From Macrostomum lignano (lineage: Eukaryota), in the NCBI GenBank assembly GCA_002269645.1, contig NIVC01000785.1:124001-188000 (forward strand): a DNA stretch of 64,000 bases. The letters run 5' to 3'. The stretch's first letter is position 1. Each line of letters starts with the position of its first letter. A program made the position numbers and the translations under genes. The notes under the pieces were generated by a model. The model was given only the letters and a program-made list of their open reading frames with translations. It had not been told where the DNA came from and did not search any database. Shown here piece by piece: positions 1 through 64,000 of the stretch.

Positions 1-2791
1 CTATGAGTTCATTTTGCAGTTGCAAAGTTTTGTTGATTGCTGGGTCACTAGTTTGTCTTTTAAAGCATAGCGAAACTTACTTTTGGGATAGCCCTCGTAT
101 TTAAATGATCATTGTCTGGTGGGAGTATGTGACCATGAGATACCTGCATTTGGATCTTGAAATAACTAGATCTTGAGGTGAGGAGCATTTGTAAAACATT
201 TCTCTTCCCAGAAATTGGGAACAAGCAGAACTCCACGGTCTGACCAACGGCTGTAGAGCTGCTTGACTGCAGACCACCCTAGAATTCCAAGCCAATCCAG
301 ATCGAGCTGGCAGCCGCCTCCCCATCCCCAGACTCCGACTCGGGACTGCAGATTAAAACCCCATCTAGCTCAGCAACGCCTCAGCTTCGCATCCGCTATA
401 GATCTGGCTAAAATCTGGCCGGCCGAGTCCGAGCAACACTCAGCGAGTAAAAGGTAATTGGCAATTCGGAATTAATTATAAAGTCATATTCGTCTGCGTT
501 TCCGGTTTTTGTCGGAAAGTCCAGAAAGAAAAAAATTAGTCTACAGTTCGAACGCCTACGCTTAGCGCACTTCCTCCCCTTCGGAACTTTTGTCAACACT
601 CGCGCCCCGAAGTCTGTCGGCACAGACATTATTTATCTCCTCATCAAGGTTGATACATCCGGCCGTAGGCCGGAAGCTGAGGCTCCTACACCATCTCAGC
701 GCCTTCTTCTCGGTAATTGTCAGGTGAGGGCATTTCGCAGGCTAAGGCGAGGCAGGCCTGGCGCTGTAAACACGGCCTGCCGTCTCTTATCTGCTAGAGA
801 GCCATCGACTCTCCCCATCGGATTCTGAGACGGGTTTGGGGGCAGGAGAGGAGAGGAGAGGAGGCGAAGGCCCCCGATACGGTCTCTGGCAGCAGATGGA
901 CAGCGGGTATTAATAGTCTCACACTGCCTGCGTGCGCATATATGCTATCGCGTATACGTGCATAATTGCATATATGCTGCGGCCAGCCGAGCGAGCAGAA
1001 ACATCTCGCGATAGGTGGCGGCACAGCCTGTCGACAAACTGGCCATTCGGCTCATTCGATCATCTGAAATATTTGCCTAAGCACGACTGTCGTCTCGCAT
1101 CTCTGTCCGGGCTCCTGTTTCTCAGCCGACAGATTTATTCAACACCGATGGGATATTTCTCCCAAATTTCGTGGCCCGTAGTCTCTCCCTTGGGGGCGAC
1201 GGCACCTCAAGCGGCCTGAGGTCTTTAATTTGCACGCCCGCAGCTCAGATGTTTTGATATTCTCTCTGGCGATATGCAAATCGCGGATGCTGCTTCTGCG
1301 GCAGATTTCTTGCAGTGCCCTCCCGTCGACAAAATAAACAAAATAGACACCAATTCTGGCCTGCAGAAGTACACTGCTGCTTTTTTATCCTTTTCGATTT
1401 CACAAGAGATGCGATTTCCTTCGGGATGCACTTCCCAAGTACCCATGCAGTGACCACTTAAAAAAATAAAAATTGCAGGAAGGCTGTGGAAGCCCTGGCG
1501 CAACGCCAGAATAGAACTAGGGGTCGTGTCGCGAGAATCAAATGCGTTCCTTGCCAACCAGACCCTCCAGAGATCCTTGAGACCGTCTAAAGTGAACCCG
1601 GACGACAGTGTGCGGCACTGCTCAACGCTTAATCTGCGAACTAACCTTGGGGGCAACAAGAAAGAATAATTGCAAGAAAGATTAATATTTTAATGGTCTG
1701 GTGTCGATCTGCTGGTGTAAACACAACATCCATGGCGCACTCCTTACCCGAGGCGTCAAGACCCGCTTTCAGGGCGATTAATTTTGTGTTTTTTTTCAAC
1801 GCTGATCGGCTCACACTGAGCAGTAATTAGCGAATTGGTTCCTAATAAGGAATGCGCGCCCGACGGCGGAGGCGGCCTAACAACCCGGATGGAAGTCATG
1901 GAAGCAGACTCAAGAGCTGCAGTTTAAACATGCTTGCTTCCGGCTTTGAGAGATGAAATGCAGCGATGATTTTGAAATTACTTACGGGGGCTGCTTGAGG
2001 GCGGCGTCAGAGGTAACGAAATGCGCCATGGGAGGCGGCTGGCCTCATGTCAGGCCGACACTTGCTCCTGGCGAGTGGAGACGAGGGCGCTTTACGCCCC
2101 CGTCTGACCATGAGCACGTATCATGCTCCTGACACCCCATTGCTGCCGCTCCTGACACTCTCTTGCTGCCACAGCTGACTTGCGGTCTACAATGTTGCTC
2201 CAGGTTCAGATTGCTCGTTTAAAAGCACATCGTAAATATAGAAAAGTCCTTGCCAAACCTACACACACAAAGGTACTGCTTCAAACTGCATGATTATGAG
2301 CACTAACTATAAAAATGCGAACTACTCGACACAGAAAACGCAGATTCTACAGGAAGTCACCTTCGGTCCTCGTCCTGTCCTCTGCTAGCAATTTTAACTA
2401 TAAACTCATTTACTAATTCTCTTTGACCAGGATCACCTCTATCCCACCTCCTCACCTGCCTCACTAGTCAATCCCAATCTTGAGCCACTCCTGAGCCAAG
2501 TCATATACAGTCAGAGCCTACTCAAGTACTTATACATGTAACGGCCTAGGCCCTATTTTCACCTTACTTATAACTGTTACCGATAAAGCACTCGCACATT
2601 TGAATCATGCTGTGTGCAACTGGGATAAAGGTGGTGATAAATATTCATCTTACAGACACCCACGCCCGACGACAGCGAGTCTGCTTGCTTTTGAGGAGCC
2701 ATAAATCATCGATGCCAAGCTTATATCGGCTCCTCATCTGAACCACCGTACAGAGAGCCACGTCAGTCATAAACAGGACGTACTTGTAGTT

Positions 2792-3012
<221 letters not shown>

Positions 3013-3513
3013 ATAGTCGAGAACACTGTTAATTATTCCTTAGTTGCGTTGAGCCGGCCCGCTGTCAGCAGCTCAAAGCTGATGTTGCACGCCTCCCCCC
3101 CCTCATTTTCCGTACCCACCCGAGTTGCAGACCAGAAAATACACACACAGTGTGGAAGGGTCGCTCCCTCACTGGCTGCCAAAAACTCCTCCTCCCTCTC
3201 TCCCTCTCTCCTTCCCTATGCTTCCGTCCGCCGAGAACAGGGCAGGGTGCCGTCAGGGTGGGCGCAGCGGCTGAACTCAGTTGATTGAGTTCAGGGGATT
3301 GGAAGGAAGGCGGAGGAGAGACGGAGAGGGAAGTGCGGAGAGCCACGCGGTGCTGCTGAGGAGGGGAGTTGGTGGTGTCTCAAGCTGAGCCTGGACTCAG
3401 CCGACTTGACCCGCTTCCTTGGCTCCCCCAGCCCCGTTTTATCTACATCAGAGCCGGTGTGTTCAATCCAGCGTCAAAGTTTTACCCTCCCCACCAAAAC
3501 GGAGCCACTCGCG

Positions 3514-3696
3514 ATGAAGCCAGGCAGCTTCCTGAGCGTCAACCGGCGGTTGTGCATCGGCGTGACGGTCGGCCTGCTGCTGGAGACCGCGCTGCTCTGC
3601 TACCTGCTCATGCTGGAGCACACCGCGGCCCCGAAGCCGCTGTCCCGTCAGGAGAAGACGCTTGACGATGTGCTGCAGGATTTGACTGGTCGTTGA
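3514..3696 (+). CDS. Small single-pass membrane protein, 60 aa, family unknown
   Basis: ATG at 3514; MKPGSFLSVNRRLCIGVTVGLLLETALLCYLLMLEHTAAPKPLSRQEKTLDDVLQDLTGR*. Basic RR followed by a ~22-aa hydrophobic segment; GC3-rich codons like the neighbouring real exons; AG acceptor-like sites at 3450-3451 and 3470-3471 upstream. Confidence 0.6.
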   Translation: MKPGSFLSVNRRLCIGVTVGLLLETALLCYLLMLEHTAAPKPLSRQEKTLDDVLQDLTGR

Positions 3697-4138
3697 CTTG
3701 CGCTGAAGCTGAGCTCAATCTGAACTCTGTACTGAGCTCAATCTGAACTCAGATTTCTGAACTAAATCTGAGTAAAAGACGCACAAAGATATCTTTTAAA
3801 GCATTTAAACCTAAAACGATAGCGTGGTTAGTGGTTAGTAACTCCTGACGGGTCGAAAGACCCATTGATGGCCTGATTTGGTCTTGTTTGTGAACAAAAA
3901 TACAATGAGCCTCACTAAATTTATTCAAACAAAATTTTTGGCACGTTTTCAATGTCTTTCTACCTTTTACAAATATTACAAGCAATTGAAAAGATCCAAC
4001 TTACAATCAGTCGTTTTTTGCAATCGAATTCTGCTGTCGTTTCTAAGAAATTCCTTCTGCAATCAACTCATTTCAGTTGCAAACTTCTCGATCTGTTGCT
4101 ACAGCAAAGAATTGGATAAGAAAAACAAAAGTACAATT

Positions 4139-5478
4139 ATGCGACTGTATTCGCTGCAGCTGGTGTACAAGCAGGATAGCCGCGTCACCCCGCTGGTTGC
4201 CGCTCACGATCTGTCATCGTTCGGCTTCTTTGAACGGAAAACGTGAGCGTGTAATAGGTTCCACCTGAACTGCAAATTAGGTTCCACCTGAACTGCAAAT
4301 TAGGTTCCACCTGAACTGCAAATTAGGTTCCACCTGAACTGCAAATTAGGTTCCACCTGAACTGCAAATTAGGTTCCACCTGAACAGCAAATTAGGTTCC
4401 ACCTGAACTGCAAATTAGGTTCCACCTGAACTGCAAATTAGGTTCCACCTGAACTGCAAATTAGGTTCCACCTGAACTGCAAATTAGGTTCCACCTGAAC
4501 TGCAAATTAGGTTCCACCTGAAGTGAAATTAGATGCCACTAAAGTGAATATCTGTACTTGAAATGTTCATCATTCCATCACTTATCACTAAGCCGAATAC
4601 TTCAACTCTCTCTCTCTCTTTCGCCATCGCACAGGGCCAAGGAGTTCATGGACTTCACCGGCAAGCTGATTGTGGAGCGGTCGGCCCCGGACTCCGGGCG
4701 CAGCCAGGTGCCCGAGCAGTCCTACATCTGCCATTGCTTTGTCCGCAACGACAAACTGGCCGGAATCTGCATCTCGGACAGCGAGTACCCGGCCAGGGTG
4801 GCTCAGAGTCTTCTCAGCCAGGTGCTAATTGACGTATATACGTGCTCGTAATAGAAATTACCTAACTGCTGTGTCAGCGGTGTCTTTGATTTGAATAATT
4901 CTTTTAACTTTCAGGTGATGGATGACTTCACGGAGTACTACCCGCCAAGCAGCTGGCAGACTTTCCAGCCATAGTGAGTCTGACTGAATTTATTCATTGC
5001 TTAATCGTTTTAATTATTGGCTGTTAAAGCTAAGTATGCAGTTATTGATTTTAGAATGGAAAATTCCATATAAGTAAACTCCAATAGTAGTTTGTATGGT
5101 GGAAACTTCCATAGCGGGAAATTCCAATAGTGGTTTGTATGATGAGAAATTCCATAGCGGAAAATTCTAAAAGTACTTTTAGAACGGAAATTTCCATATC
5201 AGAAACTCCGAACCGATAAAACTCGCAGCCAAGCGCAGTTCAAGCAGCTGGAGGCTGAACTCGCCCGCTACCAGGACCCCAAGAAGGCGGACGCGTTGTC
5301 AAAAGTTCAAGGCGACGTCAACGATACCAAAGCTATCATGACGCAGACGATGGAGAATCTGCTAGACCGCGGCGAGAAGCTGGACGATCTGGTCGCTCGA
5401 TCGGACGCACTCAGCGCCCAGAGCAAAGCCTTTTACGAGACGGCCAAGAGGACCCGCAGGTGTTGCAACGCGCTGTGA
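4139..5478 (+). CDS. YKT6: Synaptobrevin homolog YKT6 (longin-domain R-SNARE), 199 aa
   Basis: Exons 4139-4242, 4635-4821, 4915-4973, 5229-5478; all GT-AG and phase-consistent (600 nt). Longin motifs SSFGFFER, EFMDFT, ICHCFVRND, DSEYPARVA; R-SNARE core LLDRGEKLDDLV; C-terminal CCNAL prenylation motif and no TM helix. Confidence 0.97.
4255..4522. repeat. 23-bp minisatellite in YKT6 intron 1
   Basis: Unit TAGGTTCCACCTGAACTGCAAAT, ~11-12 near-perfect copies. Confidence 0.95.
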
Positions 5479-7302
5479 AGTGGACCAGGGCAAGGGATGA
5501 TAAGCGCTTCTAGAGCCGGCGAAGCCCCTTTTTTGGACAACCCACTTAATTATGAAACCGTCATTATACTAGCAAACAACATTGGTATTCGCCATTGAAT
5601 ATGGGTGCGCAGCTATTTTCCTTAGTCAGCTTTTGGTGTATATAATCTTGAATTGTTAACTTATTATGAGATGGAACATTAGATAGACACTTGATAAACT
5701 GACACGTCGCATGTTAGATGGACACCTGTTAGACATAGGCGTCACCTAGTTCTTAAATAGAGACGTGCCATTGGTGTTTCACATCCTCCAAATTTCGTAT
5801 TAATTCCAGTGACATTCGACTTCCCAATCCCCAATCGTCAAAGCTCTTAAAATTCCTAATAGAAGGTCAGTTAAATTCTATACCAAATGGTATTTGTTTT
5901 TACATAGATTTATATATTCCACCTGTCATCTGGCAGTGCAATAATCTCCATTTTTAAAACTCATTTCAGTAAGTTTTGTGCAACTCACGTCTGTCCCGTC
6001 TTTCCAGGCATATCAAAACAACAAAAACCGCTTACTGTTTGCAACGATTTTCCATTTTGTTGGTAGACAGAAACCCGCAGATGCTCTGCCAGTACGCGTC
6101 GCCAGTGTTTAAAGTCTCCCAATCGCAATCTTATTTTTTAGTATAGTGGACTAGCAATTTCCCCCCCCCTTTGTGGAGGTAACAAAGAAAGAAAATTAAA
6201 AAATTATACACAATGTAGCTTTAGACCTTGTACAGTCACTGTTAGTTTCCTAAGGAAAAATACGTGTCTAGCCTAAGAATCAGCACCTCCTTTGAGCTTT
6301 GGCATCAAAGCCGCCCTCTAAGCCATGGCTTACGAGTAACGATCTAAGCCTAAATCTCCCACTAGGCAACTTTCTTTTTTAAATGAAATTCGCTGGAAAC
6401 AATACGTCTAGAAAATCGCACATTATCCAGGTTAAACAACAACTGGAATTACTTTTTCGACTGTGCTTGTTTGCCGGTCTCCGAGGAAATTTTAACAAAA
6501 CGCATACTTACTTAGTTAGTAGTTTCGGAAGTTCAGATGGTAAATTATCAATGGTGAACAGTGATCTTTGAAATTAATCGCTTCAATGTACATCGCTGCT
6601 CGCTGTTAAAAAAACAAAACTGTTGATTGTATTGTTTTTCGCTTCAAATATTGCATTCGTCCGGTCTGCATTTGTGCAGCTGTTTACTTACCCCAGATTT
6701 CTGACTTATTCGCTAATTCTCGTATTATCTCACCTGTATGCTTGTTATTGCCCCCCGAGCTTAAAAATTTTGTTTGTTAAAAAGCGGATTAAGGGCCTTT
6801 TGAATGATTTGAAATATTTGACAAAAAATACACGCGCTTTCTGTCGTCAAATTTTATCTCTGCGGCCTCTGTATGTAGGGGAGGGGGGTTGGGTTTAAGG
6901 ACGTCGAGCTGCATGGACTACTATTTAGTGGCTCGAAGATAGCAAAGTCGAAATACTAAATAGTGCAAGTGAGATTTGTTAACTCAAGACTTAACTGGTT
7001 TCGGCTTATCAGCTTCTCTTATCGGTGAGCAATTGTGAAAGGTGCCAGAGCAAAGGTTTTATAAAAACTCTTTTTCAACGGCGAATGAATGGTAAATGCT
7101 AAAAGAAAGCATTTACCCAGCGAGCTAAGCAAATAGGGTCGCCCAGCAAATTCTGGTAAGTTAGCTTTCATCGTCACTTCATTAAAAAAATGCCCGATGC
7201 TTGTTAGACTGATGCCAAATGTTGGATCAATACCTGTTAGAGATAATGCGACGAGTAATTAGTCAAAAGCGGGACCTGGTTGAACAGAAACGTCCTCTGG
7301 AA

Positions 7303-7465
7303 GACAGACACGTCACTTGTTAGACAGAGGCGTCACTTGTTAGACAGAGGCGCCACCTGTTAGACAGAGACGCCACCTGTTAGACAGACACGCCACCTGT
7401 TAGACAGAGACGCCACCTGTTAGACAGACACGCCACCTGTTAGACAGAGACGCCACTTGTTAGTT
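7303..7465. repeat. 20-bp minisatellite
   Basis: Unit CCTGTTAGACAGAGACGCCA, ~8 copies; degenerate relative at ~5700-5770. Confidence 0.9.
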
Positions 7466-7721
7466 GGGATTTTCTAAAGCTGCATGTCTGAAAGGCAAGG
7501 GTATTAAAAGGGCACGTCAGCTTGAGCGCGCTCCGGATTAAACGAATTGCAATCGGTAATCCTCGGACAAGTCGACAAGAAATTCGAGACAGTCAAACGC
7601 AGTCGTTTATTTGGAGACCCAAAGGAAAAATGTGCACCTTTTGCACCTGTTTTAGGCTCAAGCAAACTGAGTTTAACAGCCGAAGTCAAACCAAGAAAAG
7701 AGCAGCGCAGCTCAAAGCCCA

Positions 7722-12309
<4,588 letters not shown>

Positions 12310-12713
12310 CGCTACACGAAAAAAGGATTTTTTTGCTTTTTTAAGCACCGTTAAATAAAAGTGCAAAAACCAAGGGATAAATGGTCTAGTCTAGAAACTT
12401 AGTGTACATTAGTGCACTCCCAAACTTGGAACTCCAAATTGTACTAGTGGCGTAAGAGCCTACTCAATGGCTGAGGCGCCGGATTTACTTATTTAGTTAG
12501 TAGTCAATGGGAAGAACAGAAAAAGTTCAGTTACAGGTTAAATTCATAGCAGGTACTCCAAATGATCGTAGATTAAGATATTTCTACGTTTTCTGTTTCT
12601 CTGCGTTTCTGTCGTCTATTGCCGGGCCGGGTGGGGAACAAATATTTTTCTGCAGTCTATAGCCAGGCCCGCGTGAGGAACGAATATATTTCTGTAGTCT
12701 ATGGCCAGGCCTA

Positions 12714-13086
12714 GTTTATTTTTTTATTCGTAGAGGCAGGGGGGGGGTTGTGTGCACCCTGGCGCACTTTAAGCGACATAGGCACACAACCGGCGAGAGG
12801 CATTACTGCCCATTCCGCCGACTCCCATGAGAAGGCATACAAGCGCGCGGATACGTACGCAGGCACACACTCACACAGGAGTGTACAGCGGCCCTAACTT
12901 TATAATATCGTTAGGCATGTACACTTCTCTGCGCCTTGGGGGTTGGCTCTCAAGGCCGTTAATTGCACGAGCAGAGCCAAGCCGAGATTCCAATTGAGCC
13001 CCAAATTAATGTGACTGCACTTGGAATCGAGCCTGGGTCGCTGGCACACCAGAGCAGCTGCGCTACCGCTGGGCTACGGCCCCCCT
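12714..13086 (-). mobile_element. tRNA-derived SINE with 14-bp target-site duplication
   Basis: Minus-strand head GGGGCCGTAGCCCAGCGG (A box) ... GGCTCGATTCC (B box); A-rich tail at ~12714-12727; direct repeat TATGGCCAGGCCTA at 12700-12713 and 13087-13100. A diverged body fragment lies at ~46030-46155. Confidence 0.85.
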
Positions 13087-13233
13087 TATGGCCAGGCCTA
13101 AGTGGGGAATAAAATGCTGGAGTTAAGATACTTTTTACAACAAGTAATTCAAGACAAAATTATCATTTTTTGTGTTGGAGAACAAATAGGGAAACTTTTT
13201 AATTAGGGCAACTCGATCATACTACGCCCTAAT

Positions 13234-13446
13234 TTATTTACAGGTGGACATGAGGCAGATGGCGGAGTCCGGATCCAATGCTGGAGCAAACAGGAACTCA
13301 TCTGTTAGCCTGCGAAATCGGGCCAGCGGCGGTCTTGATAACTCAGCCTTCGTGTCCGACACTGCCGGAAAGTCATCGACTGATGGAGCTCTGACGGAGG
13401 TGCAGATGTGATAATGGGACAAAGGTACTTGCAGTCGGAACTGCAC
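13234..13446 (-). CDS. Possible orphan terminal exon (VQFRLQVPLSHYHICT...CLMSTCK*)
   Basis: CAG acceptor ending at 13447, 70 open codons, stop overlapping AATAAA. No upstream partner exon or homology recognised. Confidence 0.25.
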   Translation of the reverse strand: MQFRLQVPLSHYHICTSVRAPSVDDFPAVSDTKAELSRPPLARFRRLTDEFLFAPALDPDSAICLMSTCK

Positions 13447-13479
13447 CTGATCGAGGCTAATTTGGTCTGACTAAATCTT

Positions 13480-13750
13480 CCATCACTTTGAAATCCCTCC
13501 CATCACTTTGCAGTCACTCCCGTCACTTTGCAGTCACTGCCATCACTTTGCAATCCCTCCCGTCACACACTATAGTCACTCCCGTCACTTTGCAGTCACT
13601 CCCGTCACTTTGCAATCACTCCCGTCCCTTTGCAATCACTCCCATCACTTTGCAATCACTCCCGTCACTTTGCAATCACTCCCGTCCCTTTGCAATCACT
13701 CCCATCACTTTGCAATCACTCCCGTCACTTTGCAGTCACTCCCATCACTT
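13480..13750. repeat. 20-bp degenerate minisatellite
   Basis: Unit ~CACTCCCGTCACTTTGCAAT. Confidence 0.9.
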
Positions 13751-15516
13751 TTTAAGCAAATTAATGTGAAGAACTACACTATTCTCAATCAGGCAGAAAA
13801 TTAATTTTACGAGGAATTATCGTATTATCTCTATATCCACAATGGTATCTGTACAATGAACCTAAGACTTAATTTTTTTTCGTCTGTTCGGCGCGATGCA
13901 CATCGTTGCTAGCCTTTTTTATTTAACATTTCAAATATGTACTTGTATCTTACTACTACTCCCTGAAATTGCCCTAGTAGCATGATTGGCTCTTGTGTTT
14001 TGGCAAAACAAATAAATAAAAAATTGAAAACAATCAAGCAAACAAAAGCGCAGGTTTATTGGATATAAGTCGGTGAAATATATTGATTTTATCTGAGACA
14101 ATGCCGCTCTCTGCAGGTAGTGCCAGGGTCCAAAAACCCAGCACGTAGTTTTTGTTTGCATCTTTTTTGCTCTCGTTTATTATATTTCTGTTTATGAATA
14201 GGCTCTTTCCAGTTTGGGGAATTTCTCCTCAGTTAGAAATCTCGCGACAAACCGAATGGGAAAAAATTTCTGAAGCAAATTAAAAGCAAAACAGAAAAAT
14301 AATGCAAAGGGAACAGCAGATTTGATGTGGCTTTCTGTGCGATGCTGTTTTGGAGAAAACATAACAAATAAATTGGTCTCTCTGTGTTACTAATGACATA
14401 TGTATATGGTACATACACGAATACAAATTAACTTTCAATAACTAACAATTGTTTCATTCGCTCTGCTAAGAATGGGGACTGTCTTTACCGCTGGCAACAG
14501 GTTAGCAACTGCTGGTGGATCACGAAGCGGGGAAAATATTTCCAATATTTTTAAGTGCGAAAAATGTTTGTGGTGAGGGGGGGGGAGCAAAAGTGGGTTG
14601 CGAGAATGTGAGAAAATTTCAGAATTCGATCAAGGAGAAACGCAAAAACGCACTGTTTAACCTCACCGGATTCATTGAGTGCTTGGACTTGAGAGCGGAG
14701 ACTTACTGGGTCTCGAATGTCACTGAATTCGCTCGATTGAGAAACGAAAGCGAAAGTAAAATCCAATGCGACAAGAACGAAATCCTTACTTAAAACTGAC
14801 AGCATCAATCAAACCTTTTTTGGCCGCGAAGGAAATCAAATTAAGAAAATGAATTTGTTTAAAATAAGCAAAATTAAATGCAGCAGTAAAACAAAAATCA
14901 AGGATGCAACTAAACTAAATAGTGACCTTGTGTGAGTCATTTTTTTCTTTTTCAAAAAAATTACAATTTTAATTGCCAAGGCGGTTGCCATGGCGCGAGG
15001 AACTGTGTAGAATTCTGCGTTAATCATGAGCAGGTACAACAGTGCTTGGCGGGGCGGTGGGGGCTGGCACGACAGTCTCTGTCTTGTACTTTGTGGTCTT
15101 TGTATCAATCAGTGAACTATTAGCAGCGACTAAATAAAAAGAGGTTTTTTTATGGCGCAATTAACCTTCAATTCCCTTCGGTGTCTGAGGCAATTGTTCA
15201 AGTAATGAAAGCTGAAGACTGAAAAACGGTCGGATATGATATGACAGTGACCAGGAAGAAGGAACAGGAAGAGAGAAGATTAGAAAATCAGAGCTAAAGA
15301 AATAGAAGGAACAATGAACTATTTAGGCCCAACAGAGAAGCTTTAGTCTGCATGGCTGTTTGCCAAAAACTTTCTGGTATACTGCAAGACTATTTACACA
15401 AAAATTGCGGATTGGGGTGTACTCCGGAGAGCACTGGGTCGCCAGTTAATCTGGAAGCTTATCTTTTATGTAGTTTGTACTCTTTCTGGGTAAGGCAGGA
15501 CGCTATGGACACGTGG

Positions 15517-15895
15517 ACGGGGTATTGTCAACAGGTAAGGCAGGGTATTGTTACCAGGTAAGGCGGGGTATTGTCACCAGATAGGACGATGTGTTGTCAC
15601 CGGGTAAGACAGGGTATTTTCACTAGGTAGGACGGGGTATTGTCACCAGGTATAACGGGATATTGTCACCAGGTTGGTGGGGTATTGTCACCATGTTGGT
15701 GGGGTATTGTCACCATGTTGATGGGGTATTGTCACCATGTTGGTGGGGTATTGTCACCAGGTTAGTGGGGTATTGTCACCAGGTTGGTGGGATATTGTCA
15801 CCAGGTTGGTGGGGTATTGTCACCAGGTTGGTGGGGTATTGTCACCAGGTTGGTGGGGTATTGTCACCAGGTTGGTGGGGTATTGTCACCAGGTA
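15517..15895. repeat. 22-bp minisatellite
   Basis: Unit GGGGTATTGTCACCAGGTTGGT, more diverged toward its left end. Confidence 0.93.
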
Positions 15896-16172
15896 GTGGG
15901 GGGCATTTTTCGAGAAAGACACGTTGGGAATTCAAAGAGAACAGAGATCGGAGTTGAAGAATGAACGAACAGTAAGATTGAGAATTTCAATCCATACACA
16001 GAAGCGCGCATTGAGCAGTACACAGAGGACAAAGGATAAAGACTATGTAGATTAGATTCGCGCAAGGAATGACAAGGACCCACTGTCGCACAGGTAGCAA
16101 CCAATTTTGGTATGTGTATAAAGACACCAGAGCACGCTTGGCGAGGTCGAACAAATGCCTGACTGGAATAGC

Positions 16173-18647
16173 TTAAGAGATGCAGCTGGAGTATTGGCTA
16201 ATCTCAACCAGACGCTGCTGCTGCCAAGCTGCCGTATCAGCTACCGCGCTGGTTAGATTTGGGCAATGCCAGCAGGTCGGTGGAGAGGCTAGCTGTTGCT
16301 GTTGCTGTTGCTGCTGCTGTTGAAGCAGGTGGTGATACTGCTGCACATCGGAGGCCCAGGTGACCAGGAGCCAGGCCACGAGAGGCGCTGTGTCCGCAGC
16401 GCTGGCGCCGCTCAAACGGGCCAACCGAGGACACCAGGAGACGCTGGCGGCGGATGCTGCGCCGGCGGCTTCGGCGGCGACGGAGGACGAAGCCAATAAG
16501 GACACCGGGGTAGCGGCGGCGGCGGCGGAGGCGGCTGCGGCTGCTGCAGCTGCGGCTGACATGGCGGCGGTGAGGGCAGCGAGCCCTAGCAAGCTGGGCG
16601 GGTAGAGCCGCAGCAGGTCCAGTCTAAGCAGCAGTCTGTCCAAGAACACGTCCAGCCAACCGGCCACCTGCTGCTGCAGCTCCTTGCCAAAGTCCCCAGC
16701 CGCGATGAGGCTGTGATAAAACTGGGCGAATTCCGCTTCAGTCGGGTAGCCGAGGTCGCCGTCAAAGTGGCCAACCAAGCGGCACTCGAGCTCCAGGAGG
16801 CTGGGCGATGGGGCAGGCGGCAGGAGTTGACGGATGAGGCGGCTCAGCCGGCCCGAGACGGCCTCCTGGGGAAGGAGGGGTTCGGCTTAGTCAGTTAGTA
16901 AACAATTTTGTATGGATGGGGCTTCGAGTACTACTACTGGAAATCTTTGGACAACCTTACGCATACACAAGCTCACACAGGGTGTACATCGTCCGAGGTG
17001 GATCCCCGGGTACTCGGGCCAACCCGGCAACGAGTTGGCCGATTGCTCGACCGGTTATTTTACTGGTCCCCTGCCCGTGGATTCACCCCCACCCGACGTT
17101 GTCACCACTCGGATCAACCAGTGGGTGGCTTCTATAAGCACAGGGAGAGGTGGGCTAACGCCCCCGACTGCCTGCAATCCCGCGCGGCTGTCGTCTGTTC
17201 TTCCTCCGCCCTCCGCAGGGCCCTGCTTAGACTCAACCGCAGGAACATCAGGGCAGTGACATCGGCACCTCCAGGGAAAAATCCGTAGCGAGGAACGCCC
17301 ATTCTGCCTCTCAGGTGTCGAGAATGCGAAGCACTTCATCTGTGAATGCCCCGCCTTTACTCAGGACAAGCTCCCCTGCATCGGCTCAAACCAGCTAAGT
17401 CAAGTACATCGTCCAAGATTTTTCAAAGCCAAAACAGTCCAAAATAGATTTGTTTCTAATAATCAATCTTTTGTAGCCTTCGGTCAGCTGTCGCTTTAAA
17501 ATTTGCGGTAGTTGCTCCCAACCCCGGTCGAGACTTAACAAACTAACAGACAATGGCTTCAATGAGTCCGTGAATATCTTGACGTAAACGCGGAACTCAT
17601 AGCAAAGATTCGCATAAAAATTTATGACAAACTGTTTTGTAGCCAAAATCATTGGTGGCAACAGTAGCTTGGAATTACTACTATAAATAGTAACGGAAGC
17701 TTAAAGACCTCTTAGTAATCGCACCGGAGGCTGATACGACGTTTTACGCTCAGCTTGTCATAGCAGCCCTAGTGTTAACACGTAAGATGGTCTTTGTGAC
17801 TGTCTGGGTGGTGCACATGACCTGAAGGGTTCTTTGTGTGACCTTGGCGGCCTGGGCTGACGAAGTTGGGCTATGGGCGTCTTAGTGACCTATTTACATG
17901 TACGGGAGCGATACCAAGCGTTGAGCTTAGCAGTTACGATACCCAAAATCCAGAAAGGCTTCCATCGCCCATAGAGGCCCTTAATTTCCGCCGTGGATAG
18001 CCCATCAGAGCTTTAAGCTCCTGGAGGACCCATCACACTACTCAGCGGCCAGAGCCCAATCTTAGGGCTGATCGGCGCTGGCAACAGCTGGCACCCGGAT
18101 TAACAGCAGCAACAATCCATACAGATAGAGAAAACAATAAATATCATGCAAAATCAACCCAGACCTGTTCGTGCAGCTTGGCAGCCAGGGACAGGCAGGC
18201 AGCAGCCAGCGGCAGGGGAGACGCAGCAGGTACCCATTTGGCAGCAACTCGGCCGAGGCATTCGGCAATCAGGTAGCGATCGAATAAGCTGGCGGCCAGG
18301 TGCAAAGTTGCTCGACTGAGGCTCAGCTGTCTGGCTGCCGCGGCCAGCCAGGCGATGGCGCCGCGACGATTGGCGCCAGTTAAAAGGCGCTGGCTGGCCG
18401 CGCTGCCTGGTGACGAGTCGTCGAACAGCTGCTTGGCCGCCCTGTGCAGCAGGTGGCTGTGGTACGCCAACGAGTCATCCGTCCAGGCGGCTTCAATGAG
18501 TTCGTCTGCTAACTGGACTGCGGCTGGCTCGATGGGAAGGAGCCGCTGGCCGGTGAGCCTGCTGCAGGCCGGAGTCGACCTGAGCAAGTTATGAGTTAGC
18601 AACTGATCAGCAGCTGCGGTATCATGGCTAATCCGATTGTCAGATAA
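16173..18647 (-). CDS. Divergent cyclin (cyclin N- and C-terminal boxes); 5' exon(s) not located
   Basis: Exons 18647-18165 and 16865-16173 (GT at 18164, AG ending at 16866, phase 0). Cyclin box: RRGAIAWL..., [59 protein letters not shown]; poly-Ala and poly-Gln in the C-terminal part. No in-frame ATG before the cyclin box, so an upstream exon is needed. Confidence 0.85.
16905..17420 (+). mobile_element. Degenerate non-LTR retrotransposon fragment (RNase H + CCHC region; I/Loa-type)
   Basis: Reads [15 protein letters not shown] (RNase H C-terminal motif WVPGHxGxxGNExAD), then FTGP and later [10 protein letters not shown] (zinc knuckle), across frameshifts and a stop. Lies in the cyclin intron, antisense to it. 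Confidence 0.75.
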
Positions 18648-19270
18648 CTACAGGTTGCATCTACCTCAAAGCGATACACCAAGTACAATGTGTACCAGCT
18701 GAACTCACAAACGAGACAAAGATACAATTATTCTCGTGCTTTGATTCTCGTTCCTTGTCCCTATTCAATGTAGTTTTAATCGATGAAAAACATTCTTTTA
18801 ATTTTGATAAACACTACAATTCAAGGATGGTGAGCAGTTCGAGTATTTTATTCAAATAGAGCCCAATTTAACACAGGTCTTTCATACTATTGAAACATTA
18901 TACGCTCTAAGCCTTCACAGCCTTCAAGGATACATAGAACTAAAAGATAGACCAATCAAGACAATACGTACTCCACATAAATCAATAGTTAACAATAAGA
19001 AAACTGGGACCTAGATAAAGGATTTTAAAATAAAAAACTTGGCTAAGCAAATTTAAGATGAAATTATTCCTTAAAATAACTATTCAATATAGGATTTAGA
19101 ATGTACTAAATAGTATTTAAAAGTATTTTGCTAGTTACTTTTTCATTGGGATACAAAATTAAATTTAATTTAAATTTTAAAATTAAATCCCATGATATTA
19201 TTTGGTATAACTAGTATAATCTATATTCTTAACAAATAACTATTTAATTAAAGTAAACAAGAATCATATA

Positions 19271-19300
19271 TCCATATACTAAAAATGGTCTGTCCTTAGG
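19271..19300 (+). mobile_element. Helitron-type 5' terminus (3' end not found)
   Basis: A|TCCATATACTAAAAATGGTCTGTC closely matches the 5' ends at 34161 (+) and 57571 (-). Confidence 0.5.
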
Positions 19301-22253
19301 TAGGTAAATATTATGCTATCTATTTTTTATTTGAAAATAATTCATTTTTTAATATTAGATTTTTTCTATTAAGTAAGCCCATGGCATGTCAGTGTAGAGT
19401 TATTTATTAAATTTCACAAAATGTATTTTTTTAGATTCAGAAAAAAATATAGGCAATGCATGATAGAAAACAAATAAAAATATTAAACTGAAGTATAAAA
19501 ACTATAAAAAAGGTCAAAGGTAAAAGATAGGTTTAAAATACGGAAATTTGAGGAAACACACAATTTTAAAGATATTTAGTATTATGTATATAGTAACTAG
19601 TACTAATTACTGCATTCAGTAGGCTGTTAGACAGCAAAATATCTCTTAGAGTATTATATTTTAAAATGTCTGAAAAACAATCTCTCACTTACGTTGTTTT
19701 TTCTATTATTTCATTTAAAAACGCTGAATCGTTTGTTTCTGATCCGCTGTAAATACCTGCATTGTTATTGCAATTCTCAATAATAGATGAATTTATACTT
19801 GGCGTGCAGTAAGTTGGTCCAGAGTACATGGTCATTAGATTCACTCCAACTGTACAATGCATAAAGACTGGTGGGTACACCTGCTTCATTCTCAAGATTC
19901 CGGCCGGCTGCAGCAGTAAAATATGCAAACCGCCGCACCCGCAAAAGAAAAAAACTACGCGATAACGATTTTTTTCTGCGCCAGGCCGAACTTTCATAGA
20001 TGTGCCTCACTGTATTAATGCAAGAATCAATTCTTAAAATAATCTTAAGAAATTTTTCTTTCTATCAAAATTACTCTCAAAATATTAGTACTAATTTTTT
20101 TATAGCTTTAGTTTCCATCAAGTATTGTAATATTTGTTATATTTATTTACCTCCGTCAAATCACTGAATCATTGAACCTTTGAAATTTTGTACACGTACA
20201 TGTACACTCAACTCCCCCTGATACGGCTCAACATGTATTATATTTTATCATCTGACTCCAAAGCGTCTCGCGCGTTTCTCTGATCTTCTGATCCATATAC
20301 ATACATGTACGTATACAGGAGTCTACATATACATGTAATTGAAACCGCGCGCGCGGCCTTGTCCCTGTCCGCCTGTGGATGGTGAGGTAGCTGACTTTGC
20401 GGCCAAAATATCCCAAGTTACTGTAGCTATTAATGGGACAAAAAACATGCATGAATAATCTATGATTACACTGTACATGTATGACATGTACATGTACGCG
20501 ACAAGCACATTGACGAATCATGCATGGCCATGCAGACTACATGTAGCATGCACGATTTTCGAAACACACGGATAGCACATGCAGGAAACCCCTGCATGTA
20601 ACATTGCATGATATGCATGCATGATCATCAATGAAACATGCATGTCACATGTATGTTTTATCCATGATTTATCCATGATCGAAGGCTGGAGGAGTTGGGT
20701 GGGCTCGAGATTAGGCAGGAGTCATTCATTAATCGTGAGCTACAAATTTCTAAGAAAATCATTAAACGTGCTAATTAGTATAAAAGATCGCCACATCCGC
20801 TTAAAAAATTCAAGCCGATTCCTGGTTAAATTCCAAGTTAAACTGTGAATATTCAAGGTTTATCTAGGAATGATGAGTTAAGATCGCTTCCAAGTTAAAC
20901 TGACGTTTGAATTCATTGTACTTTAACAAAGTACGGATCAAAAAAGGTTGAAAAAATGACTGTTAAACTTAGCTAACTGTAAATAAATTTCAAAGTTTAA
21001 AGTTAAAATATTAGGCTGAACTTCTTTACACACATAAATAAAACGCAGCATTAGAAGTATTATATTTGAATGTTATCGCGCGCTGCTCATACATTTTTAT
21101 TTTACAAGCGTGCGCATTCACTTGTACATAAATGAACTATCGAATTATCGCGCGAAATCTTTTGGGACATAACTTTCAGACCATAATCTATAAGATTTTA
21201 CAACAGCCGCATCTGGGGCATGATTTTAAAGTTTTGACGCGGCTGAGACACGGCTAGCAACATGGAAGTGCGCATTCTCAGTTTTTGCCTCAATCTCGAA
21301 ATTAGCTTTCTTTTGTTCATTTCTACTATTTAAAGGGTATTAATAACCAAAATAATTAAAGATCTAAGCGATAGGTGTGCAACTATACTACTAGTTACTG
21401 TTTAGTCCTTGGTTTGTGTGTCTTGCTATTTATAAAGAATAAATATTTTTATATAATATATCTTTTAAATTCTGTCTTGAAACTTTCATAGTAAAAGACA
21501 CATTGAACACGAATTATGTTTTACAGTTATACTAATATATATTTTAGCAAAATATTAATTGCATTGTACTAATAAAAAATAAAGTTAGAAATCTCTATAA
21601 AGAAGCATAACTTTTTGTTCTTCTATCCTCAATTTTAGCAGCTAAAACATGTAGTTTTTTAAATGTAAGAACTATCTCAGCTTTTAGGTAGCTTCATTTT
21701 AAAGAGATAATTTTTGTACTCGTACATATTTGAAATAAACAACTAAAATGGTTCACAGTTTTATAGTCACTCAAAATCCTGCTTATCAATGAAAATTCAT
21801 TTTAAGGCATTTAGAATTCAGTATTGAATTACATTATAAATCAATAAATAACTTTAAATCATTAAATCACAAAAATAACCTGTTTGCATGAACTTTCATT
21901 TGCACTTTGAGCTCCCATCATTTGATTTTTATCATCAGTAGTATTTTGTCCTTGTTATTTTTGATAATTTTTTTAAATTGTGATTAGTGACTTCTAGCTT
22001 TATCATGTCAAATAAAAAGCAATGTATAAGCTGTTGGGCATGTAGAAGCCGTCAGAGCAAAATATTCTTGAATAATATAGGTATACTCGTATTTGTCTGG
22101 AATAAGTAGAAAGTTTAAAAAGTACTAACTGTAAAGTTGTAAAACTGCCAAAGTTGGTAGAAGAAACACATAAGTTAATAAAAAATGTGCTTCACAAAAA
22201 TAGTGCAGTACCATCGAAAAATATGACTAATTTTATTTTCACTGTCCTTGCAG

Positions 22254-23461
22254 TTATTTCAGGTTGCACGTGGAGCATCAATTAAACAAATGGTTTGTAG
22301 TTCGCTTTGCTCAGAATGCGATGCAAGCCGTCAATGAACAGGACTTGTGCGTCATTACTGCAGCGAGCAAAGAAGAGGCTCCTCTACGTCAATGCTACGG
22401 GAGGAAAGTACATGTAGACGGACGCTCCTCGAGCAGTTTACAACCCGGGACTCTGATGGTCCCTGCTTTGCCTACCTTTGCGCTGATCAGGAACTGCCTC
22501 CCAATCATGGGAATAGAGACGGTGAGAATGATCACATACTGGACAGCGCCTGGCACTTATTTGTTACAGTAGGCGGCTAGCTTGCAAACTATAGATTAGA
22601 AAATTTGGTATTAGCTGTATAGTATTTGTGTTATGTTTTGTTTTATGAATTTCCCTAACTTTTTAGAGGCGCCGACAATCGGCAACCGTGCGACTGGAGC
22701 AAAAGAACAAAAAGCTCGATAAGTTGATCGAATTGTGCAGCGCCCAGAGTCACGGTGGTAGGACGGTTGGACAGGCTACACAAGAAAACACGCCTGAGGC
22801 TGAACCGTCGGTTGATGGAGGAGCAAAATGGCATCGCGACTGGACAGGACGGCGATGAGGCGGCATGTACATGTAATCTGGTTGAGGAGCTCCCGGCCGT
22901 AACAATAAACAAACGGTGACTCGACATCGCCATTCAGGCTAATGCTGCTGCGCTCGATGCTACGGCAGCCACCAAGCCTGTTACTAAGGAGCTGCTACAG
23001 CTAATCGAACTAATAGGTATGGAGCCTTATCACTTTCTACGAAAAAGGCATTTTCCAGATTTTTTCAAACTTTATTAACAATGTCTGTCACTTCCTTGCA
23101 AATATAAAGAAATGATTATCATAATTTGAAGTTTTAGGTTTTGCAATTTTATATTAATAAAAGCGCACTGAAGGTTCGCCATTTATAAAAGTTAAACTTC
23201 AACGGCACATTTATATTTGCTGTTTATTATCATATTTCAGGTCGTGATGCTCTTACATGCGACTCCGGCTCCTATATGCAAGGACTACTTAAGTAGAAGG
23301 ACTGAAGACTCAGAATTGGTGAAAATTTCATTGGAGGCCGATTTTTCAATGTGACTGTGTACGCTATTGATCGACAATCCTCCGCCAGTACTGAGGCACT
23401 TGAAATGGCGAAGACGCTAGCTGTCCGCGGCGACTTACTCGACGAGCTGCTCGCCCCCTAG
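22254..23461 (+). pseudogene. Decayed spliced coding relic, family unknown
   Basis: Three GC-richer blocks (~22254-22521, ~22647-23016, ~23241-23461) in AT-rich DNA, each bounded by pyrimidine-AG and GT(A/G)-type sites. No frame is open across all of them (several stops or shifts). Confidence 0.4.
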
Positions 23462-24606
23462 AAGCTAAGTGTGTCAGCTAACTGCATTCAAATCTTATAA
23501 CATAAAAAAATTGGATATAAATGCGATTCCCAAAACACACTGCTTTTTTATTTCTCATTTTCTTCTGTTTCTACTTATAAATATTGTGAATACATTCACG
23601 CATTCGCTCTTTCCCACGCGCATCTCCAACTTCTCACTGTTCATTTTTCTTGCATTATGGTTAAAATTAAATAAAGAAATAATCGAGATTGGAGACCGTG
23701 TAAAAATTAAGAAAAAATTCTACGTTTATGTCATTAAACAGACTCGTATCCGTGATAAGAGTTATGTACTTTTGTTAAATTTAATAGTGTGAGAGCTAGC
23801 GTTGCTACGGCGGGCAAAAAGCGGCTGAGATTTGGCGTCAGGGCTTCTAAATATGAAAATCCACATTTACTACTACTGCAAAAAACTTTGCGCACTACTA
23901 ACCGCAGTAGATAAATTCGGACATAACTCCTAAATTTTCGCGACGCTCATTAAATTAAACAATTCTTCCGTCTTCCTACTTTAACTAGGAACGTCTTCCG
24001 ACTTTCCTGATTGGCTGGCTAACATGGAAGAATAAGTGATTTTAAACTAGGAATATGGCTTCCATTTTCTATGCGGGCACGTTTACCTCTCCCACTACTC
24101 CCACATTTAAGCGTGCCTCTCCTACTCAGTGGTATAAGCCTAAGCCTATATCTGCCGAAGTGCATGCTCCTTGGCACTATCTAGGGCCTATGGCTACTCT
24201 TTGGATAGCTACTCTTTGTATACTTCAACCTACCTACCTACAGACTAAAGTATAGACGTATAGTATTGGCTATATACCTATGTATGCTATACTAGGCCTA
24301 TGCCTAATCTAATTTCCTGCAATCCTGCTTCCTGGATATGTTAAATATCATTTAGCCTACCAAATATAGTCATAGGCTTGGGCAAGACTGGGAACATTGC
24401 TAAGCCTAGCTGCCTAGTAGGCCTATCAATATTCGGTATTCCCATTAGACTAGAGGCTAGTTAGGATGCTAGGTCTATTTATTAATTAGTAATATTAGGC
24501 CTAATACTAATTAATAGAGCTCATTTACTAGCATTGGACTAGGCCTAAGTCTTAGAATATAGCTTTGTAGTCCATTTGAGCTTAAAAGCTATAAGCATTA
24601 AATTTA

Positions 24607-25115
24607 GGCAGTTGTTATTTGTCCAATGACCCGACAAATAGCCTTTTTGCTATTTGTCCGGTTAAATTGCTAACACAAGTATCTTATTTGTTTCGTGATG
24701 AATATTCTAGAATTTTAAGACCTATTCTCGTATACTGATTAATATTTTCTTCAAAATATAACCTACTAGGATAATATTTAAGGGTAAATATAAGGGTAAA
24801 TAATAAATATAACCTACTAGAGTGTTAAGCAAAGCAGTATATTATTCAATTCGGCATAATTTGGTGTATAAGACACACACTAGTATAACAATATAATAAT
24901 CAAGATACAAGTAAGAAGTCTTTGAAGTCTAGGAATATTTACCCTTGTGGTTTTTATGAACTAGATATTTTAGCTTATCAATTTAATTGGACAAATAACA
25001 AAATGTCTATTTGTCTGGTATTAACTGGATGAATAGGAAAGCATGGTCAGGATCCAGTAACCGGACAAATAACCACATCGCTTTTCGTCCAGTCACTGGA
25101 CAAATAACAACTGCC
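24607..25115. mobile_element. Mutator-like MITE
   Basis: TIRs GGCAGTTGTTATTTGTCCA... / ...TGGACAAATAACAACTGCC; 9-bp TSD TTAAATTTA at 24598-24606 and 25116-25124. Confidence 0.88.
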
Positions 25116-25290
25116 TTAAATTTAGTCTAAGATAGGCCTATATTTGTAAATGTATCTATTGAAACTTTTGTCTACAAGTCAATAGCAAGGCTGCAATGGT
25201 ATTTATAACTCTATCCAACAAATATAATCTAGTCTAAATGCTAATAAGCCATTTGAAAAACTCTTACCTTTTTTGCAACTATCTGTGGAC

Positions 25291-25691
25291 TAGAGGTCGG
25301 ATGGGATTAAAATCTTCAGGCGGGATCGGGATCGGGAATAATTTTTTTCTTGGGATCGGGATTGGGATTCGGGAATTGGGATCAGGTCTTTTAGTGTATT
25401 AATGTATTGTCCATGTAAAGTTAAACAAAATTGAGAAAAGATTGTCAAGATCAAGAAGTAAAACACAACAAAATTGATATGATGTTTTGTAACCAACAAA
25501 GTAAATAATGTAATGAGTACAAGTTAAAGCAAAATACCTTCAAGTAATCACTAATTCTATAAATTATTAATCGAAAGACCTATTCCCGAATCTCGAGTTT
25601 TTTAGGGTTGGGATTCTGGTCTCGCGGGAATTCAATTTTCCTTGGGATCCTAAGATTTTGGGATTGGGATCGGGATCCCGTCTGACCTCTA
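25291..25691. mobile_element. hAT-like MITE
   Basis: TIRs TAGAGGTCGGATGGGAT / ATCCCGTCTGACCTCTA; 8-bp TSD CTGTGGAC (25283-25290) vs TTGTGGAC (25692-25699); subterminal GGGAT(C/T) repeats. Confidence 0.85.
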
Positions 25692-25809
25692 TTGTGGACT
25701 ATGAGTTGTTAATAGGGGTTGGATAATATTTCATTTTTTATTTCAAAAAAGATTTTCAAGACTTTAGTTTAGATCTTAAAGCCTAGTTTGCTTTCAAGAT
25801 AATTGAGAT

Positions 25810-26538
25810 GGCAGTGCTTATTTAGCCGGCACCGGTCAAATAAGTTTGCTACTATTTAGCCGGCACTGGTCAAATGCGTCACTATTTAGCTGGCAGTCCT
25901 GCCCCACTGCCGGTCAAATAATTGCGTCACTATTTAGCCGGCAGTCCTGCCCTACTACCAGTCAAATAAGCTTGTCACTATTTAGCCGGCAATCCTGGCC
26001 CCTAATGGCCACGCTGGTCAAAATACATTTATACATTTTATAACTGCGCACTGCTCTGCTCGTCATGACCTTAAATTAATAATTTAATATACATATACTA
26101 CAAGCTAATTATTTATACTACAATTTTGGAGTTTTTTGATAAAGGTGTTTGCAGTGGTTTTTTGGCTTAAATAATGAGTGGTTTTGATTCAGAGATTAAA
26201 GTGAAAGTAAAACATGCATAATTAATTTTTATTTGTTTATGTGTCTTTTGCTGCTACAAATAATTTCCAGAATATGCAAGACTTCTAGAAACAATTAAAC
26301 AAACTTGAAGGCAAGACGTAATAAATTGTACTAAATCTACATTGATTTATATTCGCTGTACCTACTTTGTATTGCCCAAAGTTTAAATATCTCAAATAAA
26401 TATATATAATGGCATGGCCATTGGGGGCTAGGATTGCCGGCTAAATAGTGACAAGCTTATTTGACTGGCAGTGGGATAGGACTGCCGGCTAAATAGTAAT
26501 GAACTTATTTGGCTAGTGCCGGCTAAATAAGCACTGCC
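25810..26538. mobile_element. Mutator-like MITE
   Basis: TIRs GGCAGTGCTTATTTAGCCGGCAC / GTGCCGGCTAAATAAGCACTGCC with subterminal TATTTAGCCGGCA repeats; perfect 9-bp TSD AATTGAGAT at 25801-25809 and 26539-26547. Confidence 0.92.
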
Positions 26539-27517
26539 AATTGAGATTGAGATTAGGCCTAAGTCTAATTACTATATTGTAGGCCTATTTACATTATTCT
26601 ATCTATCAGTGTTAATGTTATTATTTGTTAAATATGTGCAATGATGATAATAAAAAGAAAAACAATTATTAGGCCTATATAATATTGAACTTGTTAATAT
26701 TGGTAGGAGGTCTATCCAGTCAATCTGGCAACAAGATGATCTAGCAATAAACAATCTAATATGATGAATGATCTAGTAATAGTCAACTTGGCAATAATCA
26801 ATTTGGCAACAAAGTGTAATATAAGTAAAAGCTATTAAATCAACTATCTAATTAGGCCAGTATTTGTATAGCTAGATTATTAAGGCTAGGCCTATAAGTC
26901 TATAGATAGCATTACAAGCAAAAAAATCTTAGAGATTTAATATATTTAGATAGATTTAGTATATATGAAATTAATTTTATATTATCAAACTTTGCACATA
27001 TTTATCTATGCAGAATTTGTTAAATTAAATAAAATAGTTACGACTATCTATTGCATTCTTTTCTATATGTTTAGTGTGACAAATGCATAGAAATTGCAAT
27101 GCAACTAGCAATTTTTGATTTTTTGATTTTCAAATGTTGTTTTTGTCAATAGGAAAACAATCTTAATAATTAATTGTATAAAAGCTTTAATTAACCTATA
27201 TATTTATATAGTTCATGTGTAACAACAAATAAGTTAATATGAATGAGGTCCAATTTACATTAACATTATACACATTAAGTATTTTTATTACATGATAAAT
27301 AGCTAGAAAAGTTTAACTTAGAAAATAAAATTCAATTACTATTATACAGTAACTTACATTAGGAGATGCATCCTAGATTAGAACAAGAGCATTATACATA
27401 CAAATAAAATAAATGCAATCCTAAAATCCATAAAATCTATAAAAAATATTTTGCTAGATTGTCTGTTGCTAGATCAATTAGAAGCCATTATATTGGCATT
27501 AATAACTTGATGTATCA

Positions 27518-27801
27518 CCTGATTGCAGCGCATGGGCATTTTGGCGGACGGCGTCCGGCGCGGATCTAATACGGCGCAGCGCAGCGCGTACGGCGCGCGG
27601 CGATTAGTACGGCGCGGCGCGGTACTAATTAGATGCCGAGGCATTTAGGCTTGATAAGACAGTCATAGTTACTCCTGCCGTTTACCCAACATTTACCCTG
27701 CGTTAATTTTGCTTTAGGGTTTCTTTCACAGGTAAGTCATTTCACAGCGTGGCGCAGGTTGTGTAGGCGTCTGGCGTACTTAAGCCATGCGCTGCAATAG
27801 G
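27518..27801. mobile_element. Small TIR element (MITE)
   Basis: TIRs CCTGATTGCAGCGCATGG / CCATGCGCTGCAATAGG; direct repeat GATGTATCA at 27509-27517 and 27802-27810; internal GC-rich CGGCGC repeats. Confidence 0.8.
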
Positions 27802-29587
27802 GATGTATCAAATATAAATATGATATTATAGTTACCAATAGTTGCATTGTCACAAATCTTGAATTTTTTGAAATCTTGAGATTAAGATTGAGAAAAGTGC
27901 TAAGATCTTGATGATCAAGATTGAGTTTAAGATCTTGTCCGACCCCTAGGCCTAGTTGTCAAGTACCACTATAATGTCAGCTTCGCTAGCAACAATTTTC
28001 ATTCATTTTCTACAGCTTTGCTCAGTCTGCTGATAGTCAAAATCTAGTAACCAATTAGAATTGTTCCTTTAACTTCTGCTACATTTGCAATATAAAGAAA
28101 GGGCTTGTCTATATTGCATCTGCATCAAATAGTAGTTGGACTTGAGGCTTTAGGTTTTGCAACTTACCTTGGCAATTGCCATTCTCTTTCATGCAATCTT
28201 TTTGCTACTAGGCCTAGTTGTTCAATGTGCTAATAGGCCTAGTCTAATAGATGCTATGAACTACTGTTTCTTTTATAATACATTCAAAAATATTGGTTTT
28301 GCAACTTTGCAATATCTTTTGGGCATTGCTATTTACCTCTATTAAGGCTTTGTTCATAGGCCAATATCATTCATTTTATTTGATAACCTAATATATGGTC
28401 TTTTATTTTAGGGGAACATCTTGCTCTTCTGCAATAGGCCTAGTTGCAAATGAAGCTAATAGGCTAATAGCCAGTTCAACCTAAGCTCTGCAGTCTACAT
28501 ATTTTTGGATCAAATTAAATGCCACTATGCCAACCTTGCTACTATAGATATAAGTTCCAATTCATTTGCAAACATGGACTAATTTCTATGTCCATAACAT
28601 AAGCCTAAATGGTCTATAAAAATGATATTGTCTTTGGTAGAGATGCTCATTTAATAAATAATAGAGAAATGAAGGCCCGTTTCGCGTTTTGACACAAGCA
28701 GTCATCTTTAGGGCTTGCACTTGTTGGCTATAATAATAATTTACTTATATATTGGTGTTGGCCTTCATTTCTCTATATTGTCTTTAGTAGGCCTAGGGAG
28801 TCGGGACTTCAGTGAGATTTCAATTTTTTTCTAATTTAAAGCTAATTCAATTTGATAATGATAGTCTCACTTGCCTTATGATACTTTTATACCTTAAATT
28901 TTTAATATTTTTTGTAAAATCTTGTTTGCCTATTATATATTAGGCTACCACCTACTATTAGGCACTATGGTCATTTTAAGTAATTTGAAACAGTGTCTTT
29001 TGGCCTGAATTATATATTTTATTAGCCTAGTTATGATTTTGTTATAATTTTATAATTTTATATATTTCAAATAGCTTTTTATGCTACAACTCACCATTTC
29101 TATTCAATTTTAAAAATACAAAAAGCCCCCTATTTTGTTTCACTTATTTAGACTTGTCTTTCAATGAAAAAAATAATATAGCAATGTAGCCTAGGGTCTA
29201 GTTTGTTATTATCCTAATAAAACCCATATATATATTAATGAATTTTTTCTTGATGAATAAGTAATTTCTTTCTTTCAAGTTCATGTTAGCTTTTTTCAAA
29301 TATGCCTTTTATACATATTTGTACTCAATGACTTAACATAATATAGACCCTATATATATCGAAATATAAAGATGAAAAGATGAAAAGATAAAGATAAATT
29401 AAATTAAATATGAAAAGCCATATCTCCTAATTTTATTTTTAAGACAATAGAATTAAAGAAAATGGATAGTTCTTCTTTACCTATATTTTACTATTAGGAC
29501 AGGTGTTGGGCCTAATCTATTATTTAATTATTATTGTTATTATTGTTATTGTGTATTTCAGACTGACAACTAGATTACAAATAAAGC

Positions 29588-29979
29588 ATGCAAGTGGTTA
29601 ACGAATGCAACCAGGTGCTTACTAATGCCGAGGTGTACGAACTCCTTGATGGCATTCGAAAAAGCAAGCGTGCCATTGGACAGCGCAACTCAGCTTTGAA
29701 GAACCTGGCCACCCTGACTCACACGGCTCATAAATTCCTCGCTGAGCAGACGCCTGCCCCTACTCAGACCAGCTCAGCCATTACTGCCTTCCTTACTGAC
29801 ATCCGCCAGTTCAACCTGAGCCGGCAGGAGGCTTGCAGCTGGTGAACCTGTGTCCCCGGTCACCAGTTGAAGTTCACGTCATTGTCGATGATTGCGACCA
29901 GCGACTGACTGACGAGCAGGTGCAGACGCTGCTGGATCTGGTAGCTAAGTGGTTTCCAGATAGCTCCAACTCTACCTGA
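29588..29979 (+). CDS. CRCP: RNA polymerase III subunit RPC9 (CGRP-receptor component), intronless, with an apparent 1-nt deletion frameshift at ~29831
   Basis: Frame 1 MQVVNECNQVLTNAEVYELL...KNLATLT...AFLTDIRQFNLSRQE, then in the -1 frame LQLVNLCPRSPVEVHVIVDDCDQRLTDEQVQTLLDLV...NST*. Matches the RPC9/Rpb4-family pattern LSNxEV, LTxxExLQLxN, ExRLxxEQ. Confidence 0.88.
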
Positions 29980-30149
29980 TTGACTGGCATTTTACTGCAC
30001 TGCTCTGTATTAAATAGCATTTTACTTGCATATCGCATCGGAAATATAGATTTTACAAATATTCAATTGTAATTGAAGTTATTAACTTGTTTATTTCAAA
30101 TTTGATCTATTATTTACATTTATAGCACTCCCTATAGACATGGCTTTAT

Positions 30150-30660
30150 GAATGACCCCATAAAGGACTCTGCTGATCGGGAATGACCCCATAAAGGACT
30201 CTGCTGATCGGGAATGGCCCCATAAAGGACTCTGCTGATCGGGAATGACCCCATAAAGGACTCTGCTGATCGGGAATGACCCCATAAAGGACTCTGCTGA
30301 TCGGGAATGACCCCATAAAGGACTCTGCTGATCGGGAATGACCCCATAAAGGACTCTGCTGATCGGGAATGACCCCATAAAGGACTCTGCTGATCGGGAA
30401 TGACCCCATAAAGGACTCTGCTGATCGGGAATGGCCCCATAAAGGACTCTGCTGATCGGGAATGACCCCATAAAGGACTCTGCTGATCGGGAATGACCCC
30501 ATAAAGGACTCTGCTGATCGGGAATGGCCCCATAAAGGACTCTGCTGATCGGGAATGACCCCATAAAGGACTTTGCTGATCGGGAATGGCCCCATAAAGG
30601 ACTATCCTGATCGGGAATGGCCCCATAAAGGACTATCCTGATCGGGAGTGACCTCATAAG
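30150..30660. repeat. 31-bp minisatellite between CRCP and Roadblock
   Basis: Unit ATGACCCCATAAAGGACTCTGCTGATCGGGA, ~16 copies, no spacers. Confidence 0.95.
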
Positions 30661-30755
30661 TGACTCTCCTGATGTGAATAGATTGCTGAAATTCACAGCG
30701 GTGACAAGATGTGATTAGCAGCCGTTACGCCTCCGCATTTTCAGCGGCAGTTGCC

Positions 30756-31109
30756 ATGGACGTAGAGGAAACTTTCCGCCGGCTTCAGTCGCACAAAAGC
30801 GTCATTGGGGTGCTGGTGGTCAGCCAAGATGGCGTCCCGATCCGCAGTTCATTCCCAGATCGGGACCAGACTCAGCGCTACTGCTCCATGGCCCAGCAGC
30901 TGGCTCAGGGCGCCCGAGCTACCCTGGCCGCCTGCGACTCGCCACTGATTGGCGACAGCGGGGCCGGCAGCATCGGCAGCGAGCTCGTGTTTCTGCGACT
31001 GCGTACGAAACGCGGCGAACTGCTTGTGGCGCCTGATCGGGACTTCCTGCTAGCCGTGCTGCAGGAACCGGCCAGCAGTGGTGACATTGGGTCCGGTCTG
31101 GCCGCTTGA
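30756..31109 (+). CDS. DYNLRB: Dynein light chain Roadblock/LC7, intronless, 117 aa
   Basis: MDVEETFRRLQSHKSVIGVLVVSQDGVPIRS...ELVFLRLRTKRGELLVAPDRDFLLAVLQEP; matches the DYNLRB consensus (EVEETLKRLQS, GIPI, FLRIRSK..EIMVAPDKDY). TTTTCAG acceptor ends at 30744. Confidence 0.93.
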   Translation: MDVEETFRRLQSHKSVIGVLVVSQDGVPIRSSFPDRDQTQRYCSMAQQLAQGARATLAACDSPLIGDSGAGSIGSELVFLRLRTKRGELLVAPDRDFLLAVLQEPASSGDIGSGLAA

Positions 31110-31189
31110 TGCGTTGGCTGAGTTGGTTGTGGCGCGTCTCTCATCTGACTTAACCTAATGTTAGAGTTCTCTTGTGTTTGTCTCTAAAA

Positions 31190-31800
31190 ATAGCGCTTCT
31201 CAAATTAAAAAAATAGCGCATCTCAAATCTAAAAAGTGGCGCGTCTTCTCAAATCTAAAAAATGGCGCGTCTTCTCAAATCTAGAAAAGTGGCGCGTCTT
31301 CTCAAATCTGAAAAAGTGGCGCGTCTTCTCAAATCTAAAAAGTGGCGCGTCTCAAATAAAAAAAGTGGCGCGTCTTCTCAAATCTAAAAAGTGGCGCGTC
31401 TTCTCAAATCTGAAAAAGTGGCGCGTCTTCTCTAATCTAGAAAAGTGGCGCGTCTTCTCAAATCTGAAAAAGTAGCGCGTCTTCTCAAATCTGAAAAAGT
31501 GGCGCGTCTTCTCTAATCTGAAAAAGTGGCGCGTCTTCTCAAATCTGAAAAAGTGGCGCGTCTTCTCAAATCTGAAAAAGTGGCGCGTCTTCTCAAATCT
31601 GAAAAAGTGGCGCGTCTTCTCAAATCTGAAAAAGTGGCGCGTCTTCTCAAATCTAAAAAAGTGGCGCGTCTTCTCAAATCTGAAAAAGTGGCGCGTCTTC
31701 TCAAATCTAAAAAAGTGGCGCGTCTTCTCAAATCTAAAAAAGTGGCGCGTCTTTTCAAATCTGAAAATGTGGCGCGCCTTCTCAAATCTGAAAAGTGGCA
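31190..31800. repeat. 27-bp minisatellite
   Basis: Unit AAAAGTGGCGCGTCTTCTCAAATCTGA. Confidence 0.95.
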
Positions 31801-32261
31801 CAGTTATTCATATTAAATACTATGTCATCTTTTATTGAGGCTGAATCTCAGCGATAATTGTGCAATCACACTGATTTATTATGTTTTACACTCGATTTTC
31901 TACATGTATGATTTGTTATATCAATGTTTTATCGGAGTAGGTACTAAAAAGTCAGTCTTCCCTATAACGGCGCTTGTGCCTTCATTTTGTGCGCGGTAAT
32001 ATTGTTAGATACTTGCATATCAAAGGTTTCTGTTTGTCAGAATTGTTTGGTGTTCAGCTTTTTTGATGACTAAAATATTGTCTTTTCGTTTCTTTTTAAA
32101 TTTATACACGACTTTAGCTTTTCAAATTGTAACTTTGGTCACAACTATGAATACATTTTTAGTGGTGTATGAATGAATGTATGAAAAGTTTTTTAGTGGT
32201 TTCTTCAGTTCGAATGCACAAGCTTCATAAGTGCCATAAGAATATATGAAGTATCATAAGG

Positions 32262-33167
32262 TTCACTGAAGGATCATATAGGGTTCACTGAATGATCATA
32301 GGGCTCACTGAAGGATCATAGGGCTCACTGAAGGATCATATAGGGTTCACTGAAGGATCATATAGGGCTCACTGAAGGATCATAGGGCTCACTGAAGGAT
32401 CATAGGGCTCACTGAAGGATCATATAGGGCTCACTGAAGGATCATAGGGCTCACTGAAGGATCATAGGGCTCACTGAAGGATCATAGGGCTCACTGAAGG
32501 ATCATAGGGCTCACTGAGGGATCATATAGGGTTCACTGAAAGATCATAGGGCTCACTGAAGGATCATAGGGCTCACTGAGGGATCATAGGGCTCACTGAG
32601 GGATCATAGGGCTCACTGAAGGATCATATAGGGTTCACTGAAGGATCATATAGGGTTCACTGAAGGATCATAGGGCTCACTGAAGGATCATAGGGCTCAC
32701 TGAAGGATCATATAGGGCTCACTGAAGGATCATAGGGCTCACTGAAGGATCATAGGGCTCACTGAAGGATCATAGGGCTCACTGAAGGATCATAGGGCTC
32801 ACTGAAGGATCATATAGGGCTCACTGAAGGATCATAGGGCTCACTGAAGGATCATAGGGCTCACTGAAGGATCATAGGGCTCACTGAAGGATCATATAGG
32901 GTTCACTGAAGGATCATAGGGCTCACTGAAGGATCATATAGGGTTCACTGAAGGATCATAGGGCTCACTAAAGGATCATATAGGGTTCACTGAAGGATCA
33001 TAGGGCTCACTGAAGGATCATAGGGCTCACTGAAGGATCATATAGGGCTCACTGAAGGATCATAGGGCTCACTGAAGGATCATAGGGCTCACTGAAGGAT
33101 CATAGGGCTCACTGAAGGATCATATAGGGTTCACTGAAGGATCATAGGGTTCACTAAAGGATCATAT
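32262..33167. repeat. 20/22-bp minisatellite
   Basis: Unit AGGGCTCACTGAAGGATCAT(AT), ~43 copies. Confidence 0.95.
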
Positions 33168-33589
33168 AAAAGAGGGCTTACAAAAGTTAGTTTGCTCCAA
33201 TTTTGCTCAATAATAATTCTTTAAAAGATGTCTACCTGCATGACGGGGACCACCTGTGAATTTTCGAACCCACAAAAAATTTACCTAAATCCAGTTGCTT
33301 TCTCCTGCTTGTTCTTATTGTTGTCACAAAACGTTTTACACGGTGTTAAGTATTATTTATCATTTAATTATAAATATATTGCAATAAGCAGACTGGTACA
33401 ACTATTCATGTTTATTTCACTCAACTTTATTCAAGAAACCATTTTATTTGGTTTGATTAAAATGGCAAATTTCTAGTTAATCGCAATTTAATTGAGCGTT
33501 CTGCATTTTTCTTTTTATTGAAATTTATTTCTAGACACAAAGTCCACACGATTGCACTAAAAGTACAGTTTACGAGCAGTACACGCGCG

Positions 33590-36500
33590 TCATTGCAACA
33601 GACTGCCAATCAGCGTTAGCGAATCGGCGCATTCCGAGCGCAGAAAGTGCAGTTCCATGGCGTCCTTGGGCTGAAAGTTGAATTGGGATGAGGATTATGA
33701 TGCACAGTAATGCACAAAGAGCTTGCCAGCATAGACTATGGGAATCACTTTTTACGTAGATGGGATCGATAATATGAAAAGATATTATAATCGCCTGAGA
33801 AAATAGGTCGGGAATTTCCCTATAAATAGATCAGGAATCGCCCTCTAAAAATAGACCCGGAATTACCTCTAAAAATAGATCGAGAATCGCCCTCTAAAAA
33901 TAGACCCGGAATCACCCAGTAAAAAGATCCGCACTGCTCCTCTAAAAATAGACCCGGAATCGCCCTCTAAAAAGATCCGCACTGCTCCTCTAAAAATAGA
34001 CCCGAAATCACCTCTAAAAATAGATCGGGAATTGCCCTTGAAAGTAGATTAAGAATCGCCATCGAAAAGTACATGTAGACCCAAAATCGCGCGATAAAAC
34101 TCAGACCCGGAATTTTCCACTAAAATTTGATCGGGAATCACCCTCTAAAAAGATCCACAATCCAATATACTAAAAATGAAAATCTTGCTTGCTTGTAATC
34201 GATTAGAGAAAAAATGGCTTAACCGATTTTCATGAGACTTGCACTGTTCGATCAGAAATTTTCCCGTGACTGTACATGCATTGTGGCTAAGAAATTTCTC
34301 GATGCTAAAGGCATTAAATATTCGAAAAACATGCTTTTTCGCAAAGGTCAAGCAAACTTTTCGACTTGAAATGCATTGTAAGAATGCTAGAGAAAAAACT
34401 GACTGGTTGAATTCTGATTCTGAAATAGATTGCATCATAACTGAATTGTAACTCCGACTTGAATTGCGTCACAGTATTGAAAATGCAGTGTGGAAGCGTA
34501 GCACCAGACTTGATTTAGATTGCGTAACCATATCCTCAACTTTAATTGAGACTGATACTGACTTGCCTGGGAAATTGATTATGTCATAACTGATTCGTGA
34601 GTGAGTGTTGAATTATATAAGTGCTACAATTTAATTTATAAATTCGATAATAGCTAGCCTAGAAGTGAACAGACTGGACTGCAAATGCAGCGACCTGGGT
34701 TCGAATCTAAGTAGTGAAAAGTTTTTTATTAAAACCTTTTATTAAAGGACAAATAAAGGACAAAAGGCGTCAGGTAAAAAAGCATAGAAGCGTCATGTAA
34801 AAAATCATAGAAGCGTCATGTAAACAATCATAGAAGCGTCATGTAAACAATCATGAAAGCGTCATGAAAAAATCATAGAAGCGTCATGTAAAAAATCAAA
34901 GAAGCGTCATGTAAAAAATCATGAAAGCGTCATGAAAAAATCATAGAAGCGTCATGAAAAAATCATGGAAGCGTCATGTAAAAAATCATAGAAGCGCCAT
35001 GTAAAAAATCATAGAAGCGTCATGTAAAAAATCATAGAAGCGTCATGTAAAAATCAAAGAAGCGTCATGTAAAAAATCATAGAAGCGTCATGTAAACAAT
35101 CATAGAAGCGTCATGTAAACAATCATGAAAGCGTCATATAAACAATCATAGAAGCGTCATGAAAAAATCATGAAAGCGTCATGAAAAAATCATAGAAGCG
35201 TCATGTAAAAAATCAAAGAAGCGTCATATAAAAAATCATAGAAGCGTCATGTAAAAAATCATAGAAGCGTCATGTAAACAATCTTGAAAGCGTCATGTAA
35301 AAAATCATAGAAGCGCCATGTAAAAAATCATAGAAGCGTCATGTAAAAAAGCATAGAAGCGTCATGTAAAAAATCATAGAAGCGTCATGTAAAAAATTCA
35401 TAGAAGCGTCATGTAAACAATCATGAAAGCGTCATAAAGAAATCATAGAAGCGTCATGCAAAATTATAGAAGCGTCATGTAAAAAATCATAGAAGCGTCA
35501 TGTAAAATATCATAGAAGCGTAATGTAAAAAATCATGAAAGCGTCATGAAAAAATCATAGAAGCGTCATGTAAAATATCATAGAAGCGTCATGTAAAAAA
35601 TCATAGAAGCGTCATGTAAAAAATCATAGAAGCGTCATGTAAACAATCATAGAAGCGTCATGTAAAAATCATAGAAGCGCCATGTAAAAAATCATAGAAG
35701 CGTCACGTAAGCAATCATAGAAGCGTCATATAAAAAATCATAGAAGCTTCATGTAAAAAATCATAGAAGCGTCATGTAAAAAAATCATACTGACATCAAA
35801 AATCAAGTGACAAAAAAAATGTCAGACATGAAAGAAGTGTCATGTAAAAATTAAATGAAGCTATTGTGCTGTGCTGGGGAGACTTACTGTGCTAGATGTC
35901 AAGGCTTACGGAGAAAAACTGAGATTACAGGGGGGGGGGTTTCTGAGATGTCAAAGCAAAAGTCAGAAGCTACTTCAAAGTACATGTACTTTACTCAATT
36001 TTTTTATTACATTCTTTGTTGGCTCGCCACGGGGGGGGCGCTGATAGAAGAAGAGTCATGTAAAAAAGAAAAGAAGCACTATGTATACATAAAAGAAGAG
36101 TCATGTCGAAGTTAAAAGATTCATTTGGGAATTGCTACGATGTCAAGGCTTGGAGGGAATCGCTATAGTGCTGTGATTCTTGAAGAAGGAATCACTAAAT
36201 TTTCAAGGCTTAGGGGAGAAGAATTGCTGAGATTTCAAGGCTTTAGGTTGGGTTAAAGTTAGGTTTAGGTCAGGTGTGGGTTGAGGGTTATATTTTATCG
36301 GGTTTCAAGGTTAACAGGGGATTTTTCAGATATCAAGGTTTATGGGGGGCATTGCTGACATGTCAAGGCTCATGGGGGAATAAATGAGATTTCAAGGCTA
36401 AAGTCAGAAGCTACATGTAGTCCATTGAAAACTTTTTTTCTTTATTTGTTGGCTCCTCACGGGAGGGATCGCTGATAGAAAAAGCGTAATGTAAAAAATA

Positions 36501-39500
36501 AAAGAAGCTTCATGTCGAAGTTAAGAGATTCATTTGGGAATCCCTACGATGTTGAGGCTTGCAAGGAATCGCTTTAATGCTGTAGTAGTGCTATAATGAC
36601 TGTTAAAGAGAATTACTGAAATGTCAATGCTTTAGGGTTAGGGTTAGGGTTAGGGTTAGGGTTAGGGTTAGGGCTAGGGTTAGGCTAGGGCTAGGGTTAG
36701 AAGGTTGACAGATTTTTTAAGATTGCAAGGCTTATGGGGCATTGCTGAGATGTCAAGGGGGTTGATATGCTAAGGCTTGTGGGGGGATTTTCTGACATGT
36801 CAAGGCTTACAAGGTATAATGCAAAGAGACGCTTACATGTAGTTTATTAAAAAAAACTTGTACTGCATTTTTTTGGCTCCCCAACGGGGGGCGCTGATTG
36901 CTAGTGCTCCTCTAAAAATAGACCCGGAATTACTTCTAAAAATAGATCGAGAATCGCCCTCTAAAAAAAGACCCGGAATCGCCCACTAAAAGATCCGCAC
37001 TGCTCCTCTAAAAATAGACCCGGAATCGCCCTCTAAAAAGATCCGCACTGCTCTAAAAATAGACCCGAAATTACCTCTAAAAATAGGTCGGGAATTGCCC
37101 TTAAAAGTAGATTAAGAATCGCCATCGAAAAGTACATGTAGACCCAAAATCGCGCGATAAAACTCAGACCCGGAATTTTCCACTAAAATTTGATCGGGAA
37201 TCACCCTCTAATTTAAAAATAGATCAGGAATCGCCTTCTAAGAACCGCTCGTGAATCAGTAGAGTTGCACTCACAATGCCAGCGAAATTCCACACTTCCA
37301 TCAGCCTGTCCCGACAGGCTACGGACTCGAAGAACTCGCCGCAGACGATCACCCGGGGCACTCCGTACGCGGAGGCGGCGTGGACCAGCGTGTCAAAGAA
37401 GGTCTTGATGAAGGCGTAGCTCAGTGATGCGGCAATGTCAGAATAGCTGGGCTTCAGCTCCTCTGGTGTTTTCGATGAAAACGAATAAGTATCTCATTGT
37501 ACTTTTACCAACCGAGTGTCACTATTGGCTAAAGTATTTCTCAGTGTACTTTTAGCAACAAAGCCTGTCATTATTGGCTAGAGTATTTCTCAGTGTACAT
37601 TTAGCAACAGAGCCTGTCACTATTGGCTAAAGTATTTCTCGGTGTACATTTAGCAACAGAGCCTGTCACTATTGGCTCAAGTATTTCCCTGTGTACTTTT
37701 AGCAACAGAGCCCGTCACTATTGGCTAAAGTATTTCCCTGTAAACTTTTAGCAACAGAGCCTGTCACTATTGGCTAAAGTATTTCCTAGTTGTACTTTTA
37801 GCAACTGCGCTCGCGTCACCATGGCCGCCTCACCCATCGAACGCAGATCGTGCAGCTTGCCCAGCGTGAAGACGGCAGCGCCCAGGTCGTACTGCCCATA
37901 GGCGGACTCGGCCGGCAGGAGGTCGCCAATAGTCAGGTCCAGCTTGGCAAGGCTGCCTTCGGCCGCAGAAGCCAGGAATTCGGCCAGGCCGCCATTATCG
38001 CTATGAGGCGGAGGAGGCGATGCGGAGGCGCTCAGGCGTGCCAGGCCGAGCAGATTGCGGTAGCCTAGGATTGGCTCAGTCAACAGGCGGCGGCAGAACG
38101 GCTCCTTGTTGGCTCCCAAGCCGATCTGCGGTGAATGGTCTGTCTGTCACTTCTTTACTGTGAATGGTCTGTCTGTCACTTCTTTACTGTGAATGGTCTG
38201 TCTGTCACTTCTTTACTGTGAATGGTCTGTCTGTCACTTCTTTACTGTGAATGGTCTGTCTGTCACTTTTTTTACTGTGAATGGTCTGTCTGTCACTTCT
38301 TTACTGTGAATGGTCTGTCACTTTTTTACTGTGAATGGTCTGTCACTTTTTTTACTGTGAATGGTCTGTCACTTTTTTTACTGTGAATGGTCTGTCTGTC
38401 ACTTCTTTACTGTGAATGGTCTGCCTGTCACTTCTTTACTGTGAATGGTCTGTCACTTTTTTTACTGTGAATGGTCTGTCACTTTTTTTTACTGTGAATG
38501 GTCTGTCTGTCACTTTTTTACTGTGAATGCTCTGTCTGTCACTTCTTTACTGTGAATGGTCTGTCTGTCACTTCTTTACTGTGAATGGTCTGTCTGTCAC
38601 TTCTTTACTGTGAATGGTCTGTCACTTTTTTACCGTGAATGGTCTGTCACTTTTTTTACTGTGAATGGTCTGTCACTTTTTTTACTGTGAATGGTCTGCC
38701 TGTCACTTCTTTACTGTGAATGGTCTGTCACTTTTTTTACTGTGAATGGTCTGTCTGTCACTTCTTTACTGTGAATGGTCTGTCACTTTTTTTACTGTGA
38801 ATGGTCTGTCACTTCTTTACTGTGAATGGTCTGTCTGTCACTTTTTTACTGTGAATGGTCTGTCACTTTTTTTACTGTGAATGGTCTGTCACTTCTTTAC
38901 TGTGAATGGTCTGTCACTTATTTACTGTGAGTGGTCTGTCACTTATTTACTGTGAGTGGTCTGTCACTTATTTACTGTGAGTGGTCTGTCACTTATTTAC
39001 TGTGAGTAGTCTGTCACACCTTGTCGACAGTCAGCTCTCGGGGGCCCATCTCTGCCACTATCGCCGGGCCACGAGCCGCGCCGCCAGCCTTCAATGCTGC
39101 ACTGTCCTCCTCGTCGTTGTGACGTCGCATCCGACGCGCTAGACGCTCGTTGATGAGACGCCACGATGGCGAGTGGGTCACCAGCTGGGAGCAGTGCGGC
39201 GGCTTCGGATGCCACAGAGGCCCAACGGGAGCCCGCAGATCGTCCAGGCCTGACAGCCAGCAGAGCGACAGACCCCACAGGTGGCAGAGCCTCGGGTCGG
39301 GCCGGGACAGCCTGTCACCAGGGGGGGGGGGGTGAATCGAAGCAATCAGCAGGGATTATAAAAGGGTACCGACGGGATACAATACTGATAACAATAATTA
39401 CAGGGCTGCTAATACTGTACGCAGGTAGGGCGCCTACTCAAATGAAATGGCGCCTTCTTCAATAAAATGGCGCCTTCTTCAATAAAATGGCGCCTTCTTC

Positions 39501-40614
39501 AACAAAATGGCGCCTTCTTCGATAAAATGGCGCCTTCTTCAACAAAATGGCACGCCTTCTTCAATAAAATGGCGCATTCTTCAATAAAATGGCGCCTTCT
39601 TCAATAAAATGGCGCCTTCTTCAATAAAATAGCGCCTTCTTCAATAAAATGGCGCCTTCTTCAATAAAATGCCGCCTTCTTCAATAAAATGGCGCCTTCT
39701 TCAACAAAATGGCGCCTTCTTTAACAAAATGGCACACCTTCTTCAACAAAATGGCACACCTTCTTCACCAAAATGGCACACCTTCAAGAAAATGGCACGC
39801 CTTCTCAAATGAAACGGCGCCTCCTCGAATGGAATGGCGCTTACTAGAATGAAATGGCGCCTACTCAAATGAAATGGCGCTCACTCCAATGCAATGGCGC
39901 CTACTCAAATAGCGCCAACTCAAATCAAACGTCGCCTTCGAATGAAATGGCGCCTACTCAAATGAAATGGCGCCTACTCAAATTAAAAGGCGCCTACTCA
40001 AATAAAATGCCGCCTCCGAATGGAATGGCGCCTACTCAAATGAAATGGCACCTTCTTAAATAAAATGGCGATTTCTCGAATCAAATGGCGCCAACTTAAA
40101 AGAAATGGCGCCTACTCAACTAAGATGGCGCGCCTTCTCCAATAAAATGGTCCCTACTCAAATCAAATGAGTCTTCTCAAATGAAATGGCGCCTACTCCA
40201 ATGAAATGGCGCCTTGCCAAATAATATTCTGACAAAGCTCGTGCCGAGCGCATTTTAAGGCCCAGAAAGCGTCAGATTTGAAATTGCTCACCCAATGTCC
40301 TTGCCAGCTAGAGCCTGCTCTAGCGCCTGCTCAACTCCAGAATCTCCTTCGCCAGCATCAGCACCTTGTCGGCGTTTCATCAAGATTGCTAGTTTGTTAC
40401 AATCGGCTGGCAACAGCTTAGCAACCGTTGCTAAGGCAGAATCGTCGCTCAACCTCACCATAGCAACGGTTGCTAGGCCTCCGGTTTCTACCGGTATGGC
40501 TACAAGACGAGCGAACTGTTCGATTTGAAGTGAAGAATCAACAATAACAGCGGCAGAGTTTGGCTTCAGCCTGGAGGCGACAAGTTCAATTCTAAGTTGC
40601 AGTTTGAGCTCCAT
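33590..40614 (-). CDS. Type II pantothenate-kinase-fold protein, predicted catalytically dead, ~391 aa
   Basis: Exons 40614-40292, 39311-39020, 38125-37834, 37462-37275, 33670-33590; GT-AG and phase-consistent (1176 nt, no internal stop). Collinear by eye with PANK: LAEFLASAAEGSLAKLDLTIGDL (FDEALELASKGDSTQADKLVRDI), AVFTLGKL (VASSFGNM), YSDIAASL (KEDLARAT), PRVIVCGEFF (NRVVFVGNFL), LHFLRSE...LIGSLL (ALFLEHEGYFGAVGALL). Confidence 0.82.
33800..34160. repeat. Degenerate short-unit repeat, left copy of a ~305-bp higher-order unit
   Basis: CTCTAAAAATAGACCCGGAATCGCC-type units; 33842-34148 is nearly identical to 36908-37211. Confidence 0.85.
34780..35785. repeat. 22-23 bp satellite inside Helitron copy 1
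   Basis: Unit ~AAAAATCATAGAAGCGTCATGTA. Confidence 0.95.
36632..36700 (+). repeat. Interstitial telomeric repeat (TTAGGG)n
   Basis: 7 perfect TTAGGG followed by CTAGGG/TTAGG variants. Confidence 0.95.
36905..37240. repeat. Right copy of the ~305-bp higher-order unit
   Basis: Near-identical to 33842-34148. Confidence 0.85.
37500..37800. repeat. 49-bp minisatellite in a PanK-like intron
   Basis: Unit TTTTAGCAACAGAGCCTGTCACTATTGGCTAAAGTATTTCTCAGTGTAC, ~6 copies. Confidence 0.92.
38130..39015. repeat. 25/29-bp minisatellite forming essentially the entire intron 38126-39019
   Basis: Unit GTGAATGGTCTGT(CTGT)CACTTCTTTACT. Confidence 0.95.
39428..40215. repeat. 20-bp degenerate minisatellite
   Basis: Unit AAATGGCGCCTTCTTCAATA grading into AAATGGCGCCTACTCAAATG. 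Confidence 0.9.
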
Positions 40615-40797
40615 GCGCAATGAATTGTTGTGTTTCTGAAAACATGCCCACAGCTGTTAGTTAAATGCGAGGGGCTTAGATAACAGCCCGCTTATCGAGA
40701 TCGGTGCTCACTGCTTAATGAGCTGCACTGCACAGGTAAATATGGCGCCAATTCCATAAAAAACTAAGAGCTTTCCACTACTCAGACTTAACACCCT

Positions 40798-41388
40798 CCC
40801 GACCTAGGGACCTCACCAGACCCGGAGGATTACCCGCCCGACCTAGGGATTTCCCTCCCGACCAGGGGATTTCCCTCCCGACTTAGGGATTTACCTCACG
40901 GCCTAGGTATTTCCTTCCCGACCTGAGGATACCCCTCACGACCTAAGGATTTCCCTCACGACCTAGGGATTTTTCTCCCGACCAAGGGATTTCCTTCCCG
41001 ACTTAGGGATTTCCCTCACGACCTAGGGATTGCCCTCACGGCCTAGGGATTCCCTCACAACCTAGGGATTTCCCTCACGACCTAGGGATTTCCCTCACAG
41101 CCTAGGTATTTCCCTCCCGACATAAGAATTTCCCTCACGACCTAGGGATTTCCCTCACGACCTAGGGATTTCCCTCACGACCTAAGAATTTCCCTCACGA
41201 CCTAGGGATTTTCCTCCCGACCAAGGGATTTCCCTCACGACCTGAGGATATCCCTCACGACCTAGGGATTTCCCTCCCGACCTGAGGATATCCCTCACGA
41301 CCTAGGGATATCCCTCACGTACCTAAGGATTTCCCTCCTGATCTAAGAATCACCCTCTCGACCTAGGGATTTTTCTCCCAACCTGAGG
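40798..41388. repeat. 20-bp minisatellite
   Basis: Unit CCTAGGGATTTCCCTCACGA. Confidence 0.92.
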
Positions 41389-42864
41389 ACCGTGTATGGC
41401 TCTCCTATGTTTCAGTCAAAGCAAAAAGAGACACACGGGGAATTTGCGAATAATTTATTAATGGGCCCAGCAACAAATAGCTAAAATGGCAAATTCTAAA
41501 TAAAGCATACAGAAATTTATTTAGAAACTCAGTTTACAGATTAAGTAAAAATGATTTTCTCGGCAAAAAAAGCATGAATGCGCTCGTATACTACTTGGAC
41601 AAAACGCACAAAAAAGTAGTGAAATTAGCATTTTCGTTGGCAAAGAGACTCTCAGGGGGGAACCGAAATGGACGCTAAGAGAAATGACAGTAATTAAAAC
41701 ACTAACCAATAGCAAATATATATTCACTGTCAGATAATTTAAGACTCAGAGGGAGAGCAAGGAAATCTCAGGTAGGAAAAAGCATGGTTAGAAATTTGCA
41801 GTCACAGCAAGATATTGGCAAGACAAAATCTAAATAACAACATGAGCCTATATAATAGCCTGTATATAAATAGCATATATATAAAAATCAGAGACAAAAG
41901 GCCAGACTTAAGCAGCACAGAGGTGCTGCACAGCCTGGTTAACAAACAAAAGTACACCTAGATTCTATCAATTAGCTACAATTAATTTTATTTATAACCT
42001 GTTAAAAGTTTGAAAATACAATAGAAAACTTCGCACCAGAAAAATGCATCAGAGAAAGCAGGAAAACCTTTAAACGCGGATTTGAAATCGCATTACTAAT
42101 AGTAGTGGCAGATAGTAGAATACTAAACTTATATTGAAAATGAATGCCCATACCCAGGCTATGGCAAAGAATTGGCACAACATGCAGGTGATGCGAACTG
42201 AACGTGGTCGTTAACTTCTGCTTACTAAAATTACTCAATTTCTCAAACAATATTGCAATAAGGAAACTGTGGTGACTGCGTTTCGCTTTCTGTGCAGAGT
42301 GGGGGATGGGGGGGCTGTCTCTATCTCTCTCTCTCTCTCGGATTGTACTCGCGCATGTGCATACTCTGGAGCGCGAGCACGCCAGAGGTAGCGGCTGATT
42401 GGTCAGCCTAGTCAGGCTGGAAAATAAACTGGTATTTATTGAGAGAGCTAGGCTTGGCCAGCTCTAAGAAGTTTTTTCTCTCCACAAGCCACACAGACTT
42501 TGTTACAGAAACTTTTATAAGTATATCAGAAAAAGCAGACATTTACAGCTTGGGATACAAAAATTAACATTATTAATAGAGACAGACTTGACAGACTTCA
42601 CTGCCGACAACAAAGCGAAATAAACTCGCTGGCAAGTGCATGCGCGCTATCACATGTAGCTTGCAATGTACAGCGACCAGGACAAAGTTAAATTTATTTT
42701 AATTAGCCAAGAAGCAACTAAACTATTAATTAAGAAGAATACAACCAGAGCTCTTTGTACATGCATAACACAAATCTTTTTTTGAAGCAATCTTTACAGA
42801 ATTACAGAATTAAATAATAAAAAGATGCCGTTATATCGGTTTAAAGAGGCCGCTTTACCGGCCA

Positions 42865-43600
42865 ATTGTTGGCGATTCTAAGAAAGCTTTAGTCATTGGC
42901 GATTCTAAGAAAGTTTTCCAATTATTGGCGATTCTAAGAAAGCTTTTCCAATTGGCGATTCTAAGAAAGTTTTTCCTATTGGCGATTCTAAGAAAGCCTT
43001 TCCTATTGACGATTCTAAGAAAGCCTTTCTTATTGGCGATTCTAAGAAAGCTTTTCTTATTGGCGATTCTAAGAAATCTTTAGTCATTGGCGATTCTAAG
43101 AAATCTTTAGTCATTGGCGATTCTAAGAAAGCTTTAGTCATTGGCGATTCTAAGAAAGCTTTTGAATTATTGGCGATTCTAAGAAATCTTTAGTCATTGG
43201 CGATTCTAAGAAAGCTTTAGTCATTGGCGATTCTAAGAAAGCTTTAGTCATTGGCGATTCTAAGAAAGCTTTTCCTATTGACGATTCTAATATTTTCCTA
43301 TTGGCGATTCTAAGAAAGCTTTTCCTATTGACGATTCTAAGAAAGCTTTTCCTATTGGCGATTCTAAGAAATCTTTAGTCATTGGTGATTCTAAGAAATC
43401 TTTAGTCATTGGCGATTCTAAGAAATCTTTAGTCATTGGCGATTCTGAGAAAGCTTTAGTCATTGGCGATTCTAAGAAAGTTTTTGAATTATTGGCGATT
43501 CTAAGAAAGCTTATCTCATTAGCGATTCTAAGAAAGTTTTTATCATTGGCAATTCTAAGAAATTTTAATCCTCATTGGCGATTCCAAAAGTCTCTCATTG
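42865..43600. repeat. 27-28 bp minisatellite
   Basis: Unit TTGGCGATTCTAAGAAAGCTTTAGTCA and variants, directly downstream of the nuclear receptor stop codon. Confidence 0.92.
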
Positions 43601-43617
43601 GCAACTCTAGGTTGGGC

Positions 43618-43994
43618 TCAACCCCTGAACACCTCTTTGTAGACGCCGGCGCCGAACTGCTGCATTTGGCCGGCGTTGTCGGGCCGCGCGCCAACCGGAT
43701 TGTACGGCGCTGCAAAGTCCGGGAACCCGTCGACTCCGACGCCGGCAGCGCCGGGGGCAGTGGCGAGAGAAGCACCAGGCATCGACGAGGTGTTGAGCTT
43801 CTCGATGACGCTTTCGATCATGGCGGCGTTCTGCTTGTGGAGGCCGTCCACACTGAGCAGGCTGGGGAACACGGCCGAAAGCTCCAGAAGCCGCTTGGTG
43901 GCTGGGTACGATTGGGGTGCGGTTGAGGGGATACATGTGTGAGATTTGACACTGATAGAGACTGAGACTGAGGCAGACAGAAAGACAGACAGGC

Positions 43995-44059
<65 letters not shown>

Positions 44060-44062
44060 GGG

Positions 44063-44119
<57 letters not shown>

Positions 44120-44164
44120 GGTAGACAGACAGACACAGACAGACAGACAGACAGACAGACAGGC

Positions 44165-44253
<89 letters not shown>

Positions 44254-44264
44254 GGTAGACAGAC

Positions 44265-44323
<59 letters not shown>

Positions 44324-44374
44324 GGCAGACAGACAGAAAGACAGACAGGCAGACAGACAGACAGACAGACAGGC

Positions 44375-44423
<49 letters not shown>

Positions 44424-44446
44424 GGTAGACAGACAGACAGACAGAC

Positions 44447-44495
<49 letters not shown>

Positions 44496-44520
44496 GGTAG
44501 ACAGACAGACACAGACAGAC

Positions 44521-44552
<32 letters not shown>

Positions 44553-47500
44553 GCAGACAGACAGAAAGACAGACAGGCAGACAGACAGGCAGACAGACAG
44601 AAAGACAGACAGGCAGACACTAACCGGCCAGCCTGACGGTGAGGTTCAGCCAGGGATCTGAGGCCAGCATGTCGGCAGTCCAGCCACGCATGGCGATGTC
44701 CTTAGAGCGCAGGTAAATCCAGAACAGGCCAATCACGGCAGAGTGAACGCTGATCACCGAGCTGAGATCATGGAACAGGTCCTCCGGGTACTGGATCCCG
44801 ATATCTGGGGAAAAGCGAAATGGAAAAGGCGGAGTCTGCTAGACGCGTGAAACTGACATGAAGGCTTTGGAAATTTCCTTAAAAAATTCCTACCCTCTCT
44901 AGGGAGGAAAACTCCCCGCGACCTTGGAAACACGCAATGGGGCCAGCCAGGCAGCGGAAATCAAGCAGGTGGATATGGCCCGCATAATTTGCTTTCACGT
45001 GGAAATATGCTGCTGGATTAATTTTAATTAACACTAACTGAAATGCATTGGCTACGCTAGGGATATGGAATACTTAGAAGAATCCGAGCACTTGATGGAT
45101 TCTCAAGCGACTATCAGGGCGATTCTTAAGCGACAATCAGGGCGATTCTCAAGCGACTATCAGGGCGATTCTTAAGCGACAATCAGGGCGATTCTTAAGC
45201 GACAATCAGGGCGATTCTTAAGCGATAGTCAGGGCGATTCTCAAGCGACTATCAGGGCGATTCTCAAGCGACAATCAGGGCGATTCTCAAGCGACAATCA
45301 GGGCGATTCTCAAGCGACAATCAGGGCGATTCTCAAGCGACTATCAGGGCGATTCTCAAGCGATAGTCAGGGCGATTCTCAAGCGACAATCAGGGCGATT
45401 CTCAAGCGATAGTCAGGGCGATTCTCAAGCGACAATCAGGGCGATTCTCAAGCGACAATCAGGGCGATTCTCAAGCGATAAACTAGGCGATTCTCAAGCG
45501 ACAATCAGGGCGATTCTCAAGCGACAATCAGGGCGATTCTCAAGCGACAATCAGGGCGATTCTCAAGCGATAGTCAGGGCGATTCTCAAGCGACAATCAG
45601 GGCGATTCTCAAGCGATAGTCAGGGCGATTCTCAAGCGACAATCAGGGCGATTCTCAAGCGACAATCAGGGCGATTCTCAAGCGATAAACTAGGCGATTC
45701 TCAAGCGATAAAAATGTCAATAGGCAATTCTAAACAAGAGACCAAAACCGCCTCAAAGAAACTTCTGAAAGCCAAAACCGCTCTACTTACAAGGCGAAGT
45801 CAGGCAGAAGGCGGACAGGAAGGCCATCTCGTTCTCCTCTATACGAAGTGAGTCCCACTTGCGTGAGACGTCAAAGAATTTGAGAAACAGCTGCGACAGC
45901 ATCGGATGTCCAGCCGACTGCAGAAAGCGCCTGAAGATTAAGCGGAATTGTGAGATTAAGAGGATGAACTAAAGGTTACTAGATATGCGATATGAAAATG
46001 AAATGACTGCAGGAGGGCTGTCCCACAGCCAACGCTGACGGCAATTCTGCCCATTCCGGTGACTCACTACTGAGCACATACAAGCGCTGCACTGCACTCA
46101 TACACACTGATCACGCAGGGTGTACAGCGGGCTCTGACTTTCAAATCGTCGGGCAAATTGATTTGAGCAATATTTTTAATATTTAATCTTTGGTTTAAAA
46201 ATATGCAGTAACTGATTTAGACTGCTTACTGACTGATTCAAACTACTCAGGCACTGACTCAAACTACTCAGGCACTGACTCAAACTACTCAGGCACTGAC
46301 TCAAACTACTCAGGCACTGACTCAAACTACTCAGGCACTGACTCAAACTACTCAGGCACTGACTCAAACTACTCAGGCACTGACTCAAACTACTCAGGCA
46401 CTGATTCAAACTACTCAGTCATTGACTCAAACTACTCAGGCACTGACTCAAACTACTCAGTCATTGACTCAAACTACTCAGGCACTGATTCAAACTACTC
46501 AGGCACTGACTCAAACTACTCTGGCACTGACTCAAACTACTCAGGCACTGACTCAAACTACTCAGGCACTGACTCAAACTACTCAGGCACTGATTCAAAC
46601 TACCCAGGCACTGACTCAAACTACTCAGGCACTGACTCAAACTACTCAGGCACTGACTCAAACTACTCAGGCACTGACTCAAACTACTCAGGCACTGACT
46701 CAAACTACTCAGGCACTGATTCAAACTACTCAGTCATTGACTCAAACTACTCAGGCACTGACTCAAACTACTCAGTCATTGACTCAAACTACTCAGGCAC
46801 TGATTCAAACTACTCAGGCACTGACTCAAACTACTCTGGCACTGACTCAAACTACTCAGGCACTGACTCAAACTACTCAGGCACTGACTCAAACTACTCA
46901 GGCACTGATTCAAACTACCCAGGCACTGACTCAAACTACTCAGGCACTGACTCAAACTACTCAGGCACTGACTCAAACTACTCAGGCACTGATTCAAACT
47001 ACTCAGTCATTGACTCAAACTACTCAGGCACTGACTCAAACTACTCAGGCACTGATTTAAACTACTCAGGCACTGACTCACACTACTCAGGCACTGACTC
47101 AAACTACTCAGTCACTGACTCAAACTATTCAGTCATTGACTCAAACTACTCAGGCACTGACTCAAACTACTCAGTCACTGACTCAAACTACTCAGTCATT
47201 GACTCAAACTACTCAGTCATTGACTCAAACTACTCAGTCATTGACTCAAACTACTCAGTCATTGACTCAAACTACTCAGTCACTGACTCAGACTGCTCAG
47301 TAGCTGACTCAAACTACTCAGTCATTGACTCAAACTACTCAGTCACTGACTCAGACTGCTCAGTAGCTGACTCAAACTACTCAGTCACTTATCTTAACTA
47401 CTCAGTCATTGACTCAAACTACTCAGTCATTGACTCAAACTACTCAGTCATTGACTCAAACTACTCAGGCACTAACTCAAACTACTCAGTCATTGACTCA

Positions 47501-50500
47501 AACTACTCAGTCATTGACTCAAACTACTCAGTCATTGACTCAAACTACTCAGTCACTGACTCAGACTGCTCAGTAGCTGACTCAAACTACTCAGTCATTG
47601 ACTCAAACTACTCAGTCACTGACTCAGACTGCTCAGTAGCTGACTCAAACTACTCAGTCACTGACTCAAACTACTCAGTCACTGACTCAGACAGCTGAGT
47701 CTCAAGCAACACAAGCATCCAAATGCAAAAACTCCTACCTGGTCAGCCGAAACCTCATAGTCGGATCAATGATAAAGTCCTGTTGACTCTGTACCAGAGA
47801 GGCACAAAACCGCATACCAACCAACTTGAAGCTGTGTTGAACAATCAGACGCTTCTTGTCCGAGTCGGTGAGCGCGTCCGAGCAGCTGGACACGGACACT
47901 CTGTCCCGATGAGTTTCGAAGTGCTGCTGCTGCTGCGGCGCCGGCTCCGGCATCGATTGCGACGATGTGCCGCCGAAAATGTTGCGACTAAAGGCCACGA
48001 TTCGAAGCATGAGCTGGGGAATGTAATCCACTAGGGTGTGCAAGACTTCGCCTTCGTCCGCTGGGCTGGGCTCTTGTAGCTGAAAATAGCGACAGGGACC
48101 AGAGGTTGCGGAAAGCTAACAGGTCTAACAGGTTACGTCTGTCTAACATGCAAGACCTGTGTCTAACATGCAAGACCTGTGTCTAACATGCAAGACCTGT
48201 GTCTAACATGCAAGACCTGTGTCTAACATGCAAGACCTGTGTCTAACATGCAAGACCTGTGTCTAACATGCAAGACCTGTGTCTAACAAGCAAGACCTGT
48301 GTCTAACATGCAAGACCTGTGTCTAACAAGCAAGACCTGCGTCTAACATGCATGACCTGTGTCTAACATATAAGAACTGTGTCTAACATGTAACACCTAC
48401 GTCTAACATGTAACACCTACGTCTAACATGTAACACCTACGTCTAACATTTAAAACCTGTGTCTAACATGCAAGACCTGTGTCTAACACCCAAGAGATGT
48501 ATCTAACATGCAAGTCTTCTTCTGAGTGAGCATATAAGCACAATGCGGTGTGTATTTCTATGGCCAAGGATATGCGAACAAATGCATGCTGCTTACAGCA
48601 GAAAGCACTTTTAAAAATCGGACTTTCGTGACATGAAAGCTAAAATAAGCCGCTAACTTTTAGGGCATATGATTTTTTAAACACACATTAATACTTGTGA
48701 AAGCAAGCAAAAGTGACACTACTTCTGGGACACCCCTCGTACTTTTAAGAAGAAAATTATCACTGACGACTACAAAATAAGAGACTGCGCAGCTAAGGGG
48801 CCTGACTCAATTAGACAACTCTGAGGCGGAAAATCCACGTCTCCGTAATTTAAATCTCAAAAAACCATTCTCAAAGGCTTGAAGAATCTAAGACGCTATC
48901 AATTTGCAGGCATCTCTGTTGCAGGCAAATCTGTTTCCGAAAACGAAGTGAGAGCGTTCGTGACTCTCCAGTGACACAGCCGCTTTTCTGTCAGAAAATT
49001 CGAACCCTAATCTTCTTCGACAGCCGAATAAATACGCGATGCAGTAATCCAGCGGTTTGGATTATCCCAATCAAACTGATTAAATATCATAAAGAGAGCA
49101 ACAGACTCAAACAAAACGGGAAAATAATCATTTCAGCTTAGGGCTAAAAAAATCTAGCGAATGCTTTCCAGGTTGCGAGTTTGAAGCTCTCTTCTGCTTT
49201 GCAACATAGCAACCACTCACCTCAACTAATTCAATAGGACGGACGTACCTGTGTTAAGCCTAATCCATCAGTCACACTAAGCCTAATTCATTAGTCACAC
49301 TAAGCCTAATCCATCAGTCACACTAAGCCTAATTCATTAGTCACACTAAGCCTAATCCATCAGTCACACTAAGCCTAATCCATCAGTCACACTAAGCCTA
49401 ATCCATCAGTCACACTAAGCCTAATCCATCAGTCACACTAAGCCTAATTCATCAGTCACACTAAGTCAACAATTACTGTTCTCACCTGCGCCAGTCTGTC
49501 GTTCATAAATTGTCGCATGCGATTCTGAGAAAAGTAGAACGTCTGCCGATGACCCTCCAGAATGAGGCGGGTGTTCTCGGCGATGACGTCACCGCAGGCG
49601 GGATTGCCAGCGAATTGACTATTCAAATCGGCTTCCCAATAGCCCACAAATTTGTCTATGGCCGTCAAGATGAGATGCGACACTGAGTTATTAAACGATA
49701 AGGTGTTGTGCAGATCTTCCAGCTCAGCGGCTCGCTGAGGACCGGCCAGACGACGGCAGATCATTGCCAGCGGGGTGGCCATCAGGCAGGACTTCTCTAG
49801 CCAAACCTTCTTTGGCGCTCTGGCTGTGTCCGGCGTTGCAACGGCCGGAGCTGAAGCCGGCGAACCGGCGACGCTCCGGTTGGCGCCAGGAATCGGAATG
49901 GCGCCAGAGCACGAGGCTGTCGGCGAATTACTCGAAGATGCGGCATCGGGCATCGATGATCGCCAACCGGTGCCTTGGCGGCTTATCAATTTGAGGCACT
50001 TCACCGAAGCGGGCGTCTGCTGCCAATGCGGAGGCGTGGGAGGCGTCACCGGTTCAGGCGGCGACGGGTAGGTGAGCGGGCCGACGCCGCCACTGCCGGC
50101 TCCCTGCTGCATGAGCTGCGAAGCCACCTGCCGACCGGAGAGCCGGCCTTCCAGCAGGCTTGGGGGCGGTGGCGGCTGCTGCTGCTGCTGCTTCTGCTGC
50201 TGTTGCGTTTTTACAACTGGCTCCTTGCGAAAGCAGGATCGTCTGCTGACCTGAGATTCGAATTCGCGTCGTTTCTGATCAATATAGTCCAGAAGGTGCT
50301 GGTCAGTGATGCCGGACAGTTGGGTGGCAGCGCTCTGGCAGCCCGGCAGCATGATCTGATCGTCTGATGGAGCGACGACAGCAGCTGCTCCGGCGGACGA
50401 GGCGCCTCTTAATCGAAGCTTAGCCCGCCTGCCCAGCTTGGACCGCTGGCGGCCCATGTTGACGGCGCAGCACTTCTTCAGGCGGCACCACTGGCATGTG

Positions 50501-53445
50501 TTGCGCGTCTGCGGCGTCATCTCCAGTGGGACAGAGTGGGCGCAGGCGCCGCCGATGTTGCGGCTGGAGACGATGCGGCGGAAGAAACCCTGCAGGGGTG
50601 CCAGATTGGAGTGCCAGATACCAGATTGGACTGCCAAACTGGAGTGCCAGACTGGAGTGCCAGATGATTGGAGTGCCAGATGATTGGAGTGCCAGATGAT
50701 TGGAGTGCCAGATACAAGATTGAAGTGCCAAACTTGAGTACCATATTCGAGGTGGGAAATGGTGTGGGTGTGGATAGATGGAGTGGGACTGGGATAGATG
50801 GGGTGGGACTGGGATAGATGGAGTAGGACTTGGATAGATGAAGTGGGACTGGGATAGATGGAGTGGGACTGGGATAGATGGGGTGGGACTAGGATAGATG
50901 GGGTGGGACTAGGATAGATGGGGTGGGACTAGGATAGATGGGGTGGGACTAGGATAGATAGGGTGGGACTTGGATAGATGGGGTGGGACTTGGATAGATG
51001 GGGTGGGACTAGGATAGATAGGGTGGGACTTGGATAGATGGGGTGGGACTTGGATAGATGGGGTGGGACTTGGATAGATGGGGTGGGACTAGGATAGATG
51101 GGGTGGGACTAGGATAGATAGGGTGGGACTTGGATAGATGGGGTGGGACTTGGATAGATGGGGTGGGACTTGGATAGATGGGGTGGGACTAGGATAGATA
51201 GGGTGGGACTTGGATAGATGGGGTGGGACTTGGATAGATGGGGTGGGACTTGGATAGATGGGGTGGGACTAGGATAGATAGGGTGGGACTTGGATAGATG
51301 GGGTGGGACTTGGATAGATGGGGTGGGACTTGGATAGATGGGGTGGGACTTGGATAGATGGGGTGGGACTAGGATAGATGGGGTGGGACTAGGATAGATG
51401 GGGTGGGACTAGGATAGATAGGGTGGGACTAGGATAGATGGGGTGGGACTAGGATAGATGGGGTGGGACTAGGATAGATGGGGTGGGACTAGGATAGATG
51501 GGGTGGGACTAGGATAGATAGGGTGGGACTTGGATAGATGAAGTGGGACTAAGATAGATGGGGTGGGACTAGGATAGATGGGGTGGGACTTGGATAGATG
51601 GGGTGGGACTAGGATAGATGGGGTGGGACTAGGATAGATGGGGTGGGACTAGGATAGATGGGGTGGGACTAGGATAGATAGGGTGGGACTTGGATAGATG
51701 AAGTGGGACTAGGATAGATGGGGTGGGACTAGGATAGATGGGGTGGGACTTGGATAGATGGGGTGGGACTAGGATAGATGGGGTGGGACTAGGATAGATG
51801 GGGTGGGACTAGGATAGATGGGGTGGGACTAGGATAGATGGGGTGGGACTAGGATAGATGGGGTGGGACTAGGATAGATGGGGTGGGACTTGGATAGATG
51901 GGGTGGGACTAGGATAGATGAGTGAAACCAGATGATTTCATAGAGATAGAGAAACTCATCTACAAGCCCCTACAATCGCATTTATGGACCCTCGTAAGCA
52001 GTCAGAGAACATCAGATAGACGATGAAAATTCAGCCATCGTGATGAAGCAGAGAAACTGAGAGTGGTGCAGCTGCATAACCGAACAGCTTAGCCGAGTTA
52101 ATTTTGTGCCCTACAGGTGCGGGCCAACTCCCTACACGATGGCATCTGCCTCCCAAAGAGCTCCCCATGGCAGCGCTATGCCCGCTAATTGAATAGGCGC
52201 TTTGGGAATCAATAAATTTGCTGAAATACAGGAACCTTTCATTCATAATTGTTAATTGACGCTCTAAATTAATACGGGCACATTTAAAAGGTTTTAAGGC
52301 TTTTATTGTCTTTGTTTATTATTTTCAACAGACAAATGTTGCTGGTAGCAATACGCAGCTTTGCTTTATCAAAGAATCGTTCCACAGCAGCTGCTCTGGG
52401 TATTGAGTATGCAGGCTAAAAATACCCGAGTAGTCTTTCTCAAAGCCCAAGTAGTCACTCTCAATGCCCGAGTAGTCACTCTCAATGCCCGAGTAGTCAC
52501 TCTCAATGCCCGAGTAGTCACTCTCAATACCCGAGTAGTCACTCTCAATGCCCGAGTAGTCACTCTCAATACCCGAGTAGTCACTCTCAACACCCAAGTA
52601 GTCACTCTCAATACCCGAGTAGTCACTCTCAATACCGGAGTAGACACTCTCAATTCCCGAGTAGTCACTCTCAATATCCAAGTGGACACTCGCAATATCC
52701 AAGTGGACACTCTCAATATCCAAATAGTCACTCTCAATACCCAAGTAGTCACTCTCAATACCCAAGTAGTCACACTCAACACTTAAGTAGTCACTCTCAA
52801 TACCCGAGTAGACACTCTCAATACCCAAGTAGTCACTCTCAATACCCAAGTCTCAATATCCAAGTGGACACTCGCAATATCCAAGTGGACACTCTCAATA
52901 TCCAAGTGGACACTCTCGATACCCAAATAGTCACTCTCAATACCCAAGTAGTCACACTCAATACCCAAGTAGTCACTCTCAATACCCGAGTAGACACTCT
53001 CAATACCCAAGTAGTTACTCTCAATACCCAAGTAGTCACTCTCAATACCCGAGTAGTCACTCTCAATACCCAAGTAGTCACTCTCAATACCCGAGTAGTC
53101 ACTCTCAATACCCGAGTAGACACTCTCAATACCCAAGTAGTCACTCTCAATACCCGAGTAGTCACTACAAGGACAAGACTTCAGTGACAATAGTCTCACC
53201 TTGCAGCCTTCGCAGGCGGGCACACCGTAATGAACGCCGCTGGCAGCGTCCTGACAGACTGCACACCGACTTAGCGCAGTGGACAGGCTGTCGCTGCCGC
53301 CCTCTTGGAGACCCTCAACGCCGCGCTTGTCATCGACATAGTCATCAACAGTGGTCAAGTCGTCATAGTTATCCTCATCGTCAAGCTCGCACACTTCCGA
53401 TTGATCTGAGTGCAACTGCTGTTGTTTGTGCCTTTTGAGACTCAT
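43618..53445 (-). CDS. Nuclear hormone receptor, NR1 subfamily, most like ROR/HR3 (NR1F), ~764 aa
   Basis: Exons 53445-53200, 50589-49486, 48079-47739, 45930-45791, 44804-44625, 43901-43618; GT-AG and phase-consistent (2295 nt). DBD CAVCQDAASGVHYGVPACEGCK|GFFRR...CQWCRLKKC, then KLGR. LBD: RIVAFSRNI (H3), LTDSDKKRLI, IEENEMAFLSAFCL (H8), AF-2-like VYKEVF (ROR LYKELF). Confidence 0.92.
43973..44619. repeat. (CAGA)n microsatellite filling NR intron 5
   Basis: Directly visible; source of the spurious 160-337 aa ORFs. Confidence 0.97.
45105..45712. repeat. 23-bp minisatellite in NR intron 4
   Basis: Unit GCGATTCTCAAGCGACAATCAGG. Confidence 0.95.
46225..47695. repeat. 21-bp minisatellite in NR intron 3
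   Basis: Unit ACTCAAACTACTCAGGCACTG / ...GTCATTG, ~70 copies. Confidence 0.96.
48137..48510. repeat. 20-bp minisatellite in NR intron 2
   Basis: Unit GTCTAACATGCAAGACCTGT. Confidence 0.94.
49255..49465. repeat. 23-bp minisatellite in NR intron 2
   Basis: Unit AAGCCTAATCCATCAGTCACACT. Confidence 0.93.
50598..50745. repeat. ~16-bp repeat abutting the NR exon 2 acceptor
   Basis: Unit GATTGGAGTGCCAGAT. Confidence 0.85.
50772..51920. repeat. 20-bp G-rich minisatellite in NR intron 1
   Basis: Unit GGATAGATGGGGTGGGACT(A/T), ~57 copies. Confidence 0.96.
52425..53165. repeat. 21-bp minisatellite in NR intron 1
   Basis: Unit TAGTCACTCTCAATACCCGAG; inflates the 52783-53445 ORF with GIESDY repeats that are intronic. 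Confidence 0.94.
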
Positions 53446-53792
53446 TAACGTACTGGAATAGTGCAGTGAATAGATGATTTAGTTGACGACGTTAATACCG
53501 CGGCACGAGAAACTTCGTTTCTTACAAAACCTTTGAAGGCCGGCTTTACAATAATAGCAATAACTAGCAATCTACGCCCCCCGTTGGGGAGCCAAAGAAA
53601 TGCAATACATATTTTTTTAATAAGCTACATGTATCCTTGAAATCTTAAAAAATCTCCTGTCAAACCTTGTAACCCTTGACATGTCAGTAATTCCCCCCCC
53701 CCTACAAGCTTTAACATATCAACTTCCCCCCCCTTGACATCTCAGCAATGCCCCCAATAAGCCTTGGAAATCTAAAAATATCTGTCAACCTT

Positions 53793-53862
53793 CTAACCCT
53801 AACCCTAGCCTAACCCCTAACCCTAACCCTAACCCTAACCCTAACCCTAACCCTAACCCTAA
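53793..53862 (-). repeat. Interstitial telomeric repeat (CCCTAA)n
   Basis: Directly visible, with a few variant units. Confidence 0.95.
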
Positions 53863-54769
53863 AGCATTGAAATTTCAGTAATTCTCTCTAAGAGTCATTA
53901 TAGCACTACTACAGCATTATAGCGATTCCCTGCAAGCCTCGACATCGTAGGGATTCCCAAATGAATCTCTTAACTTCGACATGAAGCTTCTTTTATTTTT
54001 TACATTACGCTTTTTTAATCAGCGATCCCTCCCCTGAGGAGGCATCAAATAATGTAATAAAAAGTTTTCAATAAACTACGTGTAGCTTCTGACTTTAGCC
54101 TTGAAATCTCATTTATACCCCCGTGAGCCTTGACATCTCAGCTATTCCCCCCGTAAGCCTTGACATGTCAGCGATGGCGCCCATAAACCTTGAAATCTGA
54201 AAAATCCCCTGCTAACCTTGAAACCTGATAAAATGTAACCCTCAACCCACACCTGACCTAAACCTAACTTTAACCCAACATAAAGCCTTGAAATCTCAGC
54301 AATTCTTCTCCCGTAAGCCTTGACATTTTAGTGATTCCTTCTTTAAGAATCACAGCACTATAACGATTTCCACCTAGCTTTGACATCGTAGCAATTCCCA
54401 AATGAATCTTTTAACTTCGACATGACTTTTCTTTTATGTATACATAGTGCTACTTTTATTTTTTACATGACTCTTCTTCTATCAGTGCCCCCCCCCCGTG
54501 GCGAGCCAACAAAGAATGCAATAAAAAAATTGAGTAAAGTACATGAACTTTGAAGTAGCTTCTGACTTTTGCTTTGACATCTCAGAACCCCCCCCGTAAT
54601 CTCAGTTATTCTCTGAGAGCCTTGACGTCTCAGTAATTCTCCCCAGCACAGCATTATAGCTGGATTTAATTTTTCCATGACACCCTTCATGTCTGACATG
54701 ACGCTTCTTTTCTTCTACCATGATGCTTCTTAATTTTTTAAATGACACTTTCATTAGTTTTCAAATGAC

Positions 54770-56945
54770 GCTTCTATGATTTTTTCATGACGCTTCTATG
54801 ATTTTAACATGACGCTTCTATGATTTTTTCATGACGCTTCTATGATTGTTTACATGACGCTTCTATGATTTTTTACATGACGCTTCTATGATTTTTATAT
54901 GACGCTTCTACGATTTTTTACATGACGCTTCTATGATTGTTAACATGACGCTTCTATGATTTTTTACATGACGCTTCTATGATTTTTTACATGACGCTTT
55001 TATGATTTTTTACATGACGCTTCTATGATTGTTTACATGACGCTTCTATGATTTTTACATGACGCTTCTATGATTGTTTACATGACGCTTCTATGATTCA
55101 TTACATGACGCTTCTATGAATTATTACATGACGCTTCTATGATTGTTTACATGACGCTTCTATGATTTTTTACATGACGCTTCTATGATTGTTTACATGA
55201 CGCTTCTATGATTTTTATATGACGCTTCTACGATTTTTTACATGACGCTTCTATGATTGTTAACATGACGTTTCTTCTATTTTTCACATGACGCTTCTAT
55301 GATTTTTTACATGACGCTTTTATGATTTTTTACATGACGCTTCTATGATTGTTTACATGACGCTTCTATGATTTTTACATGACGCTTCTATGATTGTTTA
55401 CATGACGCTTCTATGATTCATTACATGACGCTTCTATGATTTATTACATGACGCTTCTATGATTGTTTACATGACGCTTCTATGATTTTTTACATGACGC
55501 TTCTATGATTGTTTACATGACGCTTCTATGATTTTTATATGACGCTTCTACGATTTTTTTACATGACGCTTTTATGATTTTTTACATGACGCTTCTATGA
55601 TTCATTACATGACGCTTCTATGATTTTTAGATGACGCTTCTATGATTTTTTACATGACGCTTCTATGATTGTTTACATGACGCTTCTATGATTGTTTATA
55701 TGACGCTTCTATGATTGTTTACATGACGCTTCTATGATTTTACATGACGCTTCTATAATTTTTTAAATGACGCTTTTATGATTTTTTACATGACGCTTCT
55801 ATGATTGTTTATATGACGCTTCTATGATTTTTTAAATGACGCTTCTATGATTGTTTACATGACGCTTCTATGATTGTTTACATGACGCTTCTATGATTTT
55901 TACATGACGCTTTTATGATTTTTTACATGACGCTTCTATGATTCATTACATGACGCTTCTATCATTTTTTAAAATGACGCTTTTATGATTTTTTACATGA
56001 CGCTTCTATGACTGTTTACATGACGCTTCTATGATTGTTTACATGACGCTTCTATGATTTATTACATGACGCTTCTATGATTGTTTACATGACGCTTCTA
56101 TGATTTTTTACATGACGCTTCTATGATTGTTTACATGACGCTTCTATGATTTTATATGACGCTTCTACGATTTTTTTACATGACGCTTTTATGATTTTTT
56201 ACATGACGCTTCTATGATTCATTACATGACGCTTCTATGATTTTTAGATGACGCTTCTATGATTTTTTACATGACGCTTCTATGATTGTTTACATGACGC
56301 TTCTATGATTGTTTATATGACGCTTCTATGATTGTTTACATGACGCTTCTATGATTTTTACATGACGCTTCTATGATTTTTTAAATGACGCTTCTATGAT
56401 TTTTTACATGACGCTTCTATGATTGTTTATATGACGCTTCTATGATTTTTTAAATGACGCTTCTATGATTGTTTACATGACGCTTCTATGATTGTTTACA
56501 TGACGCTTCTATGATTTTTACATGACGCTTCTATGATTTTTTACATGACGCTTCTATGATTCATTACATGACGCTTCTATCATTTTTTAAAATGACGCTT
56601 TTATGATTTTTTACATGACGCTTCTATGACTGTTTACATGACGCTTCTATGATTGTTTACATGACGCTTCTATGATTTATTACATGACGCTTCTATGATT
56701 GTTTACATGACGCTTCTATGATTTTTTAAATGACGCTTCTACGATTTTTATATGACGCTTCTACGATTTTTTACATGACGCTTTTATGATTGTTTACATG
56801 ACGCTTCTATGATTTTTTAAATGACGCTTCTACGATTTTTATATGACGCTTCTACGATTTTTTACATGACGCTTTTATGATTGTTTACATGACGCTTCTA
56901 TGATTTTTTACATGACGCTTCTATGATTCATTACATGACGCTTCT
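54770..56945. repeat. 22-23 bp satellite inside Helitron copy 2
   Basis: Unit ~TGACGCTTCTATGATTTTTTACA, the reverse complement of the 34780-35785 unit; about twice as long. Confidence 0.96.
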
Positions 56946-57573
56946 TTTTAAAAAGTCTTTTAGTTTTCCTGACGTTGAAAAGCTTTAATTAAAAAAATTA
57001 TACTCTATGAAAATTCGAATCATCGTCGCTGCATTTAGCAGTTCAGTTTGTTCACCTCTAGGCTAGCTCTCGTCGTTTTGATAACATCAAATTTTGCACT
57101 TATATAATTCAACACTTTAAAATCCAAGCATAGAGTAAATCACACGAAGCAGTTATGACATAATCAGTTTCTCAGTCAGTCAGTATCAGTTAACAATATG
57201 GTTACGCAATTTAAATCAAGTCTGGTGCTACGCTTCCACACTGCATTTTCAATTCAAGTCGGAGTTACAATTCAGTTATGATGCAATCTATTTCAGAATC
57301 AGAATTCAACCAGTCAGTTTTTTCTCTAGCATTCTTACAATGCATTTCAAGTCGAAAAGTTTGCTTGACCTTTGCAAAAAAGCATGTTTTTCGAATATTT
57401 AATGCCTTTAGCATCGAGCAATTTCTTAGCCACGATGCATGTACAGTCACGGGAAAATTTCTAATCGAACAGTGCAAGTTCGAACAAAATCGGTCCAGCC
57501 ATTTTTTCTCTAATCGATCACATAGATAGATAGATAGATAGACACAGACAGACCATTTTTAGTATATACGAGT

Positions 57574-59640
57574 GGAACTCCTCCTTCGGAGGAGAAAGGG
57601 GAAGAACTCCCATCACCGGAATTCCATTCCCTGAATTATCCATCAACTGAAATTCCATGTCTTGAATCCCATCTTCCAAATCGTCTCCAAATTCTTTACA
57701 AACCTTTCAAAGACCATAGCTCAAAGACTCTTACGTCTCTCATATCTACTCTCTCCTCTCTTCGCTATTATCGTGACTCGCTTCTCTCTCCTCTCTCTCA
57801 TCTCATCTCTACCCCTACTCTCTTATTTATCTCTACTCCCTTATTTATCTCTTCTCCCTCGTCTTTCGTCTTTCTCTTCTCCCTCTCCTGTCTACTCTCC
57901 TATCTTCTATCTTATCTCTCCCCTTTTCTCTCCTCTCTCATATCTCATCTCTAATCACTTATCTATCGTCTCCGCTCTACTTTCTCTCTTCCCTTTTCTC
58001 TCTTCTCTCTGCTCTCATTTCTCGTATCTCTTATACGCTCTCAACCTCTCCTTTCTTATCTCCCATTTTTCTTCCCTCCTTTCTACTGCATCACCTGTCT
58101 CCTCTCCTCTCTTTTCTCTCCTCTCCATTCTCTCTTCTCTCCTCTCATCTCTCCTCATCTCTTCTTTAATTTCTAATCTCTTCTCTCTCTTATTTTCTCA
58201 CTCATCTCTTTTCGCATTGCATCTCTCATCTCTCCTCTCTCTCTCCTCTCATCTGTACTATCTTATTTATCTCTTCTCCCAGGTCTTTCAAATTTACTCT
58301 CTCCTGTCTCCTCTCTCCCCTCGTCTTTCCTCTCTCATATCTCTTCTCTACTCACTTATCTATTCTCTCTCCTCTGCTCCCCTTTTACACTTTCTTATAT
58401 GCTCTCACTCTCACCCTCCCCTTTCTTATCTGCTGTTTTTACACTCCTTTCTACCACCTGTCTCCTCTCGTTTCTCTCCTCTCTGCACTCTCATCTTTAC
58501 CCTCTTCTTTCTCCTCACTACTTTCTTCTCTTAAACCTCTGATCTCTGATCTTTCATCTCTCTCCTCTCACCTCTCACCTCTCTTCTCTCTTTCCTCTCT
58601 TCTATTGCCTCTGTACGCTCTTATCCCTCCTTTCTTCTCTCTCCTGTCTCCTCTCTGCTATCTCATATCTCCTCTCTCATATCCTCTCTCTTCATCTCCT
58701 CTCTCCTCTTCTCTTCTCTCTCCTTCGTTCCCGCCTTACTCCCCTCTTCTCTCCCATCTGTCATGTCTAATTTCTCTACTCATTTCTACTCTGTTTTCTA
58801 TCATCTCATCTCTCTTCTCTTTTCATTCTTCTCTTTACTCTCTTCTCTGACTGATTGAAGATGCCAAATCTATCAAGATCTTCTCCGCGAAGCAGAAATC
58901 CTGTCCGTGCAACTCAAAACCATCGAAATCCTCTTCGTGAAACTGGACTCCTTCGAAATCCTCTCCGTGAAACTGGACATCATCGAAATCCTCTCCGTGA
59001 AACTGAACACCATCGAAATCCTCTCCACGAAACAGAAATCCTCTCCGTCAAAATTAAAACATTGAAATCGTCTCCGCTAAACTGGACTCAATCGATTTTT
59101 TTCCGTCAAACAACTCAACTCTCCGGATTCATTGGTTAGGGTTAGGGTTAGGGTTAGGGTTAGAACTGCGCACAGCTTCGTGTTAAAAGGCACTGATAAA
59201 AATATTGAACTAATTGAATCAATTCATTGCGCAACTGATTTCACAGTCAGTCAGTCAATCTAAATCAACCCTCCAATACACAGCAGCAGTGAGAAGTTGA
59301 ACCCTCCCCCCAACTTTATCTATTACGTCTCGCAAAACTGATTACAATTTTTGCAAAAAGTTAAAAGTATGGGAATAGTTTTCCCAATGAAAAGCTTTTA
59401 GTTTTCATATATAAAGCAAACAACTTATATCCCAGAACTCAGCGTTGCAAGATCTTTCCAGCAATATAAGTTTCTCCTCTCAAAGTTTAAAACTCGAGGA
59501 ACAGTTAGCGTTTGAAATTTACCGATCTCCCGACTGCTTGCTAGAGAAGCTCGCAATTCATTGAATTTCACTGCTAAGCTAATACACAGGGATGCCTATG
59601 GAGAAAAAAGGCGCCAATAATAAAACCAATTGAATCTCGA
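57574..59640. mobile_element. Dispersed repeat (Helitron/Helentron-like) with terminal hairpin and (TTAGGG)n, copy A
   Basis: Starts AACTCCTCCTTCGGAGGAGAAAGGGGAAGAACTCCCATCACCGGAATTCC, shared with 60443 onward; AAATCCTCTCCGTGAAAC subrepeats; TTAGGG run at 59136-59163; interrupted by a CT-rich block. Superfamily is inference. Confidence 0.6.
57720..58850. repeat. Degenerate polypyrimidine (CT-rich) low-complexity tract
   Basis: ~1.1 kb strongly C/T-biased on the + strand; the 290-aa L/S-rich ORF is a compositional artefact. Confidence 0.9.
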
Positions 59641-59919
59641 CACAGTCCTGATTCCTATCTATCTGTTTACACTGTACAACTGCTATGTACACTCAGCCCA
59701 AGCCCAACCCCCCGTTCTGGGGGAAGCATTAAATTTAACTGAACCCCCCAACACGCGGGGGTTTTATTTCCACTCGCACCCACCACCCCTCAATACACAG
59801 CGGCCCGCGGGCGGAGGTTGGGGTGGCTATTTTTACAAACTGGCTGCAGCCCCAGGCAGAGTGGCCAAAGAAGGTTATTGGGGGTTAAAAAAGCAGTTTT
59901 CTGCTTTTTTAGGGATGTT

Positions 59920-60435
59920 AAAATGTGAAAATTAAAAATTAAAATAGTCTAAAGCCTGATACGGAAAATTTGCAATTTTCCCATATAAGTTTCGACGCTG
60001 ACTTGCAAGTATTGTAGGAGTTCACTTGCAACACACACACACACAGACAAACATCGCGTCGGTTTTAGTATTAGGATTGCAATTTTCCCATATAAGTTTC
60101 GACGCTGACTTGCAAGTATTGTAGGAGTTCACTTGCAACACACACACACACAGACAAACATCGCTAGAGTTTTAGTATTAGGAAGGGATGTTAAAATGTG
60201 AAAATTAAAAATTAAAATAGTCTAAAGCCTGATACGGAAAATTTGCAATTTTCCCATATAAGTTTCGACGCTGACTTGCAAGTATTGTAGGAGTTCACTT
60301 GCAACACACACACACACAGACAAACATCGCTAGAGTTTTAGTATTAGGATTCGACGCTGACTTGCAAGTATTGTAGGAGTTCACTTGCAACACACACACA
60401 CACAGACAAACATCGCTAGAGTTTTAGTATTAGGA
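59920..60435. repeat. Short tandem segmental duplication (four copies of a ~80-125 bp core)
   Basis: TTCGACGCTGACTTGCAAGTATTGTAGGAGTTCACTTGCAACACACAC...GTTTTAGTATTAGGA recurs 4 times. Confidence 0.88.
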
Positions 60436-60442
60436 CGAGGCC

Positions 60443-61540
60443 AACTCCTCCTTCGGAGGAGAAAGGGGAAGAACTCCCATCACCGGAATTCCATTCTCTG
60501 AAATTCATCAGCTGAATCCCATGACCCGAATCCCATCATCCAACTGTTATCCAAATCTATCAAAATCCTTTCCGCGAAACTGAACACCATCGAAATCCTC
60601 TCCGCAAAACAGAAATCCTCTCCGTGAAACTGAAGAACATCGAAATCCTCTCCGCGAAACTGGACTCAATCAAAATTTTCTCCGTCAAAAAGAATAAAAT
60701 ATCAGGATTCATTGGTTAGGGTTAGGGTTAGGGTTAGAGTTTGAGCTGCACAGAGCTGCGACTACAGGGCCCGATAAAAAATTGAGCTAATTGAATGTAT
60801 AGATTGCACAATTTATTTCTCAGTCAGTCAGTATCAGTTTCAGTGAAAGTTAACAAAAATACTGCGCAATCTAAATCAACCCTCTAATACACAGCGACCG
60901 ACACCCCTTTTCAATACGCAGTGGCAGATAGAAATTGAAGCCTCCCCCGCCTAACTGCTCGGGGTTCGGTTGAACGCCATTGAACCCGAAAATGAGTACA
61001 ATCTTTGCAAATCGTTTGTTGGATGCTGTGCTTTAAGTTTTCATATTTAAAGTAAACAACTTATATCCCCGAACTCAGCGTTGAAAGATTTTTCCAGCAA
61101 TATAAATCTCCTCTCTCAAAGTTTAAAACTCAAAGAGAATTTAGCGTTTGAATGATCCCGTTTTAAAGCATTGAAAAATCCAGTGTACGTGCACTGCGTA
61201 CTAAAGAGGCTCGCAAGTTTATTCATTCATTTCACAGGCTGGCTATAACACAGGGCAGCCTATTGAAAGGCAGAGATAATAAAACAAATTTATGGCGCAA
61301 TCAATTTATTTCTCAGTCAGTCAGTAAGAGTCTCAATTAAAATGATCGCGCAATATAAATCAACCCTCCAATACACAGCGACCGCACCCCTCCCCCCCCC
61401 ACTAAAGCACACTGAGCAATTAGAAATTCAACCCTCGAACTTTATCTATTATGTCTCGCAAAAATGAGCACAACTTTAAAAAAAGTTAAAAGTATGAAAA
61501 TAGTTTTTCGAATGCTGCGCCTTTTCTTTTCATATTTGAC
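60443..61540. mobile_element. Dispersed repeat, copy B of the 57574 family
   Basis: Same start with hairpin CTCCTCC-TTCG-GGAGGAG (60445-60462); TTAGGG run at 60716-60737; same downstream CAGTCAGTCAGT...AATCAACCCTC blocks; lacks the CT-rich insert. Confidence 0.6.
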
Positions 61541-61729
61541 TTGACTTGAGAAGCATCAGTTTATATGGAATTCAATCATAGGAGAGTTGAAAAATCAATG
61601 AGCTTTCGCTATTTGGACTGTGTACACTGCGGTGATTCATTTATTTAATCTCAATATTATCTCCAGCCAATCACTCAATATGAAAATCAGTCTATAGCCC
61701 ATGCACCTCCCCAAATGCACAGGGAGAGT

Positions 61730-62429
61730 CTAGGCTTGTGCATTGCACAGTCAGAATTGAAATTAATGAAACCCCTCCCCAGCCACTTAACGTTTTCACA
61801 ATTGAAATCAAGAAATTTTCTATGACAAATTGCTCTGATGCAGTTGAGATTTCGGAACAGAAAATTATACCATTCTGTTCAGTTTTTCAAACTCTTTCCA
61901 ACGGTGTGATTCACTTTTCTGTAGCTTGAAAATTAAAAGCAGAAATTAAGGTGCAAGTTTTCCCGTTTCTTACTTGCAGAGCGCAATGTACACTCTGTGA
62001 TGAGTTAAAAAATCAAGCCATCCATTCTCGCGCAGTGTGCACCTCCACCCCTTTTTAACACTGAGCAAGTAGGCCGCCAATTCTCAAGTGCCGGCGACCC
62101 TCCCCCAGCTAAAATGAAATACACTGCAGAGATAGGAGAAAAGTTGTGGCGCAACCATACAAAATAGCGTCAAGTGGGAAGTCCATGGAATGCGATATAT
62201 AGACATCTGGTCTGGCTGTCTGGTTTGTGCTGTTTTCTGCTTTTTTGAAGCACTTAAAATTGAAATTTGAAAATGAATTTTAAACTGTAGCATCGTCGGG
62301 ACATTTGACATGTTTTGGTACCGGTTTGAAAGTTGAGTTGCAAGAATCCTAGGAGGAGATCGTCGACAAACCCGGCCCACCGGCCCACCCTACCACCGGA
62401 CCACGACGTCAGCTTTAGTATATAGAGGA
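61730..62429 (-). mobile_element. Probable short non-autonomous Helitron
   Basis: Minus-strand 5' A|TCCTCTATATACTAAAGC; 3' hairpin TGTGC-AAT-GCACA then AGC-CTAG (61730-61733). The base after CTAG is A rather than the usual T. Confidence 0.45.
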
Positions 62430-62716
62430 TTGATTACACCTGCCCCAATTGGGCCAGATGTGCTACCGACAGCTCAGCCGCAGCTATTGCGCGGCGCATC
62501 TGAAGGCTGCGTACGGCTGTTCAGTCCAAGGACTGGGGGGAGGCCGGGGGGGGGGGGTCGCCACACACAGCCTCAATTACACCAGCTAATGCTGGCACCC
62601 ATTTCACTCTTGCTCTTGCTCAAGGACACGAATTGTTCCAGTTGGATCGGGAATTGAACCCCCCCTCCCCCACCCACCTTTGAAGTCACGAGTCTGACGC
62701 CCTAACCACTAGGCTG
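62430..62716 (-). mobile_element. tRNA-derived SINE with CORE/V-like central domain
   Basis: Minus-strand head GCCTAGTGGTTAGGGC (A box) ... GGTTCAATTCCC (B box), followed by GTGTCCTTGAGCAAG...AAATGGGT, resembling CORE/V-SINE domains. Confidence 0.7.
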
Positions 62717-64000
62717 CAATCCCCAGCTTTACACAAGAATACACTTCCGAAGTTACATGAAATGAAACGACGCGACACTGAAGATGAGCCTGAATCTTGA
62801 ATTCGGACCCAATGCCAAATTGGCATCCTGTTTTTTCTCCAACCAAGCAGCACACTATGTAATTTAGGTTCCGTAGTTTTAGCAATCCAAACTTCTTTGA
62901 AGTATCAGTAATTTCATAATTATTGCGACTCCTAAGATTTGAAAAACATCTAATCAATTATTAAATTTGAGTGATCTGTAAACATGGAGTCTACAGACTT
63001 CTGCAACTTCATTGAGTCAGAGAGACTCAGCAGTGTAAAGGTTAGGGTAGATGTTGCTATTTTATTTTACATGAACTCGGACCCAGGATACCAAATAGCG
63101 CTATTAATCGGAGGCTTAAATTAAGATTTTTATTTAAAATTAAAACGCCAAGCTCTCATTTAGTAACTCACCTTTGTAAATCAAATTTGTTCAACAAAGA
63201 TGTCAGTAAGATGCAGGCAAAAGTGTCACAAATGAAACAAGAGCAACTAGAACTATTTGCTCTTTAAAAAATGTTATATTTCAGCAACTAGGCGAGCTCA
63301 CTAAATAGATGCCGCACAAAAGAATGCTTGCTAGAGTAGAAATTCAATTTTACTTGATAATAACACTCGCGGACAATAAACTGGGTCGGTCGGGGGATTC
63401 ACAGAGCAGGCGCTCGGGAAGGCGGAGAGAAGGCCAGAGAGAAAAAATGAATATACATACATAAAGACATCTAGACAGAGAAATAGAAGACAGAGAACTG
63501 AACAGCATTTTATTGGCTGGAAAGCAGCTCCTTGTACGCGGTGCAAAATAGGGGGAGAGGGTTTAGAGAGAGGGGGAGAGACTTGTCGCGGGTGACTGAA
63601 ACAGTCAGCCCAAACTAGATGCGGGTCATGCGGGACTGCATTCCAACTCTTGGGGCTACCGCTAGGAGTCGCGAAATTATAATATGAGTAAAGAGCTGAG
63701 CATGACCATAGCTGAAGAGACAAAATAAAAAAACGAATAGAGAACAGGAAAACGAAAGACAAACTAGCATTTGCGGGCAATATAGTTTACAAAATAATAC
63801 CAAATTTGTCTGTTTTACGGTACTGAGAATAGCCGAAATAACCTTCAAACGTACTGACAGGCCAGCAGACCAAAGAGGTTATTGTTAAAAAAAGACCGGA
63901 CGAGTGTACATAAATTCTAATAGTAGTAGATTATATAGTAGTGGGAGCCTACACTCATTAGTCAATTACGAGTTGCTCAAGCCTACAGTAACCTGCAAGC

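What the first reader, a model, noticed from the sequence alone, without database searches (positions are those of the whole stretch)
33590..40614. Intact stand-alone pseudo-pantothenate kinase with all phosphate-binding loops erased
Seen: a clean five-exon, 391-codon ORF with canonical splice sites and no stops, even though its last intron holds a Helitron. Knowledge: type II PanKs need the DIGGTLVK loop, the catalytic Glu (human PANK3 E138, in KLDELDC), the NIGSGVS loop and GTSLGGGT. By-eye alignment gives VIVDSSLQIE, RPDPRLC (Glu to Pro), AEMGPRELT and LTEPILGYRN at these positions, while the C-terminal dimer/regulatory half stays recognisable. Inference: a maintained pseudoenzyme, possibly an acyl-CoA sensor or a dominant-negative heterodimer partner of active PanK. 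Unlike the known amniote pseudokinase PANK4, it has no DUF89 phosphatase domain.
Basis: partly seen in the sequence, partly recalled or inferred. Interest (0 to 1): 0.72.

Follow-up and report, generated by a model that had tools for sequence, protein, structure and literature searches.

The report
Dead pantothenate-kinase look-alike gene in flatworm
The flatworm Macrostomum lignano keeps an expressed, selectively maintained gene whose protein has the shape of pantothenate kinase, the first enzyme of coenzyme A synthesis, but has lost every residue needed for catalysis, so it probably acts by binding rather than as an enzyme.

Summary
A five-exon, 391-codon ORF lies on the minus strand at 33590-40614, with GT-AG at every intron. 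It matches three transcript-derived GenBank proteins of Macrostomum lignano exactly.

It is a very divergent type II pantothenate kinase (PanK) homologue:
- Pfam Fumble scores only 13.4 bits (cut-off 28.5).
- phmmer links it at E = 1.2e-9 to four orphan Fumble proteins, and hhalign gives 98.75 % probability.
- The top 50 PDB matches to its AlphaFold model are all type II PanKs.

In a family alignment every nucleotide-binding and catalytic position is replaced, among them G19S, K24Q, E138P, S192P, G193R, R207L and GGGT>GYRN. There is no DUF89 domain.

Against a diverged second copy in the same genome, dN/dS is about 0.24 (p = 0.004), and exons are 97-99 % identical where introns are 78-91 %. 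The gene is therefore maintained.

Its function is unknown. I favour a non-catalytic binding role through the conserved C-terminal domain. The acyl-CoA-sensor idea gains no support.

Dead PanKs are already known (the PANK4 kinase domain, apicomplexan PanK2, a Bacillus anthracis type II PanK). This is a new, extreme, stand-alone animal variant. Whether the genome also has a canonical PanK could not be checked.

The Helitron call for the last intron is largely right.

The parts
40292..40614 (-). Exon 1 (ATG at 40612-40614; aa 1-108). It holds the remnant of the PHOSPHATE-1 loop, VDSSLQIEQ (40516-40542), and the TGGG-motif remnant ADAGEG (40345-40362).
   Evidence: in-frame upstream stop
39020..39311 (-). 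Exon 2 (aa 108-205). It holds RPDPRLC (39284-39304), in which Pro114 replaces the catalytic Glu138 of PANK3. It also holds the LWHPKPP motif shared with the orphan clade (39197-39217) and AEMGPRELT (39029-39055), which replaces NIGSGVS.
37834..38125 (-). Exon 3 (aa 206-303). It holds TEPILGYRN (38054-38080), which replaces GTSLGGGT, and a lineage-specific insert, SASASPPPPHSDNGG.
37275..37462 (-). Exon 4 (aa 303-365). This is the best-conserved C-terminal core (DIAASL..., VCGEFFE); Glu345 replaces Asn322 of PANK3.
33590..33670 (-). Exon 5 (aa 366-391 plus stop), with the C-terminal FLR...IGSLLQ that matches the PanK C-terminus FLEHEGYFGAVGALL.
34149..36908 (+). Non-autonomous Helitron-like insertion in intron 4. 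It is not part of the gene's function and is absent from the two other gene copies.

Best explanation
The gene encodes a stand-alone, catalytically dead descendant of type II pantothenate kinase in Macrostomum lignano. The protein keeps the two-lobed ASKHA/PanK fold, and in particular the C-terminal lobe. From my own knowledge of PanK structures, that lobe forms most of the dimer interface. The protein has lost the Gly-rich loops that hold ATP phosphates, the catalytic Glu, and the Arg/Ser residues that hold pantothenate.

Shown:
- homology to type II PanK
- replacement of the catalytic and nucleotide-binding motifs
- an intact coding frame in three genomic copies
- transcript-based gene models
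- purifying selection since the copies diverged.

Inferred:
- It cannot phosphorylate pantothenate.
- It works by binding, not catalysis.
- It most probably binds through the conserved C-terminal lobe, as a dimer with itself or with the worm's active PanK.

Because the residues a PanK protomer lends to its partner's site are also gone, a heterodimer would be inactive. The protein would then act as a brake on CoA synthesis, not as a complementing subunit like apicomplexan PanK2.

I put about 0.85 on 'no PanK activity', about 0.8 on 'maintained by selection', and only about 0.3 on the heterodimer-brake mechanism specifically.
For: Gene structure and identity. The GenBank models are transcript-derived (PMC5730564).

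Homology:
- phmmer against 1.84 billion representatives finds, besides the protein itself and one repeat-protein match (P0008, TSP1 repeats), only P0006 (E = 1.2e-9), P0007 (1.6e-6) and P0009 (4.3e-4).
- These three score 79-97 bits on Pfam Fumble.
- hhalign of the M. lignano family against that clade gives probability 98.75 % and E = 1.4e-16 over aa 87-391.
- A profile that includes them hits PANK1/2/3 and yeast CAB1 in the PDB at E = 1e-17 to 1e-12.
- The AlphaFold2 model has pLDDT 63.9 and pTM 0.68, with the C-lobe at 70-90. Its top 50 Foldseek PDB hits are all type II PanKs, with E from 6.5e-13 and TM 0.45-0.67.

Motif loss (PANK3 numbering, sequence verified): D17 is kept, and G19S, G20L, T21Q, K24Q, T114A, G116E, E138P, S192P, G193R, S195L, R207L, T211P, G215Y, G216R, T217N and N322E are substituted. 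All 11 other aligned family members keep E138 and G19.

Selection:
- Against the diverged copy L001 there are 12 synonymous and 10 non-synonymous differences plus one in-frame 3-bp indel.
- dN/dS is 0.24-0.26; binomial p = 0.004 against neutrality.
- Codons 250-378 carry no non-synonymous change.
- Exons are 96.6-98.9 % identical, against 78-91 % for introns and flanks.
- The third copy, L007, differs only by 2 synonymous sites.
Against: - No biochemical data exist; catalytic death is inferred from sequence alone.
- The N-terminal lobe is modelled at low confidence (pLDDT 40-59). The P-loop alignment rests on MAFFT only, because hhalign starts at aa 87.
- The structure model was built from an alignment of PanK homologues, so the fold match is partly circular.
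- The selection test rests on 22 substitutions between two copies in one genome.
- No orthologue from another flatworm was found.
- Sequence identity to PANK3 is only 15 %, so retention of a PanK-compatible dimer interface is uncertain.
- I could not check that M. lignano has a canonical PanK for it to pair with.
Confidence: 0.7

Rival explanations
1. It is a repurposed PanK-fold protein with a role unrelated to CoA synthesis, such as a scaffold or a ligand or protein binder. It forms homodimers only and never meets the active PanK.
For: - It is only 15 % identical to PANK3 and about 23 % to its nearest relatives.
- Both the cis and the trans active-site residues are replaced.
- It carries lineage-specific inserts (aa 204-218 and 236-250).
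- It clusters with a very sparse orphan clade that itself lacks the GGGT motif and scores far below the PanK equivalog cut-offs.
Against: Nothing points to any particular alternative partner or ligand. The neighbouring genes, a nuclear receptor and a Roadblock/LC7 gene, give no functional hint. The best-kept part is the lobe used for dimerisation in PanKs.
Confidence: 0.3
2. It is a functionless relic: a duplicated PanK-like gene drifting toward pseudogenisation that happens still to be open and transcribed.
For: - All catalytic motifs are lost.
- No orthologue is detectable outside M. lignano.
- A 2.76-kb transposon is tolerated in its last intron in one copy.
- M. lignano is a recent polyploid with much redundancy (PMC5730564).
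Against: - The 391-codon frame and all eight splice sites are intact in three copies.
- dN/dS is 0.24, with p = 0.004.
- The only indel is in frame.
- Exons are far better conserved than introns.
- Divergence to about 23 % identity without a single stop or frameshift is very unlikely under neutrality.
Confidence: 0.07
3. It is still an enzyme: a kinase or phosphotransferase that uses non-canonical residues or a different substrate.
For: Asp26 (PANK3 D17, the metal-binding Asp of PHOSPHATE-1) and Asp113 (D137) are kept. The overall ASKHA topology is retained.
Against: The protein has lost the Gly-rich PHOSPHATE-1, G(S/T)G and GGGT loops, and its catalytic Glu has become Pro. From my own knowledge, the Gly-rich phosphate- and adenosine-binding loops are shared across ASKHA phosphotransferases generally.
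Confidence: 0.06
4. It is a gene-model artefact, for example a chance ORF assembled across repeats or wrongly chosen exons.
For: The introns and flanks are dominated by minisatellites, which can mislead assemblers.
Against: My independent reconstruction equals three transcript-derived GenBank proteins. The same five exons and splice sites occur at three syntenic loci with different intron lengths. Homology to PanK runs along the whole protein.
Confidence: 0.01

Closest known systems
Canonical type II pantothenate kinases (human PANK1-3, yeast CAB1, S. aureus PanK-II; Pfam Fumble PF03630)
   Same: It has the same fold and domain order. The top 50 Foldseek PDB hits are exclusively these enzymes. 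The C-terminal lobe aligns directly, and the length is similar, with no extra domains.
   Different: It scores far below every family threshold: 13.4 against 28.5 bits for Pfam, and 15.2 against 234 bits for NF009842. It is 15 % identical to PANK3. The catalytic Glu and all nucleotide- and substrate-binding motifs are replaced.
Orphan PanK-like clade P0006 / P0007 / P0009 / P0011 (unnamed; from a coral-reef long-read metagenome, an NCBI assembly and one SRA run)
   Same: These are the nearest relatives by phmmer and hhalign. They share a (Y/H)PxPP motif after the catalytic helix, YGxY and DIAASL motifs, loss of the GGGT motif, and a stand-alone size of about 350-370 aa.
   Different: They keep D-x-G-x-(S/T)-x-x-K, TG, Glu138 and G-S, which the M. 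lignano protein has lost. They pass the Pfam Fumble threshold. Their source organisms are unknown. P0006 comes from Tara Pacific coral metagenome run ERR14224706 (PMC13083261).
Amniote PANK4 kinase-like domain (pseudo-pantothenate kinase)
   Same: It is a type II PanK homologue made inactive by evolutionary substitutions (PMC9352595; PMC8366970).
   Different: PANK4 is fused to an active DUF89 phosphatase, which carries its function. Here there is no DUF89. From my own knowledge, PANK4 has lost only a few catalytic residues, whereas this protein has lost all motifs.
Apicomplexan PanK2 (PfPanK2 / TgPanK2)
   Same: It is a stand-alone PanK paralogue whose nucleotide-binding motifs deviate strongly, and it acts as a partner of an active PanK1 (PMC8366970; bioRxiv 10.64898/2026.01.22.701186).
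   Different: PanK2 keeps Tyr254'/Tyr258' and so completes one shared active site. The flatworm protein has Leu and Ser in those columns, so it could not complement a partner. No heteromer has been shown here.
Bacillus anthracis type II PanK homologue reported as inactive
   Same: It is a stand-alone type II PanK-family protein without demonstrable activity (as cited in PMC8366970).
   Different: It is bacterial and about 270 aa long. I did not compare sequences.

Membership tests
Type II pantothenate kinase (Pfam Fumble PF03630 / TIGR00555 / NF009842) | Profile score above the curated threshold | tested here: not met
   Pfam gives 13.4 bits (cut-off 28.5), covering aa 253-378 only. NF009842 gives 15.2 bits (cut-off 234), and TIGR00555 gives no hit.
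Type II pantothenate kinase (Pfam Fumble PF03630 / TIGR00555 / NF009842) | Common descent, shown by significant similarity through intermediates | tested here: met
   phmmer gives E = 1.2e-9 to P0006, which scores 97 bits on Fumble. hhalign gives 98.75 % probability and E = 1.4e-16.
Type II pantothenate kinase (Pfam Fumble PF03630 / TIGR00555 / NF009842) | Two-lobed ASKHA fold of PanK-II type | tested here: met
   The AF2 model has pTM 0.68. The top 50 PDB matches are all PanK-II, with E from 6.5e-13 and TM 0.45-0.67. The N-lobe is low-confidence, and the input alignment was made of PanK homologues.
Type II pantothenate kinase (Pfam Fumble PF03630 / TIGR00555 / NF009842) | PHOSPHATE-1 loop D-x-G-G-(S/T)-x-x-K | tested here: not met
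   The sequence is D26-S-S-L-Q-I-E-Q, i.e. G19S, G20L, T21Q and K24Q.
Type II pantothenate kinase (Pfam Fumble PF03630 / TIGR00555 / NF009842) | Catalytic Glu (PANK3 E138) | tested here: not met
   It is Pro114. Glu is present in all 11 other aligned members, and the same register is seen in hhalign.
Type II pantothenate kinase (Pfam Fumble PF03630 / TIGR00555 / NF009842) | G-(S/T)-G loop (PANK3 191-193) and the GGGT loop (214-217) | tested here: not met
   The sequences are G-P-R and G-Y-R-N.
Type II pantothenate kinase (Pfam Fumble PF03630 / TIGR00555 / NF009842) | Pantothenate kinase activity | not testable with these tools
   This needs a recombinant-protein assay.
PANK4-type pseudo-PanK | C-terminal DUF89 phosphatase domain fused to the kinase-like domain | tested here: not met
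   The protein ends at aa 391. There is no DUF89 hit in the protein or in downstream ORFs, and the next gene is a Roadblock/LC7 gene on the opposite strand.
Apicomplexan PanK2-type heteromer subunit | Degenerate nucleotide-binding motifs | tested here: met
Apicomplexan PanK2-type heteromer subunit | Retains the residues lent in trans to the partner's active site (Tyr254', Tyr258') | tested here: not met
   Leu and Ser occupy these columns. The local alignment is uncertain by 1-3 residues around the YGQY motif.
Apicomplexan PanK2-type heteromer subunit | Physical complex with an active PanK | not testable with these tools
   This needs co-IP or AP-MS.
YqgF/RuvX (the name given in UniProt) | Match to the RuvX/YqgF profile | tested here: not met
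   There is no Pfam hit other than Fumble at E <= 10. The UniProt label is not backed by Pfam.
Helitron (the insert in intron 4) | 3' end CTRR preceded by a short GC-rich hairpin; insertion between host A and T; no terminal inverted repeats; more than one copy | tested here: met
   Both copies end ...GGCTCCCCAACGGGGGGCG..GATTGCTAG|T, with host A before the 5' end. A 7-bp hairpin sits 11 nt before CTAG. A second copy lies at 53560-57567 (-) and is 87 % identical.
Helitron (the insert in intron 4) | 5' terminus TC, and no duplication of host DNA | tested here: not met
   The 5' end reads TATACTA..., i.e. TA rather than TC. About 307 bp of host intron is present on both sides of the insert.

The most novel reading that the evidence does not exclude
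The flatworm gene is the most degenerate member of a previously unrecognised, very sparsely distributed eukaryotic PanK-like clade. The clade is marked by a (Y/H)PxPP motif and loss of the GGGT loop; four orphan relatives were found among 1.84 billion cluster representatives. The flatworm gene has become a dedicated non-catalytic regulator. It would pair with the worm's active PanK to form dead heterodimers and so throttle CoA synthesis, a mode of PanK control not described in animals.
Probability: 0.2. Interest if true: 0.65.

Novelty: new variant of a known kind. Interest (0 to 1): 0.42.

Why it matters
Pantothenate kinase sets the rate of coenzyme A synthesis. Why many organisms keep apparently dead PanK copies is an open question stated in the literature (PMC8366970).

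The two dead eukaryotic PanKs whose mode of action is described are not clean tests of what the fold alone can do:
- PANK4 works through a fused phosphatase.
- Apicomplexan PanK2 still completes one active site.

A stand-alone animal PanK-fold protein with every cis and trans catalytic residue removed, yet under purifying selection, would be such a test. M. lignano is tractable for this: transgenesis is established (PMC5730564), and, from my own knowledge, so is RNAi.

In practical terms, three GenBank 'hypothetical proteins' and a UniProt 'YqgFc domain-containing protein' can be re-annotated as PanK-like pseudoenzymes.

Tried and rejected
- **Direct family and structure searches with the single protein.** Pfam, NCBIfam and PDB phmmer gave only sub-threshold or irrelevant hits. 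Homology had to be reached through intermediates.
- **Word-index homologue searches.** All three returned almost nothing beyond the protein itself, four orphan relatives and bacterial type II PanKs. No named eukaryotic relative turned up, so the clade's taxonomy stays unknown.
- **Source of the relatives.** Accession look-ups showed only that P0006 comes from a Tara Pacific coral metagenome.
- **Metagenome scan.** A scan with the clade alignment found nothing.
- **First AlphaFold run.** The 5-sequence alignment gave pLDDT 41 and was unusable. I did not fold-search it.
- **An alternative P-loop.** ETGG at aa 43-46 could have been the real one. I rejected this because the flanking strand and helix (ATVAMVRLSDDSALA) align with beta3/alpha1 of the relatives (TVHSYVYKSSDLDAAL), which puts ETGG in the beta2-beta3 loop.
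- **Expression data.** The gene ids Mlig021129, Mlig020999 and Mlig024293 appear in no paper text and in neither of two supplement sets.
- **Third copy L007.** It is too similar to inform on selection (2 synonymous differences; introns 99.6-99.8 % identical).
- **Bacterial promoter/terminator scan.** Not applicable to this eukaryotic gene.
Full report
**1. What is in the sequence**

The finding lies in a eukaryotic window whose GC-rich exons (60 % GC, GC3 67 %) sit among AT-rich introns filled with minisatellites (37-45 % GC). On the minus strand I reconstructed five exons: 40292-40614, 39020-39311, 37834-38125, 37275-37462 and 33590-33670. All four introns are GT...AG. The CDS is 1176 nt and has no internal stop, giving 391 aa. 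An in-frame stop lies 14 codons upstream of the ATG.

The protein is 100 % identical to Macrostomum lignano UniProt A0A1I8GUU1 and to GenBank PAA76868.1 and PAA58443.1. The window corresponds to contig NIVC01000785.1, where all five exons are identical and identically spaced. The GenBank annotation of that assembly was derived solely from a genome-guided RNA-seq transcriptome (PMC5730564). The exon structure and transcription therefore have independent, though indirect, support.

**2. Is it a pantothenate kinase relative?**

Direct searches are weak:
- Pfam Fumble gives E = 0.045 and 13.4 bits against a 28.5-bit cut-off, and only for aa 253-378.
- NCBIfam type II PanK gives 15.2 bits against a 234-bit cut-off.
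- PDB phmmer finds nothing relevant.

An exhaustive phmmer search of 1.84 billion cluster representatives found four proteins besides the query itself. One (P0008) is a TSP1-repeat protein with no Fumble match. The other three are relatives: P0006 (E = 1.2e-9), P0007 (1.6e-6) and P0009 (4.3e-4). A fourth relative, P0011, appeared later. These are stand-alone proteins of 352-372 aa. The three scanned against Pfam pass Fumble at 79-97 bits, and all four stay far below the PanK equivalog cut-offs.

Further links:
- Profile-profile comparison of the M. lignano sequences with this clade gives 98.75 % probability and E = 1.4e-16 over aa 87-391.
- A joint profile hits human PANK1-3 and yeast CAB1 in the PDB at E = 1e-17 to 1e-12.
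- A 12-sequence alignment gave an AlphaFold2 model with pLDDT 63.9 and pTM 0.68. The C-lobe blocks are mostly at 70-90 and the N-lobe at 40-59.
- The top 50 Foldseek PDB hits to that model are all type II PanKs (CAB1, PANK1/2/3, S. aureus), with E from 6.5e-13 and TM 0.45-0.67.

No other ASKHA family competes. The fold result is partly circular, because the input alignment consisted of PanK homologues. The sequence chain of homology is independent of it.

**3. Are the catalytic motifs gone?**

I checked my recalled PANK3 sequence against PDB 3sms (exact match) and aligned it with the two M. lignano forms, the four orphan relatives and six bacterial type II PanKs. Using PANK3 numbering, the flatworm protein compares as follows.

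| PANK3 feature | Flatworm protein |
|---|---|
| D17 | kept (D26) |
| G19, G20, T21, K24 | S, L, Q, Q |
| T114, G116 | A, E |
| D137 | kept (D113) |
| E138 (catalytic Glu) | P114 |
| S192, G193, S195 | P, R, L |
| R207 | L |
| T211 | P |
| G215, G216, T217 | Y, R, N |
| N322 | E |

All 11 other aligned family members keep G19 and E138.

Residues that PANK3 lends across the dimer interface (Y254', Y258', V268', A269') are also changed; their role is from my own knowledge and from PMC8366970. I considered ETGG at aa 43-46 as an alternative P-loop. I rejected it because the adjacent strand and helix align with beta3/alpha1 of the relatives.

The four orphan relatives are intermediate. They retain D-x-G-x-(S/T)-x-x-K, TG, Glu138 and G-S, but they too lack GGGT.

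**4. Stand-alone?**

Yes. The ORF stops at aa 391, and there is no DUF89 or any other domain. Downstream ORFs show no DUF89. The next gene is a Roadblock/LC7 gene on the other strand at 30711-31109. Upstream lies a zf-C4 nuclear receptor gene.

**5. Is it maintained?**

The assembly holds three syntenic copies, each downstream of the nuclear receptor gene.

- **L007.** This copy is nearly identical to the window: 2 synonymous differences in the CDS, and introns 1 and 3 and the alignable 3' part of intron 4 at 99.6-99.8 % identity. It is uninformative about selection.
- **L001.** This is a diverged copy, which I take to be the homeologue left by genome duplication. It has the same five exons and splice sites. 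There are 12 synonymous and 10 non-synonymous differences and one in-frame 3-bp indel. dN/dS is 0.24-0.26.

With 74 % of sites non-synonymous, finding 10 or fewer non-synonymous changes among 22 has p = 0.004. None of the non-synonymous changes falls in codons 250-378. Exons are 96.6-98.9 % identical, whereas introns and flanks are 78-92 % identical. An open 391-codon frame at only about 23 % identity to its nearest relatives also argues against long neutral decay.

**6. What it most likely does**

Loss of every Gly-rich loop and of the catalytic base makes pantothenate phosphorylation very unlikely. This is an inference from established ASKHA/PanK mechanism. The conserved, confidently modelled part is the C-terminal lobe.

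I therefore favour a binding role through that lobe, either as a homodimer or paired with the active PanK. Because the trans-acting residues are gone, a heterodimer would be dead. That would make the protein a brake on CoA synthesis. This differs from apicomplexan PanK2, which keeps Tyr254'/258' and completes one site (bioRxiv 10.64898/2026.01.22.701186).

The acyl-CoA-sensor idea has no support, because the known contact residues are replaced. None of this was tested.

**7. Comparison with what is known, and novelty**

Inactive PanK homologues are already known:
- the amniote PANK4 kinase domain, fused to a functional DUF89 phosphatase (PMC9352595)
- PfPanK2 and TgPanK2
- a B. anthracis type II PanK (PMC8366970).

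This protein differs in three ways. It is a stand-alone animal protein. It has lost all motifs, both cis and trans. It belongs with four orphan sequences to a clade so sparse that the three homologue searches found no other member and a JGI metagenome scan found none. One orphan comes from a coral-reef metagenome, and two come from a single sequencing run.

The public names, 'hypothetical protein' and 'YqgFc domain-containing protein', do not recognise it as PanK-like. I rate it a new variant of a known kind, of moderate interest.

**8. The Helitron**

The last intron is 3604 bp in the window, against 475 bp in L001 and 541 bp in L007. The excess is a 2.76-kb insertion at about 34149-36908 (+). 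A second copy lies at 53560-57567 (-) and is 87 % identical.

Both copies end GGCTCCCCAACGGGGGGCG..GATTGCTAG followed by T, and both begin TATACTAAAAATG after a host A. A 7-bp hairpin sits 11 nt before CTAG. These are Helitron hallmarks, with two exceptions. The 5' end is TA rather than the canonical TC. About 307 bp of host intron is duplicated on both sides of the insert, which I cannot explain.

Noticed in passing
window 34149-36908 (+) and 53560-57567 (-): Two copies, 87 % identical, of a non-autonomous Helitron-like element. The 5' end reads TATACTAAAAATG after a host A. The 3' end has a hairpin, GGCTCCCCAACGGGGGGC, then GATTGCTAG before a host T. The first copy carries a 23-bp minisatellite (34767-35789, 45 copies) and a short (TTAGGG)n-like tract near 36640-36690. 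The 5' dinucleotide is TA, not the canonical TC.
   Followed up: partly
window 33842-34148 and 36909-37215: About 307 bp of host intron (L007 8790-9096) is present on both sides of the Helitron-like insert, at 99.8 % and 96.5 % identity to the empty site. Helitrons normally create no target duplication. The cause is unexplained; it may be a rearrangement within the 24/48-bp minisatellite.
   Followed up: partly
window 32247-33166, 37492-37805, 38131-39018, 39429-40215, 40794-41372: Each intron and both flanks of the gene carry their own distinct minisatellite (periods 20, 49, 29, 20 and 20 bp; 6-45 copies). Array lengths differ between the three gene copies; for example, intron 2 is 894 bp here and 2279 bp in L007.
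   Followed up: partly
window 43607-44620, 49456-50637, 52783-53445 (-): These are exons of a roughly 757-aa zf-C4 nuclear receptor gene lying directly upstream of the PanK-like gene. The same neighbour is found at all three loci. The second Helitron-like copy lies just beyond its most upstream zf-C4 exon.
   Followed up: no
window 30711-31109 (+): A single-exon Roadblock/LC7 (dynein light chain) ORF (Pfam E = 4.9e-15) lies about 2.5 kb downstream of the PanK-like gene, on the opposite strand (convergent).
   Followed up: no
L004 and L005 (run DRR639055); L002 (ERR14224706); L003 (GCA_046766455.1): The four nearest relatives are intronless genes on short genomic contigs, with GC-rich CDS and AT-rich flanks. 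Two different paralogues (P0009, P0011) come from one sequencing run, so at least one unknown organism or sample carries two members of this orphan PanK-like clade.
   Followed up: partly
UniProt A0A1I8GUU1 / A0A1I8HWE0 (the window protein and its diverged second form): The automatic name 'YqgFc domain-containing protein' has no support from Pfam, which gives no RuvX/YqgF hit at E <= 10. From my own knowledge, YqgF and the ASKHA lobes share an RNase-H-like fold, and the name probably reflects that.
   Followed up: partly
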